Of a stretch of 64,000 bases of DNA, positions 1-64,000 are shown in pieces. The stretch lies in IMG/VR virus record IMGVR_UViG_3300021431_000090, positions 43,086 to 107,085 of that record. One strand, written 5' to 3'. This DNA is from a virus. Lineage: Duplodnaviria; Caudoviricetes. The stretch's first letter is position 1, and the number at the start of each line of letters is the position of its first letter. The notes below the pieces were generated by a model. That model did not search any database. It had not been told where the DNA came from and saw only the letters and a list, made by a program, of their open reading frames with translations. The position numbers and the translations under genes were made by a program.

Positions 1-2
1 AG

Positions 3-137
3 ACGAACCCTTATTTTGGAAAATCTTCGGACACGAAGCCTGTCGAGAACGTCCCAAACGCAAGTGTGTTCTATGAGATGGACACAGGCGACGTTTATAT
101 GTTTGACGACGAAACAAAGACATGGCTGAAACAGTAA
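3..137 (+). CDS. 3' end of small phage tail-region protein (partial)
   Basis: Open frame from the window edge, ...KPVENVPNASVFYEMDTGDVYMFDDETKTWLKQ*; AAGGAGG SD of the next gene follows. Confidence 0.6.
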   Translation, partial: TNPYFGKSSDTKPVENVPNASVFYEMDTGDVYMFDDETKTWLKQ

Positions 138-173
138 TAACGTTTAAGCTCAACAAGGAGGTGCAAAGGAATT

Positions 174-530
174 ATGACTCCTGAGGATCTTGTTCTTCTT
201 GCAATGTGTAAGAAAGCATCCGGCGGCGGCGGTGGAGGCGGGGATGATGCAGGTTCATATGGCACATCAGGAACTATCTCCCTTCCTGCGCAGTGGACTG
301 CTGGGAGCAATGGAACGTACACCGCAACGGCAACTGCAAATGGTTATAGCGTTACTGGGAAGACGGTTGTAAACCTTGTCACAGACGCTGCCGTCATTTC
401 ACAGATGCTTGCTGACGGTGTAAGGCAAATTTATGTTAGTAATAGCGGCGCTGCCCTTACAGCAGTAGCAATAGGCGGCTATCCGTCGAATGCGATGGAG
501 CTGCAAGCAATTTTTTCGGAGGTAAGCTAA
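174..530 (+). CDS. tail-associated hypothetical protein
   Basis: 118 aa, poly-Gly linker, strong SD, stop abuts the next gene. Confidence 0.7.
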   Translation: MTPEDLVLLAMCKKASGGGGGGGDDAGSYGTSGTISLPAQWTAGSNGTYTATATANGYSVTGKTVVNLVTDAAVISQMLADGVRQIYVSNSGAALTAVAIGGYPSNAMELQAIFSEVS

Positions 531-531
531 T

Positions 532-2223
532 ATGGCATTAATTGGTAATCCGATTATAGCTGGTAATGGTGGAGCTGGCAACGGGTATGGTACTTGCTCA
601 ACTGCAGCTGGTACCGCAGCAAAAGTGGTTCCTCTTGCCAACTATAATCTCCAGAATGGTGGAATGGTTTCTGTTAAGTTCACAAACGGAAGCACATCCA
701 CAAGCATGACCCTTAACATTAACAGTAAGGGCGCAAAGCCGGTTCAGTACAAAGGATCTGCAACTCTCGCAAACGATCTGATAAAAGCTGGCGACATAGT
801 AACATTTAACTATGATGGTACAAACTATAATATCCTCTCTATCGATAGATGGGGTAAGGAAGTAAGCGACGTACAGAGTACGCTTGATACAGCAGTCGCT
901 GATATTCGTGAAGACTGCGAAGCAATGGTCTCCCCCGCTGTGAACACTTGGTTGGAAACTAATATTACTAACCCGGATAGTCCACCGCTGGATCGGTCAT
1001 TAACGAATAATAATGCAGCTGCACCTGCCGACCTGGTTGGTGACTTAAAGGAATCAATTAATATCTTAAAGCAGTTCCACAAAGATGAACTTTCATGGGC
1101 GCAGATTCAGCAGATCGTTCAGAGTGGAAACGCACAGGACTGGTTTAACATCGGCGATCAGCTTGAAATAAATTGGACTAAGAACGGTACGGTTCATAAA
1201 CTTCCGTTTGATGTCGTTTCTTTTGACTCTGTTCTGAAATATGGTGAAAGTGCAGAGAAGCCGGGTCTTTGGCTTCAGAGTCATTATGCAGGAGATGGCG
1301 TTCAGTTCAGTGCATCCAATGCTCTGTATGTTGCAACTGAAGCACTTCCTGCCGGGACGTATCATTTCACTATTGGCACAAACTGGGGTACTCACTGCGT
1401 AGCAGGGAAGTCCTATCAGTTCACAACAACAAAACAAATTCCTGCTGGTGGGCAGATTATGGTAGGTAGAAATAATGAATACTACACTTGGGGTGCACCT
1501 GATCAGGCTGTTTCTGGATGGCGTGTGCACACTTTTGAAAGTAGCGCGGCTACAACTCCTCTTGATTCTAATATTGGACTCACTGAAGGCACTGACGGAA
1601 CTGATCTCGGCACTACTACCTCAAGTATAAAGTATAGCGCCAGTGGTATTAATAACCTTCAGAGAGCAGCATACGGCTATAACAGATGGAGTCAGAGTGC
1701 AAACCGGCAGTATTACAACAGTGCAGCGGCAGCGGGCGCATGGTGGACACCTCAGAATCCGTTTGATAGAGCACCGCAGCAGCTTGCATCTCTTGCAGGA
1801 TATATGTCTGGATTTGATGCAGACTTCCTCGCAGTTCTTGGCAAGATTAAAGTTACCACAGCACTGAACACGGTTTCTGATAGTGAGATTGGAACGACAG
1901 AAGACACATATGATACGTTTTTCCTTCCGTCTCTGGAACAGGAGTATATCGTTTTTCAGTTGGCAGGTGTTGAAGGCGCTTACTGGCCGTATTGGAAAGA
2001 ACGTCTTGAATTAGATACTCCGCAGAAACAGGGTGGTGACGGTACGAATGCCAACCATATCCGTTATGCATATGACGCACGTACATCAGCCCAGGACTGC
2101 CGGTTGCGCTCTGCGCGTCGTGGCGATGCGCTTTATACGTGGAGTGTGGGCGCCAGTGGTTCCGCCAGCTTCAACACCGCCGCGACCGCGACTCGTGGGT
2201 GTCCGGCTTGCGTCATCTGTTAA
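532..2223 (+). CDS. tail fibre / receptor-binding protein with C-terminal DGR-type variable (C-lectin-like, DUF6273-like) domain
   Basis: N-terminal YGTCSTAAGTAAKVV tail-fibre motif; FFLPSLEQ and C-terminal RLRSA..G....W.V...G.......A....G.PAC pattern typical of Firmicutes phage DGR targets. Confidence 0.8.
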   Translation: MALIGNPIIAGNGGAGNGYGTCSTAAGTAAKVVPLANYNLQNGGMVSVKFTNGSTSTSMTLNINSKGAKPVQYKGSATLANDLIKAGDIVTFNYDGTNYNILSIDRWGKEVSDVQSTLDTAVADIREDCEAMVSPAVNTWLETNITNPDSPPLDRSLTNNNAAAPADLVGDLKESINILKQFHKDELSWAQIQQIVQSGNAQDWFNIGDQLEINWTKNGTVHKLPFDVVSFDSVLKYGESAEKPGLWLQSHYAGDGVQFSASNALYVATEALPAGTYHFTIGTNWGTHCVAGKSYQFTTTKQIPAGGQIMVGRNNEYYTWGAPDQAVSGWRVHTFESSAATTPLDSNIGLTEGTDGTDLGTTTSSIKYSASGINNLQRAAYGYNRWSQSANRQYYNSAAAAGAWWTPQNPFDRAPQQLASLAGYMSGFDADFLAVLGKIKVTTALNTVSDSEIGTTEDTYDTFFLPSLEQEYIVFQLAGVEGAYWPYWKERLELDTPQKQGGDGTNANHIRYAYDARTSAQDCRLRSARRGDALYTWSVGASGSASFNTAATATRGCPACVIC

Positions 2224-2251
2224 TCAATCATCTTGCGCCGCCACGCGGCGC
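2095..2251 (+). other. DGR variable region (VR) plus downstream GC hairpin
   Basis: GC-shifted 3' end rich in NNC/NNT codons at the expected variable sites; hairpin GCGCCGC-cac-GCGGCGC at 2235-2251 just after the stop. Confidence 0.7.
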
Positions 2252-2265
2252 TAAGAGGAGGAAGA

Positions 2266-2679
2266 ATGTCAGTACCCGCAAATGAAAGAAGTCACGGGAA
2301 ATTAGAAGCAAGCGTAAAAGCGCACGCATTATGCTGTTATACGTTACAGATTACAGCAAACGAGAAAGTGTTTGACCATCAATTTCAAGCATCCTTAACC
2401 AACAGAATAGTGGATACTGCGATAAGTATCCACACACTCTGTTGGAGTGCAAATAACGTTCTTGTTAATAGCAAGGAAGATTTGCGGGAAAGAACATCTT
2501 ACCAAGAACAGGCAGCGGTTCAGTGCAATGTTTTATTAAGTTTAATCGAGATAGCGAAAAAGATTTTTCATCTATCCACGAAACGAGTGACATATTGGAG
2601 CGGACTTGCAATTGATGCAAGAAATCTAATCCGAGGATGGAGAACAGCAGACTTAAACCGCTACGCATACTTTAAATAA
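2266..2679 (+). CDS. avd: Avd-like four-helix-bundle DGR accessory protein
   Basis: MSVP..ER start, AN..V.....ER...Q..A, W...D..RY ending; GAGGAGG SD before ATG 2266; directly after the target gene. Confidence 0.75.
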   Translation: MSVPANERSHGKLEASVKAHALCCYTLQITANEKVFDHQFQASLTNRIVDTAISIHTLCWSANNVLVNSKEDLRERTSYQEQAAVQCNVLLSLIEIAKKIFHLSTKRVTYWSGLAIDARNLIRGWRTADLNRYAYFK

Positions 2680-2700
2680 GTTTTATATGGGGTGATAATA

Positions 2701-2886
2701 ATGGTAGCAATCAACAGAAAACTGACCCCTGCTGAACGTGCCAACCTTGACAACGCTCGTGCAGGTGCAGAGCAAAATGCCGTCAGCATTGATGACATCA
2801 TGAATGCGATGGTAGAACTTGGAGAACTGTTCGCCGAGCAGGATGATGCTCTGGTAGAACTGGCTGAACTTATTGAGGAGGCTTAA
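2701..2886 (+). CDS. small coiled-coil tail-fibre-associated protein
   Basis: Repeated DALVELAEL-type helices; position downstream of the tail fibre. Confidence 0.6.
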   Translation: MVAINRKLTPAERANLDNARAGAEQNAVSIDDIMNAMVELGELFAEQDDALVELAELIEEA

Positions 2887-2888
2887 TA

Positions 2889-3002
2889 ATGGCTAAGATT
2901 TATTACAATCGTATCAAAGCAGGTATCATGACCATCGAGGAAGTTCCTACCAGATGGAGAGCAGCTGTTCAGAAGTTGCTCGATGAGGACGAAGAAGAGT
3001 GA
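2889..3002 (+). CDS. small XkdX/CD1375-like protein
   Basis: MAKIYYNRIKAGIMTIEEVPTRWRAAVQKLL (37 aa, read manually). Confidence 0.65.
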   Translation: MAKIYYNRIKAGIMTIEEVPTRWRAAVQKLLDEDEEE

Positions 3003-3178
3003 AAACCACTACGAGCGTAACTCTTGAAGGAAAAGAAGTCAGAGCAATCATTGCAAAAGCATTGAACGTTCCAATTCCGAATGTGAAACCACTTCGGTAC
3101 AATTTCGCAATTGAAGGAATTGCGCCGGAAGTTGTGGAACAGAAGATCAAAGATTTTCTTGGGCAGTTAGTTACTTAA
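2999..3178 (+). CDS. small hypothetical protein
   Basis: GTG start overlaps the upstream TGA; 59 codons; stop lies in the TTACTTAA arm. Confidence 0.5.
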   Translation: MKTTTSVTLEGKEVRAIIAKALNVPIPNVKPLRYNFAIEGIAPEVVEQKIKDFLGQLVT

Positions 3179-3834
3179 ATGGAGCTATTCATCACTACTG
3201 TTGCACACTGATACACACTGATACACATGGATAAAGCAGACTTGAAATCTATGATGGTAGTGGTCGAGCGACTGCCTCTCCCGCCCTGCGTTGACAGACA
3301 AGCGAGAGATCGTTTAACGGTTAAAGACCATAGATAAAACAGACGGGTTCCGCTAAGCTCGTGAGTGATTGTGGCGAAGATTAAAGCGATGGTAGTTAAG
3401 GGGCATCCGCCCGTCTGAATTATTATGAGGTGACGTATGAGATTTGATTGGGATAGTTTTTGCCTTGGCATTTGTGCAGGGGTAGTATTTGCGGCGATTG
3501 CGACGATTGCTGTGATATGCGTATGCGCCTAATTAAAAAACAAGGGGCATCAATACCCCTTGCTCTTGAGCCACTCGTCCAACGCTTTCTGGATGCACCA
3601 TGACCGAGGACGCTCTTCCTCTTCCATGAACTTATTCAGACGTTCGACAATAGACGGTGGCAGAGAGATTTGATATCGCTCATATCCTTGCTCTTCAATG
3701 CCACGGAGTGAGCGACCACCATTGATGCCCATTGGCAACCACCTCCCACTATCAATATTATACAGTGTGTGTCAATGTGTACTGATACACAACGTGTGTA
3801 TCGATAAGCAACTTTAGTATGGAGCTTTAAGTAA
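3171..3834. mobile_element. putative recombinase-integrated cassette bounded by an 8-bp direct repeat
   Basis: ATGGAGCT at 3179-3186 and 3819-3826; outer arms TTACTTAA (3171-3178) and TTAAGTAA (3827-3834) are perfect reverse complements. Confidence 0.5.
3550..3738 (-). CDS. ribbon-helix-helix (CopG-like) DNA-binding protein
   Basis: RYQISLPPSIVERL...RSWCIQKALDEWL; GGGAGG SD. Confidence 0.75.
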   Translation of the reverse strand: MPMGINGGRSLRGIEEQGYERYQISLPPSIVERLNKFMEEEERPRSWCIQKALDEWLKSKGY

Positions 3835-4044
3835 AAGACATTTCCTTCACAGGTAAAAAATAAATGAATAAATCAGCCGTATTATGCGCATATTTTCACA
3901 AGCATGCATGTACGGCTGGTTTTATAATTAGGTTGAGTTTACAATTTGTTTACAGGATTTATGGCGAAATTCTTGATTTCATACCATCCGACTTTGCTAT
4001 AATTCAATTAAAAAGATTAATTATTATAGCAAAGGAGAAATAAA

Positions 4045-5031
4045 TTGTCAATAGTTTCCAAGCAAATTTTTTTGTCTGAAATTGAAGAAAGCCTTTCGGA
4101 TTATCTAACGGTCACACAGCTCAAAGGAGTCATTGATAATCTAACGGCTACGCTCGGTAAGTATGATATGGAACGCAGCGCTGACGATTCCTGTGAACAA
4201 GAGTTTGATGATATGATACAGGTATTCTTAGAGGCGAAGCGTGTATCAGGCTTATCTGAAGGAACATTAGAGAGATACGTATACATACTTAAAAAGTTTA
4301 GAGAAGCTTGTTCGACTCCAATTCGTAGAATTACCGTGTTTGATCTTCGTTGCTTTTTGATGAAAGAGAAGACTCGCGGTATTTCTACAAGCACAATCGA
4401 AGGATATAGAGATGTGTTCTCAGCGTTCTTTGGATGGGTTGCCCGTGAAGGCCTCTTACCGTATAACCCATGCGGGAATCTTGCGGTAGTAAAAAGCAAG
4501 AAAGAGGTAAGGCTCCCTTATAGTGACGTTGATATCGAAAAATTAAAAGAAGCTTGTCAGTCTATAAGAGATAAGGCGATGATATGCTTCCTGTTGTCTA
4601 CTGGATGCAGAATCAGTGAGGTGTGTGCGTTGAACAGAGACGATGTGGATCTACTCAACAAAGAATGCATCGTGCTCGGAAAAGGTAACAAAGAACGTAG
4701 AGTTTATATGGATGATATCTCCGTGATGATGCTCAAAAGGTATCTCGATGAGCGTACGGATGATTCAGAAGCGTTGTTTGTCGGGAAAGGAACTGAAAGA
4801 ATACAACCGGGTGGTGTAAGAGCGATGCTGAAAAATATCGGTGAAAAGGCTGGGGTCGAGAATGTTCACCCGCATCGATTCAGAAGAACTCTTGCTACAA
4901 ATCTTATCAACCGAGGAATGCCAATTCAGGAAGTTGCCCGTGTTCTTGGACACGAAAAAGTCGACACAACTATGAAATACATTTATATTAACGATGATAG
5001 TGTTCGCACTTCTTATCGTAAATGTTCTTAA
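4045..5031 (+). CDS. XerC/D-like tyrosine recombinase
   Basis: TGCRISE, GKGNKER, HPHRFRRT, LGH..VDTT..Y catalytic set. Confidence 0.93.
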   Translation: MSIVSKQIFLSEIEESLSDYLTVTQLKGVIDNLTATLGKYDMERSADDSCEQEFDDMIQVFLEAKRVSGLSEGTLERYVYILKKFREACSTPIRRITVFDLRCFLMKEKTRGISTSTIEGYRDVFSAFFGWVAREGLLPYNPCGNLAVVKSKKEVRLPYSDVDIEKLKEACQSIRDKAMICFLLSTGCRISEVCALNRDDVDLLNKECIVLGKGNKERRVYMDDISVMMLKRYLDERTDDSEALFVGKGTERIQPGGVRAMLKNIGEKAGVENVHPHRFRRTLATNLINRGMPIQEVARVLGHEKVDTTMKYIYINDDSVRTSYRKCS

Positions 5032-5060
5032 GGCCGCTGCATAATTGCACGGCCTTTTTT
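5030..5060 (+). terminator. intrinsic terminator
   Basis: AAGGCCG-ctgcataattgca-CGGCCTT followed by a T-run. Confidence 0.6.
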
Positions 5061-5091
5061 GAATGAAATGAATTTAAAGGAGGTGTTTCTA

Positions 5092-6150
5092 ATGACGAAA
5101 GTCGAAAGATACACTCAAGATGCTATTAATGTCGCAAATGATGATTCGCACGGCTATAGCATGGAAAACAGAAATGGTGATCCAGACTATGATTGCTCTA
5201 GCCTTGTGTGTGCTGCTGTAGACAGAGCTGGAATCCCAGTAAAAGCAGCTGGTGCAAGCTGGACTGGCAATATGCTTGACGCGTTCCTTAAGTCTGGGTT
5301 TCAGAATATTATAGGGAAAGTAAACATCGACAACGGGGCTGGTATGAAGCGCGGAGATGTCCTCCTTAACGAGGATGCACACGCTGCTCTGTATATCGGC
5401 AACGGCGAAATGGTTAACGCTGGCGGTAACGACGGGCATCCTGAACCGGGCGACCAGACTGGCAGAGAGATAAGAGTGATGAAGTACTGGAATGGCGGGT
5501 GGAATGCTGTACTCCGCTATATGGGCACAGAAGAATATACCGGTGGAGACGACGCCGAGCAGCCTGAAGCACAGCTTTCTGATGACATTATATATCCGCG
5601 ACCGGACGCACCGTGGGCAGCAGAGACAAATAACTTTGACTACCCTGAAATCCTGAAGTATGGCGACGCCGGAACTGTTGTGCAGGAAATGCAGGCTAAG
5701 CTTAATGCTCTCGGATATCCGTGCGGGAAGACAGATGGTATCTTTGGAGATAAGACGCTCGAAGCCGTAACCAACTTCCAGACTCAGAAGCGACTTCTCG
5801 TCGATGGAGAAGCCGGGCCGGAGACTCTCGGTAAACTGCATGAATGCTACAAGGCACTCACTGGCAAAGACGAGGCGTACTATGCTCAGTGGGAGAAGAC
5901 GCCAGAAGAAAAAGCTAAAGCAGATAAACCGCATATCGGTGGATTGTATTTAGGTGATACTGTTGAGTTTATTGGCGGCAATGCATATCTGCTTCCCAAT
6001 GGATCTGTTAGCAAGACATATGAAGCAGGAGCTGCAAAGATCACCAGTATAAATGAAAAAGCAAAACATCCGATTCATCTCGTATTTGTGCGTGGAGCAG
6101 CTACGAAAGTTTATGGATGGGTTGATGTTGAAAACGTAAAGAAAGCGTAA
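5092..6150 (+). CDS. endolysin (NlpC/P60-CHAP-like catalytic domain, peptidoglycan-binding domain, C-terminal SH3-like)
   Basis: DYDCSSLV and HAALYIG; LKYGD.G..V...Q..L..LGY..G..DGIFG..T..AV..FQ; ends YGWVD. Confidence 0.88.
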   Translation: MTKVERYTQDAINVANDDSHGYSMENRNGDPDYDCSSLVCAAVDRAGIPVKAAGASWTGNMLDAFLKSGFQNIIGKVNIDNGAGMKRGDVLLNEDAHAALYIGNGEMVNAGGNDGHPEPGDQTGREIRVMKYWNGGWNAVLRYMGTEEYTGGDDAEQPEAQLSDDIIYPRPDAPWAAETNNFDYPEILKYGDAGTVVQEMQAKLNALGYPCGKTDGIFGDKTLEAVTNFQTQKRLLVDGEAGPETLGKLHECYKALTGKDEAYYAQWEKTPEEKAKADKPHIGGLYLGDTVEFIGGNAYLLPNGSVSKTYEAGAAKITSINEKAKHPIHLVFVRGAATKVYGWVDVENVKKA

Positions 6151-6156
6151 TTATAA

Positions 6157-6450
6157 ATGAAAGAAGAACTAAGCTTTTCGAAGAAGTATTTCGCATATCT
6201 GATTGCGCTTGAGTTCTTTGTAATAGTATTGACAGGGGTAATGGTCGCGATCACATTCGACCCCTCCCCTCTTCAATGGGTAATCGTCGCTTTGTCGGCT
6301 GAGATCTCTGTATACTCATCATTTTATCTAACCAAAAGTCGTTACGAGAATAGGCATAAATACGCGCAAATCTACGTTAAAGAGATAGCTGAAAAATACG
6401 GAATCGATATGGCCGCTAGAATAGCGGAGGTCGTATTAAGGGATTCGTAA
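6157..6450 (+). CDS. two-TM membrane protein, holin-like
   Basis: Two hydrophobic segments; follows the endolysin. Confidence 0.55.
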   Translation: MKEELSFSKKYFAYLIALEFFVIVLTGVMVAITFDPSPLQWVIVALSAEISVYSSFYLTKSRYENRHKYAQIYVKEIAEKYGIDMAARIAEVVLRDS

Positions 6451-6568
6451 TGCCAGTAACAGAGAATTGGAAAACGTACAGGCAGATACATAATGCTCAC
6501 AGAAAAGGCGTATCGTTTGATGATATTGCGTTAGAGTATGATGACACGCCAGAGAATGTAGAAGATTT

Positions 6569-6859
6569 TTGGTATATACGGATATAAGAAAACTAAGGTT
6601 CGATTTCTATTTGGATGAATTAAATGCAGTTATCGAAGTCGATGGCGAACAACACTTTTCACCAGATAGATGCTTTGGTAGTGATGAAAATGAGAGATTA
6701 GATAGGTTTGCATGCATTGTAAAACATGATCAGATTAAAGATAATTACTGCCTTTGTAATGCCATTCCGATAATTCGAGTGTCCTATCTCGATTTTAAAA
6801 GCAAAGAATGGAAGTCATTGATCGATAATTTTATTGCATTATTTGATGATGTCGCATAA
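6569..6859 (+). CDS. DUF559/Vsr-like endonuclease domain, probably N-terminally truncated
   Basis: LRFDFY...IEVDGEQHF...D..K..YC....IPIIRV. Confidence 0.65.
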   Translation: MVYTDIRKLRFDFYLDELNAVIEVDGEQHFSPDRCFGSDENERLDRFACIVKHDQIKDNYCLCNAIPIIRVSYLDFKSKEWKSLIDNFIALFDDVA

Positions 6860-7305
6860 AGAATGAAAGGAGTTCAAATGATTAAGTTTTCCAGATGGCA
6901 GGTTTTCAAACGTCTGCATGACGAGATGGTAGTCTGCAAAAATTGTGAGAAAACATATTTTCTTGAGAACGGCACCGAGGAAGCGCGTGTGTGGTTTAGA
7001 CTGCCTAGACGTTGTCCTAACTGTCATGCGTTCATGATTACAGATAAGTGCTGGTTCCCTCCGAAAGAGTGATTAAATGAGAATTCGTCTTAATCCAGAC
7101 CACTCCGAGCAGATTACATGCTCTCGGTGTGGAAAGGAATTTACGTCACGTGGCATTGCAGATTTTGCGTTTGCATATATGAAGGATGGTATCCCGGTAT
7201 ATGTACAGCGCCCAGGAGTACTTTGCCCGGATTGTGAGGAGAATGAAAAACGGGAATCTGTAAAAGATAATTTTATAGGCGGCCCGTTAGATAAGGAGAA
7301 CGAAA

Positions 7306-7611
7306 ATGCAAATTGATCTTACTCAGGTTATCATTGCTCTCATCGGACTCATTTCGATCATAATCACGTCGTGCGTTGTTCCGTACCTGAAAAGTCGTCT
7401 TACGGTTAGCCAGTATCAGAGTTTAGTTGGTTGGGCTAAGATAGCAGTCGAAGCCGCCGAGAAGATGTTTAACGAAAGCGGTACTGGCGATGCAAAGAAA
7501 AAATATGTGAAGACGTTCCTTACTGAAAAGGGATTTGATTTAAACGATACAGAAGTAGACGTAGTGATCGAAAGCGCTGTCCTTGAGTTGCAGCGTGCAC
7601 TTGCGGCTTAA
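7306..7611 (+). CDS. phage holin (LL-H-like)
   Basis: N-terminal TM, AVEAAEK....G.G..KK..V, IESAV. Confidence 0.8.
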   Translation: MQIDLTQVIIALIGLISIIITSCVVPYLKSRLTVSQYQSLVGWAKIAVEAAEKMFNESGTGDAKKKYVKTFLTEKGFDLNDTEVDVVIESAVLELQRALAA

Positions 7612-7627
7612 GAAAGTGAGGCATATA

Positions 7628-8056
7628 ATGGATGCTATTATGGGTCTCACGCTCAGCCAGTTGATTGGAAGGATTGCAGGGATTGTTGCGGTGGCGTCCA
7701 TTTTTATCGAGATCACGCCTATTAAAGTCAACCCGATTTCGCATATACTGAAATGGATTGGCTCGCAATTGAACAAAGGATTAACTGAAAAAATAAACAA
7801 GATGGAAGAAAAGATCGATGTGCTTGAGCAATCTAATGTTGTGTCATGCAGAGTAAGGATACTACGGTTTGCGGACGAACTAAGACGAGGGGAAAAACAC
7901 TCGCAAGAGATGTTTGATCAAGCACTATCCGATGTCGACACATATGATAAATATTGTATAGAACACCCAGAGTTCAAGAACAATAAAACTGTAATGGCAA
8001 GGAAAAGGATCTTAGAAGTGTATTCCGATTGTCTTGAAAATAATACTTTTCTATAA
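7628..8056 (+). CDS. lysis-module membrane protein
   Basis: IEITPIKVNP..I.KWIG; RVRILRFADE...YC..HPEFKNN pattern common next to holins in clostridial phages. Confidence 0.65.
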   Translation: MDAIMGLTLSQLIGRIAGIVAVASIFIEITPIKVNPISHILKWIGSQLNKGLTEKINKMEEKIDVLEQSNVVSCRVRILRFADELRRGEKHSQEMFDQALSDVDTYDKYCIEHPEFKNNKTVMARKRILEVYSDCLENNTFL

Positions 8057-8083
8057 TGATTAGGAGAATGAAAGGAATTAGCT

Positions 8084-8695
8084 ATGGACGATAAGTCCAA
8101 TACTTATTACTCGGCAAGCATCGCTGTTGCTATCTGCGGAATGGACTTCTGCATGCTTGCGACAGACGTTAAAACTAAACAGAATATTATTAAGGTAAAT
8201 GATAACATACTATTCGGTGGTGTAGGAAACTTCTGGAATGATGAGGAGATCTATGAGCCGATAAAGCATAGGATGAACGACAGACTTTCTATTGTTGATG
8301 CCGTCGAACTAACAGAAAAATATATGTACGATAATTTGGCATATGTGATGACAATGAAGCGTAATTACTTTATTACTGGTAGGGATAATGACGGAATTTT
8401 TTATCTGATACGAGTCAGTCTTAACGAGGAAGAGAAAAGCGTTCAGGTTATCTCATACGTCCCAAAGGATAAAAAGCAGTTGGCAAATATGATAGCGCTT
8501 CCAAATTCACTGAATGATATTGCGTATGTCTCGAAGTATAATTCAATGTTGAATATGATATGCAGAGACTCAGAATACATCCCAGATGTATATCTTGGTT
8601 GCGCTAAAATAATCAAGGAAGCAGCAAAGGATGATACGTCACAATCGATAAGTGACAAGCTATCACTTCTTACATTGCGAACAACCGAACTATAA
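8084..8695 (+). CDS. hypothetical protein, possible Ntn-hydrolase / proteasome-beta-like fold
   Basis: SIAVAICG.DF.MLATD...IIKVNDNILFGGVG resembles the beta-subunit N-terminal strands. Confidence 0.4.
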   Translation: MDDKSNTYYSASIAVAICGMDFCMLATDVKTKQNIIKVNDNILFGGVGNFWNDEEIYEPIKHRMNDRLSIVDAVELTEKYMYDNLAYVMTMKRNYFITGRDNDGIFYLIRVSLNEEEKSVQVISYVPKDKKQLANMIALPNSLNDIAYVSKYNSMLNMICRDSEYIPDVYLGCAKIIKEAAKDDTSQSISDKLSLLTLRTTEL

Positions 8696-8954
8696 AAAAT
8701 AAGCGTCCACTCTCACTGTATCTGTGAGATGATGGGCGCTTTTCTTTCCCGCATGGTGGCTCGACGCTCTACTGTGCGTGTATCTAATAGTAAAGTTGGG
8801 CTGGGTGACAGGCAAAAAGAAAGCCTCCCAGAACGCAAGCTGACGCGAACTGAGAGGCTTATTATTTATAAATGAAAAGAGCGTTTAGTCGCTCTGATAT
8901 CAAAACAATTTATGTATGAGCAAGAAGTACATATATGTCATAGCTTCTGCTCGT

Positions 8955-9244
8955 AGTTCTAACAAAGTTCTAACCAATGTGGTTTCGAATTTTTCCAAGA
9001 ATTCTTGGCTTTTGTGAATACAGCACAAATTTATCAGGTTTTTTAATATAACAGATTAAACAGTTTTTGTGTAGATTACACTAAATTTAAATGGATTAGA
9101 AATCGGACGTTGGGTTCGGGACCAAGAGGCCTCGGGTTCAAATCCCGACACTCCGACTGAAAAGTACCTGATTTCGTAAGAAGTTGGGTACTTTTTTCAT
9201 GCATTTCTGAAGAGTTCTAACAAGAGTTCTAACAGAAATTCTAA
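8955..9244. other. attP: attP: core matching the 3' half of tRNA-Pro(CGG), with arm-type repeats
   Basis: GGTTCGGGACCAAG...GGTTCAAATCC...CTCCGAC at about 9113-9157 with no D-arm or 5' acceptor strand; AGTTCTAAC at 8955, 8966, 9213 and 9225; adjacent to the integrase stop. Confidence 0.85.
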
Positions 9245-9253
9245 AATGTACTG

Positions 9254-10411
9254 CTACAAAAGCTCTGCACATAGGTCTGAGCCGACCGTTTTTAAGTGCT
9301 GATTCGTCAAATGTCCATAAATATTGCCGGTTGTTTGGATATCAGAATGACCAAGCCACTCCTGAACATCTTTAAGATTATGCCCGGATTCAAGCAATAT
9401 ACTCGCACACGAATGTCTTAAATCGTGTAGCCGTATATCCGGCATACCGTGTCGTGCAAGAATCTTATGAAAAGTTTTCGTGATATAGTCTGGCGAGTAT
9501 GGCCTCCCGTCATCCCATTTGAAGACATAATCATTTTTAACGTATCTGTCGCCGAGAAGCTTTTCATTGTTCTCCTCTTTCGCTTTCGCATCAGCGAATA
9601 TCTTCTCGATCTCTGGCGTCATTGGATATGTTCTGTAGCTATCGTCTGTCTTGGTGTCGTCTTTCTCTACCAGCTTGCTGCATCTGCACACGACGTGTTT
9701 GATTACGACGCGCTTACTTTCAAAGTCTAGACTATCCCATTTTAGTCCAAGCAGTTCGCTTCTCCTTAGTCCATACAACGCCGTGACGATGATAAGAGGA
9801 GCGAGAGGCTCGTCTTTGACAGCTTTAAACAGCTCCTTCATTTGGGCTGACGCATAGAACGACGGTTTAAATTTTTGTTTCTTCGGCCGTTTGATTCTGT
9901 CGACAGGATTATCTTGGATACGCTTCTTGTCTACAGCGTCGGCACAAATCACACTCAACACAGTGAGGTAATTTCTAACCGACTTATTCGATAGCGAACC
10001 GCCTGTTTTAACATTGCCGTATTCTGAGAGATGACTAGCAAATTGTTGTACCGCTTCAGGCGTTAAGTCCTGTATGTCAACCTTGTGCTGCTTGAAATAT
10101 GGGACGATATGTTTTTCGACGCCTATCTTATAGCCTTGATATGTGATTGGGTCGTAAATGTGCTCGGCGTATTTAATCCATTCTTCAGCATAGTCTGCTA
10201 CAGGAATCTTTTTCGTTGCCAATACTTCCGACGATACATCACGATACTCTTCAAGCGTATCATCGAGGAACTTCTTTGCGGCACGTTTGTTATGCCCGTC
10301 AATGCTCAGCTTGGTGGATATCCATTTCTGTTTCCTATTGCCATTCTCGTCCGTAATATTGAGTACGGCATAGTACATATTCTTTTTAATTTGTAAGCTT
10401 CCTGTTATCAT
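9254..10411 (-). CDS. int: phage integrase (tyrosine recombinase)
   Basis: YGLRRSE, KT..S.R, RLHDLRHS, LGHSDIQTTGNIY; N-terminal arm-binding domain; GGAGG SD before MITGS. Confidence 0.95.
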   Translation of the reverse strand: MITGSLQIKKNMYYAVLNITDENGNRKQKWISTKLSIDGHNKRAAKKFLDDTLEEYRDVSSEVLATKKIPVADYAEEWIKYAEHIYDPITYQGYKIGVEKHIVPYFKQHKVDIQDLTPEAVQQFASHLSEYGNVKTGGSLSNKSVRNYLTVLSVICADAVDKKRIQDNPVDRIKRPKKQKFKPSFYASAQMKELFKAVKDEPLAPLIIVTALYGLRRSELLGLKWDSLDFESKRVVIKHVVCRCSKLVEKDDTKTDDSYRTYPMTPEIEKIFADAKAKEENNEKLLGDRYVKNDYVFKWDDGRPYSPDYITKTFHKILARHGMPDIRLHDLRHSCASILLESGHNLKDVQEWLGHSDIQTTGNIYGHLTNQHLKTVGSDLCAELL

Positions 10412-10476
10412 ATTACACCTCCGTTGAACGGAAGCCATGACATATATGTATTTCGATTATAAATGACGGAGGAAGA

Positions 10477-10659
10477 TTATTCAAGTACAGAGACAGCCAC
10501 AAACCTAATCACCTCTGATTTTGGAATAAGGTATGGTTTACCAATATCGAGTCGTTTAATTTTCTTTTCTTTTACAAGCTGATATGCTCTATATTTTTTA
10601 ACGTGCAGCATTTCTGCTAGTTCATCTATGTCAACTACATCTTTAAATTGTTCAAACAT
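10477..10659 (-). CDS. xis: excisionase-like HTH protein
   Basis: DVVDIDELAEML.V....AYQLV....I....IG..YLIPK; upstream of int. Confidence 0.8.
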   Translation of the reverse strand: MFEQFKDVVDIDELAEMLHVKKYRAYQLVKEKKIKRLDIGKPYLIPKSEVIRFVAVSVLE

Positions 10660-11833
10660 GCACTTCTCCTAAAAAAGCTGCAGAAATTTTATGACTTTGT
10701 GTAGTTTTCTGCAGCTATTTTCTATTCATTTGTGTGTCCCTATCTTCGAAATAAGGCTCTATTTAAATGCCTATCGTTTCTCCTGTTCACAATGTCTTCA
10801 CCAGACGTTTCATTGTGCCCATCTACTCCGATAGGCATTAAAGACATTTAAGTTACTGACAACATATAACCAAAGTTTGCGCTATTTTACATATTGCTAT
10901 GATTATTAAACAGATCCCAAATAATGTAGAATCAAACTGTCCATTTAAATTACTACCAATTTACTTTCATAGAAGCTATGACTTGAGCAATATTAAGTAA
11001 CCAATCATTCCCAGTATTATTTGTCTTACTTCTGAAAAATTATACATATCGTCTGGGTCAAGGTCCTTCAACATCCACTTCGCATAATCAATCGCTTCAT
11101 CGATTTTTTCGTTTTCCATACTTCACTCCTAAAGTTCCCATATTCCAACAATAAGAATACAACAGGTATAAAGGGTAAATACCAACATTGAACCTGCTGC
11201 CACTTTATGAATCCAGTGTCTCTCATTGTCTTCATTGACAATTGATGAACCCACTAACAGCGGTGTCAGAAAAAATAGCGTATACCACAGTTTTGCCACA
11301 ACTTCCACAATATCCATACGTTCACATCAATCTGGATAAAAAGCAATGCTACTGTATATGAGGCCTTCATACTGGAGAACATGATATTCAATATCTTGCG
11401 ATTGTTCTTGATTCATAGACATTTCAGAAACTTTACATATAGAATTATCCATCTGTTTTATTGCAAACTCATTGTAACTTGTACTGTTCGACTGCTTTTC
11501 ATTTTCTTCATCGTACCTCGTACGAGGGCAAACATAGTAACGGCATCTGCCATACATTATACAATCTTCGCACATCATATTATTTTTGCCACTTCTCGAA
11601 TACCAAGTCTATAGTATCTATTACACACTTATGTTTTCAATCATCTTCATCGACCTTCGGACTATAGCAGCTCATAAACGGGTCGCTAGGCTCGCAGGCA
11701 CTACACGGTTTGCCGTCACCAGAAGACGGCGGCTCAAATACACATCCATCACACGACCATGTATTTTTTGTTACATGGTCGTTTTCTTTTCTCTGTTTCA
11801 TAAGTTTGTTAAATATGTCAAGCTCAAGGCTCA

Positions 11834-12457
11834 TTAGTTATCGAACCAGAAGACAATTCTGAAATTCTTCGCATTATCATTATACTTCTTCTCTTTTTCT
11901 TCTTCACTTAAGAAGTCCCAGATCCAGAACTCTTCTGCCATCCTTCCTTTAATTGCGTCCACAAGGCCGTCTAACACAGAGTATGGGACAAGCCAGCTTC
12001 TCTGTACATAGCTTTTGTCAGAAGTCCATCTGCACCATTCTTTCGGGATCGTGCCGAACTCATCAAGATAGAACGCATCTGTGCTGGAAATCATCCCGGT
12101 TACTTTATAAAATGGCCGTTTTGCTTTGTATGCGAATAATTCGCTAGCGAGAAACCAACTATGTGAATGCCCATCTGCTCCCCACCACTCTGACTCTTCC
12201 TTGACCTTTTTGCTTACGTCAACAGGCAGCCCTCGTGGATCATCTATTGGCGTTACGTCTCCGCTGTTTCTAACGTCAGCGAGTGTAGCGAATAGTGTAT
12301 AATTTCTGTCGCTGAATATAGGCTCTACGATCCACTCTCTCTCACGAGTGTATGTATCATCCTTCTCATAGTATGGATTCAGTTTAAAATGATCACAACA
12401 CCACCATTTGCCGTCAGGCAGCTTACATTCTGTGTAAACGTGGATATCGCATCCCAT
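11834..12457 (-). CDS. conserved phage hypothetical protein
   Basis: MGCDIH...RNY.LF..LADVRN...PRGLP.D...D.HSHSW...RIVFWFDN. Confidence 0.75.
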   Translation of the reverse strand: MGCDIHVYTECKLPDGKWWCCDHFKLNPYYEKDDTYTREREWIVEPIFSDRNYTLFATLADVRNSGDVTPIDDPRGLPVDVSKKVKEESEWWGADGHSHSWFLASELFAYKAKRPFYKVTGMISSTDAFYLDEFGTIPKEWCRWTSDKSYVQRSWLVPYSVLDGLVDAIKGRMAEEFWIWDFLSEEEKEKKYNDNAKNFRIVFWFDN

Positions 12458-12686
12458 ATGTAATACTCCTATTCTTTTGTAGTGTGCACTGTGAATACTG
12501 ACGAGAGCAGTATTAGGATAAGCCATACTCCAAATGAAACTTTCCATCCAAACCACGACTGTCCAAATGCACACATAATAAGATACAACATACCTGTTGT
12601 AAGCAGGTAACTAAGTGCTAACCCACCAACCAGTATGATTATTATCAATGCGGCTGTAATCCAGCCGCTATGATCTTTCTGACTTT

Positions 12687-13136
12687 TCATGATCCTGTTG
12701 ATCCAAACCCTCCTTCGGCGCGTTCAGTTTCATCTAATTCATCGACAGTTATGAACTCCATTGGCATATATTCAATAACGACAAGCTGGGCGATTCGCTC
12801 ACCGCCAACAACCATCTGTTCTACTTCGGAGTCGTTATGCAAAGCGACAATTATCTCACCTCTGTAGTCGCTATCGACAACACCAACAGCGTTAGCAGGT
12901 CTGAGTCCGCGTTTCGTTGCTACTCCGCTCCTGGCGAATATAGCACCGAAGTATCCTTCTGGAATACTCATCGCAAGCCCTGTATGTATCTTTACTGTCT
13001 GATGCGGCTTGATTATGACGGATTCGTTATTATCCATGCATGCGTACAGGTCGTAGCCAGCCGCATACTCCGACCCGTGAGTAGGTACAACAGCGTTTTC
13101 GTTCAGTTTCTTTACTTTGACTTCAGACTTCTGCAT
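12687..13136 (-). CDS. dut: trimeric dUTPase
   Basis: AGYDL, RSG, GVVDSDYRGE, RIAQL, R.EGGFGSTG. Confidence 0.97.
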   Translation of the reverse strand: MQKSEVKVKKLNENAVVPTHGSEYAAGYDLYACMDNNESVIIKPHQTVKIHTGLAMSIPEGYFGAIFARSGVATKRGLRPANAVGVVDSDYRGEIIVALHNDSEVEQMVVGGERIAQLVVIEYMPMEFITVDELDETERAEGGFGSTGS

Positions 13137-14473
13137 TAGTTTTCGTCTCCATCGAATACAATTATTGTATATATGTTATCAATAAGCATCTCACATGCTT
13201 CCTGGCTATTATATGAACCTTCATAATAACCGCCAAGAAGTTCGTTGATGAGACTAAGTTTAATATCATCGCTCATAGTTTAAGTTATGTACTCCTTAAA
13301 ATCTGTAATTATTATTGTTCTGTGAATATATGTATGCCAGCCCAACCATCAGCAAGACCCAGATTGCGAAGTGTATCGTCTGCATATTGGATTATCCTTC
13401 TGTGTATCGCCAAATGATATCTTCCAGCTCATCAGTCCAGTCTATAGGGAATGATTTGTCGGCAATCATATAGCGATGCATCGCGTCAGCAATCTCAATA
13501 AGTCTCTCTGTGTCTCGAATTTTTCTGGGTTTGATCCCAAGAGGCGGCTTCACTCCTACTGTTTGCTTTCCCTGTTCATTCGGCATATTCAGTATCTCCA
13601 TTCCGATAATCATCCTCTTCTTCCTCCGTATGTATATAGGTACTACGACGTAATTCTTCATCAAATGCTTTCATCTCTCTGCTAAATATCTTATCCGAAA
13701 CATCGGAATACTCTGATACTATTTTTTGAAATTCGCTAATACGTATCTCATCATTGAGTGTTTTATTTTTTAGCTCAGAGAAAAGATTTCTAGCCTCAAC
13801 GCTTGTCATTGAATCATTGAAATATGACATCGCCTTCATCTTCCTCTTCAAATATGTAGTATTCTATTTCCGCTCCGCAATTCGTACAGTGGCACGTGTG
13901 TATAATGCCTGGCCTTGCTATACCATAATCTGATGTATCGTAATCGGCGTCCCAAATTACGGTTTTCTCGCCGCAGTGGAAGCATTCGTACATATTTATT
14001 CTTCTTTTGCCGTCGCGCAGAGCTTCATGAAATCTGGCTTGGATTTTTGATGGATGATACTCTGCATCTTTTCAGAAGCAAGCTCATGTGTTAAAACGGG
14101 ACGTCCGAGCAACTCCTCAAGATATTGGTATGCATATTTTGTATTATCCCCGCTTAGCATACAGTACCCTGTATAAGCTTCTACAATTGCGCATTCTCTT
14201 ATAGTCATTCAATCAATCCTTCATACCCGAAGCTATCGAGTAGTCCTTTTATGTTGCTTTTAAATAAGTACGTATTAAGCATGACGCTTACACAGCCATC
14301 CAGATTTAGTATGCTTACACTGTCGATATCCATATCATACGTCTGGTCGCGATCTGTGTCCCCATGGTCAAGGCATATGTGAATATCTGCATCACCGTGT
14401 CCAGCCTCAATAACCCCGTTAAGGAACCCAGCGAGCTCCTTAACGGCCATCTTATTTGATTTAGACATAAGTC

Positions 14474-15676
14474 TTAGCCAATAACGGTAATACCATCAAT
14501 GATAAGGTCAAAGTACGGCGCAGACCTTGTCTCGGACTCGTGGAAGAATCCGTCCCAGATGCATTCATTACCTTCATAGAAAGCAACCTGGTCATATGTC
14601 GTCATCGTTTCTCCGTCTTTTGTCCACGTTGCGGTATCGAACACATGAAGTTCTCCGTTAAGGATAAGAGACTTAACTTCCTCAAGAGCATATGCTGTGC
14701 CATCTGCGGCAACTTTCTCGTTTAATTCAGTAAGCTCGACACTACCGGCCTCGATTGTTCCGCACCAATCAGTAGCATAATTACTGCCATCCTTAACAGA
14801 GCTAATTGCATACTCGAAATACGGCTGCCAATTGATTCTGGAAGAGATAATGTATGTATTCGGGCAAGCTGCAAGAGTAGAGCCATTGTAAGATACATTC
14901 GGAACACCAGCTGACTCACAAGCATTAGGTGCACCCATAGAGTCTGCGTGCTGAGAAATAAGAACTGCGCCAGCGTCAATCAGCGCATTCGCGGCTTCCT
15001 TTTCTGCTGTTTCATCAAACCATGATCCAGTGTAGATTACTTTCATAGTTACGCTCGGGCAAACGTATTTTGCACCGAGGTAGAAAGATGTGTATCCAGA
15101 GATGACTTCTGCATAAGGGAGAGCGCCTACATAACCAATAATAGCTTCTTCTGGCGTAATCTTTTCTGCTTCGATCATCTCATTGATTTTCATACCGGCA
15201 GCTACACCAGCGAGGAAACGTCCCTCAAAGATCGTGGCAAATGCGTTATGGTAATTGGCGATTCCTGCACTATTTGCGGTATCACCAGTGCATGACGTGA
15301 ACTGAGTATCTGGGTACTCCTGTGCAGCTTGCATGATAAATTGTTGATGACCATAGCTGTCAGAAAATACCACTGCGCATCCATCGTCAGCTAACATCGC
15401 AGCGGCTTCATATGCTTCGGAGTTCTCACCGACAAGAGTTTTAATTACAGGTGTTGCACCAGTCTGCGCACAAGCCTCTTTGAATGCTGTAATAAAGTTT
15501 GCATCATAACCGGAGTTTTCATCATGCAGGCAGATCAACCCGGCTTTGATTGGAGCGGTCGTTTCTTCAGCAACCGTTTCAACAGGCTCAACAACCGTAG
15601 CTGTCTTCTCTGAGCCGCAAGCAACAAGTGTGAGCGCAAGTACGCAGACTAAAACAAGTGAAATAATCTTCTTCAT
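14474..15676 (-). CDS. BMP/PnrA-family substrate-binding lipoprotein (nucleoside-binding)
   Basis: Lipobox LVAC; SYGH, EGRFLAGVAAG, GYVGA, YTGSWFD...E, SQHADS. Confidence 0.88.
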   Translation of the reverse strand: MKKIISLVLVCVLALTLVACGSEKTATVVEPVETVAEETTAPIKAGLICLHDENSGYDANFITAFKEACAQTGATPVIKTLVGENSEAYEAAAMLADDGCAVVFSDSYGHQQFIMQAAQEYPDTQFTSCTGDTANSAGIANYHNAFATIFEGRFLAGVAAGMKINEMIEAEKITPEEAIIGYVGALPYAEVISGYTSFYLGAKYVCPSVTMKVIYTGSWFDETAEKEAANALIDAGAVLISQHADSMGAPNACESAGVPNVSYNGSTLAACPNTYIISSRINWQPYFEYAISSVKDGSNYATDWCGTIEAGSVELTELNEKVAADGTAYALEEVKSLILNGELHVFDTATWTKDGETMTTYDQVAFYEGNECIWDGFFHESETRSAPYFDLIIDGITVIG

Positions 15677-15696
15677 TTCGTTTCTCCTTTATTCAA

Positions 15697-16290
15697 TTAA
15701 TTATTTGTTTCAGAGTCATACAGCTCTGTGAGATGTTTCATAATATCGTCGAAGTTTTCAAAATCTCCGTTTTCTGCCGTATACAGAATCATTCCATAAA
15801 GAAGCTGATTGATGCTAAAACTTCTTCTCCAGCCCTTTTCGTTGAGCTGTGTATTACGAATATCGAAATAATGGAAGAAGTCTTTTTTGTCTGCAATCCG
15901 TTTGATCTCTTCTACAAGATGGTTGAGCACATCCTGAGTGTCGCCTTTCTCGTTATCGATGATATCTAGCAGTTTCTGTGCCATCCATTTCCACCCAAAG
16001 AGGCATCCTGTTTCGCACATCGACCCAATTGCACTCTGTTCTGGAGACATTACAACGAAGTCGCTGTTCCATAAGCGGTTGATATCTGCTTCCGTTATTT
16101 TCTCAGCGAGCTTGTTATTCTCTTCTTCCGTTACGGAATTCTTGTCATTGATTGATTTGTTCTGTACCGGGCTGTATACATTCACGTTCAACCCGAGCTC
16201 ATTAAATTTGTCGTATTCATACTGTCTGGCAAGATTTGAGCCGAAGCTCATAATATCCCCGCCAAGATATCCGAGAGGTTTTTTATCCAT
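15697..16290 (-). CDS. nucleoside 2-deoxyribosyltransferase-like protein
   Basis: YLGG, VYSP....INDK, I..AD...L..SD, GSMCETG, terminal N...YG. Confidence 0.65.
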   Translation of the reverse strand: MDKKPLGYLGGDIMSFGSNLARQYEYDKFNELGLNVNVYSPVQNKSINDKNSVTEEENNKLAEKITEADINRLWNSDFVVMSPEQSAIGSMCETGCLFGWKWMAQKLLDIIDNEKGDTQDVLNHLVEEIKRIADKKDFFHYFDIRNTQLNEKGWRRSFSINQLLYGMILYTAENGDFENFDDIMKHLTELYDSETNN

Positions 16291-16469
16291 TAAGTTCCCT
16301 TTCAAATTCCGGCATTGCATAATTCTGAAATTTTTCAGACTTTTTGCACTGTTCTTTTTGTTTTAGGCCACAGTATGGGCAGTAATCAAACAGCTGCTGC
16401 CCATAATCTGTGTCCCAGTATGCTTCGTGTCTGCAACGCGAGCATTCCCAAAACCCGTAATTCTTATCG

Positions 16470-17723
16470 TTAGTTCGCCACATCTTCTTTAAGGAGGAGA
16501 TTTATTACGACGCCGCAAACAAGCGCAAGTGCTGTTCCACTCAGTGCAAATGTCGTTCCGCCTACAGCGATTCCGCTAATACCAATCGACAGAGGAATTG
16601 CTACGGTCAAAAGATTTTTCTGATTGTTAAGATCGACATTTTTCAGCATCTTTACACCACTAATTGCGATATATGCGTAGAGGATAATCGAGCATCCACC
16701 GAACACGCAGCTCGGAATAGATGCGATAAATGCCTGAACTGGCGCAAGGAAAGCAAGCATCATTAGGAATAAAGCGGCGACGAACGTTACAATTGTCGAT
16801 GCTACTTTAGAGAATCCTACACATGCCACACCTTCTCCATAGCTGCAGATACCAAGTCCGCCAAATACAGAGCCAACAAGATTTGCTACACCTTCGCCGA
16901 TGAAGATCTTGCCAAGACCAGGTTCTTTATATAGGTCTACACCAACGACTCCACTGAGTGCTGCATGGTCGCTCAAGCATTCACACATTGCGCTTACCGT
17001 ATAAGCAATGTAAACAACAATAATCGGTAAAATCGTTGCAAGCGGGACTATAGTCCAGTGTTTAATTGCAAGATCCGGCAACGCAAACAGCCTAAGGTTC
17101 TGGAATACACTGAAGTCAACTATCTGGCAAACACCTGTTACTGTAAGAAGTACTGCAACGGCATATCCAGCAAGCGTACCGATAAGGAACGGCAGTATCT
17201 TTGCGAGCCCTTTTGCATAGTGGCTAACAAGTGCCGTAATCAATGCAGTAAACAGCGCAATACCTACACCGTACATATTTGTTACGCCATTAATCTGAAC
17301 GTATGTATTAATGAATCCCATCAGAGAGATACCTATAACCATAGTGACCGCACCGATTAATGCCTTTGGAAATACTTTATAGATATTTTCAACCGGGATT
17401 CTTGTAAAGATTGTTCCGAAGATGCCGTATACAATACACGTTACAAGCCCGCCAACTGCAACTGCCGAGTAGCCTCCAGCCGCAAGTGCCATCATTACAG
17501 GTGCAACAAACGCACCAGAATTAGACACGAACATTGGCGATTTAAATTTGGTAACTATGCAGTAAATAATCGTGGCAAGTCCAGCACCGAATAGTGCTCC
17601 GCTTACTGCAACACCACATATATTTGCGATTAATACTGTTGCAACAAACACAGACAAAAGCATCTGTAATGAGTACAACAGGAGTTCGCCAATCGGCGGC
17701 TTATCGTCTATTTTGTAAATCAT
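16470..17723 (-). CDS. NCS2 uracil/xanthine permease
   Basis: Multi-TM; SLQ....F.AT.L, S.S.AF, SYGE, SIP..V.GG....Y..I...G. Confidence 0.9.
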   Translation of the reverse strand: MIYKIDDKPPIGELLLYSLQMLLSVFVATVLIANICGVAVSGALFGAGLATIIYCIVTKFKSPMFVSNSGAFVAPVMMALAAGGYSAVAVGGLVTCIVYGIFGTIFTRIPVENIYKVFPKALIGAVTMVIGISLMGFINTYVQINGVTNMYGVGIALFTALITALVSHYAKGLAKILPFLIGTLAGYAVAVLLTVTGVCQIVDFSVFQNLRLFALPDLAIKHWTIVPLATILPIIVVYIAYTVSAMCECLSDHAALSGVVGVDLYKEPGLGKIFIGEGVANLVGSVFGGLGICSYGEGVACVGFSKVASTIVTFVAALFLMMLAFLAPVQAFIASIPSCVFGGCSIILYAYIAISGVKMLKNVDLNNQKNLLTVAIPLSIGISGIAVGGTTFALSGTALALVCGVVINLLLKEDVAN

Positions 17724-17898
17724 AATTCTTCTCCTTCCCGGTCAGCATGTTCCACATATTCTCCCGATTTCTCTTTATAAATTGTCTGCGTTCAAATAAA
17801 AACCGCATTTTATTATTGAGATAACCGAGAAACTGTATCTGCCTTGCTGCTTCTTCAGGTGTTAAAACTACTTCCTTTTCTTCCAATAATCACATCTC

Positions 17899-18378
17899 CT
17901 AACTTATACGCTCTCCATACTGGTTCGGAGAAGCGAGAAAGACACCAAGTACTTTATCGAAGTGCCTGTCATAATGTGGCAGGTACCGCCCATACTTCAT
18001 CACTATATTCTCATACTTCTGAAGTTCTGCTACCTGATCTTCTATCTCATCTTTACTATATCCTGTATAGATAACGATATCATCTTTACATTTGAACTTC
18101 TTTCGAAGTGACTTTGTAAATGCGAGGATTTCATCAAATGAATCCATTGGCTCAAGCCCGGCGAATACAATTGCGTGAGTGATGTCGTTTGACAGGTATC
18201 TGTTGATGATATCATCGTTTTTCATCGTGATTGTTTTCTGAGTCGCGAGCGCACTATTTTGGCACCAGCGGCCACCGCTCTCTATATCACATTTAAATGA
18301 ACATATGCTCGTTGCAATGTACATTGACGGTATCTTGTAGTTAATAAAATCCTCGTCAAGAATCCCCTTTAGATGCAT
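17899..18378 (-). CDS. nrdG: anaerobic RNR activase
   Basis: C...C........C cluster, GLEP, IYTGY, LAS.NQ. Confidence 0.85.
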   Translation of the reverse strand: MHLKGILDEDFINYKIPSMYIATSICSFKCDIESGGRWCQNSALATQKTITMKNDDIINRYLSNDITHAIVFAGLEPMDSFDEILAFTKSLRKKFKCKDDIVIYTGYSKDEIEDQVAELQKYENIVMKYGRYLPHYDRHFDKVLGVFLASPNQYGERIS

Positions 18379-18674
18379 TCGTCACCGCTGTATCTTTCTT
18401 TTAAGTTCTTGACGTACTCTTCGCCTAACGGAGTAAGTGAGAACAAAGCATCGCCTGGTATATATCCATCTTGCGCCTCTTTGATTGCGTCTCTTACTTC
18501 CTTGTAATCCAGTGTCGTAGAGACAGTTCTAATGTCGCCATCGTAATAAATCTTTGCTTCGATTTTCACTTCCAGAGCTGTCTCTGGGATTGCAAGTACT
18601 ATGTACTCCTGGTCAAGCTCTATTTCTTCCCCTTGGTTCCATTCATTTGTATTCTGTTTGCCCATACACACCTC

Positions 18675-20600
18675 TTACTGCATAACACCATCATTCGACA
18701 AGACGTTCATCCAACGTCGTTTGTCAAATTCTGTCTTGCGAATCTTCTGGTAGCTACTTGTTGGAGTGTAGAATCCGACTACGCGAGCGTAGGTGTCCGC
18801 TATTGGTTCTCCGCATACTGGACACTTTGGCTCACCAATAAATGCATGCTTGTGTTTGCATACACTGATCTTGGTTGTAAATGCAAAGTAGATAACGCCG
18901 TGCGAAGCCACATAATTCAGCATATCCCAAGCAGTCTCTTCATTGGAAAAACGATTTTCGATATTGATATGTGCGATACATCCTCCGCCACATTTCTTAT
19001 CGAAGAGAGAGCCGAGTCTACACTTCTCCTGAATCGTACATTTCTCCATAAGAGGAATCCACTGGTTACTGTAGATGAAGTATTTGTTCTGTTCGAAGAG
19101 CAGGTTGTCTGCCTGGCAGATAACACCAGCACAGTTTTCTGCCGGAATCATCTCAATATTAAATGAGAAGTCGCAATCAAAGCTGTCTTTTACTTCGTTC
19201 ATCACATCAAGGATTTCAGATGCGAAATCTACTGCATCATCGGAGTAGCTCTTGCATCCAAGCTCGTCTGTGTTGATTAGTCCAAACAGATCCATCACTT
19301 CGTACATACCAATTCCGCCAATTGTGCAGAACTGTTTGTCTAATTCTACAGCGCCATCCTGATAATTAGGCAAAAGCCCCTTTTCGATGTTGCGTTTTAT
19401 GATATGTCGCATAGATGTAAGGGCTTTGCAGTCAAGAAGAACTCTGTCGCGGAGGATTTTAATATATTTTTTCCTATTCAAACCACTCTCATATGCTATT
19501 CTCACGAGGTTTATTGTACTTACACGACAAGATCCTACAGAAAGCGCTGTGCCGCCGATCGAATTAATGAATGCGTCAAGCTTTTTAGTATCACTCAGCA
19601 GTCTACAGCAGTTGGAAAGCACACCAACATTATCACTGACAAAGAAATTCGAGTCAGACCACTTGATATTATGCGCAGAGCACCACCGCGCAAACGGTTC
19701 ATCGACAAATTTGCTGTCCTGATAGAGCAAAGAATACGTCAAGACCGGGTAAGTAAACATATTTTGCTCTCTCGTTTCGCTTACAACGTCCATAAAAACC
19801 TTCTGACACTCAATCAGGTCTTCGATATGGTCGATTGCAAGCGTACCATCAGGGAAAACCGTGCCGCCGAACAGAGATTCGAGGTACGGCCTGTCAAAAA
19901 CAGACACATTTGTGAACGCGCTCTGGTCAATTCTGAGAAACGGTTGGTTCAGCCGGTAGATTAACTTCTGGAATTGCTGCCTCAGGTAGTAATCCGGGTC
20001 TTTCATGTAGTAACCTTCTTCTACATCCTTCTTCCAGAAGTACCACGCCCAAATTAATACGTTCGGCATACCAACGGCACCGCTCTGCCTATTGGAAAGG
20101 AAGCTTACAAACTCGATTACGTCGTCAAAGTATGTAGTAAGGTGTTTTGGCGGCTGATTATTATAGTTATCAAGGAAGAAAAGTCCCTCTGTTGCCAGTC
20201 TTGTAAAGTCATTCGCCCAACAGTACGGGAAATAGCTTGCCGTTGTGCTGTCGTTTAGGTAAAATGCGCGGCTGAATTCCGCTTCGAGCCATTGCTTTGC
20301 GGTTCTGAGGCCCCACATCTTTTTGATCTCTGTAAAGATCTTGTTCAGACCAAATAATTTATCTTCGGCCTTGCCTTTTTCTGTCATAAAACTTCGGATG
20401 TCTTTATGATTCGCATTCGCGTTCGGGTCGATACTGGAATCCGCCACCGTGTCTTTGTCTACGAAGTTATCTATAAATTCAGAGAAGTCAAGCTGGCTCG
20501 GATGAAGGCCGTTGATGTACTCAAAATCTTCTCCGTACTTCTTTTTTAACTCTTCAAGGCACCTCTCAAAATCTCTGGAAAGTTTCAGTTGTATATCCAT
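18675..20600 (-). CDS. nrdD: class III anaerobic ribonucleotide reductase
   Basis: NCCRL, IPAE, C..H...CP.CG zinc site, RVVGF glycyl-radical loop. Confidence 0.93.
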   Translation of the reverse strand: MDIQLKLSRDFERCLEELKKKYGEDFEYINGLHPSQLDFSEFIDNFVDKDTVADSSIDPNANANHKDIRSFMTEKGKAEDKLFGLNKIFTEIKKMWGLRTAKQWLEAEFSRAFYLNDSTTASYFPYCWANDFTRLATEGLFFLDNYNNQPPKHLTTYFDDVIEFVSFLSNRQSGAVGMPNVLIWAWYFWKKDVEEGYYMKDPDYYLRQQFQKLIYRLNQPFLRIDQSAFTNVSVFDRPYLESLFGGTVFPDGTLAIDHIEDLIECQKVFMDVVSETREQNMFTYPVLTYSLLYQDSKFVDEPFARWCSAHNIKWSDSNFFVSDNVGVLSNCCRLLSDTKKLDAFINSIGGTALSVGSCRVSTINLVRIAYESGLNRKKYIKILRDRVLLDCKALTSMRHIIKRNIEKGLLPNYQDGAVELDKQFCTIGGIGMYEVMDLFGLINTDELGCKSYSDDAVDFASEILDVMNEVKDSFDCDFSFNIEMIPAENCAGVICQADNLLFEQNKYFIYSNQWIPLMEKCTIQEKCRLGSLFDKKCGGGCIAHINIENRFSNEETAWDMLNYVASHGVIYFAFTTKISVCKHKHAFIGEPKCPVCGEPIADTYARVVGFYTPTSSYQKIRKTEFDKRRWMNVLSNDGVMQ

Positions 20601-20615
20601 ATTAAATTACCGACC

Positions 20616-20819
20616 TCACTGTTCATTAGCCCATTTTATTGCGTCAACAAAACCCAGAAGCTTATCGCCAACCTTCAGAGCTGGCGCTGATACCATTCCA
20701 AGCTTCAGCATCTCATCTACGTCGTAATTAATAATGAAGTCGATGCCCTTCTCTTTCAATCTCCCCTCTAGCACTGCGCATTTTGGACAGTTCGTAGAGT
20801 ACATTACAATATCATCCAT
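20616..20819 (-). CDS. glutaredoxin/NrdH-like protein
   Basis: YSTNCPKC...SAPAL. Confidence 0.8.
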   Translation of the reverse strand: MDDIVMYSTNCPKCAVLEGRLKEKGIDFIINYDVDEMLKLGMVSAPALKVGDKLLGFVDAIKWANEQ

Positions 20820-20824
20820 CAACA

Positions 20825-21418
20825 TCACTCCTTGTCAAAAATATCGAAATCAAAATTCATTCTTTTATCACTACCGGCGATCTTTTGAATTTCGTTATAT
20901 ATTTCAAACCAGCTTTTTACACGGATCATCCCGTTCTTTTCAGCCGGATAGTCAAAGTTATGTGGCGAATTCACTAAAATCTTCGCATAATCCCCACCTT
21001 CCAAATTATGAGGGCCGTCATCAACAAGCACATCACCGCGAATCATCTGCTTATTACACGCCACAATCACATGTTCCCAATCAATCATTGGGAAGTATTT
21101 AAAAATCGCTCTGTCGAATTTTGTAGGGACGGTCTTATAGTATGAGCTTGTAACAAGGTAGACAGAGTGACCCTCCTCTATTAATTTTTCAATCACAAGA
21201 GAGGCAAACGGGATTGGCTCAACCATATCCCATAGTGCATCATCCTGTAGCGCCTTGTATATCTCAGCACGAGTAAGGTTTGGGAAAGCTTTACATATAT
21301 CCCAGCTTCTGATCGCCAACCAGTCTACACTCTGCCCATACTTCTTGTTTAAATATGTAACCCACGCCTTCAAGAGGTAATGTATCGTATCGTCAGCGTC
21401 AATTAGGATGGTAAGAAT
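20825..21418 (-). CDS. 5'(3')-deoxyribonucleotidase (HAD, NT5C-like)
   Basis: ILIDADDT, LVDDGPHNL; start probably ATT at 21418 after a GGGGGAG SD. Confidence 0.85.
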   Translation of the reverse strand: MLTILIDADDTIHYLLKAWVTYLNKKYGQSVDWLAIRSWDICKAFPNLTRAEIYKALQDDALWDMVEPIPFASLVIEKLIEEGHSVYLVTSSYYKTVPTKFDRAIFKYFPMIDWEHVIVACNKQMIRGDVLVDDGPHNLEGGDYAKILVNSPHNFDYPAEKNGMIRVKSWFEIYNEIQKIAGSDKRMNFDFDIFDKE

Positions 21419-22140
21419 ACCACGTCTCCCCCTTTGTTGATCTGATCCGCCCAATTACTAATCCATCCTCTATGATTCGTGACAAGTTCGCATATAGCAC
21501 ATCGCTCTTTACTTGCAAAATGCCTAATGTATGCATCGAACCCACTCTCATTTGGATTGTCCAGGTCGCACTGCAGTGTATGTCCAATTACTACGACTTT
21601 TGCCTTTCCTCCAACGCGAGTAAGGGTCTTTTGCAGCTGCGGTATCGTATAGTTCTCTGCCTCGTCAATGATAATTACTGCATCTCTGAGATTTGACCCC
21701 CTGATGAAGGTGTCTGTAATACATGTTATGTATCCCGTCCCGTTCTTCTGGTTCACCATACTCTCATCATTTACCGCTGTGTTTGGATTTACACCGCACA
21801 CTGTGAGCGCCTGATAAAAAGCCTCAAAGTAAACAGAGCTTTTCTCGGTTATTGTTCCTGGCAGATACCCTTGTCTCCGTTCATTCACCGGACTCATGAT
21901 GTAAATAATCCCATCGTAAAGCCCATACTGTACAAGCATGTTTGCGACACCAGTTGCTATGGTTGTCTTGCCAGTACCGGCGGCAGCATTGCAAAATACG
22001 ATATCAATGTTTGGATCCCAGATTGCATTGGCAAAATTAAGTTGGTGCTCATCAAGATCAAGCCCGTAAAACGGCTGCCCAGTTAGAGTTGAAGGAGCTT
22101 CTTTTGAAAAATCTGGAGTGAGTTTCCTCTTTGTCGCCAT
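21403..22140 (-). CDS. phoH: PhoH-like ATPase
   Basis: AGTGKT, GYLPG, RG.N.....IIDEAEN, LTR, GH..QCD. Confidence 0.9.
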   Translation of the reverse strand: MATKRKLTPDFSKEAPSTLTGQPFYGLDLDEHQLNFANAIWDPNIDIVFCNAAAGTGKTTIATGVANMLVQYGLYDGIIYIMSPVNERRQGYLPGTITEKSSVYFEAFYQALTVCGVNPNTAVNDESMVNQKNGTGYITCITDTFIRGSNLRDAVIIIDEAENYTIPQLQKTLTRVGGKAKVVVIGHTLQCDLDNPNESGFDAYIRHFASKERCAICELVTNHRGWISNWADQINKGGDVVFLPS

Positions 22141-22149
22141 AAGCCCTCC

Positions 22150-22788
22150 TTAAATAATTTCGTCAATGTCGCAATCTTCTCCGATTATATAGTCGACGAA
22201 CCCTTTCTCCTTAGCCTCATCGGCGAACATATACCACTCAACACGGTACTTATCTTCATACTCTTTTTCCGTGACTTTACTGTGCGCAAGAATGTAACCC
22301 TTGATTCGCTGCTCAGCTCGTCTCTGGAACTCCATCTGATCCTGAAGCTTTGCACTGGAATCCCATGCGAAGCTTGATCCGTCATGCATCAGGAAGCGAG
22401 CGTTCTTCATTGCGAAACGTTTATGTCCTGCGATACCGATCAGAAATCCCATGCTATATTGGAACCCGAGGTTGATTGTGTATACCGGAGTTTTGCTAGA
22501 ACAAATCGCATCGATTACTTCGAACCCTGCGTCTACAGATCCGCCATTAGAAGTCACATACAGAATAATCGGTTGACGCTCGTCGACGGGCTTGCCCTTA
22601 TCTTCTCTGTTAAACTGAAGGATATGTCTCACTGTATCTTCAACATTCCACTGGTCAATATCTGCGTTCAGGAAGAGTTTCCTCTGCTTTAAGTCTTTAA
22701 TTCTAAAGATGTCTTCAAGAAGCCCACTTGCAGTATCGAGCTCAAGGTCGAGATCAATATCGTAGTATCCGTTTTCTTTAGTTTCCAT
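22150..22788 (-). CDS. ClpP-like protease subunit
   Basis: I.LYV.S.GGSV, YSMG, R.LMH, WY..ADEA...GFVD. Confidence 0.85.
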   Translation of the reverse strand: METKENGYYDIDLDLELDTASGLLEDIFRIKDLKQRKLFLNADIDQWNVEDTVRHILQFNREDKGKPVDERQPIILYVTSNGGSVDAGFEVIDAICSSKTPVYTINLGFQYSMGFLIGIAGHKRFAMKNARFLMHDGSSFAWDSSAKLQDQMEFQRRAEQRIKGYILAHSKVTEKEYEDKYRVEWYMFADEAKEKGFVDYIIGEDCDIDEII

Positions 22789-23314
22789 AAACGTTCTCCT
22801 TTAAAAACTTTTCTACCTTTTCTTTCAATTCCTCGCTACCGCCGTCGTTTATAATTGTGTAATCTGGCTTTACATTATCGAGCGATGTCTCGGATGGATG
22901 TTTCTTTTGCTCCTCAGTAAGACCGTTATCAAAATTCGGGCGGACGACTCTTAAATGAATTACATCGAATCCTTTCTTTTTTAAAACGTCAATTTCATTC
23001 ACAAACCGTGTGTCGGGAATGATAACGAAATCCCAGTAACCATTGAACATTTCGAGGATTGACACAATGAAGTCGACCCAGTAATCAGGGTTTTTATTTC
23101 GCACTACGTCAGTTCCGACATATTGAAGCAATGTTCGCCCGTGCTCGTCCTTTAGGCCGTTCCAATTAAAGAATTTTTCACATATGTATTTGACCAGGTC
23201 TGCGTAGTGCGTTATCAATGTTTTATATCCGCCACTCCTTAATTGGTTGTTTAGGAAATTTGCTACGGTATCTTTCCCATTTCTCGCATGCCCTGATATT
23301 GTAATAACCTTCAA
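22778..23314 (-). CDS. deoxynucleoside monophosphate kinase
   Basis: ISGHARNGKDT, R.LLQ..GT, IPD.RF.NE, H.SE. Confidence 0.85.
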   Translation of the reverse strand: MKVITISGHARNGKDTVANFLNNQLRSGGYKTLITHYADLVKYICEKFFNWNGLKDEHGRTLLQYVGTDVVRNKNPDYWVDFIVSILEMFNGYWDFVIIPDTRFVNEIDVLKKKGFDVIHLRVVRPNFDNGLTEEQKKHPSETSLDNVKPDYTIINDGGSEELKEKVEKFLKENVYGN

Positions 23315-23859
23315 TTAATACCAATCCTCCTCTGCTGATTATTCTTCGCTATAAACCTCGCCTCCACGATCTATAACCGGATTTATTTTACAGCTGTCTA
23401 TCAGTTGATCCATACAGTCACAGCACAGATCAAGTCTTAGCGCACTTCCGTCATACTTAGATCCATATCCTATTAGGTAGCTTACGATTGCGAAATTCTC
23501 CTGATTGTCCCACTCGTCAAAATCCTTGCCGCACATATTACAGACTTTTCTAAGCATTGAACGATCTCCTATTATGTATTTTTAAAGCTTCTCAAAAACT
23601 CGTCGATCATTTCCCAACTCTCTTTTTCTCTGGCTTCATTCAGATAAGCTTCTGTGCTTTCAAACTTCTCTTCTAGTACAGAAAGCCTTCGAGAAATGTC
23701 CTCAAGCATAGACATTTTTGAATCAATACTTGTGTTATCCTCCATAATGTCGACTGGTCTCACGGCCCAATCAATAGGGTCTCCATAGTACTCCATGATT
23801 GGATTTGTATGAATACAACGCGTATCAATAGTCATTAGTTGCGGTATTTCGACCACCAC

Positions 23860-26800
23860 CTAGTATATTTTTTTGAACCCAGTTAAAGTGAAGTACTGTC
23901 CTTCTCTTGTAAATGACTGACAGTAAATGATGTCACCCTTTTTGATGGGATCTGTATTATAAACACGGTTGAAAACCGTGAACCTACTATCAACACCGCT
24001 TCCTATCGACTTCGTTATTATCGAATACCCAAATTGTTTTTTGTCTTTCTTGCGAACGAGCGGATACACATCGATTACATATAGCTTTCTGCGATCCTGC
24101 TCCTTACCAGAAACATACCCGATATATCCCATAACGTCATAGAAATTTCTAACCTTGACAAGGTCACTCAAATCCTCAAGATGAGCTGCCTTAATCGTAT
24201 CCTCGATCTCTCGCAGGATTGATCTCATATCAAAAATCGTGTAGAACTTAGATTCTTGACCAGATTTCGTTATGTTATTGGAATACTTTACGATTATCGG
24301 TTCAAGCGGCGTCCCTTCGATTTTCTCCTTTGAGATTTTCTTTGCTTCACCCTTTTTAAATGTCTCGTAAAACATATCGGTGATGCGTAGAAGCTCTCTC
24401 TGGTTCCCAAAATCGGAGAAAAAATCCAGCTTGATCAGAATATCAAGCTGCCTTGTGTTTATATGTGCTTTTTGATCTATATCAAACAACAGATCAACAA
24501 ACCTGTTGTAGTGATTATTATGTGCGAGCTCATACAGTTCCTCGGCAATTGCGGCGTTCATAAATTTCACAGATGTGAGACCTTTCGCGATAATGTTTTT
24601 GTCTTCGTCGTAGAAGTACTTGTCTCTGGAAAGCCCCCACTTCGGGTTTGTTACGGCAATTCCGACCTTATGTGCGTATTTCGTAATCTCTGCCGTCTTG
24701 TCGGTATTGTCTTGGAAAATATTCAGTGCAGCAGTTAAGAACTGTAGCGGGTGATAGTACCTCAAGTACCCACAAATATACCCAATACATGAGTAGCTGT
24801 CTGAATGGTTCCACGAAAAGGCATATGCCGATGCGTCAAGGATAACCTGCAAGAACGGTTTAATTACTTTTTCGCACTCTTCTTCTGACATCCCATAATT
24901 CTCAATACAGTAAGCTACGAACCGTTTTTCGATTTCTGGCAACAACTGCTCGGTACCTTTCTTTTTCGCGATGCCTCTGCGGACAAGGTCGCTCTCAGCT
25001 GCTGAATAGCCACAGAACTTTACAAGGAACTGCATTATGGTTTCCTGCATAGCGATTCTCCCAGCCTCTGGGGCAAGGAAATCATTCAACGCATCAAAAC
25101 CATTATCATAAAATTCCCCTCTTGCAACGCTATCTCGGAAACTCGCACATGCTGGGCGGATTAAACCATTGCCGAACGACATCCATTTTATCATTGAGAA
25201 ATTAGGGATTCTTGATCTGGCTTTTTCAAGTGTCTTTTCCGACATGAATTCTCTTAGGTATGCCTGAGCACTGTTAGATTCCCATTGGAATATCAGCGTA
25301 GTATCTTTCCGAATACTTTCCCAAACCGCCATATCTTCTAGGTCTGTGTTATCAGGCGTTAACCTCTCAATACCAAGCATTTTGCATGTGTCATTGATCA
25401 CGCCTATATTATCCAAACCTAAAATATCAAGCTTCACGTACATCTGATCATCGAGTTCCTTCATGTTTATCATGGAAACCGGATAATCTGATGTTGATAT
25501 ACTGCAAAGCCCCATCATTTCATCTATTGGAAGGTCACTGATCAACACTCCACTAGGATGTGTACCGATTGATACAATCGTACCGTCAACTATATCGGCA
25601 TACCGAAATACTTCCGGCCACTTCTTTCGTGCATTTTCGACATCACGATCAACTTCCTTGCTGATTTCGCTTGAAAGATCCAAGTAGTTGATTTTTTCGT
25701 TATCTTTATATAAAGCTCTGCATACATCTCGCACTGCGCCCTTCGTCGCGATTGTGTTGAATGTGATGATTTCTGCAGAGTTGATTGTCGGAAGTCCCAT
25801 CTTATCCTTCAGCAAGAACTCTTTTATCCTGTCTCGGTCTGCGCCTGCATAATCTGTGTCTATATCAGCGTTTGTAACTCGAGCGGGGTTCATAAACCTG
25901 AAGAAGTTTAAGTTAAACTTGAGGCTATCCATCTGTGTTATACCAAGAATGTAGGCGATCATGCTTCCAGAGACAGAACCACGGCTGTACCCGCACTGAA
26001 TACCGTTTTTCTTCTCCCATTCACGTAAGTAAGTCTGCATTAGCATAAAGTCGATTGACTTTGTGGTCTTGTATACTTCAAACTCTTCATCGATTACTTT
26101 GTCGAGCTCTTCTCGTGTGTGATTTTTAAGCGCATATGGGTGTTTTACCAATGCATCGTCAATCTTTTTGCGGAAAGTTTGCTCTGGGTTGTCATAAATG
26201 TGCGGGTATTTCGTGCCACAATCCAGTTTGAATTCCTCGACCATGTCAGCAAGCACATTTGTGTTACGAATTGCCTTCATGTACACATTTTCTTCTAACG
26301 AACCCTGTTTTTTATAAGCTTCTACCAACTCATCGTATGTTTTGAACTTTAAATCCCAGAGCTCCTCGCCGTCGAAGTGTATGTTTTTGGAAAGCTGTAG
26401 TATGCCGCGCCCTTTTTCGTGTTCTTCATTCAATACGTGTGTATCTGTACCGGCGATTAATGGGATTGATGTACTCTGACTAAGCGCTGTAAGCTTCTCA
26501 TTGTATACGATCTGTTTCTCATCCATGTGATGCCCAATTTCAAAGAAGCACCTATCCCTGTTTCGAAGCATAAAATCCAAAAATCGTTCGCGTACTTCTT
26601 CGTCGCCTTTACCGAAAACACCGCCGACACAAGCGGTTGTTATTATAATGTTATCGGTCGTAGCAAACAGTTCATCGAATGAAATTCTCGGTACATAATA
26701 AAAGTGGTTGTCTTTTCTGTTGAAACTTTGTGTTATTAGCTTATTAAGCTCACGGAACCCATCGTAATTTCTGGCGATAAGGCAACAGTGATAGTTGTCT

Positions 26801-27051
26801 CGGACTTTTTCATCAAGCGATGCGGTGAGGTAAGCCTCGATCGCGTGGATATATTTCATTCCAGCAGCTTCAATGGCGTTCTTCTTATGCCACCACTCGA
26901 ACACCGAGCCATGTTCACTAAACGCCAGCGCCTTCATACCACATTCTTGTGCTCGTTTTATGTATTCACCGTATTTTGTTACTGAGTCTACATTTGTAAC
27001 TCCGTTAGAAAGGTCGCTGTGCAAATGATAAACTACATAATTTTCAATCAA
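23860..27051 (-). CDS. dnaE: DNA polymerase III alpha subunit (family C)
   Basis: PHP HLHS..S, RGS.SGS, RF.NP.R...DID.D, HPSG, KLDILGL, Y.F...HS. Confidence 0.96.
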   Translation of the reverse strand: MIENYVVYHLHSDLSNGVTNVDSVTKYGEYIKRAQECGMKALAFSEHGSVFEWWHKKNAIEAAGMKYIHAIEAYLTASLDEKVRDNYHCCLIARNYDGFRELNKLITQSFNRKDNHFYYVPRISFDELFATTDNIIITTACVGGVFGKGDEEVRERFLDFMLRNRDRCFFEIGHHMDEKQIVYNEKLTALSQSTSIPLIAGTDTHVLNEEHEKGRGILQLSKNIHFDGEELWDLKFKTYDELVEAYKKQGSLEENVYMKAIRNTNVLADMVEEFKLDCGTKYPHIYDNPEQTFRKKIDDALVKHPYALKNHTREELDKVIDEEFEVYKTTKSIDFMLMQTYLREWEKKNGIQCGYSRGSVSGSMIAYILGITQMDSLKFNLNFFRFMNPARVTNADIDTDYAGADRDRIKEFLLKDKMGLPTINSAEIITFNTIATKGAVRDVCRALYKDNEKINYLDLSSEISKEVDRDVENARKKWPEVFRYADIVDGTIVSIGTHPSGVLISDLPIDEMMGLCSISTSDYPVSMINMKELDDQMYVKLDILGLDNIGVINDTCKMLGIERLTPDNTDLEDMAVWESIRKDTTLIFQWESNSAQAYLREFMSEKTLEKARSRIPNFSMIKWMSFGNGLIRPACASFRDSVARGEFYDNGFDALNDFLAPEAGRIAMQETIMQFLVKFCGYSAAESDLVRRGIAKKKGTEQLLPEIEKRFVAYCIENYGMSEEECEKVIKPFLQVILDASAYAFSWNHSDSYSCIGYICGYLRYYHPLQFLTAALNIFQDNTDKTAEITKYAHKVGIAVTNPKWGLSRDKYFYDEDKNIIAKGLTSVKFMNAAIAEELYELAHNNHYNRFVDLLFDIDQKAHINTRQLDILIKLDFFSDFGNQRELLRITDMFYETFKKGEAKKISKEKIEGTPLEPIIVKYSNNITKSGQESKFYTIFDMRSILREIEDTIKAAHLEDLSDLVKVRNFYDVMGYIGYVSGKEQDRRKLYVIDVYPLVRKKDKKQFGYSIITKSIGSGVDSRFTVFNRVYNTDPIKKGDIIYCQSFTREGQYFTLTGFKKIY

Positions 27052-27421
27052 CTATCACCTTCTTCCTGTTTAAACTCCCCTAAGAACTCATCCAACTCTT
27101 CTGATTTCCATGATTCCGTATCAACATCTCTCTGTTCTAAGGCTTCCTTAATTTTCGGTATGTTCAACTTTCCAGAGTAAACTTCAGTGCTGCGCGGCCT
27201 CGTACTTGGAATACCCCAAAACTGCCCATCATGAGCAAGGTCTGGTGATATCATCCTGTTCGGGTAGAGGTCACACCATAAAGTGCTGGCATCGTAGTCC
27301 GGTGTAGTTCTCGTCACAGACGATGTCCATACATTGCTAGGAGATTCTGTAGTTAATTTATTTACCCAAGCTTTTAATTCTTCGGTAAAAAGTTTTTCGA
27401 ATTGGATACCAAGATTATCGC

Positions 27422-28405
27422 TCATCTTAACCTCCCCCTATGTAGATACAATGTTTTGAACACATCAACCCCTTTGTCTACCGGCGAATCTTTGCTGTCT
27501 AGCAAGCCATCTGTGTCATAGATATAGCTTACATTTACATACCGCTTAAGCTTGTTGATATTTTTATCTTCCCAGACTTTCACATCCTTATCCAGGGCAA
27601 AAGTTACATTGACACCAAGCTTTGCCAGTATCTTCATCTGATTTACAGATAGATGTGATGTTAAAATTGCACCGCAATAATGAATTCCCCATGTGTCTGC
27701 TATAAGCACACTCTTGCAACCTTCAAACAGTATTACTTCTCCAGCTTTTTTGATAGCATCCATATTGTCTGATAGGCCGTAGATCGTATTTATTGTTCCA
27801 AACTGGAAGAAATAACAGTATTTTCTTTGCCCTTCCTCTTTCCATGTTGGAGACACTGCCCTACCGCCGACATTAATGATCTTCCCGTTTAAATCGCGCA
27901 CAGGGTACACAAGTCTGTCCGAAAATCCATCATAATAGACCTGGAATTTGTCCAAAGATTCCTTGGAGATGCCTTCTTTCTCCCAGATTGCAAGCTTATC
28001 GGCACGTTTTTCGTACCTTTCCATGTAATTATCCGGTAGAATTTTTACTTTCGACTCTTTCTGCGTGATTTTTGGCTTCTGGTACTTCTTGCAAATGATC
28101 GTCGCAGACATTCTCTCTCTTGGCACAAAGACCTCGCCGTCAATTCCGGCATATTCCTTGAGTTTTTCAACAGCTTCATGGCTTGAACACTTAAAATACG
28201 CTTTGATGAATGTAATTATGTTCCCACCTTGCCCGCTCGAGTAGTCATACCAGAATGGTGGGTCTTTTCTTACTGAAAATGACGGCGTTTTCTCACTCTG
28301 GAAACATGAAAGTCCCCAAAATTCCTCTCCTTGCTGCTCAAGTTCAACAAATTGTCCTATGTAGTCAACAATATCTATTGACTGGATCAGTTCTTCGAGT
28401 TCCAA
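27422..28405 (-). CDS. dnaG: DNA primase (zinc-finger + Toprim)
   Basis: EKTPSF.V, G.GG..I.F, FEG..S, ALDKD. Confidence 0.88.
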   Translation of the reverse strand: MELEELIQSIDIVDYIGQFVELEQQGEEFWGLSCFQSEKTPSFSVRKDPPFWYDYSSGQGGNIITFIKAYFKCSSHEAVEKLKEYAGIDGEVFVPRERMSATIICKKYQKPKITQKESKVKILPDNYMERYEKRADKLAIWEKEGISKESLDKFQVYYDGFSDRLVYPVRDLNGKIINVGGRAVSPTWKEEGQRKYCYFFQFGTINTIYGLSDNMDAIKKAGEVILFEGCKSVLIADTWGIHYCGAILTSHLSVNQMKILAKLGVNVTFALDKDVKVWEDKNINKLKRYVNVSYIYDTDGLLDSKDSPVDKGVDVFKTLYLHRGRLR

Positions 28406-29039
28406 TCGGCACTTCCTTATGTAATCTGCTCTGTGTAGTCAGAGCTCGTCCAATGTCCCATCCATGATCGATTCTCCAGAGTAGACATGAGTACGCGAGG
28501 CCTGTCTCATCACACCATTCCTTTATTGTCTTTGTTTCGCCGTTGTATGTGATAAATCGGTTATCTGTTCTATTCAGGCTCTGTTCTTCAGACGTCGCCC
28601 ATCGACAATTTTCTGGAGAATAATTCCCATCAACGTTTATTCTATCTATTGACAGGCCATCTTTATATCCATTTTCAATTGCCCAATTATAAAATGATTC
28701 AAAACTCGTTACCCATTCGTCGCATACGCATATTCCTCGTCCGCCGTAGCTTTCGTATCGGTTCTGACTTGGATATTTACATCTGTTCTTCATTGCTATC
28801 CATATAGAATAAAGCCTATGGTGTCTTTTGCCGTGTGTCGTGTTATTTTTTGACGTAATTTCCCGCCTTAAACACCCACAACTTTTTGTATTGCCACGCA
28901 ATACACTACCTCTGTTAACTGTCGCTATATTTCCGCAGTCACATTTACACATAATATGTCTACAGTCGTCAGCCTTTCCTAATACAACAAGCCTACCAAA
29001 TCTTTTCCCTATTAATTCTTCTACCTTTATGTAGCTCAT
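28365..29039 (-). CDS. free-standing HNH-type homing endonuclease
   Basis: G.RFGRL, CKCDCG, SCGC, YGGRGI.VC.EW, SIDRI...GNY.P.NCRWAT; inserted between helicase and primase. Confidence 0.8.
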   Translation of the reverse strand: MSYIKVEELIGKRFGRLVVLGKADDCRHIMCKCDCGNIATVNRGSVLRGNTKSCGCLRREITSKNNTTHGKRHHRLYSIWIAMKNRCKYPSQNRYESYGGRGICVCDEWVTSFESFYNWAIENGYKDGLSIDRINVDGNYSPENCRWATSEEQSLNRTDNRFITYNGETKTIKEWCDETGLAYSCLLWRIDHGWDIGRALTTQSRLHKEVPIGTRRTDPVNRYC

Positions 29040-30374
29040 TTAATATGGCTCAACTTTCTGATGTTGTATCTCGGATTGTGAATATTTACATGTGCTTCCG
29101 TCAAATTTCATATCAATGTATTCGTCTTCTGTCATCTGAGCACCATTTCTATTATAGACAACACGGATTTTCTTAGTTGCTCCTGTGCCATCCTCTTCAA
29201 TTTCAGCAATGTCTTTATCCGAGATGGAGATAACGGTGCTCATTGACCTTGCTATCCTTGCGCTATCTGCAATTTTCCCTGATGCTGTAGCCTGCGCCGC
29301 TGTAAGAGCTGCGATTCCCATTTCGCCAGCTATTTTGTTTTTTAAGATATCGCTAACATTTCCCAAATCACTGTAAACTTCAAATGCCTGATCTTTAGTT
29401 GAATCTGCTTTCAGATAATCGACTACTATGCAGTCAATTCCGATCTGATGTTTCGCTTTCTTAGCTGTAATATACAAGGGATCTGCTTTCAAAACCGGCA
29501 TGTATATATGTATGAATTTCTGTTGCTTTAACCATTCGATCTGCTCTTGAATTAAAGCCTCTTCCTCTTCTGTTAGAGCCGCACCGTTTCTGATTTTCCA
29601 AAATTGGATTCCAGTCAGGTGAGAAAGGATTCTCATCGTGAAAAGTTCATCCGAAATCTCTGAATCAACGTACAAAACACTTTTCCCTTTTTTCAGCATT
29701 GAAACAGTGATCGTTAATAGCATTGCCGACTTCCCTGCTTTCGGTCCGCCGGTGAAACATACGCATTCACCAGGCTCCAGCACAACATATTCGTTCAACA
29801 ACTTGAATGGGAAACTTATTGCTTTGGTTTCCCCACGTTGTCTTGCTTTTATGTGCTCCCACGTACTCTCAACGATCTCAGAATATAATGGCATACTGTT
29901 TACGCTTGAATAGTCAGTCATTATCTTGTCTATTCTATCGTAGATATTCTTCTGGATATCGTCTTTGCTCATATCTTTGCACTCATCGATGCATTTCTTT
30001 AGGCACCGGCATGCTTCTCTTCTGAAAGCACAGTCAATAATATTCCCGGCAAGAATTTCGTACTCTTCATACGTGTTTCGCGCCAATGTATCGCTCATAT
30101 CGATCAGTTCGTTCAGCTTGTCGATCGAAAGCTCTTCAACATATGATTTGGTTTCCTCGGATGCACTCAAAATCTCACGGATGTTATACGGGTCTACTGT
30201 CGGCACGTTTCTTTGGGCAAGTTCTCTGATTGCTGTATAAACGTAGCTGTTTTCCTTGTTCGTAAAGTGTTTTGGGAGCAAATTTTCCGCTCGGAAATAA
30301 TAATCAGGGTGATGAATCAATGTCGCTATCACGCCAGCTTCGCTAGATAAGCTATTAATATCTTCTGTCCTCGT
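29040..30374 (-). CDS. DnaB-like replicative helicase
   Basis: GGPKAGKS, VLYVDSE, VVDYLK, AAQ, NRNG; frame is open upstream to an ACG at 30374. Confidence 0.88.
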   Translation of the reverse strand, partial: TRTEDINSLSSEAGVIATLIHHPDYYFRAENLLPKHFTNKENSYVYTAIRELAQRNVPTVDPYNIREILSASEETKSYVEELSIDKLNELIDMSDTLARNTYEEYEILAGNIIDCAFRREACRCLKKCIDECKDMSKDDIQKNIYDRIDKIMTDYSSVNSMPLYSEIVESTWEHIKARQRGETKAISFPFKLLNEYVVLEPGECVCFTGGPKAGKSAMLLTITVSMLKKGKSVLYVDSEISDELFTMRILSHLTGIQFWKIRNGAALTEEEEALIQEQIEWLKQQKFIHIYMPVLKADPLYITAKKAKHQIGIDCIVVDYLKADSTKDQAFEVYSDLGNVSDILKNKIAGEMGIAALTAAQATASGKIADSARIARSMSTVISISDKDIAEIEEDGTGATKKIRVVYNRNGAQMTEDEYIDMKFDGSTCKYSQSEIQHQKVEPY

Positions 30375-30378
30375 TTAA

Positions 30379-31160
30379 TCACCCCATTCCCTGGTACTCA
30401 CATATTTCTGTGTAAGGACAGAGCCACTTACATCCGAAGTAGTCAACATACGGCGGGAAATCCTCACTATCTTTTAGAATATCGATGTTTGTCCTCGCCC
30501 ATTCAATCGCTTCATTATATTTATGTTCAACAAACGGTTCTTCAATGAATGTATTTGACTTGAAGCAATTGAAGCATAATGACTTTGGAAATTTCCCGTA
30601 TTCTTGCTTAACTGCTTTGGCATAAATATAAAGCTGCACAAGCATGTCGTCTAACTCCTGATCTTTAACAGTTGGTTTCGATCGTTTGCTGCGCGGCTTT
30701 AAATCCCGTGACTTATTATCAATTATGTATAATTCCCCATCCTTCTCACCGAGGTAATCTATATACCCAACGAAGTTTGAGTCGCCAATTTTGAACTCAA
30801 CCTTTTTCTCAACACCTAATTGGTTATATGGGAACGGCTTAAAGTTTTTAAAGTACGTTTTCCCCGCCTCGATATACTTCTGGACTGTACTCTCCTGCGG
30901 CCTTTCTCCTTGCACTTCGCGGTGAAAATCAAACAGGAATTTTATAAGCAAATTTTCCTTAGATAATAAACCTTTGTAGTACATTTCGAGCAATTTATGC
31001 ATAAAAGAGCCGTATGAGGCGTAGAATTTTGGCTCTTCAGGGCACTGTTTTATGTACTTTAAAAACCAACCTAGCGATAGGGACAATCATCAAATGTTTT
31101 GATCCTCGAATATGACCAAGTCATGTCCTCGATCAAAGGTCTATATGAAACTTCGCCTAT
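30379..31160 (-). pseudogene. PD-(D/E)XK (AddB/Cas4-like) exonuclease, frameshifted near the N-terminus
   Basis: WSYSRIKTFDDCPYR* (TAG at 31073-31071) continues as WFLKY...GYID...IIDNKS...QLYIY...C..LC.Y..IC in another frame. Confidence 0.65.
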
Positions 31161-31198
31161 CTATATCACCCCCAGACATTGATTAAGTAGATACGCAA

Positions 31199-31570
31199 TT
31201 AGAACGGGAGCCTATCGTCTGTTTCGTCTACTTCGCCGTCGTCAACCTTGTGATGCTGCTCAGGAGCCGGATCAGAGCCATCTGCCATTTCAAAATTAAA
31301 GATATTGAAATTTGTAAAGGTCTGCTTTGTGTCCTTATAATAGACGTTTGTCACATCAACATCTCCAAGTTTAATTCTGTCGCCTTCTTTTAGAGTCGCG
31401 GCCTTTGTCGCTGCGGCTGTTCCAATAAAGCTTACAAACCCACCGAAATCCTGTTCATACTGACCAGTTTCCTTATTCTTCTTACTAATGGAGATTCTCC
31501 CCTTAGTAACTGTACTTTTTACCGGTTCAACCGACCACACTTTTGCATAACTTCCTGTTCTAAATCCCAT
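31199..31570 (-). CDS. ssb: single-stranded DNA-binding protein
   Basis: OB-like N-terminus; acidic tail ending DDRLPF. Confidence 0.75.
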   Translation of the reverse strand: MGFRTGSYAKVWSVEPVKSTVTKGRISISKKNKETGQYEQDFGGFVSFIGTAAATKAATLKEGDRIKLGDVDVTNVYYKDTKQTFTNFNIFNFEMADGSDPAPEQHHKVDDGEVDETDDRLPF

Positions 31571-32750
31571 TTAAATCACTCCTGTTCTGTTTTAACTCAT
31601 TAACACATCTAAGCACCATGATATGACTAGATATGAGCTTAACATAAAGAATTCTATTCCCGCCGTTGAACATAAAGCCACCCAGAACGGCATCTGATCA
31701 TCCCCACTATCGCTGATCCAAATAACAGTTCCTACGATTAATGACGAGAAAAGCCATAGTATTACGCCAGCTAATATTTTAATTGCGTTCCCTCTTCTTT
31801 CAGCCGATAAACCTGGATCTCATCTCAGCCCCACAATTTTTGCAGAAATTCCCTACTGGTTCCATGAGGCCACACTTTGAGCATCGGAAAGTATGATAAC
31901 TTTGAATCCCCATACCAATTAAATGGTCTGTTTGCCACTCACCACGGTTATCAACGATTTGGTATTTCTTTTGTGGATACCCGACGGCTATCATTTCAGC
32001 ACTACCATCATCATTGAAATGAGTCAGGAATGTTTTTGGATCATTCTCGGTTGGAGCTTTAAATCCTTGTATAATAACGCTCATTTTTACCTCATTGTTT
32101 GATTCTGTCGAGCAACTTGCCGCACCGTCCACATCTTAAAAACCGCTTGCCGTAGAAGATCACCTCGACGTACTTCTCTGGCTTGTGGATTCCAAGTCTA
32201 CATAGAAGATTCATCTTGAACATTTTGAACATCATAATAGAAATCCGAAATCGCAGCATTCATTTCGTCATCAAAATACTCTTCAATAAATTCTTCTAAG
32301 TGTCTCTTTACCTCATCTGCGGAATCGACTTCCACATCGTTTGGTACTACTACGCTCATTGAAAGCTTACAACCACACGTTATTTTCTTGTAAGGCAGTT
32401 CCATATTACTCCTCCCACCACATATCTATTGGATCTTCTCTTACTATTTCTTCAGCATTCGAGATGAAACCATCCAGCGCATCATCACCAAACGATTTAA
32501 TGTTTCTGAATGGACAAGCTTGAACTGTTATCCTGCAACGCAAGCAGCCTTTAGTTTCGCATTCTCTTCTTACTACCATCAAAAACTCAAGCGCCTCCAC
32601 CCTTTACCTCTTCTTTCAGCCATTCAAGCCAATCTGCTTCCAATGCTGCTCTTTCTAACATTGGTTGCATTCCGAGTATCCTATTTTCAATGAATGTGAG
32701 CCACTCTGCCAGCTGGCCATCTGTCATCTGACGGATTTTATCTGCGTTTG

Positions 32751-33074
32751 TCATGTTTCCTCCGCTTCGATGATGGTTGGTGCGTTATCAATATCATCCA
32801 AGCAAACCACTTTCTTTACATCATCTGGTCGTAATGCAGCGGAAGCATAGTACCAATTATCTGTTAGCGCATCCACATCAACCAGTCTGCCGTGCGGTCG
32901 AACTTCTTCTAAACGGCACCAGTCTGGTCTTGTTCCCTTTTCGCAGCACTCGTAATACTCTCGTACTCTTGATGGAATCCCTGAAACAAAGACACAATGC
33001 ATATCATAACCAACACCAACAAGTTTACACGGACAACTTTTCGGCATCTCCATGCCCTTAATATAAACCCCCAT
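32751..33074 (-). CDS. hypothetical protein (paralog of 33076-33393)
   Basis: MGVYIKGMEMPK...PHGRLVD.DAL...APTIIEAE. Confidence 0.75.
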   Translation of the reverse strand: MGVYIKGMEMPKSCPCKLVGVGYDMHCVFVSGIPSRVREYYECCEKGTRPDWCRLEEVRPHGRLVDVDALTDNWYYASAALRPDDVKKVVCLDDIDNAPTIIEAEET

Positions 33075-33075
33075 G

Positions 33076-33393
33076 TTATACCTCCGCTTCTATGATGGTT
33101 GGTGCTTCTTCAAGGCAACCCGCAATAGCAGACATCGTAGGGCTTTCAGACAAGTCATCAGTTGCGTATAAACGCAAGCATTCTTCTTTTAGCTCTTTTA
33201 TAATCGCATCCGCATCGATCAACCTTCCATGCGGTTCTGGGATAGTCATTACCTTATGCCACTCAGTTGAACTGCCAGAATTATAATCGTGATATCTCGC
33301 GTATAATTTCCCACTTAATTCTGTAGCAAATTCTATTGTAATCGATGGGTCTATTTCTTTCGGCATCTCCATGCCTTTGATATAAATGCCCAT
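33076..33393 (-). CDS. hypothetical protein (paralog of 32751-33074)
   Basis: MGIYIKGMEMPK...PHGRLIDADA...APTIIEAE. Confidence 0.75.
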   Translation of the reverse strand: MGIYIKGMEMPKEIDPSITIEFATELSGKLYARYHDYNSGSSTEWHKVMTIPEPHGRLIDADAIIKELKEECLRLYATDDLSESPTMSAIAGCLEEAPTIIEAEV

Positions 33394-35335
33394 TTCATTC
33401 CTCCTTCGGCGGCTTTGTATCATCAAACAAAAGCCATTCTAAATGTGAAATAAACAGTTTTGCGTTTTCTTCGTTTTTAAAGCTTGCGACCTTAAAAGCG
33501 TTGTGTTTGTAGTGAATCCATAAGCTTGGATTTTTCCCAAATCCATCAATCTGACTTACAGAAACGCCAAAATCCCCACGTTTGTAGATCATTCCGGCTT
33601 CTCCTTCGGCGGTTCCGACTTACAGATATGAAGGATTCTTTTCGTCTGCAATTCTTCAATCTTTCGTTTTACCGCACATCCAAAACGGATAATTCTATCG
33701 CACTCCTCACACGATCTGTTCAGATTGCAAAATGCAGTAAAATGTCCGTATGTGTGAAACAAAACATGTCTTGCTTCTTCGAGCTGTTCCCTTGTCGGTA
33801 TCATGTTTCCTCCTCCGGCGGTTCTGGAAATCCGTAGTTTTCCTCCATTGGTGGTTTAACAGAATGGCTTTTTGTTCGCCGATATCCATCATCTAATCCA
33901 AAGTATTCTCCGGCTTCATATAATTCGCAGCGTGGCATATCAGGCTTTCGAGCTTTTTCGTTTTGTGTTTTGCTTCGTGCAACCATGCAGCAGTAGCCGC
34001 GCCCATTGGTTTTATATCGGTCAAGCCATTTGCAGCCATGACAGTTTTGAATCATGTTCCTGCCCTCTCTTCCTTTAGTTGACATTTCTTAGGGAAAGAA
34101 TGAATGGATCCGTTCTTTTTAGCACACCAGTAATTACTTATCGTTCGCTCTCCTAACTTGTTTTTAGTACCATAATGCTTTGCAAAGTATATGCATCCGG
34201 CACAATCATGGATACTCATGATTCTTCCTCCGCATGCCTTTCACAAGTACGCTCATTCCTCATAGTTCACCAAGATCATACTGATACTATCAAGGAGTCC
34301 TCTGAAAGAATCTGGGCTCAATGTATTTAATGCTTCATCAAGCAGTTCTTCAACTGCTTCTTCAAAATCGTATTTACTTTTCATGATTCCGCCTTTCTTT
34401 CTGGACAAATCCATGCGCATCCTTCGTATCTGTTCATAATCTCCGAAAAATGTGGTGATTTATTATTGACGCAAAACGAGCCATCTTTGTTACGGCAATC
34501 GTAGTAGGCGCAGTTCTGACAGACAGGTTCGTCATCATCTATAATTGTAATCATGCATCACCATCAAAACAGCTATGTATTTCCCTTGCATCAACTTCGC
34601 AATCCCACTTAGAGCAATGATCATAGTACCAGTTGTACCATTTGCAATTATCACAATTCATATTTTCCATATGCATTCTTTACCTCATTCATAGCATTCG
34701 CACAAATCGTCGTTGTTCACTTGCTTCTGGTGTACAGAACATTTAAGCCTATAAGGTGGGTCATCCATAGATGAATAAATACACGTACCGCATCTTGCGT
34801 TTTTGTGTTCAAACCACCTTATAAACTCGTCTCGATTGCTGAACAGTGCGTAAACCACATAGTTAGCACATTGTTCAACTACTGCCCGTTCCTGTTCGGT
34901 AAGTGATTTTTTGTTGCATTCGTCTTTAACATCTTCACCATAGAACAACAAATTCTCAAAATAGTGTTCAAGATTGCTCAATTATTTCTCCTTTGGTGTC
35001 CAATGCGACCAGTCTATGCACCCCTTATTAAAACGGTCTGGGTCATAGCACATATTCTGCTTCCACATATCGTTGTAATGCCCGAAATAGCATGTACTAC
35101 AGCTCTTTTTTATTTCAATATCAACAGGCTTTTCGTCTTCCTCGCCCCTGAGCTTTCGCCCGCACAAAGGGCAGAATTTGATATCCCATATATAATCGAA
35201 TCCAATTCCGCCATCCCAGTCAGCACTCTCGTATAGCGTGTCGCCTTCTTCGTGGTTCTTGCAGAACTTACAATTAATGTCCTCTATCATATTTAGTCTC
35301 TCCATTTTGTTCCCGACATTTATGTCGGTAACATA

Positions 35336-35476
35336 ACTTCACGGGCGAGGATTTGCACCTCGCATGTCAGATCATTTCGGGCCGTTCGCTACCCACATTT
35401 TCTAAGGCGTTGTCGCACAACGCTATGGCGCATCTGACTCCCCTTTAAGCGTCTACCTATTCCGCCACCGTGAAGT
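35336..35476 (-). ncRNA. tRNA-like RNA with enlarged anticodon/variable region
   Basis: Acceptor TTCACGG/CCGTGAA, Leu-type D-arm GTGGCGGAATAGGTAGACGC, T-arm GCGAG-GTGCAAATC-CTCGC, about 80 nt structured insert. Confidence 0.65.
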
Positions 35477-35643
35477 CTGCTTTTTATTAGTCCCGCTGCG
35501 ATATATCTGTTATATACAACACTCTATAGCCCTCAAGAGTCAGCCATGCAACGGCGTGCTCTATGTTTTGGAAGTACCGTATTATTTTCTTAACAACTCC
35601 TCTGCTCTCAACTACACACTTGTATTTGTACATATGCCTCCGT

Positions 35644-36456
35644 TTATCCGGCAACTTCCCGTTCGAGGATGTCGTTCCCTGCAATGTATTTATAACCTCT
35701 ACTACCAAGATCAAGTGATTTATATGCATCCGATATTTCCTCGGCGTCAAGGCCAATATAAGTAAGCGTCTGTAGCATAGTCGCATGCCCTAGCATTTTC
35801 TGGAGAAGCAGAAGCCGTCTCGGCTCGTTGTTTCCACGAACCATCATCCAGTAGCAGAATGTTTTCCTCAGCGTATGAGTAGAAATCTTGACGTTTAAAT
35901 CAAGATCAGAAGCAATTCCCTTTAAGATGTATTCAATTGCGCGAACAGACAGAGGTTCGTTCTTATTCCCGCCATGATTTGACTCGCTCCTAAACATGTA
36001 GTCGCTCAGCGAAACGCCTGGTGTGTGCTCAAGAAATAGTGTTACAGCCTCAATCACAGCATCATTTACTGTAATATACCTGTTCTTTTTCCGTGACCTT
36101 GTATTCCTCGTTTTCTTCTCAAAAACCGGGAAGCTTTCCTTGAAGGTTAAGTTCTCATTAATAAGGTTAGAAAACCGCAGCATTCTTAAGTCGCTTGCCC
36201 TCAAACCAAAGTTGATTCCTACTATGAATAACATATTGTCTCGCCATCTCTTGTTCTCTATGAGATACTCAGTCACTCTGTAGATATCATCAATGTTTTT
36301 GATTGGTTCGGCGGCATGTTCCGGGGCAATATCGCTCTGGATTTGCTCTGCGGCTGGAGCGATAAGGCCTTGCGCAAGCTTCCTCGAAGTATTGTTTTTA
36401 AGAGCAGAAACATTAATTGTGTTTAAACGTGCTTCTTTGAAATCTACTATCTCCAT
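35644..36456 (-). CDS. tyrosine recombinase (catalytic-domain type)
   Basis: GLRASDL, EKKT, HTLRKTF, LGH....TL.YIG. Confidence 0.9.
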   Translation of the reverse strand: MEIVDFKEARLNTINVSALKNNTSRKLAQGLIAPAAEQIQSDIAPEHAAEPIKNIDDIYRVTEYLIENKRWRDNMLFIVGINFGLRASDLRMLRFSNLINENLTFKESFPVFEKKTRNTRSRKKNRYITVNDAVIEAVTLFLEHTPGVSLSDYMFRSESNHGGNKNEPLSVRAIEYILKGIASDLDLNVKISTHTLRKTFCYWMMVRGNNEPRRLLLLQKMLGHATMLQTLTYIGLDAEEISDAYKSLDLGSRGYKYIAGNDILEREVAG

Positions 36457-36504
36457 ATTGCCACCTCATTCAATTGTAATTAAGACTGCGGTTTAACCTA
36501 CTGA

Positions 36505-37197
36505 CTATTTGTTTATGTACGTATTCTTGAAGTCTTCGAGTAATTTAGCTGCGAGAGAAGACTCTTTAATTGCTAAGTAATTTGCATTCTTAGCGAACCT
36601 CGAAATAAACTTCTTGACTTCCTCGGTCTTGTCCTGATGATCGGCAAGGTACTGTTTGAGGAGTGTGTCAAATTCCCCAATGATTGCCTCAGCGATCGCT
36701 TTATCTTCAGATGCCTCAGCAGCTTTCTGTTTACTACGGTAAGCGTCTACGTCGATGTCGGACTGAGCGATTTGGAAGAATGAAGTAAGGAACTGCCTCA
36801 TTGTGTACGTAAGACCAGATCCTAGCGCCTGTGATGGATCGGCCTGAGAGCCAGTGACAAACCACGGAACTTCGATATAGTCATCTGGGTCTTCATCATT
36901 TATCCATTTGTAAATCATATCTGCTTTTACAAGCATCTCTGTAACCGTGTTATCATATGGCTTTCCCGTCTTATCCACTTTTGTGTTGACAGTAACCATC
37001 TGAGAAACCTCGGCGGTCCCAGGAACAATTGAAGGGATTAGCGAAACATCGTACTTTTTCATACCAGCGGTGACCTTTGCAAGGATTTCCGTGATGTCTG
37101 TGTATGAATAGTTGAATCCCTTTTTGTCTTTCTTCGCTACGTCACTAATCTTGCGAATGTTTGCAAGCTTCTGAACCAAATTAAGTTTTGCTTCCAT
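36505..37197 (-). CDS. ERF-family ssDNA annealing protein
   Basis: K...GFNYSY, D.SQA.GS.LTY..R.FL..FF.I. Confidence 0.8.
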   Translation of the reverse strand: MEAKLNLVQKLANIRKISDVAKKDKKGFNYSYTDITEILAKVTAGMKKYDVSLIPSIVPGTAEVSQMVTVNTKVDKTGKPYDNTVTEMLVKADMIYKWINDEDPDDYIEVPWFVTGSQADPSQALGSGLTYTMRQFLTSFFQIAQSDIDVDAYRSKQKAAEASEDKAIAEAIIGEFDTLLKQYLADHQDKTEEVKKFISRFAKNANYLAIKESSLAAKLLEDFKNTYINK

Positions 37198-37267
37198 ATA
37201 ATCCTTCCTGTGCAGACTTTATAATTATGTTGATATGTAAAAAGAGAAGCCCTTTCGGGCTACTCTT

Positions 37268-38230
37268 CTAAGCAAATGTCATTTTCCAACGTTTGTAGTC
37301 GGTGGAATACTCAGATGCCAATTTCCTCTTCTTTGCTCCTTGTGTATTTCTGCCGGAGCTTAGGTTATATTCCTTGTCTCCTGTTACCGCATCAACAATC
37401 ACATAAAAATCAGGTTTAATACCAGCTAGTTCGTCCTCGTACAATCTATAAAAAACACCTGAAAGCCACACTCTATAATAGCTTAATCTTAATCCGCACT
37501 TATCGTTAGATTTGCTGCATTCAGCCAAGTATCTTTTAGATCTCCTAGAAAGTTCGACACGCATCGAACCAACTGTTGGGACAGAACGAAATCCTCTTAT
37601 TAAGATATCGCCATCTACTCTGCTACGTTTTATCGGTTCATAGTTTGGATGGACATATACAAATTCTTTGAGATTTACGCAATTTTTAAATGCCTGGATT
37701 GCCTCTCTGTATATTGTATATGCCTCACCATTATAAACGACAACCAGATCATCAAGATGTACGTCTGAGCATCTTACATTAAAGATATCTGCCTCGGCCA
37801 TTCCGGCATATGCGAGCCAGTAATAGCAGCGTATCGTATTGTCTGCCGTCTCATCACTTTCCGGCACACAGATCTCATCTAAGTACCTTTGGAGATGTCT
37901 CGGATTCCGCACCATCTCTTGCTTTATTTTCTCTGTGTTGTCTGGGTTGATTTTTAGAAGACCATCACATGCCCCCGGAACGTTATTCTTAATACACCAT
38001 TCCGCGTAGTTGCGTAAAATTGAAAGCCGTAGTGTTTTACTGGACACTCTTAATCCAACAACATTATCAACTACTTGCTTTAATTCATCTTCCCTTTTAG
38101 TACAAATGTCAGCTCCCCATTCATTCTCATATTTTTCAAGGAAGTTGAATAGGGTGAGGCAGGACTTTCTTAAACTAATGCCGTCTGTATACTCTTTTAC
38201 AAACTTTTCCTTCAGCTCAGTGTTATACAT
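37268..38230 (-). CDS. degenerate tyrosine-recombinase-fold protein (possible SPbeta MrpR/YopR-like regulator)
   Basis: MYN.E.K..F, SAM-like N-domain, LAYAG without the catalytic Arg, SG.FY, terminal Y..WK. Confidence 0.5.
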   Translation of the reverse strand: MYNTELKEKFVKEYTDGISLRKSCLTLFNFLEKYENEWGADICTKREDELKQVVDNVVGLRVSSKTLRLSILRNYAEWCIKNNVPGACDGLLKINPDNTEKIKQEMVRNPRHLQRYLDEICVPESDETADNTIRCYYWLAYAGMAEADIFNVRCSDVHLDDLVVVYNGEAYTIYREAIQAFKNCVNLKEFVYVHPNYEPIKRSRVDGDILIRGFRSVPTVGSMRVELSRRSKRYLAECSKSNDKCGLRLSYYRVWLSGVFYRLYEDELAGIKPDFYVIVDAVTGDKEYNLSSGRNTQGAKKRKLASEYSTDYKRWKMTFA

Positions 38231-38254
38231 AGCAATTCCTCCTTATTGTATGTA

Positions 38255-38686
38255 TCACGCAACCGTAATGGTTGCGTTTAAGGAGACTGCTTTTTGCCAC
38301 AATGTGATAAGGATATCCGGGTTTAAAAATGAAATAGCGGACGACGCTAAAATACTTGCGCAAGCAACTTCTGCCATATATTCATCAGGTAAAGATGTAA
38401 TATAATCGCCTATCCGTTCTTTCGACATTCTCTCCGGGTTCTCGCAGAGAACAATACTATCCTTAGGCAACCCAATCTCTTTTGCGGGGAGTATCACATG
38501 CGTCGGCTGTCGCGTTTTCTTTGCGCGACTCGTAAGCGGCAGAGCTATAATATTCGGGCTATACAAATTCCCTACGTTATTTTGGAAAACCAAACCAGGC
38601 CTCCACCCTTTTTGTTCGCTTCCGCTTCCACCGAATTGCATATAGTAGATATCCCCGATACGAGGCTGTCTACTTATTGCTATCAT
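38255..38686 (-). CDS. PemK/MazF-family endoribonuclease
   Basis: GDIYY....GSEQ.G.RP.LV.QN..GN..SP..I..PLTS. Confidence 0.88.
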   Translation of the reverse strand: MIAISRQPRIGDIYYMQFGGSGSEQKGWRPGLVFQNNVGNLYSPNIIALPLTSRAKKTRQPTHVILPAKEIGLPKDSIVLCENPERMSKERIGDYITSLPDEYMAEVACASILASSAISFLNPDILITLWQKAVSLNATITVA

Positions 38687-39114
38687 CGTATGCTACATCC
38701 TTTCGTACAGTTCAGTATAACACACGTGACGCCGAAGATCAAGTTAATTTTATAGGCACAAACAAATTAGTCTATCAAGAAAGTATAGGCAATATCCTTT
38801 TTATTTTCCGTACAAATGATGTCTACTCTTACACCGATACTTTCAATGTCATCGAAAACATGAACATTTTTTACATTTTCCATAGTCATCCTGCCTCCGT
38901 TATTTGTCAGGCTAATTCTATTTGGCTTAAGTACTACAGATATTTTGTCAAATCGCATCGACATGTTCACAGAGTAAGGCGCATTACTCTGATTGATTGT
39001 TGAGAAGACGTAACAAGGGTGTTCTATCCCTGCACAATAATCATCAAATTCCTTTAAGTTTAAAACCCTCATACATTTCCTCCGTTAACCGAACGTCATC
39101 ATTATATAAAAGTG

Positions 39115-39195
39115 TTGACAAATACTTTTGTTTCTGTTATTATTCAAGCATAACCAAGGTTTCTATATAATAGCATAAAGAAATACCATTGTCAA
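39115..39195. promoter_or_regulatory. face-to-face sigma-A promoters of the genetic switch
   Basis: + strand TTGACA(39115)-17-TATTAT(39138); - strand TTGACA(39195)-17-TATTAT(39172); both have TGn extended -10. Confidence 0.75.
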
Positions 39196-39227
39196 TAACA
39201 GACGCATTAAAAATAAAGGAGTGCTCA

Positions 39228-40022
39228 ATGACAATTTGTGAAAAAATAAGAACTATGAGGAATTCCCTCTCTTTTACACAGAAAGAACTCGGTGCAAAAA
39301 TCGGAGTATCCGAAGTTACTATTCGGAATTGGGAGAGCGGGACGAAATTACCGTCAATGCAAGCAATAATTGACCTGTCAGACGCTTTTAATGTATCAGC
39401 TGACTATCTACTCGGCCTAAAGGACAGGCAAGATCTCCCAAAACAATTTACGATTTCAAAATCCGATGAGGCATTCCTAGAAGATTACAGAATGCTCGAT
39501 GAGCACGGAAAGAAAATGGTGCGCACGGTATGTTCTTTGGAAAGAGAGCGTTTAATTAAGGAAAGACAGAGCATTGCGGTCTTGAAACGTAACGCCAAAT
39601 CACATACAAGAACTATACCATTATTCGTATCTCCGGCAGCTGCCGGTGTATCCGTTCCAGTCGATGGTGATGACTACGAAATGATCCCAGTTGAGAATGA
39701 TGTCCCGTTTTCCGCAGACTTTGCTGTCAAAATCCAGGGTGATAGTATGTCGCCGTATATTTCGGACGGCGATATAGTTTACGTGAGGAAGCTACGAGAT
39801 AATCTTGAGATAGGCGATGTTGGCATCTTTAGTGTCGATGGAGCAACGTATTGCAAAATCTTTTATGCGGACGAGAATAATAACATTACATTAGTATCAG
39901 CTAATCCTGTTTACAAAAGTAGTAATGTCTATATTCCGTCAGATAGCGGCATGGAACTAACTTGTTTTGGGAAAGTTATTTTGAAACACAAAATTCCTTT
40001 CCCACATTACTTCAACACATGA
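39228..40022 (+). CDS. CI-like repressor (XRE HTH + S24 peptidase)
   Basis: TQKELG.KIGVS..TI.NWE.G; AAG; GDSM.P; K of YCK; only + strand gene in this arm. Confidence 0.92.
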   Translation: MTICEKIRTMRNSLSFTQKELGAKIGVSEVTIRNWESGTKLPSMQAIIDLSDAFNVSADYLLGLKDRQDLPKQFTISKSDEAFLEDYRMLDEHGKKMVRTVCSLERERLIKERQSIAVLKRNAKSHTRTIPLFVSPAAAGVSVPVDGDDYEMIPVENDVPFSADFAVKIQGDSMSPYISDGDIVYVRKLRDNLEIGDVGIFSVDGATYCKIFYADENNNITLVSANPVYKSSNVYIPSDSGMELTCFGKVILKHKIPFPHYFNT

Positions 40023-41269
40023 TCGCGTCGTCTAGTTTCTCTTTCACTTGATCAACTAATTCAAGCGCATCATTGAGTGAGTCAACAGCACGTTCCATAT
40101 TTTCATACCTATCACTAAATTGAAGATTCTCCGGCATGTTGTCCAGAGAATCTTCTTCTGCATCACGTATTACATCTATCTTAGATTCGACACTGTTTAA
40201 TAGATTTATTACCTCGCGAATTGAATTCCGTCGTTTATCGTTCAAATATTCTTCTCCCAAATACTCGGAAATACAAATTCCATTACCATCGATCCATCAT
40301 CTTCGTCTGGATAAAACCCGAGTGTAACAGACCTTTCGGCAAGCTTATAGAACAAATCGTTTTCAGGATAGATAATTACCTCATCACATCCAATCGCAAT
40401 AGATATCGTCATTTTTATTTCGTCTACCTCAACTTCGATTGAGTTCCCTGAAATATCATCAATGATTTTATCTAATGCATCACAATATGTCTTTAGTATA
40501 TGCTTGCTATCTTTATTCTCTCGAAATGTTGGGGCAAATCTTGTCGTCGCTTCATCAATAACGCTTTCGACAACATCAAAACACTTTATTTTTGGCATAT
40601 GAAACCTCCGATTACTTTCTATCTATTAAAGCAAGCCCATCAAACGTGAAAGCCATGCACACTTTCCCATCTACTCTTGGATATACTTCAAAATTAGAGG
40701 CAAGTGTTGCATATTTTGCAAGCATTCGCGTATTTGAGAACACAACTTTACTACCGATAATTCTGATATACCCAGAACCAATCATCGGTTCATTAATTCC
40801 GTGAGTTACTTTGGCGCCGGTGTTTTTCAGCGAAGATTTGACGGCGTTGTAAACATCGGAAAATTTTCTTATGCCATCTGGATTCAATACACTGACAATT
40901 TCGCCCTGTTTCAATAACTCACTTGCAATTTTGTTGCATAACTCATCAAAAGCCACATCAACTTCGTCTTTCTCAAAGTTTTCGTCATCAAAACTGCTGT
41001 ATTTTTCATTGCCCAATTTAACCACCCAACCTTTCGGTAATCATAAACCTACTGTCTAAATATTGTCTGCATTACATGATACTTTTCTTCAAGCTCTGGA
41101 GGATCTTTGGATTTCCCCAGCTTTTTTATTTTACCATCATCAAGGATTTCATACAAGTAGTAATAATCCCTGGTATTTTTGCTGGTCATAATAAATAAGA
41201 TCTCTCCGCTGCTATTTGCATAATTAACCCATACGATCTCGCCTTTTGGGTACTGGATCTTTGAGTTAT

Positions 41270-42433
41270 CTAGCATTTCTTTAAAACGTTTACGCACGCA
41301 GCTATCGCTTTTGCTGCAAACCTAACCTCTTCTTTTGTATTCATTCTTGAAAAGGAAATTCTGACTGAGTTTCGTGCGTCATCGTCTGGAATCCCCATCG
41401 CTACAAGCACATGACTGGGGTGATTTTCCCTACTCGTGCATGCAGAACCTGCGGAAACACAAATTCCCTCTGCATCTAACATGAGTAGTAACGTCTGCCC
41501 ATCCACGCCGTCGAATCTCAAGTTAATTGTTTTCCCAACAGAATTTACATCCGGCCCGTTTACATGAATAATATCTGCAAACCCGTGTCGCTGTAGCGAT
41601 AGTTCTGAAACAAGTGTTTTGTAAAACATCTGCTTCATGCTGGATGTGTACGCACTATATTCCGCGAAGTTATTCCTTAGTATCTCACATGCCTTTCCAA
41701 ACCCAACAATCCCAGCTACATTTTCCGTGCCGCCACGCAGACCGAATTCCTGCGCAGACCCACCATTAATAAGAGGGTTACACAATAGTTTGTTTCTAAC
41801 AAATAACGCACCAACGCCCTTCGGTCCGTGTATCTTATGTGACGAGATCGACATGAAATCACAATTGAATTTCTTCACGTCGAGTTCCACACTACCGGCT
41901 GCCTGAACGCAATCTGTATGGAAAAGAATACCATTTTCTGCGCACACTCTTCCGATATCCTCAATTGGATTCACTGCTCCAGTTTCGTTATTCATGCACA
42001 TAATCGATGCATACTTTGTATTTTCTGTTATTCTATCACAAAATGCAGAAAATTCAATGCTTCCATTCAAACCGACTGGTACGTACTTTGCCTTGTGCCA
42101 TATATCCACATCATCAACAGCGTTAAGAAGTGAATCATGTTCGGCCTCATCTGTTATGATTTCCTCGTCATCAATAACGCCTAGAAAAGACTTGACGGCT
42201 AGATTATTAGCTTCAGAGCCACCGGATGTGAATATAATCTGATCTGGTTCCGCACCAATCAGACTTGCCACATGATTCCTTGCTGTTTCTACAGCGCATT
42301 GCGCTCGTCGGCCAAGAGAATAAACACCGCCAGGATTCCCGTATTCATCTTTTAAGTACGGCATCATTTCATCTAAGACTCTCGGATCAATCTTAGTTGT
42401 TGCCGCGTTATCAAGGTAGATCAAGTTAACCAC
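41270..42433 (-). CDS. iscS: cysteine desulfurase (IscS/NifS)
   Basis: YLDNAATT, FTSGGSEANN, SSHKIHGPKG, RGGTEN, SAGSAC. Confidence 0.95.
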   Translation of the reverse strand: MVNLIYLDNAATTKIDPRVLDEMMPYLKDEYGNPGGVYSLGRRAQCAVETARNHVASLIGAEPDQIIFTSGGSEANNLAVKSFLGVIDDEEIITDEAEHDSLLNAVDDVDIWHKAKYVPVGLNGSIEFSAFCDRITENTKYASIMCMNNETGAVNPIEDIGRVCAENGILFHTDCVQAAGSVELDVKKFNCDFMSISSHKIHGPKGVGALFVRNKLLCNPLINGGSAQEFGLRGGTENVAGIVGFGKACEILRNNFAEYSAYTSSMKQMFYKTLVSELSLQRHGFADIIHVNGPDVNSVGKTINLRFDGVDGQTLLLMLDAEGICVSAGSACTSRENHPSHVLVAMGIPDDDARNSVRISFSRMNTKEEVRFAAKAIAACVNVLKKC

Positions 42434-42450
42434 TCCCTTCTAATCTATGT

Positions 42451-42768
42451 TTATTTATGTATGGTTAAAAACGTAGAAACGAAATCCAAGAACTCTTTAT
42501 CATCATCCGCTTCTATTTCTATCCCGCAGTTTAACCCAGCGAACATTGCGTCACGCCAAGGCCATCTCCCGCGATCATCAACAATATGATAGCAATTACG
42601 TTTCTTCCCGATTGATTGCACATGCCAATCTAATATCGTAACAATTTTCCCTTTGAATTTTGACATTGAGCTGTGTGCGCGGATATCGTCGTAATATTTA
42701 TCCTTTGTTAAATCAGGCCTAACATAAACTTTGTCGCCAGGTTCGTAATGACCATTCTTCACTAGCAA
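42451..42768 (-). CDS. small SH3-like paralog-family protein
   Basis: GDKV.VRPDL...W.W.D.MF...DDKEFLDF. Confidence 0.7.
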   Translation of the reverse strand: MLVKNGHYEPGDKVYVRPDLTKDKYYDDIRAHSSMSKFKGKIVTILDWHVQSIGKKRNCYHIVDDRGRWPWRDAMFAGLNCGIEIEADDDKEFLDFVSTFLTIHK

Positions 42769-45331
42769 AATCCCCGTTCAGCCGATTTAATACAACATAT
42801 AAACGTCAATGCCTTCTCCGTACCCAATATCGACTAATGTACTTACCATAAGAGCGACAGCTTCTTCGTGAAACTTCTTCGGGTCTTCATTTGAGTCTAG
42901 AATATCCTTCATTTTCTTTGCAAACCCTTCAGGCGTGATAGGTCCGTACTCATCTTTGCCGCCAGGCCACAAATAATCCATGCCAAGTTCCACGATTTCA
43001 TCCCATGTACATTCGCATACATCCCGAAGCATATCCCTCACATAGGATTGTTCAGAACCCATAACGTCGTAGTTAATATAATCTCCAAGAATTTCAAGCG
43101 CTCTTTCTAATGTCATATTCCTAATCCTCATCAATAATTACTTCTTCAAAGACTACGTCCATCACGCTATATTCCCCAGCATAATCCCAAGCTTTCTCCT
43201 GAGCTTCTCGTGCTTTCGTTTCAGTGGTATACACACCGATTATTTCGGCGATATCTAACAGATCAATATCACCTATCCAAGGATCAAACACTCTCGTAAT
43301 TACGTAGACTTTCATTTTTGATTTCCTCATCGACCGCCTTAGCGAATTCCTCTTCCGTCTTTCCCAAATACTTGCAGGTATCTTTTACTATGCCTTGGTA
43401 ATAAGCGTTAATATCTTTCGGATAATGTCCTGCGAGGGATATGTATTTTACGAGATCATCCCATGGTTCCGCGCCATTTTTTAAGCAGTCTCTGCAGTAC
43501 GAAGTTGTCATAGCCCCACAAAGAGATGAACGGCTCCATACCTCTCCAACTTTCCCACATACGTTACATCTACCAATTATCATTCTGACCTCATCTCTTT
43601 TAACGCATCATCAATATCTTTTTGCCATGATTCAAGCACAAACTCCATATCCTTCTTGGTTGATTCCTTGTTCTTGTATTTATCCTGAATCGAGAAGAAA
43701 TGAATAATTCGCAAATAGTCTAAATATGAATTCATATAAATATCTTTTTGCGCGTAGTACGGTCTACGCGTAGTATACACAAGGGTATACGGCATTGATA
43801 ACGAGACAAGCAAAGGCTTTTCATAAATATAGTTATTCTCTATTAATTGCCATGCCTCTGGATTTGTGGAATAAACTAACTTAAATTGTCTGAAGTAGGT
43901 TTTGCATTCGTATCTTGTCTTCACTTTGTAGACAATAGTAGCTATTAAAAACCACACAAGAAGTCCCGTAAGAATAATACCAATTATTATTACTACGGTA
44001 CTCATTTCTGTACTCATTTTAAATCAGACCCTTTCGATTATTCTAGCTCATAAACCCAAATCCCGTTCTTATCTATACGTCCTATAAAATCCGCTCTAAT
44101 ATCAGTGTCAACTACATCAAGATCAAGTGTGTCGATTTGCCCATCATTAAGCATTGCTTCAAAATTTGCGACGGCTTCTTCTTTTGAACTAGCCTCTATG
44201 ATGTAACTACCACGTAGCGTTTCCGTGTATTCCACTTTAAACATACTATTACCACCACATTGCCGGACATATTACAGCCCATATCTTTTCAGCTTCCATG
44301 ACATATTCGCTTTGCTCGGAATCAAGCGAGTCATAATTGTATTCAGGTGAAAGTGCAAACTCAAGACGCTCGATCATCATATCTATCAGTTCAATCTGGC
44401 TGTACATTTTCCCATCGTATTCCCACTTTTCTTCCGTCATATCAATGACCTGCTCTGCTTCCTTTTTGAACATTATTAAATGTTCGTACATCCACATGCG
44501 CCAAGTCGTATCGAGGTCATACGTTTCCCTAGGATCAACGTTGTAAAGGAACTTTGTCGCAAGACACTTAACAGTCCTTTTTAATGGACGAATCCATCCC
44601 TCTGGACGATATTTTCTTTTTAAACCAATTTTGTCGAGGTATAGTCTCATAATCCTCCTGTTACCATGCAATTCCGATTATAAGTCCCGCTGCGCAGCTC
44701 TCTAATATTATTACAAGCAACATAATGCAACGTATAATTATTGGCGCTTGTGTAAAAACCAGAATCCAGATCATAATCATTGATGCCAATATAATAAAAA
44801 ATGCCTCGATCAAAAGACATACTTTCTCAATTGGCCTGCACTCTTCAAATATTTCCTTCAGGATCTCCATCGAAAACCTCCGTTATATTTTCAATTCTAG
44901 CAAAGTCAAACTGAGACTCCTCACATAAGGCATTCCAGATAGAGAAGAGATCGTTTGCCATCTCTTGGAAGCTACCTTCTTCTATCTCTATTTCCGTTTC
45001 ATCCCATACCGGATCTTCTGCGCCGCCGCCAAACTTTAAAAAACTAACATTATACGTATGTAAAGGCATATTTTCTCCTCGCATAATTATTCATTTTAAA
45101 TTGAATCTCTGCTTAAACTTCTCTTTCGCCCTTGCTGCGTAATACTTTTCCTCATTTTCGCTATCGATTGCTGTTAAAACCCCTGCGGCAATCCATGAAA
45201 CAACTAGCCAGACAATTACCAACTCATATACCGATTCCCATCCGCTTGCAATTGATTGGAACATTATCGAAAGTGGAAGAGCCTTGATGAAAATACAGGC
45301 GTTTTTATACTTCGGTTTGTATTTTTCATCA

Positions 45332-45940
45332 TCAATGCTCATCAAATATGACCTGCTCCCCTTTCATTAATTCCCAACATCCGCCAGTTGTCGCAGCACA
45401 CTTGGCGCAATTCCCGCCATATCTTGCACACGGAACTGCAGATGATCTGGCTGTTGTGGAACCATCTCGATATTTTACATGCGCTTCCGGTAATCCATAT
45501 GGGTTGATCATTTCCAAACCTTTCCACCCGCTAAATATCAGGTGAAGATTTTCAGGGATTTGCACACCGCTAGCGATGAGATCATTTACATACTCGTATC
45601 TTTTTGTGAAGCACAGCATCTGGCAGTGCTTATTACGCTCGGCGATCTCAACCATTTTACGAAGGTACTTCTTGTCTGGAATATCACCGGACACATGCCA
45701 ACGAAAAAATCGAGACACCATGATGGCTGCCTCGACTTCTCTGAAGTATTTATCTGGATCACTTTTATATATCGCGTAATTATTTTTGTATGCGTTTCTT
45801 ACATTTGGTCGCAATCGTTCAAGCTTCAGTGCGTAGCACTGTTTTGCACACGGTACATTTCCGCATGTTACAACTGCTGGTAATGAAACGCTTGGGATAA
45901 ATCCCATTTTAGAATTTCCTTTTGAAATAGAAACATTCAT
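45332..45940 (-). CDS. Gp88-like Cys-rich protein
   Basis: GNSK.G, LP...TC...PC...CYA, FRWHVSGD. Confidence 0.65.
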   Translation of the reverse strand: MNVSISKGNSKMGFIPSVSLPAVVTCGNVPCAKQCYALKLERLRPNVRNAYKNNYAIYKSDPDKYFREVEAAIMVSRFFRWHVSGDIPDKKYLRKMVEIAERNKHCQMLCFTKRYEYVNDLIASGVQIPENLHLIFSGWKGLEMINPYGLPEAHVKYRDGSTTARSSAVPCARYGGNCAKCAATTGGCWELMKGEQVIFDEH

Positions 45941-46689
45941 ATAATTCGCTCAATCCTTTCGTAAATACACTCATATTGCGGCGATCCGTACCAATCCCTG
46001 TGATAGTGCCCAAAAATCCAGCGCTTAAAGCTATTGTCTGTTGCTATCTCATTGAAGTACTGAGTCTCAATATCCGGCTTTTTAAAGCCCATTGACGAAG
46101 CAACGAACTGAGGACAACAATGAGTTATAATGAAATCTACTATATTCCTGCATTCGCTAAGTGTTTCCCGCCCACGTTGCATTTCTTCTTCCGACGGGAG
46201 TTCCTCTTTCCACCATGAAACGTGGTTGATACGAAACATTTTCCCTGCGAGATACCATTGTTTGATAGCGTCATAGAACTCCTTCGCGCTTCCGAAATCA
46301 TTGAGGTCAAGAATCCCGTCGCGAATGTCATGACTTTGTGCACCGCCGAAACACCAGAACTTTTTCCCATCAAACTCAAATACATACCCCCGCATCAAAT
46401 GATATACATTAGCCTTAATTTTGTGTGCTTTCCCGCCGTGGAAATCCACTACCTTAAATTCACTGTACAATCTGTCAAAATTTTCATGGTTGCCATCGAC
46501 AAAACAAATTGTGAACTTCTTCCTTGACAACCATTTCAACCACCATTCTTCTTCATTTCCGCCGTTCCAAATACCAAAATCCCCGCAAACGATCACAATG
46601 TCGTCGCGGGTCATTTCTTTTTGATCTGGGAAATTTTTTGTCGAGAATCTATGGTATTCACCGTGGCAATCACCTGTCACATAAACCAA
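45937..46689 (-). CDS. calcineurin-like metallophosphoesterase
   Basis: GDCHG, CGDFG, DGNHEN, THC, FGHYH. Confidence 0.92.
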   Translation of the reverse strand: MVYVTGDCHGEYHRFSTKNFPDQKEMTRDDIVIVCGDFGIWNGGNEEEWWLKWLSRKKFTICFVDGNHENFDRLYSEFKVVDFHGGKAHKIKANVYHLMRGYVFEFDGKKFWCFGGAQSHDIRDGILDLNDFGSAKEFYDAIKQWYLAGKMFRINHVSWWKEELPSEEEMQRGRETLSECRNIVDFIITHCCPQFVASSMGFKKPDIETQYFNEIATDNSFKRWIFGHYHRDWYGSPQYECIYERIERII

Positions 46690-46712
46690 TTACATCCCTC
46701 CCTGACTAAACT

Positions 46713-47152
46713 AAAAGCCTTCTGCATAAAGCAGAAAATATATTTGAAAGTTTGTGTTTTAAAACGACGAGAAACTCGTCTAGAATTAATTGAGAATAAT
46801 CTCAAAAGAAGTTAAATATCAATTTTCCTTAGAGAGTCAAACCTCTATTTATTCTGGAATTATTTACTTGTCGGTTTACGAAATGCCTAACGGTTAGTGA
46901 ATAACGTAGAACGAAGAGCGAATAATGTAGAATGAAGTATGGTTGTTGAAACGCATATCGATCTTCAGAATGGTGGAACACTCAGGTATTATCATGCCTG
47001 AAAAGTCCCTAAATATGTATTCACAAAGCGTATTTTATATTATATAAAATCTGCTTATAAATCCTGCGTATTCGCAAGTGACCAGTTAACGTACTGCCAG
47101 ACGAAAACACCAAACGATCTCATAAATCTTCTGCTTTATGCAGAGGGCTTTT
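46713..47152 (-). ncRNA. candidate structured RNA closed by a 24-bp inverted repeat
   Basis: AAAAGCCTTCTGCATAAAGCAGAA (46713-46736) vs TTCTGCTTTATGCAGAGGGCTTTT (47129-47152), 1 mismatch; no ORF inside. Confidence 0.5.
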
Positions 47153-47166
47153 GCCCTCAAGTGTTA

Positions 47167-47793
47167 TTACGCAATAAACTTTTCTGCGTAATCTGCAATT
47201 ACATCCTCATAATCCTCGTCCACATCAAACGGGGGTGTATAGAATACCTCTGTATTCACCATATACGAATCAATTGTTTCAGAGATCTTATCAGCGTCAG
47301 TTGCAAGCCTGCGAGCCATTGCCTTATCTGCTTTTCGATTAAACAATTCCTCACCGGTTGTCTCAATCGTATATGTATACGGAACTTGATTTCCCTCTAC
47401 ATTAAATCTGTAGCCTGTGCCATTGCTCTTGGATTTCTTCGGCTTATTTTCAAGCATATATTTAAGTGCGCTGACTGCTTTTCTCCTGAATTTATTTGCC
47501 TCGATCTCAGCGTCGACATCCTGCGGTAAGCCGCGCTTTGCATTCCCGATCGCAATGCTAAGCATTTCTTTTTGCTCGATTAGATTTTCAATAAAAGAAA
47601 CCACAATATCATTCTTGATAAACTCATCGACGTCAACTACCTCTTCGATATCCGCATCTTCTGGGTTTACCTCTGACTTCTTGTGCAGTCTTTTTGTTAG
47701 AATGCAGTGTTCAGGTCTAATGATACTGCTGCAAGCTCTCGACATAATCCGATCAAGATAGCTCTGGTATCTAAACGCTTCCTTTAAATTCAT
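47167..47793 (-). CDS. conserved hypothetical protein
   Basis: MNLKEAFRYQ...GY.FN.EGNQ..Y; GGAGG SD. Confidence 0.75.
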   Translation of the reverse strand: MNLKEAFRYQSYLDRIMSRACSSIIRPEHCILTKRLHKKSEVNPEDADIEEVVDVDEFIKNDIVVSFIENLIEQKEMLSIAIGNAKRGLPQDVDAEIEANKFRRKAVSALKYMLENKPKKSKSNGTGYRFNVEGNQVPYTYTIETTGEELFNRKADKAMARRLATDADKISETIDSYMVNTEVFYTPPFDVDEDYEDVIADYAEKFIA

Positions 47794-48244
47794 AAAAATC
47801 CTCCAACGTATATATTAGACGAGTTTATTCGTCGTCTACGATTTCTGTACCATCGCACACCCACGTGTACGATGTATCGCCATCAAGATATACTGTGATA
47901 GATGCCTGCCTAATCATCATATCCTCAATCTTGTTTTTAAACCAATTTATGATGCTTTGATAGTCATAATAGTCACGCAAATCACCAAAAATAGATACAG
48001 TATATCTTGCAAGGATGTTTTCCTCATCGGTTTCCCAAACCGACATCTTAAGCGAGCCTTCCGAGCCAAGCGGGAGATATTTTTCTGGATGATCTTCCGC
48101 ATCATGCCATACTTCTATATCTGAATCAAAGCGGACTTCTTTCCCGAATTCCTTTTCGAAATCCATTTTCCCGAAACTGTCTACTCTTGCTATTGCTGCA
48201 ACGTGAGTCCAAAAAGACATACCAAAAGTCTCCTATTTTTATAT

Positions 48245-48318
48245 TGGCAGAGGCAGTCGGAGTTGAACCGACACCGTGAGAGCCAAAATCTCATGTGCTA
48301 CCGCTACACCATGCCTCG
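48245..48318 (-). tRNA. tRNA-Gln(TTG)
   Basis: Cloverleaf; anticodon arm TGAGA-TTTTGGC-TCTCA; encoded CCA. Confidence 0.9.
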
Positions 48319-48756
48319 ATTATTTGTCCCTAATAATATATGTATTTAGGGACATAGGATCAGAATTCTATTCTAATGAATTGGATGATTCGTCATCTTC
48401 CTCGTCATAAAACTCGTCTTTTATTCTCTTCTCATCACCAAAATATGAGATTCGTATATCGCTAAGCTTGTAGTATTCTATCGTATCAAACGACTCCCAT
48501 GTGCAATCATCAACAAGCTTGAAACCAAGAAGCCACTCACCATATCCGAGATCAATTGCCTCCTCTAAACGCCCGAATTTGTAGTATCCGCCATCCTCAT
48601 ACACTGACTCATCTGGAAATTTTTCTTCCTGTTCATACGGGGTGAATATTTTCCTGTGCACAAGAAACCTGAATATTCTATCCTCCGCGTTGTCTAACAT
48701 AAATGTTTCCAAATCTGTGATTACCATGTGGATTCCTTTCCTTTCTTTTTCTTAAT

Positions 48757-49113
48757 AATCATGTAATCTACATAGGTAGTTTAGCCGCCGGAAGACATCA
48801 CCTTAGGACCGGACCCTGCTAACGAGTTCCTTCGCGTCCGGCTGCTCGCTCAATACAGGGGTTGTTAAGATGCCTCCCCGAGTAGTTTTTGTGTGAAATT
48901 CTTTGGCTTCGTCAGGATATTTCTTCTTCGTGGAGTCACACTCTTGGTGAAAGCCTTGGTTGATCAGCAGTTCTACTCGAGTTCGTAGAGCACGGTGCCC
49001 GCCATCGCTCTCCAGCTGCCTTCGTGAATTCCCCATCTCGTTCACTTATCAAATTATTACTTCTGCGAAACGCTAGAAGCTGCTTCAATAGAAACAAATT
49101 GCATTACATGATT
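48757..49113 (-). ncRNA. retron-like msr/msd ncRNA, cassette 3 (distal)
   Basis: 11-bp closing IR AATCATGTAAT (48757-48767 / 49103-49113); G at 49102; hairpin GCUUCUAGCGUUUCGCAGAAGU then AAUAAUUUGAUAAGU, as in the RT-adjacent copy. Confidence 0.8.
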
Positions 49114-49252
49114 TATTGTTTACGTTTAGTTGGCTCATGCACTGCCGTCGCAGCATCGGAACCAAAACCATTACAACAATGTGAGGGAGGGCACATTGTT
49201 TTTTCTGGCGACAGCATACCTGCCATTCAGCATGATTTGATCCTCACTTACG

Positions 49253-49329
49253 TGGTGCCGCCGGATGGATTCGAACCATCGATCATCCGATTATAAGTCG
49301 GAAGCTCAAACCATCTGAGCTGCGGCGGC
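49253..49329 (-). tRNA. tRNA-Ile(TAT)
   Basis: Cloverleaf; TCCGA-CTTATAA-TCGGA; ends ACCA. Confidence 0.9.
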
Positions 49330-49334
49330 ATTTC

Positions 49335-49556
49335 CCTTGCAATCCGTGCGCCAAAAATAAGCTTGTATTTTTAGGGCGCATGCATTATCCTGCCATTTAG
49401 ACGTAGCCTATTTGCGAGGCTTGCCGGGCGGCTTCCGCCGGGCAAATGAGCAAATAAGCGTACGGATAAATGCAGCTAACATTTTCATCCTTCTGCGAAA
49501 CGCAAGAAGCAGTTGCAAATATGTAAAAGCTTCAGCAACTAATCTACATTGCAAGG
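49335..49556 (-). ncRNA. retron-like msr/msd ncRNA, cassette 2 (distal)
   Basis: 9-bp closing IR CCTTGCAAT (49335-49343 / 49548-49556); G at 49547; hairpin CUUCUUGCGUUUCGCAGAAG; long hairpins in the template region. Confidence 0.72.
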
Positions 49557-49717
49557 TCTACCTGATATATATCAAGCCTTAGGCCTTGTTATATCCTATA
49601 AGTTTATCAAGTTCCCTGGAGATATCCTCGCGCCTCCGAGCGTCGATATCTTTCTGCTTCTTTTTCCTGTGCATAATTCGCCAGAGATGGAACCTCTCTT
49701 TTATTTCAGAAACCAAT

Positions 49718-50020
49718 TCAACTAACCGCATAAAAATCTCCTAAAAAAGCATAGAATTCCTCGTCTGTTCCAAATTGATCATCCGATTCTTGCGCATATA
49801 CAAGCATCTCATCTGTCCACTTCCATTGATGCCCATCTATTTCTAGTTTGTAGAAAGACTCATTTGTGTCGATTGCGGCAACGGTTGTTTCAAGGTCGCT
49901 GTATTGAAGCATACTGCCGACAGCAAGATATGCTCCTATTCCAGAATCCATCTTGTATATTTCCTGATCTTTAAGATCAGGACGAACACGCACAGCATCG
50001 CCAACTCTGAATTTTGCCAT
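49718..50020 (-). CDS. small SH3-like paralog-family protein
   Basis: FRVGD.V.VRPDL...WKWTDEML...DEEFYAFL. Confidence 0.75.
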   Translation of the reverse strand: MAKFRVGDAVRVRPDLKDQEIYKMDSGIGAYLAVGSMLQYSDLETTVAAIDTNESFYKLEIDGHQWKWTDEMLVYAQESDDQFGTDEEFYAFLGDFYAVS

Positions 50021-50033
50021 TATTAATCACCGC

Positions 50034-50312
50034 CTATCCACACATTAACTCATTGAATAAGGTTTCAAATTCCTCGTCCGTTACGTTTACGACTATATCG
50101 TCCGCATATCCCTCGAACATTTCATCTGTCCACCAGTGCCCATCACCTTCGATTTTGTACTTTCTATCAGCACGTGATATAGTTACAACTTTACCGCGAT
50201 ATGAGAGCATTTCTGCAGTTACTATATCAGTGAGGATATTACTAAACATTTTATAGCGGTGATCCCATTGTAAATCCTCACGCACAACTACTTTGTCACC
50301 TACACAATACAT
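50034..50312 (-). CDS. small SH3-like paralog-family protein
   Basis: VGDKV.VREDL...WWTDEMF...DEEFETLF. Confidence 0.75.
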   Translation of the reverse strand: MYCVGDKVVVREDLQWDHRYKMFSNILTDIVTAEMLSYRGKVVTISRADRKYKIEGDGHWWTDEMFEGYADDIVVNVTDEEFETLFNELMCG

Positions 50313-50315
50313 AAT

Positions 50316-50843
50316 CTACCCCTCACATCTCTGTATCGTATACCCGCCGAATTCTACTGGTTTGTCCGATCCGCGAACCTTCTGGAAAATTTCCTTGACT
50401 TTTGCAGCGCCCGCCGTAAAGCATTTGTTTTTCAAGATGATTTTTTGTGCGGACTCCATCGGGAGCTTTACCCCGTTCAATATCACATATACAATCCCAG
50501 CATCTTGTGGGTTATTTTGTCTTGAATCATCGAGAGCCCGCTGGTTATTTTCCTCGGCAGTAACCCATTCAAGATTCGATAAGGAGTTATCTCGTGTGTT
50601 ATGATTGATGTGATCGACTGTGAGCTTCGCATAATTTGGAACAGGTCTCCACGCCTCAAGAACAATCCTATGGACTTTCTTACCTTTGTAGAAAAGATAT
50701 CCATCACTTGCGCATACACGCTGTGGTTCCCCATTAACATCTTTAATATTCCCCATGTTGGAAACATAGATATCAAGCGGTAGATAATACTTCCACCGCT
50801 CAATGCAGATATGTAGCTTTGGCGTAAACCTCCCAAATTTCAT
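50316..50843 (-). CDS. HNH endonuclease (NUMOD4/HNH_3-like)
   Basis: VSN.G, VHR.V..A, VDHIN....DN...NLEWVT..EN. Confidence 0.85.
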   Translation of the reverse strand: MKFGRFTPKLHICIERWKYYLPLDIYVSNMGNIKDVNGEPQRVCASDGYLFYKGKKVHRIVLEAWRPVPNYAKLTVDHINHNTRDNSLSNLEWVTAEENNQRALDDSRQNNPQDAGIVYVILNGVKLPMESAQKIILKNKCFTAGAAKVKEIFQKVRGSDKPVEFGGYTIQRCEG

Positions 50844-51587
50844 GATAGTCCTCCCAGATTATATACTTGTTACACTATTCCTACTTCGTAGATCGATTCA
50901 TCAAGCAATGACTGGATCTTATCTTTCAGCTCATCATAGTTTTTCCCGTAAATAACCGCATCATTAGATCCGACCTCGCAATGCTTGTTATCAAGCCTAA
51001 CGTTACGATCGGACAGGAAATCCTCGAAGATATCAATGATCTGCCCGATAAGTTCCTTGCGATCCACTTGGCTCATATTATTCAACCTCAAAATCAACCA
51101 TGGCAAGCGGGACAATATCCATGTCCCAATTCATATCAGATGCGCTTTCGGCTCCAACGATTTCAAGCAATTCCTTCTGCGCTTTTTCGTTAAGATCATT
51201 GAAGTAAATGTTATATGTGACACACATATTAATCCTCCTCGGTTCCTATAAGCAGCCATTCATCTGTTGTCGCATCATATGGATGCCATTCATAATGTTC
51301 ACGAATCATAACAAACCTCCGATTATTGACGCCATAAATCCCTGGCGCAATTCGTCCAGTACGCCGCTCTCTTGAAATCGGTGTAGCAACCCGGTTTACC
51401 TTCCATTCCACTCTTGAGATGATACTGAGCGGAAGTCAGATATTCCCGCAAAGCATCACCGGAAATCAGATTCATTATTTTGAACCGGATTGACCAGTGT
51501 GGATCAAGATAAAAATCCAAGAAGAACACATCCCAGATTTTATCCCGCAAGCTTGAAAACAATTGTGCTACATTGCTGAATCGCTTC

Positions 51588-51887
51588 TTATTCACAGCGC
51601 ACTCCTATAATCAGCTCCATAAGTTCATCGAATGTGCACGGTTCAAAGTCTTTTTCAATTACAAGTTTGAGTATTGATTCCTCGCAGTCCCAACCCTGTC
51701 CGTCTTTGCAGGTATGATCGCAAGTGTGACCATTTATATCACGACCCCAGTCAACATGAACCCAGTGGCTGTACTCTGTATAGCCCATTACAACACCAAT
51801 ATCACCCTCGACGAGGTGTTCATTACTATCTGGATGATCTTTCAAGAGTATCACCCTGTCCCCGATATTAAATTTTTCCCTATCCAT
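51588..51887 (-). CDS. small SH3-like paralog-family protein
   Basis: IGDRV.L.KDHP..N..L..GD.G.V...GH.C...C..G.GW. Confidence 0.7.
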   Translation of the reverse strand: MDREKFNIGDRVILLKDHPDSNEHLVEGDIGVVMGYTEYSHWVHVDWGRDINGHTCDHTCKDGQGWDCEESILKLVIEKDFEPCTFDELMELIIGVRCE

Positions 51888-52179
51888 TGTGTGACCCTCC
51901 GCAAATAAATGAGAGAAATTCCTCATCAGAACACGCGCTGTCATAATCTTCCTGATCAACCTTCTCTAATGTATCAATTGGAACATTCCAACCATACCCT
52001 GTCTCACATCTCCCATAGCAATCGTGACCGTATATATACATGTCAAAACGCACACCTACCCAGATATCACCGTATATATTGCCAAGATTAACGACTGTTC
52101 CTTCATCTCCAATACCAAGCCGAAAATTACCAGCGGGATGATCTTTGATAAGTCTTACTCTATCATTGATTTCGAGCAT
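51880..52179 (-). CDS. small SH3-like paralog-family protein
   Basis: INDRV.L.KDHP..N..L..GD.G.V...GHDC...C..GYGW...DEEFLSFI. Confidence 0.7.
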   Translation of the reverse strand: MLEINDRVRLIKDHPAGNFRLGIGDEGTVVNLGNIYGDIWVGVRFDMYIYGHDCYGRCETGYGWNVPIDTLEKVDQEDYDSACSDEEFLSFICGGSHNG

Positions 52180-52281
52180 TGTTACACTCCTTGCAATGGT
52201 TTGCTATAACAGCATCGAGCTGTTCTTGCGTTAACTCGTATGGGTATTTCTCTGACAGTAAATACATCATCTCATGTCACC

Positions 52282-53445
52282 TCAAGAACTTAAATCTTCC
52301 TTCATCATCTGCTTAATGCTGCCACATCCCAGCTTCTCGCTAAGATGAGCAACCATCTCATCAATCTTTGATCCCTCCACCATCTTGTAATAGTTATAAA
52401 GACCATTAAGTACTTGAATATCATGCAATTCCCAGCTATTCCCCGTGTTTCTATCTCGCACGTAAGTTGTCAGCATTGCCTGGAAATTCCTTTTATTCTT
52501 ATACCCGATTGTGATCTCATTGTTCGCATTCAGCATTACGCCAAGGTTCCAATTTCTACCAGCGGACGAGCCGTATCTTGTTTTTGCGCTATTAATAGTG
52601 AACGGAGCGTTGAAACTATGCAAAGTCTCTATGATCGCATTTTCCACTTTGCGATAATCAAAATCAAACTTGGATGAGATTAGGAAATCATCTGCATACC
52701 TTGTGTACACATATCTCTGTTTCCCAAAATCTCTAAACATATTTGTAAGCTTGAAGTCCACAGGGATCATCATAATATTTGTGATCAGCGGAGATATCGG
52801 TGTCCCTTGCGGAAGACCTCCGTCTAATATCGCAAGATCAAGTGCATCTTCCAAAGCTTTTTTACCACGCTGAGTCTTTACCACTTCTGAAAACGGGAAC
52901 ACCATCGAAAACATCTGCATGATAAATTCCAGAGTAGTACTTCCGAAGAAGTTATGAAGATCATATTTGCCAAACCATTTGCTCTCGTTTTCCTGATGCC
53001 GTTTGACCGAATCGATGGTGGATCTGTTGCTGATGTACGCAAAAGCTGAAGTATGATACAACGCATTGAAATCATGCTCAAACAGGCTTTTAAGATACCT
53101 GAGTGATGCCATAAGATCATCTTTCGGGGCATTTATTTCGCGCAATCCGCCGGATTTTTTAGGAATGAAGAACTTTTTATAAAATTCGTGTCTGTCTTTG
53201 CTTTTGATTTCCTTTACAATAGCTGAGTCATTGAAATCCTCAAGCTTTTTAACAAGCCCAAGAATTTTATATGCATCGAACCCGAGTCTTCGCATCATGT
53301 ACTCGGTCACACATTCGCGCTCGTATGTACGAGTATTTGTCATATTCTCATTAATAACGGCAGGCCGAGTGCTTGTTTGGAACAAGAACTCTTCCAATGT
53401 CATCTGGTGATACATTGGTGGCTGTTTAACTACGATGTATACCAT
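52282..53445 (-). CDS. retron-type reverse transcriptase
   Basis: IPKKSGGLREI.AP, AFAY...RS, SVKRH (NAxxH position), D..NFF.S, LPQGTPISP, YTRYADD, NLG at the VTG position; no maturase/endonuclease domain. Confidence 0.9.
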   Translation of the reverse strand: MVYIVVKQPPMYHQMTLEEFLFQTSTRPAVINENMTNTRTYERECVTEYMMRRLGFDAYKILGLVKKLEDFNDSAIVKEIKSKDRHEFYKKFFIPKKSGGLREINAPKDDLMASLRYLKSLFEHDFNALYHTSAFAYISNRSTIDSVKRHQENESKWFGKYDLHNFFGSTTLEFIMQMFSMVFPFSEVVKTQRGKKALEDALDLAILDGGLPQGTPISPLITNIMMIPVDFKLTNMFRDFGKQRYVYTRYADDFLISSKFDFDYRKVENAIIETLHSFNAPFTINSAKTRYGSSAGRNWNLGVMLNANNEITIGYKNKRNFQAMLTTYVRDRNTGNSWELHDIQVLNGLYNYYKMVEGSKIDEMVAHLSEKLGCGSIKQMMKEDLSS

Positions 53446-53471
53446 TTAAATTCCTCCCTCTTTAATTATGG

Positions 53472-53829
53472 TATAACTGTAATCTATAAGGGGATGACTG
53501 CTGGGACGCGCACTGGGCACACCGGTCGACGTCATCGTGTGGCGTGCTTAATTCAGGAAAAACACAGTACAATAATCGGGTCAAAGCCAAGAGTTCAAGA
53601 GAATTTAGGGGAAATTAATATGATATTTCAAATGTAATTCTATTGACTTTCCTTGTGAATTATGTTTTATAAGCCCTTTGATCTGAGAGTAGCTCTGAAC
53701 CCAGCAGGCTGCCTCCAGAGCGCTGCGCCTTCCTGGATCTCCTCCTGCGGCCTCTTGTACTTATCAAATTATTACTCCCGCGAAACGCAAGAAGCATCAC
53801 AATGTTGTGATTATTGCATTACAGTTATA
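53472..53829 (-). ncRNA. retron-like msr/msd ncRNA, cassette 1 (RT-adjacent)
   Basis: 12-bp closing IR TATAACTGTAAT (53472-53483 / 53818-53829); G at 53817 opposite G at 53484; two msr-like hairpins; directly upstream of the RT. Confidence 0.85.
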
Positions 53830-53832
53830 AAA

Positions 53833-54129
53833 TTATGGTTTTAAATTTCTAATTTTCCTACGCTTATTTAAGAACCTCTCACGTTCTAAGATATTGAATA
53901 GGCTCTTACCATGATCTGATATGTACATATTCCTTAACATCCGCTCACAAAATCTTCCTCTAAAGAAATCTTTGATTTCCTTTTCAGAATAATTTCCCTC
54001 GTATCTTGTTTTCCGAGCGGTTACACCACGGATGTAAAGATCGCGGTAGTCGTCAGCTGCTTTTTGTATAATTGCCATAGCAAGCCGAACCGCTCCGCGA
54101 TCTCTCATAGTCTCTATTGATTTTTCCAT
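53833..54129 (-). CDS. hypothetical protein
   Basis: LAMAIIQKAADDYR...FF pattern; start overlaps the E1 stop. Confidence 0.7.
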   Translation of the reverse strand: MEKSIETMRDRGAVRLAMAIIQKAADDYRDLYIRGVTARKTRYEGNYSEKEIKDFFRGRFCERMLRNMYISDHGKSLFNILERERFLNKRRKIRNLKP

Positions 54130-54800
54130 TAAAACACGTCAAGGGTACCGTCAAATCCGTCGATCTGACCGAATTTCCAAATCCCTTCACCTTTCACGAA
54201 TTTAATGTAATTGTTTACGCACATGGCGCAGATCAGACGAACTGTCGTCACGACACCGAGCGTAATTCCGCATGCACTTAGAGGAGTTTCCTCTTTCGCT
54301 TCTTCATGCGAGAACTGCATGGAGTTCAGAAGATCCTGCTTCATCTTCGGTTCGCTCCAGTCAGCTCCATACATCTGCGCCCCTGTGAGCGCCGTACGGA
54401 CATCGAAAATCGCCTTTACGAACGGCTGATTCATATGCTGCTCCACAAATTTCCTGCGAAGCTCAATATTATCCGGGCAAAGAAAAACATAACCAGAAAG
54501 CATTTTCCCCTGCCACCCCTCCGGCTTAATCTTGATGGAATCTTTCGCATCGGGGTTAATTTCGAGGATCAGATCCCTCAAAGCTTCCACTTTGAGCTTC
54601 CCGATATCCTGCTGGCGGAACATCTGATTAACTATGTTATGCTTTTCGACCTTATCGAAATCATACAAGGTCATTTTTGTTACGCCGCACCTCGCGAGAT
54701 TTTCAGCGATAGTTGAACCAACAGAACCGCATCCGATGATATGAATCATCGTACTGTCTTTTTCAGGCTGGAAAAATTCATAACTCTTGCTGAGATCCAT
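54129..54800 (-). CDS. ThiF/E1-like adenylating enzyme
   Basis: IIGCGSVGS, DFD.VE..N..NQ, G..KV, D.R, SACG candidate catalytic Cys. Confidence 0.92.
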   Translation of the reverse strand: MDLSKSYEFFQPEKDSTMIHIIGCGSVGSTIAENLARCGVTKMTLYDFDKVEKHNIVNQMFRQQDIGKLKVEALRDLILEINPDAKDSIKIKPEGWQGKMLSGYVFLCPDNIELRRKFVEQHMNQPFVKAIFDVRTALTGAQMYGADWSEPKMKQDLLNSMQFSHEEAKEETPLSACGITLGVVTTVRLICAMCVNNYIKFVKGEGIWKFGQIDGFDGTLDVF

Positions 54801-54812
54801 AGATATTCCTCC

Positions 54813-55322
54813 TTATTCCGCGACTAATTCCATCGTCGCACGAAGCCCGTTACCAAGAGCTTCGAGTTGCTCTGGTGTTAATGTCTGGACACAATTCCGG
54901 CTCTCGACGAACATCTCCATCACCGTGCAGTCCTCTTCTTCTGTCGGTTCAATTTCATATCGCTCTTCTTCTGAAAGCTCGCGTTCTTCATCTTCATCAT
55001 CGAGCATTTCATCCCACGCCGCGTTATAATCGGCCCAATCAAGAACCTGGTCTTTGATGTCCTCAAATTCTATCGGTTTCAGATCACCATACTCATCAGA
55101 CATATAAAAATCATATCCAGCATCGTCATCGAAATTGGACAGAATCCCATAAAGATCTCTCCAGGTGTTGTTCCTCGCAAGATCGACGAGTTGGTCTTCA
55201 ATCCACTCATCGTAATAATCAGGGCTATACACACCTTCAAGAGTACTGCATCCTATTTCATCACAAAAGTCCTGCAGGTCATCGATATCCCTGACATCAT
55301 TAATGAATTCATCACGAGTCAT
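54813..55322 (-). CDS. highly acidic hypothetical protein
   Basis: 169 aa, strongly D/E-rich; inside the Ubl operon. Confidence 0.75.
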   Translation of the reverse strand: MTRDEFINDVRDIDDLQDFCDEIGCSTLEGVYSPDYYDEWIEDQLVDLARNNTWRDLYGILSNFDDDAGYDFYMSDEYGDLKPIEFEDIKDQVLDWADYNAAWDEMLDDEDEERELSEEERYEIEPTEEEDCTVMEMFVESRNCVQTLTPEQLEALGNGLRATMELVAE

Positions 55323-55350
55323 AAAATCCCCTCCCTATTACTCGTTTTGA

Positions 55351-56286
55351 TTATTCCATATACCCGAACGGGCCGTAAGGATCATCTAAATCGTCGTAGT
55401 AATAACCCCCATATTTTTTTAATGGTGTCGTTTTTTTCGACTTTTTCTTTTCGATCCTCTTCCATTTGTGGTCTTTCTGTTTTTTTTCGGGCTCAACCTT
55501 TTTGGTTTCCTGTTTCACAGTCTCAACAGGCTTTACCTGCTGGACTGGTTTTACTTGCGGCAGCTGGCTGTTTACCGCAGGCTTGTTATACACACCGCCA
55601 TAATTTGAATATCCATAGTTATATGTCGGAGCGACATACGCAGGTTTATCTGTGACCATTCCCTTTGCTTCGCGCAAGAACTTTTCAACGCCGAGTTCGT
55701 CCTCGATTACCCTGACCGTTACGTCAGACGTCTCAAACATGATGTTTTTTGCCATGTCATAGATCTTATACGTATATTCCCCACGTTTGTTGTATATCAT
55801 GAAGATATAAAACATCGTGTCATCAAGCTGCGAAAGAAGAGATTCATACAAATCGGTGTCTGTTGCAGACGGTGTAACGCCCATGTTAACATGAGAATGC
55901 CCCTGCATTCTGAGATTGTTAAACACCTCATCATCCTGATTGGCCAGCCACATCTGATATTTAATCTGATCTGTATTGACGGTTGCTGCAGAAACTTCCT
56001 GCGGATAAACCAGAATATCTGTGATGTAATATGCATCTTTTGTCATATCTTCGTCACGATACGCAATTCCGTGCCAACCGACCTCTTTATCGCATTCCCT
56101 GATCAGTGCCTGCATTTTCAGCCATGCGATTTCATTGAAATATACTGTACAAGGCCGCTTAGTACTCGTAAGCGACCTTGAAAAATTTACCTTGCCATCA
56201 GCAAGCTTAGCAGACTGAAGAATATTTTCAAATTCTTCACGCCATTTGTTGATACATGCATCCGTTATCTTGATTTCTTTAGCCAT
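55351..56286 (-). CDS. JAB/MPN+ metallopeptidase (deubiquitinase-like)
   Basis: EVGW.G, then HSH.NM...PS..D. Confidence 0.85.
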   Translation of the reverse strand: MAKEIKITDACINKWREEFENILQSAKLADGKVNFSRSLTSTKRPCTVYFNEIAWLKMQALIRECDKEVGWHGIAYRDEDMTKDAYYITDILVYPQEVSAATVNTDQIKYQMWLANQDDEVFNNLRMQGHSHVNMGVTPSATDTDLYESLLSQLDDTMFYIFMIYNKRGEYTYKIYDMAKNIMFETSDVTVRVIEDELGVEKFLREAKGMVTDKPAYVAPTYNYGYSNYGGVYNKPAVNSQLPQVKPVQQVKPVETVKQETKKVEPEKKQKDHKWKRIEKKKSKKTTPLKKYGGYYYDDLDDPYGPFGYME

Positions 56287-57739
56287 TTACAGATTCCTCC
56301 CCTTTCTGCTTTTTGAGAAACTCAATTGCTGCTTTAGTGTTCACAACGCTTCCGTCAGGAAGTTCAAAACACTTATTGTTTACCGAACTATCACTGTTAC
56401 CGCAAACTCTCTGCATGAACTCATTCATAACAGTCCAGTCTGCGAAATTCAGGCTCTTGCATGATGCGATGCACTGCTCAATTGCCCCGATATAGTTATG
56501 ATCCTGGAGGAACATATTGATCTCAGCCTGGTACGCACCAAGGCATCTATACTGATCGATATGCGGATTCGGCATACAATCGTTGCAATCACCATCATAT
56601 GCATAATGTCTAATACCCTCGACGTTACCATCAATTCTAAACGTATAGGCCGCGCAGAACTTAATCTTGATAATCTGGTCTACAAAGACCGCATTCATCA
56701 AGAGTTTGATATCACTATCAGAGAAAACGCCATCATTCCATCTATATACGAAGCTGCGTTTATTCCCGATTGCGCTTACCGCCTCATCCTCGTCAAAATA
56801 CTCGAGGTAATCCTTGACGACAAATTCCATCGCCAGACCATCAACGCTCGACAATGTGAGCTTCTTATTATTAATGAAATAATGCATTATCTCATCATCA
56901 TTTTCGCCACTTGCAAGCTTTTCAGCAATCCCACACAGATGTGCATCAAGGTCACGTTTTCTTCTCAAAAGGCTTCCGATTTCACGATTGTATGACTCGA
57001 TAGAATCAAGAATCGAAGTGATATCATGCTCGATCTCTCTCTTGCGTGTCTTTTCAAATCTAAGCTCAAACCCGGACAACATACTCTTAATTCCTGCGGA
57101 TCTGAAATCGTACTGTTCTGCAATTTTCTTAAGGCATGCCTCATATTTTTCAGAGGTCTTCTCCCTAAGAGAATTGATAAGCTCCATTCCGTCTGCGGAT
57201 ATTCCCTGACTCGGGTCGAAATACCACGGGAGAAAAGCAAAAATCCCGCACTGTAGATAATGCATCCGCCGATTATCCATGTTATCCGTGAAGATCAGAA
57301 CACTCTTTGTCTCAGGATTGATATAACAAAGGACTCTGAATACCTTGCGATAAAAATCCGTTACCTTTGTGATTCGCTGATAGGCTGGAAGAATCGTACC
57401 AATATTATTCTCAATTGCATTGAGATATTTGTCTACCACTTCCTGCATCCCAGAATAATTCCGCAGGCAAATAGTGTTTCTAATGCTGTCCATCGAGCAG
57501 AGGATATCTCTTGCAAGATTTTCCTCTGTTTTTGAGCGTGCAGAGCCAGCAGTCGGGTTCCTCGCATCATAAGAAAAATAAATGATGTCGCCATCATTCA
57601 TACGAGGAGTTACCAAAGCCCTTAAAGTCGAAATAAATGTCTGATCCCTTCCGACGCTATCGCCGTAAATCTTCCCGTGAAAGTATTCTTCTGCGAATCG
57701 CGTTGTCAGGGGCGTCTGTTCAATCGCGTTCCTGAACAT
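56279..57739 (-). CDS. large protein with coiled coil and C-terminal prokaryotic E2-like domain
   Basis: PNPHI....CLG motif followed by helices and SLN..D; lies between Ubl and JAB. Confidence 0.65.
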   Translation of the reverse strand: MFRNAIEQTPLTTRFAEEYFHGKIYGDSVGRDQTFISTLRALVTPRMNDGDIIYFSYDARNPTAGSARSKTEENLARDILCSMDSIRNTICLRNYSGMQEVVDKYLNAIENNIGTILPAYQRITKVTDFYRKVFRVLCYINPETKSVLIFTDNMDNRRMHYLQCGIFAFLPWYFDPSQGISADGMELINSLREKTSEKYEACLKKIAEQYDFRSAGIKSMLSGFELRFEKTRKREIEHDITSILDSIESYNREIGSLLRRKRDLDAHLCGIAEKLASGENDDEIMHYFINNKKLTLSSVDGLAMEFVVKDYLEYFDEDEAVSAIGNKRSFVYRWNDGVFSDSDIKLLMNAVFVDQIIKIKFCAAYTFRIDGNVEGIRHYAYDGDCNDCMPNPHIDQYRCLGAYQAEINMFLQDHNYIGAIEQCIASCKSLNFADWTVMNEFMQRVCGNSDSSVNNKCFELPDGSVVNTKAAIEFLKKQKGEESVNG

Positions 57740-57773
57740 ATCAAATTCCTCCCTAATGAATTTAATAATTTAA

Positions 57774-57855
57774 TACCGGCACCGGGAATCGAACCCGGAC
57801 GGCTAACGCCAACCGATTTTAAGTCGGTTTTGTCTGCCTATTCCAACATACCGGC
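57774..57855 (-). tRNA. tRNA-Leu(TAA)
   Basis: ACCGA-CTTAAAA-TCGGT; long variable arm; GGTTCGATTCC; no encoded CCA. Confidence 0.9.
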
Positions 57856-57981
57856 AAATATAGCGGCGCAAAGAAATCCCTTCATATTAGCTTGCCATCA
57901 TATTTCCAGAATTGCCCTGCGCCGCAGGCAATAATTACTGGTTTTGAATTTCAAGGCTCCCAAGAATGGGAGCCGTATGTA

Positions 57982-58209
57982 TCATGCATTATCCAGCTTC
58001 TTGATGCTGGACAGGAAGCAACGCTCGGTAATTCCGAACTGTGCAAAGGACTTATCGAGATCGCCGGGGCCGAGGGTGGAGCCATCAAGCATTGTCATGC
58101 CGGTGGAGTAATCGATTTCCTCATCCTCGAGAACCTTGCGGATGGTGGTGGAATCCTCAACAACGACGGTGTTGCGCTTCATATTATTGCTAACTTTAAC
58201 CTGAATCAT
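57982..58209 (-). CDS. ubiquitin-like beta-grasp protein
   Basis: 75 aa; IQVKV...TVVV....TIRKVLE...LDG..L...DLDKSF..FGI...FLS; ends KLDNA. Confidence 0.7.
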   Translation of the reverse strand: MIQVKVSNNMKRNTVVVEDSTTIRKVLEDEEIDYSTGMTMLDGSTLGPGDLDKSFAQFGITERCFLSSIKKLDNA

Positions 58210-58311
58210 GGTATTTCTCCTTTAAATTATAAATATTTTTTAATTTTTTTGGCCGGATTAAGGTTTGGGCAAAAATGTTTGGGCTACCGCTTTCACGATA
58301 GCCCGATCACA

Positions 58312-58710
58312 TCACTGAAGTTCGGAGATGCTATTGAGGATCTCTGCTTCCTCAGTTTCAATTTCCGCGAGCACTTCAGGGATCTTGCTCTCAATCTTAT
58401 TGAGAAGCAGGACAGACGGGCCGTATGTATCTGCTACATACTTCTTCACGTCTCCTTCGACGCCACTCAGGACAGTCGTGAGACAAGCGAACTTGTTCTC
58501 ATCGCGGGTTTCCTTGGCGAATTCCACGCCATAGGGGCTGATGCTGCCGTTCCCGGAAGAGACACCAACACGGAACACCTGTTCCTTGTTTTCCTCACCG
58601 CCCATCAGGACGAGAGCTTTCGGGCGATACTTCTTGACCTTCTTGTAATCTTCCAGCTTCACTGCGGAAGTCACGATCACTGCGTCGCCTGCGAGTACGA
58701 TTTTTGCCAT
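58312..58710 (-). CDS. hypothetical protein heading the Ubl operon
   Basis: AAGGA SD; codon usage like the neighbouring Ubl gene. Confidence 0.7.
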   Translation of the reverse strand: MAKIVLAGDAVIVTSAVKLEDYKKVKKYRPKALVLMGGEENKEQVFRVGVSSGNGSISPYGVEFAKETRDENKFACLTTVLSGVEGDVKKYVADTYGPSVLLLNKIESKIPEVLAEIETEEAEILNSISELQ

Positions 58711-58773
58711 ATGGCATTCCTTTCTTTCCTTTTCTCCCTTATTCCTCGGGGAAAGGAACACAAAAAATAAGTA

Positions 58774-58834
58774 GTAGCATTAGCATTACCCGCCATCGCT
58801 TGTGCTGTTCGCACGGAAGCTGCCCCGTGATGGC
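58774..58834 (-). ncRNA. variant HDV-like ribozyme candidate
   Basis: GCCAUC AC GGGGCA GCU UCC[GUGCGAACAGCAC]A AGC GAUGGC GG GUAAUG CUAA UGCUAC. Confidence 0.45.
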
Positions 58835-58871
58835 ATACCCGTAAAGATATTGAAAATCCCTACGGGCTCAT

Positions 58872-59465
58872 TTATGCAAAGAAATAAATCGGATCGTCCG
58901 CATCATCAAAATCGATAAGATCATACGGATATTCCTCGTACTTTTCGGTCCCATCAAGGTCTTCGAGATACATTGGTCGTCTGATATCAGACCCCCATTT
59001 CAGCGCAAGAAATTCGAGGAAGTGTTCCTTACAATCTACGAAGAAATCCTTTTCCCTCGCTTTCCCGTATTCATCGATGTTGTTATCCAGAACAACACTC
59101 AAGAAGTCGTACAGGGATGCATCGATTTCATCTTCGCGAGCCTCGATTTCCAAATCCTGAAGCTCTTCTTCAGTGATGCTGTCTTCTTCTTTTGTATGTG
59201 CCATTTTCGTCACCTTGTTATAGATTGATGACACCACTTCCTCACAATCCTGTTTATCCCAACAGGACTCCTCATAGAAAGCATCGTCGTTAACACATAC
59301 AATAATGTCCGGCTGTATCTCACCACTTTCCCCCACCGCAGTGAGATAAACCACCACATTGATGTCTGGATCTGTTGCGATCTCTTGAAGATCCGTGAAC
59401 AGCTTGCCTTTTTTCTCTTGGAATAAATCCCACACCTTATTTGCTTCGATTTCAATCTTAAGCAT
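58872..59465 (-). CDS. acidic hypothetical protein
   Basis: 197 aa ORF with GGGAGG SD. Confidence 0.7.
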   Translation of the reverse strand: MLKIEIEANKVWDLFQEKKGKLFTDLQEIATDPDINVVVYLTAVGESGEIQPDIIVCVNDDAFYEESCWDKQDCEEVVSSIYNKVTKMAHTKEEDSITEEELQDLEIEAREDEIDASLYDFLSVVLDNNIDEYGKAREKDFFVDCKEHFLEFLALKWGSDIRRPMYLEDLDGTEKYEEYPYDLIDFDDADDPIYFFA

Positions 59466-59813
59466 AATTACCTCCCATTACTTCAGACGGTGCAGATTGA
59501 CCAGGACTCCATCTGCAAGGATGCACTTTCGTCAAGACGCTGACACCGTCAGCAAAAACCGTCCGCCATAGGCAGCATTTCCCATGACTTGAACACTAAC
59601 GCAGTCCCTGCGCTGACAGACCACACTGCGCCTTGTAGCCCTCGTCAGTTCTAAGCGTTAGGCGAGTAAGGGAGACCTCGCCCCACGGAATCGTACCGTG
59701 CCATCGCTTACGCGAATCGAACCTCGCTTTGATCGGATTCCCACCTTACCCGATCATGCATCGTCCCATGTGTAATATTGTGTTAAAGGGAGGATTTACG
59801 ATGCCCCGATTAA

Positions 59814-60104
59814 TCATATTAACTTTGTTGCCGCTCGTTTTAATCGCTCACCGGCGATAAAACAAGGCACCCTTTTTGCTGGAATTTCCACTTTCCCGTC
59901 TTGCCAATCCCTACCAATCCGAGAAGCCCTATCTTTTATTTCAAACGTACCGAACCCAGATAACTGAACACGATTCCCGTGTGCTAACTCATCTTCAATA
60001 ATCCCGAGTAACGAATTAAGAACAGCTTCAACATCTACAAGATGAAGCCCGGTATCATCCCTTATTCGATAGATTATGTCCGATTTGATTACTGTTTCCT
60101 GCAT
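59814..60104 (-). CDS. hup: HU-like DNA-binding protein
   Basis: V.LSGFGTF....R..R.GR....G..EIPA..VP.F.AG..LK. Confidence 0.9.
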   Translation of the reverse strand: MQETVIKSDIIYRIRDDTGLHLVDVEAVLNSLLGIIEDELAHGNRVQLSGFGTFEIKDRASRIGRDWQDGKVEIPAKRVPCFIAGERLKRAATKLI

Positions 60105-60647
60105 CGAAAACCTCACATATAACGATATATCTTCGTGATATTATCGCTTTCCTTACGTTTCATGCTCGGCCTATCCATTGCCTGCATCAAGAAATGCCAG
60201 ATTAAATACCAGCCAGCGACAAGAATCACTGCCCAGCTAAACACATTGTCAAGCATCCAAATTCCTCACTTTCCGCAACACTCTCGGCCATACATAAGAT
60301 ACAAATCCCTTGTCGCCGGATTCCCTGATTTCCACTAAACCACACCGTTTATCGACTGATAAGACAGAACAGCGTTTCCCGAAATAATCGACAGAATCGC
60401 CGTTTTTTAACTCTAAAGCATCGTAAATGCTCACAAAAACCCTCACTTTCTTTCATTTTTGTCGGGAACCTGACCGGGTGGCAAATGCCCATACTGTACA
60501 GACCCGGTCAGACGTTTCCCTTTATCGTCCCGCTTCTTTGAGTAATTCCTCAATTTCCACAAGGGAGCCGATAAAAATTTTGCAGAGTTCCATTTCCATG
60601 CGATGAACAAGCTTTGCCATAACGATCCTCTTTTGATTTTGAATTCC

Positions 60648-60700
60648 GTACAATTGGTTGGTTATCCATCCCCGCCGCGTGGAGGCCTGTACATGGGGAC
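60648..60700 (-). ncRNA. minimal HDV-like ribozyme A
   Basis: GUCCCC AU GUACAG GCC UCCACGC GGC GGGGAU GG AUAACCAA CCAA UUGUAC. Confidence 0.85.
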
Positions 60701-61402
60701 AGACGAGGCCCGAAAGCCCCGCCTATATAAAGAAAGGAGGTAAAGAATGAAAAAAGCTTAATAAGAAAAAGAAACAAGCGAGCATTTTTTACTATGCCTC
60801 AGCTTGTTTATGAATTTCCGCATGTGATATTCCGAATCAAACGATTTTGTTACCTTGTTCCCGGAAGCATGAACAATGAATGTTACCTTGAAATGCCCCG
60901 GTATAATTTCATGTCCAAGCATATGTAAAACCCTCTTCAGTATGCACATCTGTATTCCACCAAAATATCGTCGTAAATTTCCATCGTTCCCCGAGAGTCC
61001 ATAATCACTGCAAGAATGTCGCCCTCGGCGAGATCCTCACATCCGTAAAATCCCCACAGACAACCATTGCAATCAGAAGCCGTAACGAGATCCTTTTCAC
61101 GATCGAGATCTACAACCGTTATTCCCTTTGGGTACAAATCCCGTTCCCGTGATGCTATGTATCTTTCCTCGACAATAACCGCAAGAGAAAAAACCAGCGC
61201 AAGAACCAGCAGGAGCGATGTGTAGAATTCTAATTTCCGCATCATTGCTTATTCCTCACATCCCCAATAATCCGCACAATCGCACCGATACTGGAATTCA
61301 TCCCAATCAAATTCCCCAGTATCACGATCGGTGCATTCCCAAACATCATTGGAAACCCTATCGTTGTCCATATTTCCTCCCTCAAATCCCAGTTTTATTT
61401 CC

Positions 61403-61455
61403 GCACAATCAGTTGGTTATCCATCTCCGCGACGTGGACGCTTGTGCATGGAGAC
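61403..61455 (-). ncRNA. minimal HDV-like ribozyme B
   Basis: GUCUCC AU GCACAA GCG UCCACGU CGC GGAGAU GG AUAACCAA CUGA UUGUGC. Confidence 0.85.
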
Positions 61456-61874
61456 ATAATGAAAAACCATGCAGAGATAGCTTAGGTAGGAATCGCATAA
61501 ACCCGTGTTATACGCTCTGTGGTTCCGTGTTTTCGCCTCCCACGGTTGGCGTTCCCTTTGACATCAAATGCCTCTATCCCTGCATGGCATTCCGCAATTA
61601 ACCCGGAGCCATAAGGCCGGATTCCGCACGGCGGACACGCATAATCACGCGATTTCCGCAGGGCTTCGTGACCTTTTTCCCGTCTTCCTCGACCTCAACC
61701 ATGTTCTCGCAAATAAGAACATTGCTGACGCGCTTCATTTTCCCGCCGCAAGCCTTGCAATAGAAATCCTTTTCCCTCTTCGGGCGCTTGGTGATCCCGA
61801 AGAAATTCCCCAGTTCCTCAAAACCATAAAGTGTACGCATAAAAATCCCCCTTAAAAGATAGTTCGATTTCCTT

Positions 61875-61927
61875 GTGCAATCGGTTGGATATCCACCCTC
61901 GCCACGTGGAGGCCTGCACTTGAGGGC
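61875..61927 (-). ncRNA. minimal HDV-like ribozyme C
   Basis: GCCCUC AA GUGCAG GCC UCCACGU GGC GAGGGU GG AUAUCCAA CCGA UUGCAC. Confidence 0.85.
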
Positions 61928-62230
61928 ATGGGACGGAATCCGAAAACCCCGCCCCTATAGAGAAAGGAGAATGAAACATGAAAGCCTGTCAGATAGCCGC
62001 CATAGCTTTATGGCCTGAACCCCAGAAAACCCCAACTTTGAGGCTAACGGAATTTCCTTTGATGGTCACACCATCGGAGAAACGTGCGGTGTATTTCCCG
62101 TCGTCGTTGAAAATCTCATCACAAGTGATGCCGGATTTCCTTGCGATTTCCTCGCATTTTTCACGAAATGTATTGAACGGCATAACAAAAACCTCCCTTA
62201 ATTTTTGAAAATCAATGCCTTTTCAAATTC

Positions 62231-62282
62231 CTGCAATCGGTTGAAATCCAGCACCGCGACGTGGACGCTTGCAGATGGTGCC
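62231..62282 (-). ncRNA. minimal HDV-like ribozyme D
   Basis: GGCACC AU CUGCAA GCG UCCACGU CGC GGUGCU GG AUUUCAA CCGA UUGCAG. Confidence 0.85.
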
Positions 62283-62608
62283 ATATATGGCTTGTTATCG
62301 GACAGCAGCCCTAAACCGCTGAAATTCCCCGTCATATGTAAGGGATTAAACGGACTTTCAGAATCCGTGCAGATTAGCTATGATGATCTTTAATTCCGTT
62401 CGCATATCCGTAAAGCATTGCGCAACGTGCGAACGAAGCCATTGTTTCGACAACCGCCTTTTTCGAGATAAAACCCCGATCATAAAGCGTGATGATTGTC
62501 TCAATTTCCTTGCCGATTTCCTCATCAGTGGGCGGATTTCCGTTCCCGTCGATCGGGAAAAGATTGTAAGGCGCGGTAGTTACCATAAGCAAATTCCCCT
62601 TTCTTTTC

Positions 62609-62661
62609 GCACAATCGGTTGAATATCCACTCACGCCACGTGGAGGCTTGTGCATGTGAGC
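62609..62661 (-). ncRNA. minimal HDV-like ribozyme E
   Basis: GCUCAC AU GCACAA GCC UCCACGU GGC GUGAGU GG AUAUUCAA CCGA UUGUGC. Confidence 0.85.
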
Positions 62662-62716
62662 ATAAGGCAGAGATAAAAATCCCTGCCGATAAGATTCCTC
62701 ACGGAAAAAGGAAGCC

Positions 62717-63460
62717 TTACTTGGCTTCCTTGATTTCCCGCTGATCTACATCATATCCGGTTCCGCCGGTGAGGATACGATAGCATACCTTTTTCAGGTA
62801 ATTCCTCAGGGTCTTGTGGTTGGCCGCCGTGATGCCGGTTTTGCTCTTCTTGTTGTCGTTGGCATACACGTCGATGAGGTAATTCACATCATGTGAATTT
62901 CCCTTGAATTCCTCGCCGAGCATCTGACCGATAACGATATTCAGAGTCTTGAGGAGCTGGGTGTTGGAGCAGGGATTCTTGCCGAGGTCGATTTCCTTGG
63001 CGATCTGATTCATATAGAATGAATCGTTCTTGATGGTAGCGTTTACACGCTCGGCTGCACGGATGGTCAGATGATAGTTGAACTTCTCAGCGGTATAAAT
63101 CCACTTGGGGTCAGCGCCGATTCCCTCGAAACGCTTGTACAGGTCGCCGAGGTCGATAGGCTTTTCCGCATCTACGATAGAGCGGGTGATGTTCTTCGTG
63201 TCCTTGTCACGAACTTCCTTGACCTTAATGGTCGGATAGTTGAACTGAAGAATGGCCGCTTTCATCGGGTCTTCAGTCTTGCGAAGTGCCGCATAGCACT
63301 GTGCCTTGGAAACGCTTGCGAAATACGCAACGGCTTCCTCGAGATTGCTTTCAAACTTTGCCTTATCGGCAACGTTTTCAGCGTTGTCAGCAAGCTCAAG
63401 CTGCTGTTCTGCGATAACCTTGATCTCTGCAAGGTCGGTGGTTTTGATTTCGAAATTCAT
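62717..63460 (-). CDS. hypothetical early protein, probably highly expressed
   Basis: 247 aa; AAGGGAG SD; strongly biased codons. Confidence 0.75.
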   Translation of the reverse strand: MNFEIKTTDLAEIKVIAEQQLELADNAENVADKAKFESNLEEAVAYFASVSKAQCYAALRKTEDPMKAAILQFNYPTIKVKEVRDKDTKNITRSIVDAEKPIDLGDLYKRFEGIGADPKWIYTAEKFNYHLTIRAAERVNATIKNDSFYMNQIAKEIDLGKNPCSNTQLLKTLNIVIGQMLGEEFKGNSHDVNYLIDVYANDNKKSKTGITAANHKTLRNYLKKVCYRILTGGTGYDVDQREIKEAK

Positions 63461-63873
63461 TTTCTTTCTCCCTTTATAAATTATATTTGAGCCTTTGGCT
63501 CATTAGAGCAGACGAACGATCACGCTCGCCTGCCGTGTATGAACCAAAGCCCCATAGGGCTTAAATTTCGTTATCAATTACTCTGCATGCCCAACCATAT
63601 CCGCTTTTCGTGCTTTCTCATTCCTTGGAATCCATACGGCACCCTTGGGTGGATACTTGAACTATTACGGAAACAGCTTTGCAAGCTTTGTAACCCGAGC
63701 GCATTTTCAGTATGTGCACTCACACCATACCCCTAATTTGTCATCTAACTCGGGTTAACTCTTGGGGTGTTCACAAGCCGAACCATAAGCCTAACTCTTA
63801 TGCACCAAGCGCCGTCTTGATTTACAAGATAACCTTTTCTTTATAGTCTTTAAGGTAGACTCGAGAGTTTTGA

Positions 63874-64000
63874 CCTGTCGGGCGGTCGCTTCTCTCACCC
63901 TTAACCGCAAGGGGTGGGGTGTGGTCTGCTGTCGTCCTGTCGGGCGGTCGCTTCTCTCACCCTTAACCGCAAGGGGTGGGGTGTGGTCTGCTGTCGTCCT
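63874..64000. repeat. 62-bp exact tandem repeat running off the window
   Basis: Units 63874-63935 and 63936-63997 are identical; a third begins at 63998. Confidence 0.9.

Follow-up and report, generated by a model that had tools for sequence, protein, structure and literature searches.

Locus architecture and recurrence

Does the gene cluster beside a retron-type reverse transcriptase (RT) in a gut or rumen phage constitute a protein-tagging system, and is that system tied to the retron? The window analysed here covers 64 kb at the right-hand end of a virus record that is complete, measures 107,085 bp and has direct terminal repeats; this 107-kb phage encodes a ubiquitin-like (Ubl) tag, an activating enzyme (E1), a probable carrier enzyme (E2-like) and a trimming protease (JAB). 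A first-pass annotation had read the cluster as a Ubl conjugation operon next to a retron, with the one-direction order h149-Ubl-tRNA-Leu-E2-like-JAB-acidic-E1-small ORF-ncRNA-RT. The operon is real and the order holds, each named gene being an open reading frame and everything lying on the minus strand:

58312-58710, minus: h149, open reading frame with ATG at 58710, conserved partner directly upstream of Ubl
58281-58304, minus: putative terminator-like hairpin in the h149-Ubl intergenic space (consensus scan; 10-pair stem with 6 GC pairs, then a T-run)
57982-58209, minus: Ubl, 75 aa, ubiquitin-like beta-grasp, ends KKLDNA
57773-57856, minus: tRNA-Leu(UAA), between the Ubl and E2-like genes (ARAGORN and Rfam, 51.1 bits)
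56279-57739, minus: E2-like protein, 486 aa, motif PNPHIDQYRCLG
55351-56286, minus: JAB/JAMM metalloprotease, HSH-x7-S-x2-D (PADLOC JAB 5.6e-4)
54813-55322, minus: acidic protein, 169 residues, 54 Asp+Glu, pI 4.05
54129-54800, minus: E1, 223 aa (Pfam ThiF, PF00899, 2.4e-23; 83 bits, cut-off 28.1)
53833-54129, minus: small ORF, basic, 98 aa, phrog_7024 (PHROG 4.6e-6)
53465-53836, minus: retron-style ncRNA flanked by a1/a2 inverted repeats
52282-53445, minus: retron-type RT (RVT_1 9.7e-19; PADLOC retron RT_II-A 3.5e-45)

Both gene overlaps reported earlier are present, with 8 nt shared by the E2-like and JAB genes and the small ORF starting in the TAATG at which E1 stops. The ncRNA does adjoin the small ORF, although not at the distance of 4 nt past its stop given before: the outer repeat arm overlaps the stop codon, a trivial correction.

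About 100 distinct contigs, viral or from MAGs, share this gene order, and this recurrence implies that the arrangement is not due to chance. Of 85 loci, 84 contain the RT gene, and the same count holds for E1, JAB and the E2-like gene, compared to 0-20 for the flanking genes; a six-gene block thus forms a conserved island within an otherwise highly variable region. The order is retained in MT835544.1, although the E2-like protein there is only 22% identical. All loci belong to one related family of Clostridia-associated phages of roughly 60-140 kb. The acidic protein, detected in only about 38 of the 85 loci and often at another place in the locus, is an accessory gene and no fixed member of the cassette; the small ORF, present in only three relatives, is one of the variable genes that fill the space from E1 to the retron RNA. 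Of 25 relatives scanned, 13 have a tRNA-Leu(UAA) about 30 nt ahead of the E2-like gene and two have tRNA-Met at that place. The cassette is positioned in a long, co-directional, leftward early-type operon that also carries tRNAs and ribozymes, and a scan of promoter-like sites (16 seen, 23.9 expected) gave no significant promoter signal of its own.

The Ubl tag and its proposed precursor

The structure model of the Ubl is a beta-grasp (bb-a-bb-b) at a pLDDT of 84-94 that matches SUMO, ubiquitin, ISG15 and BilA. The predicted fold is that of the Ubl superfamily, resembling ubiquitin or SUMO, and the concern raised in the first-pass annotation, that the protein might lack a beta-grasp, is not borne out by the model. 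Its C-terminus is a conserved K-x-D-N-A, sometimes with 1-3 residues more. Among 37 unique Ubl-family sequences, all but one (L018, ...KAD) terminate in K-x-(D/V/H)-N-A, with or without a short extension, and none has a reactive Gly or Gly-Gly in its tail. The penultimate Asn is nearly invariant, and the Lys four residues from the end is invariant.

The neighbouring h149, for which Pfam, PHROG and NCBIfam gave no match, is present in 88 of 95 complete cassettes and provides a clue to Ubl maturation. Natural Ubl-h149 fusions of about 205 aa (e.g., L059/L061) occur in six of the contig groups examined, all of one subclade, and a protein search places them in at least 120 protein clusters. At the fusion junction, the terminal Ala of the Ubl is followed directly by residue 2 of h149. 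Since the Ubl is fused ahead of h149 exactly at the K-x-D-N-A end, the junction sequence implies that the JAB would cut a Ubl-h149 precursor after ...D-N-A, much as JAB enzymes trim the tails of BilA and process the BubAB fusion.

Enzymes of the cassette

The JAB has the zinc site E...HxH-x7-S-x2-D, with Glu68, His130, His132, Ser140 and Asp143 invariant in 23 sequences, and ends in a low-complexity tail that is Lys-rich, then acidic-aromatic. The E1 is minimal, consisting of one ThiF/UBA5-type adenylation domain (residues 17-206); its 223 aa contain neither a UFD nor a CYS domain, nor a second, inactive adenylation domain. Its best PDB matches are UBA5, Uba1, MoeB, MccB and Cap2. The ThiF Rossmann signature and the Mg-binding Asp are in place, with GxGxxG (G23/G25/G28), D110, R115 and C177 all invariant; Cys177, the candidate catalytic residue, falls within a few residues of the position aligning near Cys250 of UBA5.

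The 486-aa protein starts with an alpha/beta domain (~1-190), continues in a long coiled helix (224-277) and closes with a putative UBC/RWD-like domain, where N391-x-H393-x5-C399-x-G401 is invariant and Cys399 is the candidate catalytic residue. The order of His and Asn differs from the H-P-N-x7-C of canonical E2s. None of the E2 profiles (Pfam UQ_con, RWD, Prok-E2_A-E; PADLOC E1-E2) reaches an E value of 0.1 on this protein, and Foldseek against the PDB returned no match for it. The lack of a UBC fold in the large protein, named earlier as a refuting result, was not what the analysis gave: the C-terminal domain looks UBC/RWD-like, although sequence profiles for E2 do not lend their support. 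In public data the E2-like domain family, which has no name, falls into more than 2,200 clusters at the level of 50% identity.

Proposed mechanism of tagging

Based on these features, the locus is understood as a probable phage-borne cassette for ubiquitin-like protein conjugation, and the earlier interpretation as a tagging system is well supported in this part. The Ubl would be produced free or, in some relatives, as the Ubl-h149 precursor, from which the JAMM protease could expose the terminal Ala carboxylate by cleavage after ...K-x-D-N-A. The ThiF/UBA5-like E1, probably a homodimer, would adenylate this carboxylate and may load the Ubl on Cys177, from where thioester transfer to Cys399 in the UBC/RWD-like domain could take place. 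The N-terminal alpha/beta domain and coiled coil of the 486-aa protein may serve as a built-in, E3-like substrate selector. Lysines of target proteins would be the final acceptors, and the JAMM protease might also undo the tagging. Cassette, retron ncRNA and RT constitute one inherited block, probably expressed as one transcript.

Relation to known systems

A literature search found no paper describing this cassette, and its assignment to Bil, Cap2/Cap3, Bub or PRTRC was tested and rejected for each. The nearest analogy is with the BilABCD operons of types I and II, bacterial anti-phage systems of Ubl conjugation (Hor et al. 2023, 10.1101/2023.09.04.556158; Chambers et al. 2023, 10.1101/2023.09.26.559546). 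Their four parts correspond to those of the phage cassette: an E1, a JAB for trimming the Ubl tail, a Ubl of beta-grasp fold and an E2 acting through a catalytic Cys, for which the phage protein offers the candidate Cys399. Short C-terminal overhangs occur on some of their Ubls too. The phage cassette differs in being a phage-encoded core gene set; in a Ubl that ends Asn-Ala, as opposed to the universally conserved C-terminal Gly; in a single-domain E1 of 223 aa, as opposed to the inactive and active adenylation domains with Cys-bearing insertion of BilD; in having the E2-like domain as the tail of a 486-aa protein, with His before Cys (N-x-H-x5-C) where BilB has Cys138...His151; and in its conserved h149 partner and adjacent retron-type RT. 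Type II CBASS likewise has an E1/E2/JAB triad that adjoins a nucleotide-polymerising enzyme, and the PADLOC E1-E2 models match the Rossmann region of the phage E1 (5.7e-18), over only about 70 residues. However, Cap2 is an E2-E1 fusion where the phage has separate genes, Pfam and PADLOC show no CD-NTase among the cassette proteins, and the phage cassette has a dedicated beta-grasp Ubl.

As proposed here for Ubl-h149, the Ubl of the type I Bub system (6E) is synthesised within a natural fusion, from which a JAB peptidase frees the reactive C-terminus, but that system uses Ser/Tyr oxyester intermediates, a DUF6527 protease and E2 as fusion partner (Ye et al. 2024, PMC11601596). The phage has Cys177 and Cys399 as candidate residues and h149 as the fused partner, and the Pfam scans revealed no DUF6527 in the cassette. 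PRTRC, on plasmids and ICEs, resembles it as a Ubl/E1/E2-like/JAB set on a mobile element; the PRTRC ThiF model TIGR03736 gave 25.8 bits compared to its cut-off of 144.75, the other PRTRC models (proteins A-F) were unmatched, and the ParB context is absent at the phage cassette. The only widely cited phage precedent for Ubl plus JAB is the lambda-type tail Ubl (TAPI/gpI) with the JAB-NlpC protein gpK (Iyer et al. 2006, PMC1779556). Unlike the present cassette, that pair comes without E1/E2, is located in the tail gene cluster and has a Ubl with C-terminal Gly.

The likeness to retrons is in the retron-clade RT, the upstream ncRNA with a1/a2 inverted repeats and a single conserved set of neighbour genes. 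The repeat is of 19 nt (53465-53483 and 53818-53836), 84% complementary, with the arms 334 nt apart, and RT and ncRNA together have the layout of a retron. A 37-nt stretch of the ncRNA (53759-53795) occurs again about 4.7 kb away at 92% identity. Conserved neighbours of a retron are normally read as its effector; here they are a probable Ubl conjugation cassette that fits no known effector class and that might, as suggested earlier, stand in for the missing effector. The phage location and an RT below the curated cut-off (163.4 bits for the NCBIfam retron St85 family, cut-off 235) set the locus further apart.

Cassette, retron and alternative explanations

Independent assortment of RT and Ubl operon among relatives had been named as evidence against their coupling. 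The census, covering 105 distinct contig groups with 95 distinct complete cassettes, gave the opposite: the RT is found downstream in all of the 93 cassettes evaluable for it, the other two being cut off by the contig end. Co-inheritance of cassette and retron is thus strongly supported, as the earlier interpretation had it. However, within a single phage clade, shared ancestry would leave the same pattern of co-inheritance as functional coupling. Tagging may be genuine and yet function independently of the retron, with both as old core genes of one clade that are neighbours by chance in a conserved backbone, and this we regard as a serious possibility, just short of an even chance. It agrees with the origin of every locus from a single phage family, with an E1-to-RT gap whose length ranges between about 0.3 and 6 kb and which tolerates many unrelated inserts (among them the 98-aa ORF, a DUF3848 protein and, in 38 loci, a DUF6273 protein; two contigs have up to 6 kb), and with one lineage (L070) that keeps RT, Ubl and h149 at the locus without E2, JAB and E1. 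Among the retron types reportedly surveyed by Mestre and colleagues in 2020, none is known to use E1, E2 or JAB partners. Against independence are the conservation of the six-gene block relative to its flanks, the gene order held down to 22% E2-like identity and the RT missing from no evaluable cassette. Alternatively, and only tentatively suggested, cassette and retron are one unit, a phage-borne retron class with a Ubl conjugation cascade as partner, in which RT/msDNA would gate or direct the tagging, or tagging would switch the RT (cf. Cap2 on CD-NTases), distinguished by the Asn-Ala end of the Ubl and by an E2 that carries its substrate selector in the same chain. The consensus scan found no terminator-like site between E1 and RT, which is only compatible with co-transcription.

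Regarding the chemistry, the main rival to protein conjugation is a sulfur-carrier pathway, given that a gene for a NifS-like cysteine desulfurase is present in the phage (window 41270-42433; NifS 5.5e-117, DndA 6.4e-93). The Ubl would then be a ThiS/MoaD-type carrier, adenylated by E1 and converted to the thiocarboxylate with sulfur from the NifS/IscS/DndA-like desulfurase; the JAB would mature or recycle the carrier, as in CysO/Mec+ or QbsE/QbsD, and the 486-aa protein would spend the sulfur on thiolating either a small molecule or a nucleic acid (the retron product, DNA or phage tRNAs). Sulfur pathways built from JAB, E1 and Ubl are well known (Iyer et al. 2006, PMC1779556), ThiS adenylyltransferase ThiF is the top NCBIfam match of E1 (3e-22, below cut-off), and the desulfurase gene is present in all four relatives at least 90% complete and immediately follows the RT in L070. 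Nevertheless, we deem the pathway improbable: sulfur carriers end Gly-Gly, the C-terminal domain of the 486-aa protein resembles UBC/RWD with an invariant Cys, the desulfurase is 10-30 kb off the cassette in most relatives, genes for rhodanese, PP-loop ATPase, PAPS-reductase/DndC and NifU were not found in the genome, and a MogA resemblance is weak, its fold being a common one. More improbable still, to the point of being remote, is an MccB-like reaction in which E1 modifies the conserved Asn after removal of Ala, giving a nucleotidylated protein and no conjugate. MccB (1.6e-7) and PaaA (1.2e-6) are among the solved relatives of E1, and the near-invariance of the Asn would fit; the similarity is however limited to the common Rossmann region, natural extensions and fusions start past Ala and not past Asn, and MccB systems are without an E2-like protein or beta-grasp substrate. 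As to whose side protein conjugation would serve, the earlier label of a phage-side system is correct in that the cassette is phage-encoded, with the caveat that the genome has four tyrosine-recombinase genes and two relatives are proviruses in the IMG/VR classification, which leaves room for a lysogen-protecting role. A lysogen's cassette might tag proteins of superinfecting phages in the manner of Bil, the retron being a second defence or sensor; the locus on a MAG contig of 358,930 bp and the anti-phage roles of Bil, type II CBASS and retrons are in line with that. We consider it unlikely, given that the cassette genes are near-universal clade core rather than variable morons, lie within the long co-directional operon with its tRNAs and ribozymes and lack a significant promoter signal of their own; the temperate lifestyle is itself presumed.

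Significance of a phage-borne cassette

Complete prokaryotic E1-E2-Ubl-JAB cascades have so far been described as bacterial anti-phage systems (Bil, CBASS, Bub), whereas the present one belongs to the core gene set of a virus. In the conflict of bacterium and phage, ubiquitin-like tagging would then be available to the phage, or else to the lysogen for its defence, and the strict co-inheritance with a retron-type RT suggests a possible first link of reverse transcription to protein tagging. The Asn-Ala terminus calls into question whether Gly is obligatory at the end of a Ubl. For biochemical study, the natural Ubl-h149 fusion represents a ready cleavage substrate, and the invariant Lys would leave a diagnostic four-residue tryptic remnant on modified proteins, suitable for target mapping by mass spectrometry. 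The many unnamed E2-like clusters point to a large unannotated protein family of gut and rumen phages.

Composition of the cassette

The cassette is real, complete, very widespread and phage-borne, and constitutes a new variant type of ubiquitin-like system whose inheritance is closely tied to that of a retron-type RT. The first-pass annotation had described a complete phage-encoded Ubl-type cassette here, and this observation is confirmed. The source record is a complete virus of 107,085 bp with direct terminal repeats, the window representing its right-hand 64 kb. All named genes run in one direction on the minus strand, in the order initially noted, and the overlaps of stop and start codons were likewise found: the E2-like and JAB genes share 8 nt, and the E1 stop and small-ORF start form TAATG.

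Features of the cassette region (window coordinates)
58872-59465, minus: h197, ORF upstream of h149
58312-58710, minus: h149, ORF of the conserved partner protein next to Ubl
58281-58304, minus: terminator-like hairpin after h149
57982-58209, minus: Ubl, 75-aa ORF
57908-57975, minus: pair of GC-rich hairpins lacking T-tracts, past the Ubl stop codon and before the tRNA
57773-57856, minus: tRNA-Leu(UAA), between the Ubl and E2-like genes
56279-57739, minus: E2-like, 486-aa ORF
55351-56286, minus: JAB, 311-aa ORF
54813-55322, minus: acidic 169-aa ORF, pI 4.05
54129-54800, minus: E1, 223-aa ORF
53833-54129, minus: basic 98-aa ORF
52282-53445, minus: retron-type RT, 387 aa, preceded by a non-coding stretch

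The 223-aa protein belongs to the ThiF family of adenylation domains, PF00899 scoring 83 bits where the cut-off is 28.1. Its best solved relatives are UBA5, Uba1, MoeB, MccB and Cap2, and its GxGxxG motif, Asp110, Arg115 and Cys177 are invariant across 22 relatives. Profile matching of the 311-aa protein is weak (PADLOC JAB, 5.6e-4), but 23 sequences all keep a complete and unchanging JAMM site (Glu68, His130, His132, Ser140, Asp143). The RT falls within the retron clade (PADLOC RT_II-A, 3.5e-45) and scores 163 bits with the NCBIfam St85-family model, under its cut-off of 235. Ubl, h149, the E2-like protein and the acidic protein returned no informative family from Pfam, PHROGs, NCBIfam or PADLOC.

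The fold of Ubl was modelled in a natural fusion. Fusion of Ubl to the N-terminus of h149 (∼205 aa in total) is seen at three viral loci as well as in no fewer than 120 protein clusters (fusion ORFs L059:4945-5562 and L061:6462-7079; proteins P0131-P0250), the order Ubl before h149 being the reverse of that in the window. One such fusion, folded computationally from 41 aligned fusion proteins (pLDDT 88.4), shows residues 1-69 as a ββ-α-ββ-β β-grasp, and Foldseek matches the model to SUMO/Smt3, ubiquitin, ISG15 and archaeal ubiquitin, each with probability 1.00. The β-grasp assignment, on which the ubiquitin-like reading had been made to depend, thus holds. The structure lists for h149 are dominated by the Ubl domain and its Atlas model is poor (pLDDT 0.44), giving no evidence of a new fold. 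The Ubl family ends in a conserved K-x-D-N-A, followed in some members by 1-3 extra residues, and at the fusion junction the terminal Ala of Ubl directly precedes residue 2 of free h149. Cutting after ...DNA would free Ubl and h149 with native-like ends. JAB proteins are known to trim Ubl tails (BilA) as well as a Ubl fusion (BubAB; PMC11601596).

The E2-like family comprises 827 clusters by word search, while an exhaustive profile search started from the C-terminal domain yields 2,268 clusters at 50% identity; among the best 150 of these nearly all have the same architecture (∼490 aa), and none provides a bridge to a named E2 family. The AF2 model (pLDDT 88.5, pTM 0.53) has three parts: an N-terminal α/β domain, a 55-residue helix, and a C-terminal α/β domain ordered as helix, two strands, helical insert, two strands, loop and three helices. 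Foldseek of the whole 486-aa model gave no PDB match at E < 0.001; a second look at the list brought up nothing but coiled coils and, for the N-terminal domain, weak matches to MoaB/MogA, and the family profile likewise made only chance coiled-coil matches to PDB sequences. Beyond the family itself, the structure neighbour in the Atlas is an RWD domain (TM 0.45), and one Atlas feature neighbour is a viral cluster annotated in part as Prok-E2_D.

Acidic-aromatic tails end several proteins of the block (JAB, 55351-55650; h197, 58872-58940), examples being ...DDLDDPYGPFGY and ...DDADDPIYFFA, and in some relatives (noted in L004-L009) the E2-like protein ends ...EEDDLF. These tails may represent a common docking motif that recalls the tip of SSB.

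Co-inheritance with the retron-type RT

Searches with the E2-like protein and the RT in IMG/VR, supplemented by GTDB genomes and INPHARED, gave 235 loci that collapse into 105 distinct sequence groups, all loci falling in one phage clade. E1, E2-like and JAB occur together in 95 of the 105 groups; the RT follows downstream in 93 of these 95, the other two ending at a contig edge, and no cassette lacks an RT where at least 8 kb of downstream sequence exists. Viewed from the RT, 93 of the 96 groups evaluable upstream carry the full enzyme set and two are cut short. The remaining one, the group of L070, L166 and L167 (records 16-25% complete), retains h149, Ubl, a 55-residue E2-like remnant and the RT, without E2, JAB and E1. 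In L070 (locus at 9182-13546), which IMG/VR classes as a provirus, the RT ORF is longer, at 469 aa, a cysteine desulfurase is present, the enzymes are absent from the 30-kb fragment, and no E1 was found elsewhere on the contig of this 25% complete record. MT835544.1, the farthest relative in the set, with 22% identity in the E2-like protein, keeps the order h149, Ubl, E2-like, JAB, E1, RT; by megablast, the region itself has zero matches among INPHARED phages.

Within ±10 kb, RT, E1, JAB and E2-like are each present in 84 of 85 loci as compared to 0-20 loci for most flanking genes; the block is an island of conservation. Two observations weigh the other way: the E1-to-RT distance varies from ∼0.3 to 6 kb among relatives, with many unrelated inserts, and the loci all come from that single clade. 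In 38 relatives a 250-268-aa protein with a weak DUF6273 match (5.1e-5) fills this gap (L019:13155-13961, L059:8654-9439 and 36 other loci), replacing the 98-aa ORF of the window. Independent assortment of RT and cassette, envisaged at the outset as the outcome that would speak against coupling, is not what the relatives show. Co-inheritance is strongly supported, and the two may also be functionally coupled. The acidic protein and the 98-aa ORF were each considered as cassette members and rejected, only a minority of relatives having either one.

A 19-nt inverted repeat (53465-53483 / 53818-53836), with arms 334 nt apart, flanks the non-coding stretch before the RT in the manner of retron a1/a2, its outer arm overlapping the stop codon of the 98-aa ORF. 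Scanning for promoters and terminators placed no terminator-like site in the E1-to-RT interval and gave no significant excess of promoter-like sites, a result that goes no further than being compatible with co-transcription. Given the hairpins at 57908-57975 and the terminator-like hairpin at 58281-58304, the Ubl gene looks insulated on both sides. The tRNA-Leu(UAA) recurs ∼30 nt ahead of the E2-like gene at related loci L010, L011, L012, L017, L019, L025 and L028, and at the same spot in L050, L052, L054, L055, L060 and L068; L004 and L005 have a tRNA-Met there. The tRNA may serve as a processing point for RNase P/Z, splitting the transcript of Ubl from that of the enzymes.

Relation to known systems and alternative roles

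The cassette has the same four parts as Bil (10.1101/2023.09.04.556158, 10.1101/2023.09.26.559546), but its Ubl is missing the defining Gly terminus, the multi-domain BilD E1 has no counterpart, and the E2-like protein does not follow the Cys...His order of BilB. Unlike Cap2/Cap3, it involves neither an E1-E2 fusion nor a CD-NTase. Bub uses Ser/Tyr together with DUF6527, whereas the cassette has candidate Cys residues and no DUF6527. Nor does it belong to PRTRC, for which the score is 25.8 bits and the cut-off 144.75. Our literature search found no description of a phage-encoded E1-E2-Ubl cascade, nor of a Ubl cassette beside a retron.

Protein tagging is not the only role to be weighed. The ThiF-like E1, MoaD-like fold and JAB, taken together with a NifS/IscS/DndA-type cysteine desulfurase of the same phage (41270-42433, minus; PF00266 1.5e-82, NifS model 5.5e-117), allow for a sulfur-carrier pathway instead. 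The desulfurase is present in four of four relatives at least 90% complete, and in L070 it directly follows the RT. However, Ubl lacks a Gly-Gly end, the E2-like protein contains a UBC/RWD-like Cys domain, and the genome search found neither a DndC partner for the desulfurase nor genes for rhodanese, PP-loop ATPase, PAPS-reductase or NifU. Within the ubiquitin-like reading, the system may have a lysogen-protecting, Bil-like role, in line with the classification of two relatives as proviruses by IMG/VR and with four tyrosine recombinases in the genome. That number in one 107-kb phage suggests that it is temperate or uses switches based on DNA inversion.

Tyrosine recombinases (Phage_integrase), coordinates of the whole genome
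9906-10430
47625-48077 (window 4540-4992)
52381-52932 (window 9296-9847)
78828-79382 (window 35743-36297)

Further features of the genome and its relatives

Upstream of the cassette, an HU-type DNA-binding protein (59814-60116, minus; Bac_DNA_binding 9.7e-22) is shared by 46 of 85 loci. Downstream of the RT, at 45332-46689 and 50316-50843 (minus), lie genes for a GP88-family protein, an HNH endonuclease and a calcineurin-like phosphoesterase, the last conserved in 36 loci. Near the genome end, an Rfam RAGATH-16 RNA (63759-63829, minus) exceeds the gathering score of 65.6 with 67.1 bits. In one related phage, ARAGORN places a tmRNA gene (L056:17703-18121; tag AVEDTPEKQFSL) within a tRNA array.

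Follow-up and report, generated by a model that had tools for sequence, protein, structure and literature searches.

Predicted minimal HDV-like ribozymes of the theta family lie between small genes at the start of the leftward arm of a tailed phage genome

RESULTS

Genes at the start of the leftward arm

The window, that is, the whole stretch of DNA analyzed here, comprises 64,000 nucleotides (IMGVR_UViG_3300021431_000090:43086-107085), and the coordinates of the features described below are counted from its first letter. The source record is a complete virus genome of 107,085 bp with direct terminal repeats, and the virus is a tailed phage. A plus-strand block from 1.4 to 52 kb carries the genes for terminase, portal, and tape measure, and a minus-strand block extending from the right end to about 52 kb forms the non-structural arm. 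This leftward arm opens with a RAGATH-16 RNA (63759..63829, minus strand), which lies at the likely 5′ end of the leftward transcript, followed by a gene for a protein of 247 amino acids (aa), a series of small genes separated by predicted ribozymes, and the genes for HU and a reverse transcriptase. Beyond the reverse transcriptase lie tRNAs and the genes for DnaB helicase, primase, DNA polymerase, NrdD, and an integrase. The five predicted ribozymes, designated A to E, are located within the first ~3 kb of the non-structural arm, and because of this position it is reasonable to regard the region as early, so that the term "early operon" of a preliminary description of this DNA appears fair.

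All genes of the region are encoded on the minus strand, and the five copies divide them in the order 247 aa, 70 aa, 64 aa, 80 aa, 40 plus 102 (plus 63) aa, and 32 aa. The 247-aa gene (62717..63460), an orphan, is the first of the arm. Downstream of E lies an orphan gene of 70 aa (62374..62586), downstream of D an orphan gene of 64 aa (61989..62183), downstream of C an orphan gene of 80 aa with a CxxC motif (61598..61840), downstream of B a pair of genes of 40 and 102 aa (60937..61371), and downstream of A an open reading frame (ORF) of 32 aa (60522..60620). With a codon-usage score trained on long genes of the same genome (training mean, 0.27), the ORFs of 247, 70, 64, 80, 40, and 102 aa reached 0.19 to 0.34; the 80-aa gene also has a homologue in L092, and the 32-aa ORF is called as a gene in L156. 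Plus-strand ORFs of 76 to 127 aa that overlap the region, some of them with a good Shine-Dalgarno site, gave negative scores and were rejected.

Searches of Pfam, PHROGs, NCBIfam, and PDB found no match for the 247-aa protein and nothing informative for the small genes, the 80-aa gene having a weak match to a PHROG of unknown function. RNA ligase (PF09414) and RtcB (PF01139) are absent from the genome according to a profile search. In a blastn comparison with annotated phages, the sole match was to the tRNA-Leu of crAss-like phages.

Five elements with the nested double pseudoknot of HDV

Inspection of the sequence together with our own descriptor revealed five elements of 52 to 53 nt on the minus strand between positions 60400 and 63000, all of which fit the nested double pseudoknot of HDV. 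These are E (62609..62661, G1 at 62661, 53 nt), with CCGA in J4/2; D (62231..62282, G1 at 62282, 52 nt), with GCG/CGC in P3; C (61875..61927, G1 at 61927, 53 nt); B (61403..61455, G1 at 61455, 53 nt), with GCG/CGC in P3 and CUGA in J4/2; and A (60648..60700, G1 at 60700, 53 nt), with CCAA in J4/2. Element E may serve as an example: it consists of GCUCAC (P1), AU (J1/2), GCACAA (P2), GCC (P3), UCCACGU (L3), GGC (P3′), GUGAGU (P1′), GG, AUAUUCAA (linker), CCGA (J4/2), and UUGUGC (P2′). In all five copies, P1 has 6 bp and begins with a G1·U pair, and its strand is different in each. It is followed by AU or AA as J1/2 and by a P2 of 6 bp, which occurs in four versions and can be extended to 7 bp via U·G in four copies. 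P3 has 3 bp, either GCC/GGC or GCG/CGC and thus covarying, and is closed by an L3 of the form UCCACGY. The UCC in L3 and the GG after P1′, which is available for P1.1, are invariant in 5/5 copies, and a linker of 7 to 8 nt (AUAWYCAA) takes the place of P4. J4/2 is CCAA, CUGA, or CCGA, and at the sequence level C44, the first nucleotide of J4/2 and the position of the catalytic cytosine, is invariant.

When the nested double pseudoknot was laid on the alignment of the five copies, all pair cells (85/85) were standard pairs, and 8 of the 17 pairs had changed on both sides (four in P1, three in P2, and one in P3). As a control, the 3′ partners were slid by 1 to 3 columns, which gave a pairing of 31 to 49% and 0 to 1 compensatory pairs. 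The preliminary description had already placed five intergenic folds of this kind at the locus and had noted that P1 differs in all copies and P2 has four versions with pairing always kept; every feature it listed is borne out by the alignment and the descriptor. It had also proposed a descriptor search across the genome and its relatives. With the strict descriptor, exactly five matches were obtained over the complete genome, namely A to E, compared to 0.05 per dinucleotide shuffle, and the search for relatives in IMG/VR is described below.

A covariance model based on P1 and P3, with P2 left out, gave 77.9 bits for A, 78.1 for B, 78.5 for C, 69.9 for D, and 78.5 for E (70 to 78 bits in round numbers), and 14 bits or less anywhere else in the genome. 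A candidate sixth copy at 58774-58834 received 6 bits with our covariance model. At Rfam gathering thresholds, no HDV family matched; the best scores with the HDV-like models CPEB3 (RF00622) and drz-agam-1 (RF01787) were 17.5 and 16.2 bits, compared to thresholds of 37 and 35. In a permissive run, these HDV-like families were the sole ribozyme families matched, with weak hits that lay on the minus strand in the expected register. The HDV-like models of Rfam contain a P4 domain, which is missing in A to E.

Membership in the theta family

Theta ribozymes are minimal HDV-like ribozymes of gut Caudoviricetes (Kienbeck 2024, PMC10879173). Judged field by field against the delimited sequences in the supplementary lists of that study, A to E fit the final RNArobo descriptor of the theta ribozymes in the order P1, J1/2, P2, P3, U, CC, NCGY, P3′, P1′, GG, short linker, CNRA(N), and P2′. 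Their subtype, a P1 of 6 bp combined with the AUAACCAA linker, is already present in these lists, which contain entries that combine the ATAACCAA linker with a P1 of 6 nt and with CCAA, CCGA, or CTGA; exact copies of A to E were not found among the theta entries listed (PMC10879173). In the published tRNA-associated class, which accounts for 58% of the occurrences, the cleavage site lies within ±5 nt of a tRNA 3′ end, and four tRNA-linked theta ribozymes undergo Mg2+-dependent self-cleavage 5′ of G1 in vitro, an activity that is abolished by a C-to-U exchange (PMC10879173). The remaining 526 occurrences (42%) are not tRNA-linked and are in sense orientation to the nearest gene in more than 96% of the cases; their function was left open (PMC10879173).

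The tRNAs of the arm are located at 48245, 49253, and 57773, the nearest ~2.8 kb off, and none adjoins A to E; hence, the elements belong to the published non-tRNA class. In sum, the sequence identifies them as predicted minimal HDV-like ribozymes of the theta family. The earlier claim that they are not tRNA-linked is correct as an observation but not as a novelty, given the occurrences already published.

A pattern scan of IMG/VR, filtered by the descriptor and the covariance model, yielded 44 unique relatives in 28 loci. These were found with a model lacking P2, and with its own partner P2 has 5.57 of 6 positions paired, compared to 2.80 of 6 with the partners of other sequences; altogether, 22 distinct P1 strands and 35 distinct P2 strands occur among the 44 relatives. 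Furthermore, P1.1 covaries as UC/GA in the syntenic copy of L150. Other phages (L024, L096, and L097) have three members of the subtype, each positioned precisely at the 3′ end of a tRNA-Met. Clusters occur elsewhere as well, with 11 copies on one strand within 8 kb of G004, three copies each in G003 and G005, and three in L023/L056.

Architecture of the spacers

The 3′ ends of A to E are separated from the start codons by 27, 31, 34, 47, and 22 nt, respectively, and each of these start codons has a clear Shine-Dalgarno site. The elements are co-oriented with the genes, and the distance of roughly 20 to 50 nt to the starts of small ORFs given in the preliminary description is thereby confirmed. 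An ORF start 6 to 41 nt downstream is seen in 29 of 41 unique family members. In the seven copies of G004 that were parsed by the strict descriptor, out of 11, a stop codon lies 21 to 24 nt before G1 and an ATG 20 to 26 nt past the ribozyme.

On the other side of the cleavage site, hairpins on the minus strand end close to G1. A 9-bp hairpin (62666..62687; segment z = −4.9) ends 4 nt before G1 of E, and an 11-bp hairpin (61930..61955) is predicted by folding to end 2 nt upstream of G1 of C. The 10-bp hairpin of A (60701..60724) ends at position −1 and is conserved together with the ribozyme in G002. Upstream of B, a long structured non-coding stretch (61461..61593, minus strand; 145-nt segment, −49 kcal/mol, z = −4.4), for which no Rfam match was found, closes 5 nt before G1. 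Unlike A, C, E, and B, where the structure is 0 to 5 nt from G1, D is preceded by a weak hairpin only. Upstream of D there is a 36-nt block (62283..62318, minus strand) that recurs, with 86 to 91% identity and likewise ahead of a ribozyme, in two other phage contigs. Among the relatives from other phages, hairpins of 5 to 14 bp and of unrelated sequence end 0 to 4 nt before G1 in 18 of the 19 that were folded.

Two further structures resemble terminators. One (62702..62740, minus strand; z = −3.8) straddles the stop codon of the 247-aa gene and is followed by UUUUUCC, and the other, predicted by folding, precedes the module of A together with a U-rich tract (60760..60809, minus strand). Strong classic terminators are found upstream of both copies in G002. 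Since such hairpins with U tracts precede at least E and A, transcription may be separate for some of the units or may be terminated only in part, and the earlier assumption of one polycistronic mRNA is weakened. A scan for sigma-70-like promoters on the minus strand found none in the spacers. No motif is common to all five spacers, and inspection by hand of A, C, and G002 gave no shared register; a promoter in each spacer was therefore rejected.

The locus in related phages

An earlier search for related loci with the 247-aa protein had returned nothing, but a larger protein search gave at least 100 homologous clusters, many of them on contigs of 95 to 130 kb, in which the protein is kept at 42 to 99% identity. 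The relatives keep the order RAGATH-16, 247-aa gene, small genes, and HU, and in two of them the RAGATH-16 RNA was likewise detected upstream of the 247-aa homologue. Within this synteny, our covariance model detects 0 to 1 copies of the ribozyme, which suggests that the ribozymes are dispensable for the operon; one such single copy, in L150, directly follows the 247-aa gene and thus occupies the position of E. Three independent contigs whose 247-aa gene is 99% identical keep A to D at the same model scores, and D with its flanks is identical there where aligned. E and the 70-aa gene are both missing from these three near-identical contigs. Because of this joint absence and the variable copy counts, we regard the ribozyme as a unit with its downstream gene, with a copy number that changes fast. 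The modules of A and D, each comprising hairpin and ribozyme, recur with 78 to 91% identity in phages in which the genes on either side have no similarity at the DNA level. The relatives also encode polymerases of the YonO/RdRP type and sigma-like proteins.

DISCUSSION

Newly described here are the hairpin that ends 0 to 5 nt before G1, the spacing of 22 to 47 nt to Shine-Dalgarno-led start codons, and the presence or absence of ribozyme E together with its gene. In our view, the best reading of these features, to which we assign a probability of about 0.6, is that the transcript is cut into messages that end in a hairpin and are headed by a ribozyme. In this model, for which we infer self-cleavage of A to E, transcription that reads through the spacers, and whatever influence there is on stability or translation, each ribozyme would fold as the polymerase transcribes the intergenic spacer and would cut 5′ of G1. 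The upstream product would then carry a stable hairpin plus 0 to 5 nt and a 2′,3′-cyclic phosphate end, comparable to the tRNA acceptor stem left at the end of the upstream RNA when a tRNA-linked theta ribozyme cleaves. The downstream product would begin with a 5′-OH and a compact ribozyme head, situated 22 to 47 nt before a start codon with its Shine-Dalgarno site. The outcome would be separate messages with defined ends, whose genes are uncoupled from their neighbors without a host nuclease. A processing role as such is not new, since it has already been proposed for other ribozyme classes.

The terminator-like hairpins with U tracts before E and A, and the classic terminators before both G002 copies, are also what one would expect if the genes were separately promoted units in which the ribozyme trims a short 5′ leader, as a natural insulator, and no polycistronic transcript were cut. 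The 36-nt block upstream of D, which is nearly invariant in three phages and in this respect like a protein or polymerase site, would fit such units, as would the YonO/RdRP-type polymerase and the sigma-like proteins of the relatives. However, a sigma-70-type promoter was found in no spacer on the minus strand, the five spacers have no motif in common, and the 21 to 24 nt between the stop codon and G1 in G004 leave no room for a promoter. We therefore consider leader trimming unlikely.

The preliminary description had further suggested that the 5′-OH shields the messages from RNase J. This idea is weakened by the precedent of glmS, whose 5′-OH product is a substrate of RNase J1 in Bacillus subtilis, as stated in PMC3328962 with reference to Collins 2007. 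A 5′-OH is accordingly not protective in itself, and any protection would have to come from the fold that buries G1. The same precedent can be turned around: the ribozymes might be built-in destabilizers, whose exposed 5′-OH is attacked by RNase J-type exonucleases, so that early messages are short-lived and the shut-off of early genes is aided. Strong Shine-Dalgarno sites and the anaerobic NrdD indeed hint at a Bacillota-type gut host with RNase J. However, G1 would be enclosed within P1 of the compact double pseudoknot, as modeled, leaving no unpaired 5′ tail; a message that constitutively destroys itself fits badly with strong ribosome-binding sites just downstream; and, to judge from the conserved hairpin upstream, it is probably the protection of ends that is under selection. 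A destabilizing role thus appears quite improbable.

Promoter-early stem-loops of T4-type phages illustrate yet another role that could be imagined for the modules, namely that they are cassette boundaries, i.e., shared sequence for the exchange of early genes by recombination, with RNA cleavage being secondary or selfish. Consistent with this, the modules are similar between phages whose flanking genes are not, E and the 70-aa gene come and go as one unit among 99%-identical phages, and related or similar phages have anywhere between 0 and 11 copies. However, identical sequence shared between copies is confined to short stretches, and nearly every copy has a P1 and a P2 of its own although pairing is preserved and the catalytic positions never vary, which argues for selection on the RNA fold and not on DNA identity. 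As the primary function, a cassette boundary is therefore even less probable. That the elements are not ribozymes at all but copies of a regulatory hairpin, for example an attenuator or the binding site of a protein, that fits the HDV descriptor by chance is hardly credible: no Rfam family matches at threshold and ribozyme activity is a prediction, but a hairpin of this kind would need neither a covarying P2 pseudoknot nor the invariant UCC...GG...C-N-R-A, the subtype includes members placed precisely at a tRNA 3′ end, in the manner of tested theta ribozymes, and the sub-threshold Rfam ribozyme matches are all HDV-like, on the correct strand and in register.

Returning to the cutting of the transcript into hairpin-ended and ribozyme-headed messages, it is quite possible, although we put this forward tentatively, that hairpin and theta ribozyme together form a general, protein-free device for mRNA ends, with a hairpin-protected 3′ end for the gene upstream, comparable to the 3′ end that tRNAs receive from it in other phages, and a structured 5′ end for the gene downstream, with which the device would move between phages as a swappable expression cassette. 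This would provide a function for roughly 40% of the theta ribozymes, those not linked to tRNAs. The hairpin before the cleavage site, the tight spacing to the start codon, and the joint insertion or deletion of ribozyme and gene make the function of non-tRNA theta ribozymes a testable question. The layout to be tested would be a stop codon, an optional terminator-like hairpin, a GC hairpin at the cut site, the ribozyme, a ribosome-binding site, and the gene, and E plus the 70-aa gene offers a natural presence/absence variant. If the model is confirmed, hammerhead, twister, and HDV-like classes would do the same job in phage early operons, and the pair of hairpin and ribozyme would be a compact natural part for defined RNA ends; our understanding of HDV-like catalysis or of phage gene expression would stay as it is.

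The early transcript of phage T7 is cut by RNase III at five sites between genes 0.3 and 1.3, which leaves hairpins at the 3′ ends. The analogy drawn in the preliminary description is apt and is strengthened by the hairpins, not stressed there, that end just before the predicted cleavage sites: in both cases, an early arm is, or would be, cut between genes to give an upstream product with a protective stem at its end. The chemistry differs, since in T7 a host protein makes the cuts and produces a 5′-phosphate and a 3′-OH, whereas the RNA of our phage would cut itself and produce a 5′-OH and a 2′,3′-cyclic phosphate.

Closest to A to E are the published theta ribozymes, which agree with them in the order of the elements and in the conserved letters, including the 3-bp P3, U-CC-NCGY in L3, the GG, a short linker in place of P4, and C-N-R-A in J4/2, and which likewise occur in non-coding DNA of tailed phages in sense orientation to the nearest gene (PMC10879173). 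That study focused on the tRNA-linked members, and for most of its non-tRNA members the nearest annotated ORF is over 200 nt away, whereas A to E lie 22 to 47 nt upstream of start codons; it describes neither clusters between consecutive genes nor a hairpin before G1, both of which are present at our locus.

Clustered hammerhead ribozymes flank single prophage genes, for which a processing role has been proposed, and transcripts of ~2 kb are cut by them in vitro (Perreault 2011, PMC3088659); a review of 2019 extends the role of clusters that flank genes to twister (PMC6765202). The arrangement described in Perreault 2011, several co-oriented ribozymes that flank single genes or short gene blocks, is found with all five copies here. 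As in the hammerhead and twister clusters, several co-oriented ribozymes lie between small, variable, and mostly orphan phage genes, with a RAGATH RNA beside the locus (PMC3088659). In contrast to the hammerheads, for which cleavage in vitro has been demonstrated, A to E are HDV-like and predicted from their sequence, and the whole ribozyme would stay on the downstream product.

In glmS of Bacillota, as summarized in PMC3328962, self-cleavage in the 5′ leader also yields a downstream mRNA with a 5′-OH, but there the reaction is metabolite-dependent and marks the message for decay by RNase J1. A to E have no evident ligand pocket.

RiboJ is an engineered ribozyme insulator that is placed just upstream of a ribosome-binding site and makes expression independent of the upstream RNA. 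It is synthetic and belongs to a different ribozyme class; A to E would be its natural counterpart.

Sequence elements around and between the ribozymes

The part of the window that contains ribozymes A to E, five minus-strand HDV-like folds of the theta type, shows a strong and strand-specific enrichment of the motif GGAAWT. In the 3 kb between 60000 and 63000, the motif was counted 31 times on the minus strand versus 2 times on the plus strand, and its minus-strand density there is ~10 per kb compared to ~2 per kb elsewhere. Across the whole window 161 copies were found (shuffled sequences give 103 ± 9). The minus-strand copies between 60000 and 63000 occupy all reading frames and also the spacers, and each of the five ribozymes is followed by one GGAAWT 0 to 12 nt past its 3′ end. 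In L150, a phage contig with the same operon layout, GGAAU is present at the corresponding site after the ribozyme.

The spacers contain further elements. Directly 5′ of ribozyme D lies a 36-nt block beginning with UUUAGGGCUGCUGUCCGAUAACAAGCC (62283-62318, minus strand), which is near-invariant across three phages (G002, 61668-61703; G003, 3036-3083) and more conserved than the ribozyme stems. CU-rich spacers (60725-60757 and 61956-61985, minus strand; L147, about 1480-1515) precede the hairpins of ribozymes A and C and of a G002 copy, and all three have the sequence ACCUCCUUUCUUU, which resembles the 3′ tail of 16S rRNA. The opposite strand reads AAAGGAGG followed by ATG and opens tiny, non-conserved ORFs. 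It is imaginable, if speculative, that before cleavage the CU-rich spacers base-pair with Shine-Dalgarno sites located downstream. A 145-nt non-coding stretch (61456-61600, minus strand) that separates the 80-aa gene from ribozyme B forms a long closed fold (−49 kcal/mol; z = −4.4), for which an Rfam search gave no match.

Possible start of the leftward transcript and gene content of relatives

The 247-aa gene, the first gene of the leftward arm, is preceded at a distance of ~300 nt by a RAGATH-16 RNA (63759-63829, minus strand). Since this arrangement recurs upstream of the 247-aa homologue in two relatives (L150, 5643-5713; L151, 288-358), the pair is a conserved unit. A TATAAA box (63845-63840) lies ~10 nt ahead of the start of this RNA, and the RNA may indicate where the leftward transcript begins. 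Exact 62-nt tandem repeats at both record ends (window 63874-63997 and genome 1-130) fall inside the direct terminal repeat region.

In relatives with the same operon layout (L151, 3672-4304; L153, 1-1039; L150, 4576-5448), an RNA ligase gene (PF09414) sits among the small genes, the divergent arm encodes a YonO/RdRP-type polymerase, and a sigma-70-like gene is directly 5′ of the 247-aa homologue. A search of the window's genome gave neither an RNA ligase nor RtcB.

A candidate sixth HDV-like fold

A possible sixth copy of the HDV-like fold (58774-58834, minus strand) precedes the next gene block. It scores only 6 bits with the covariance model of the ribozymes; its P2 has one G·A mismatch, and its L3 carries a 10-nt hairpin insert. 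The fold has a G1-C pair, and its tail, GG-GUAAUG-CUAA, is that of a classic theta ribozyme.
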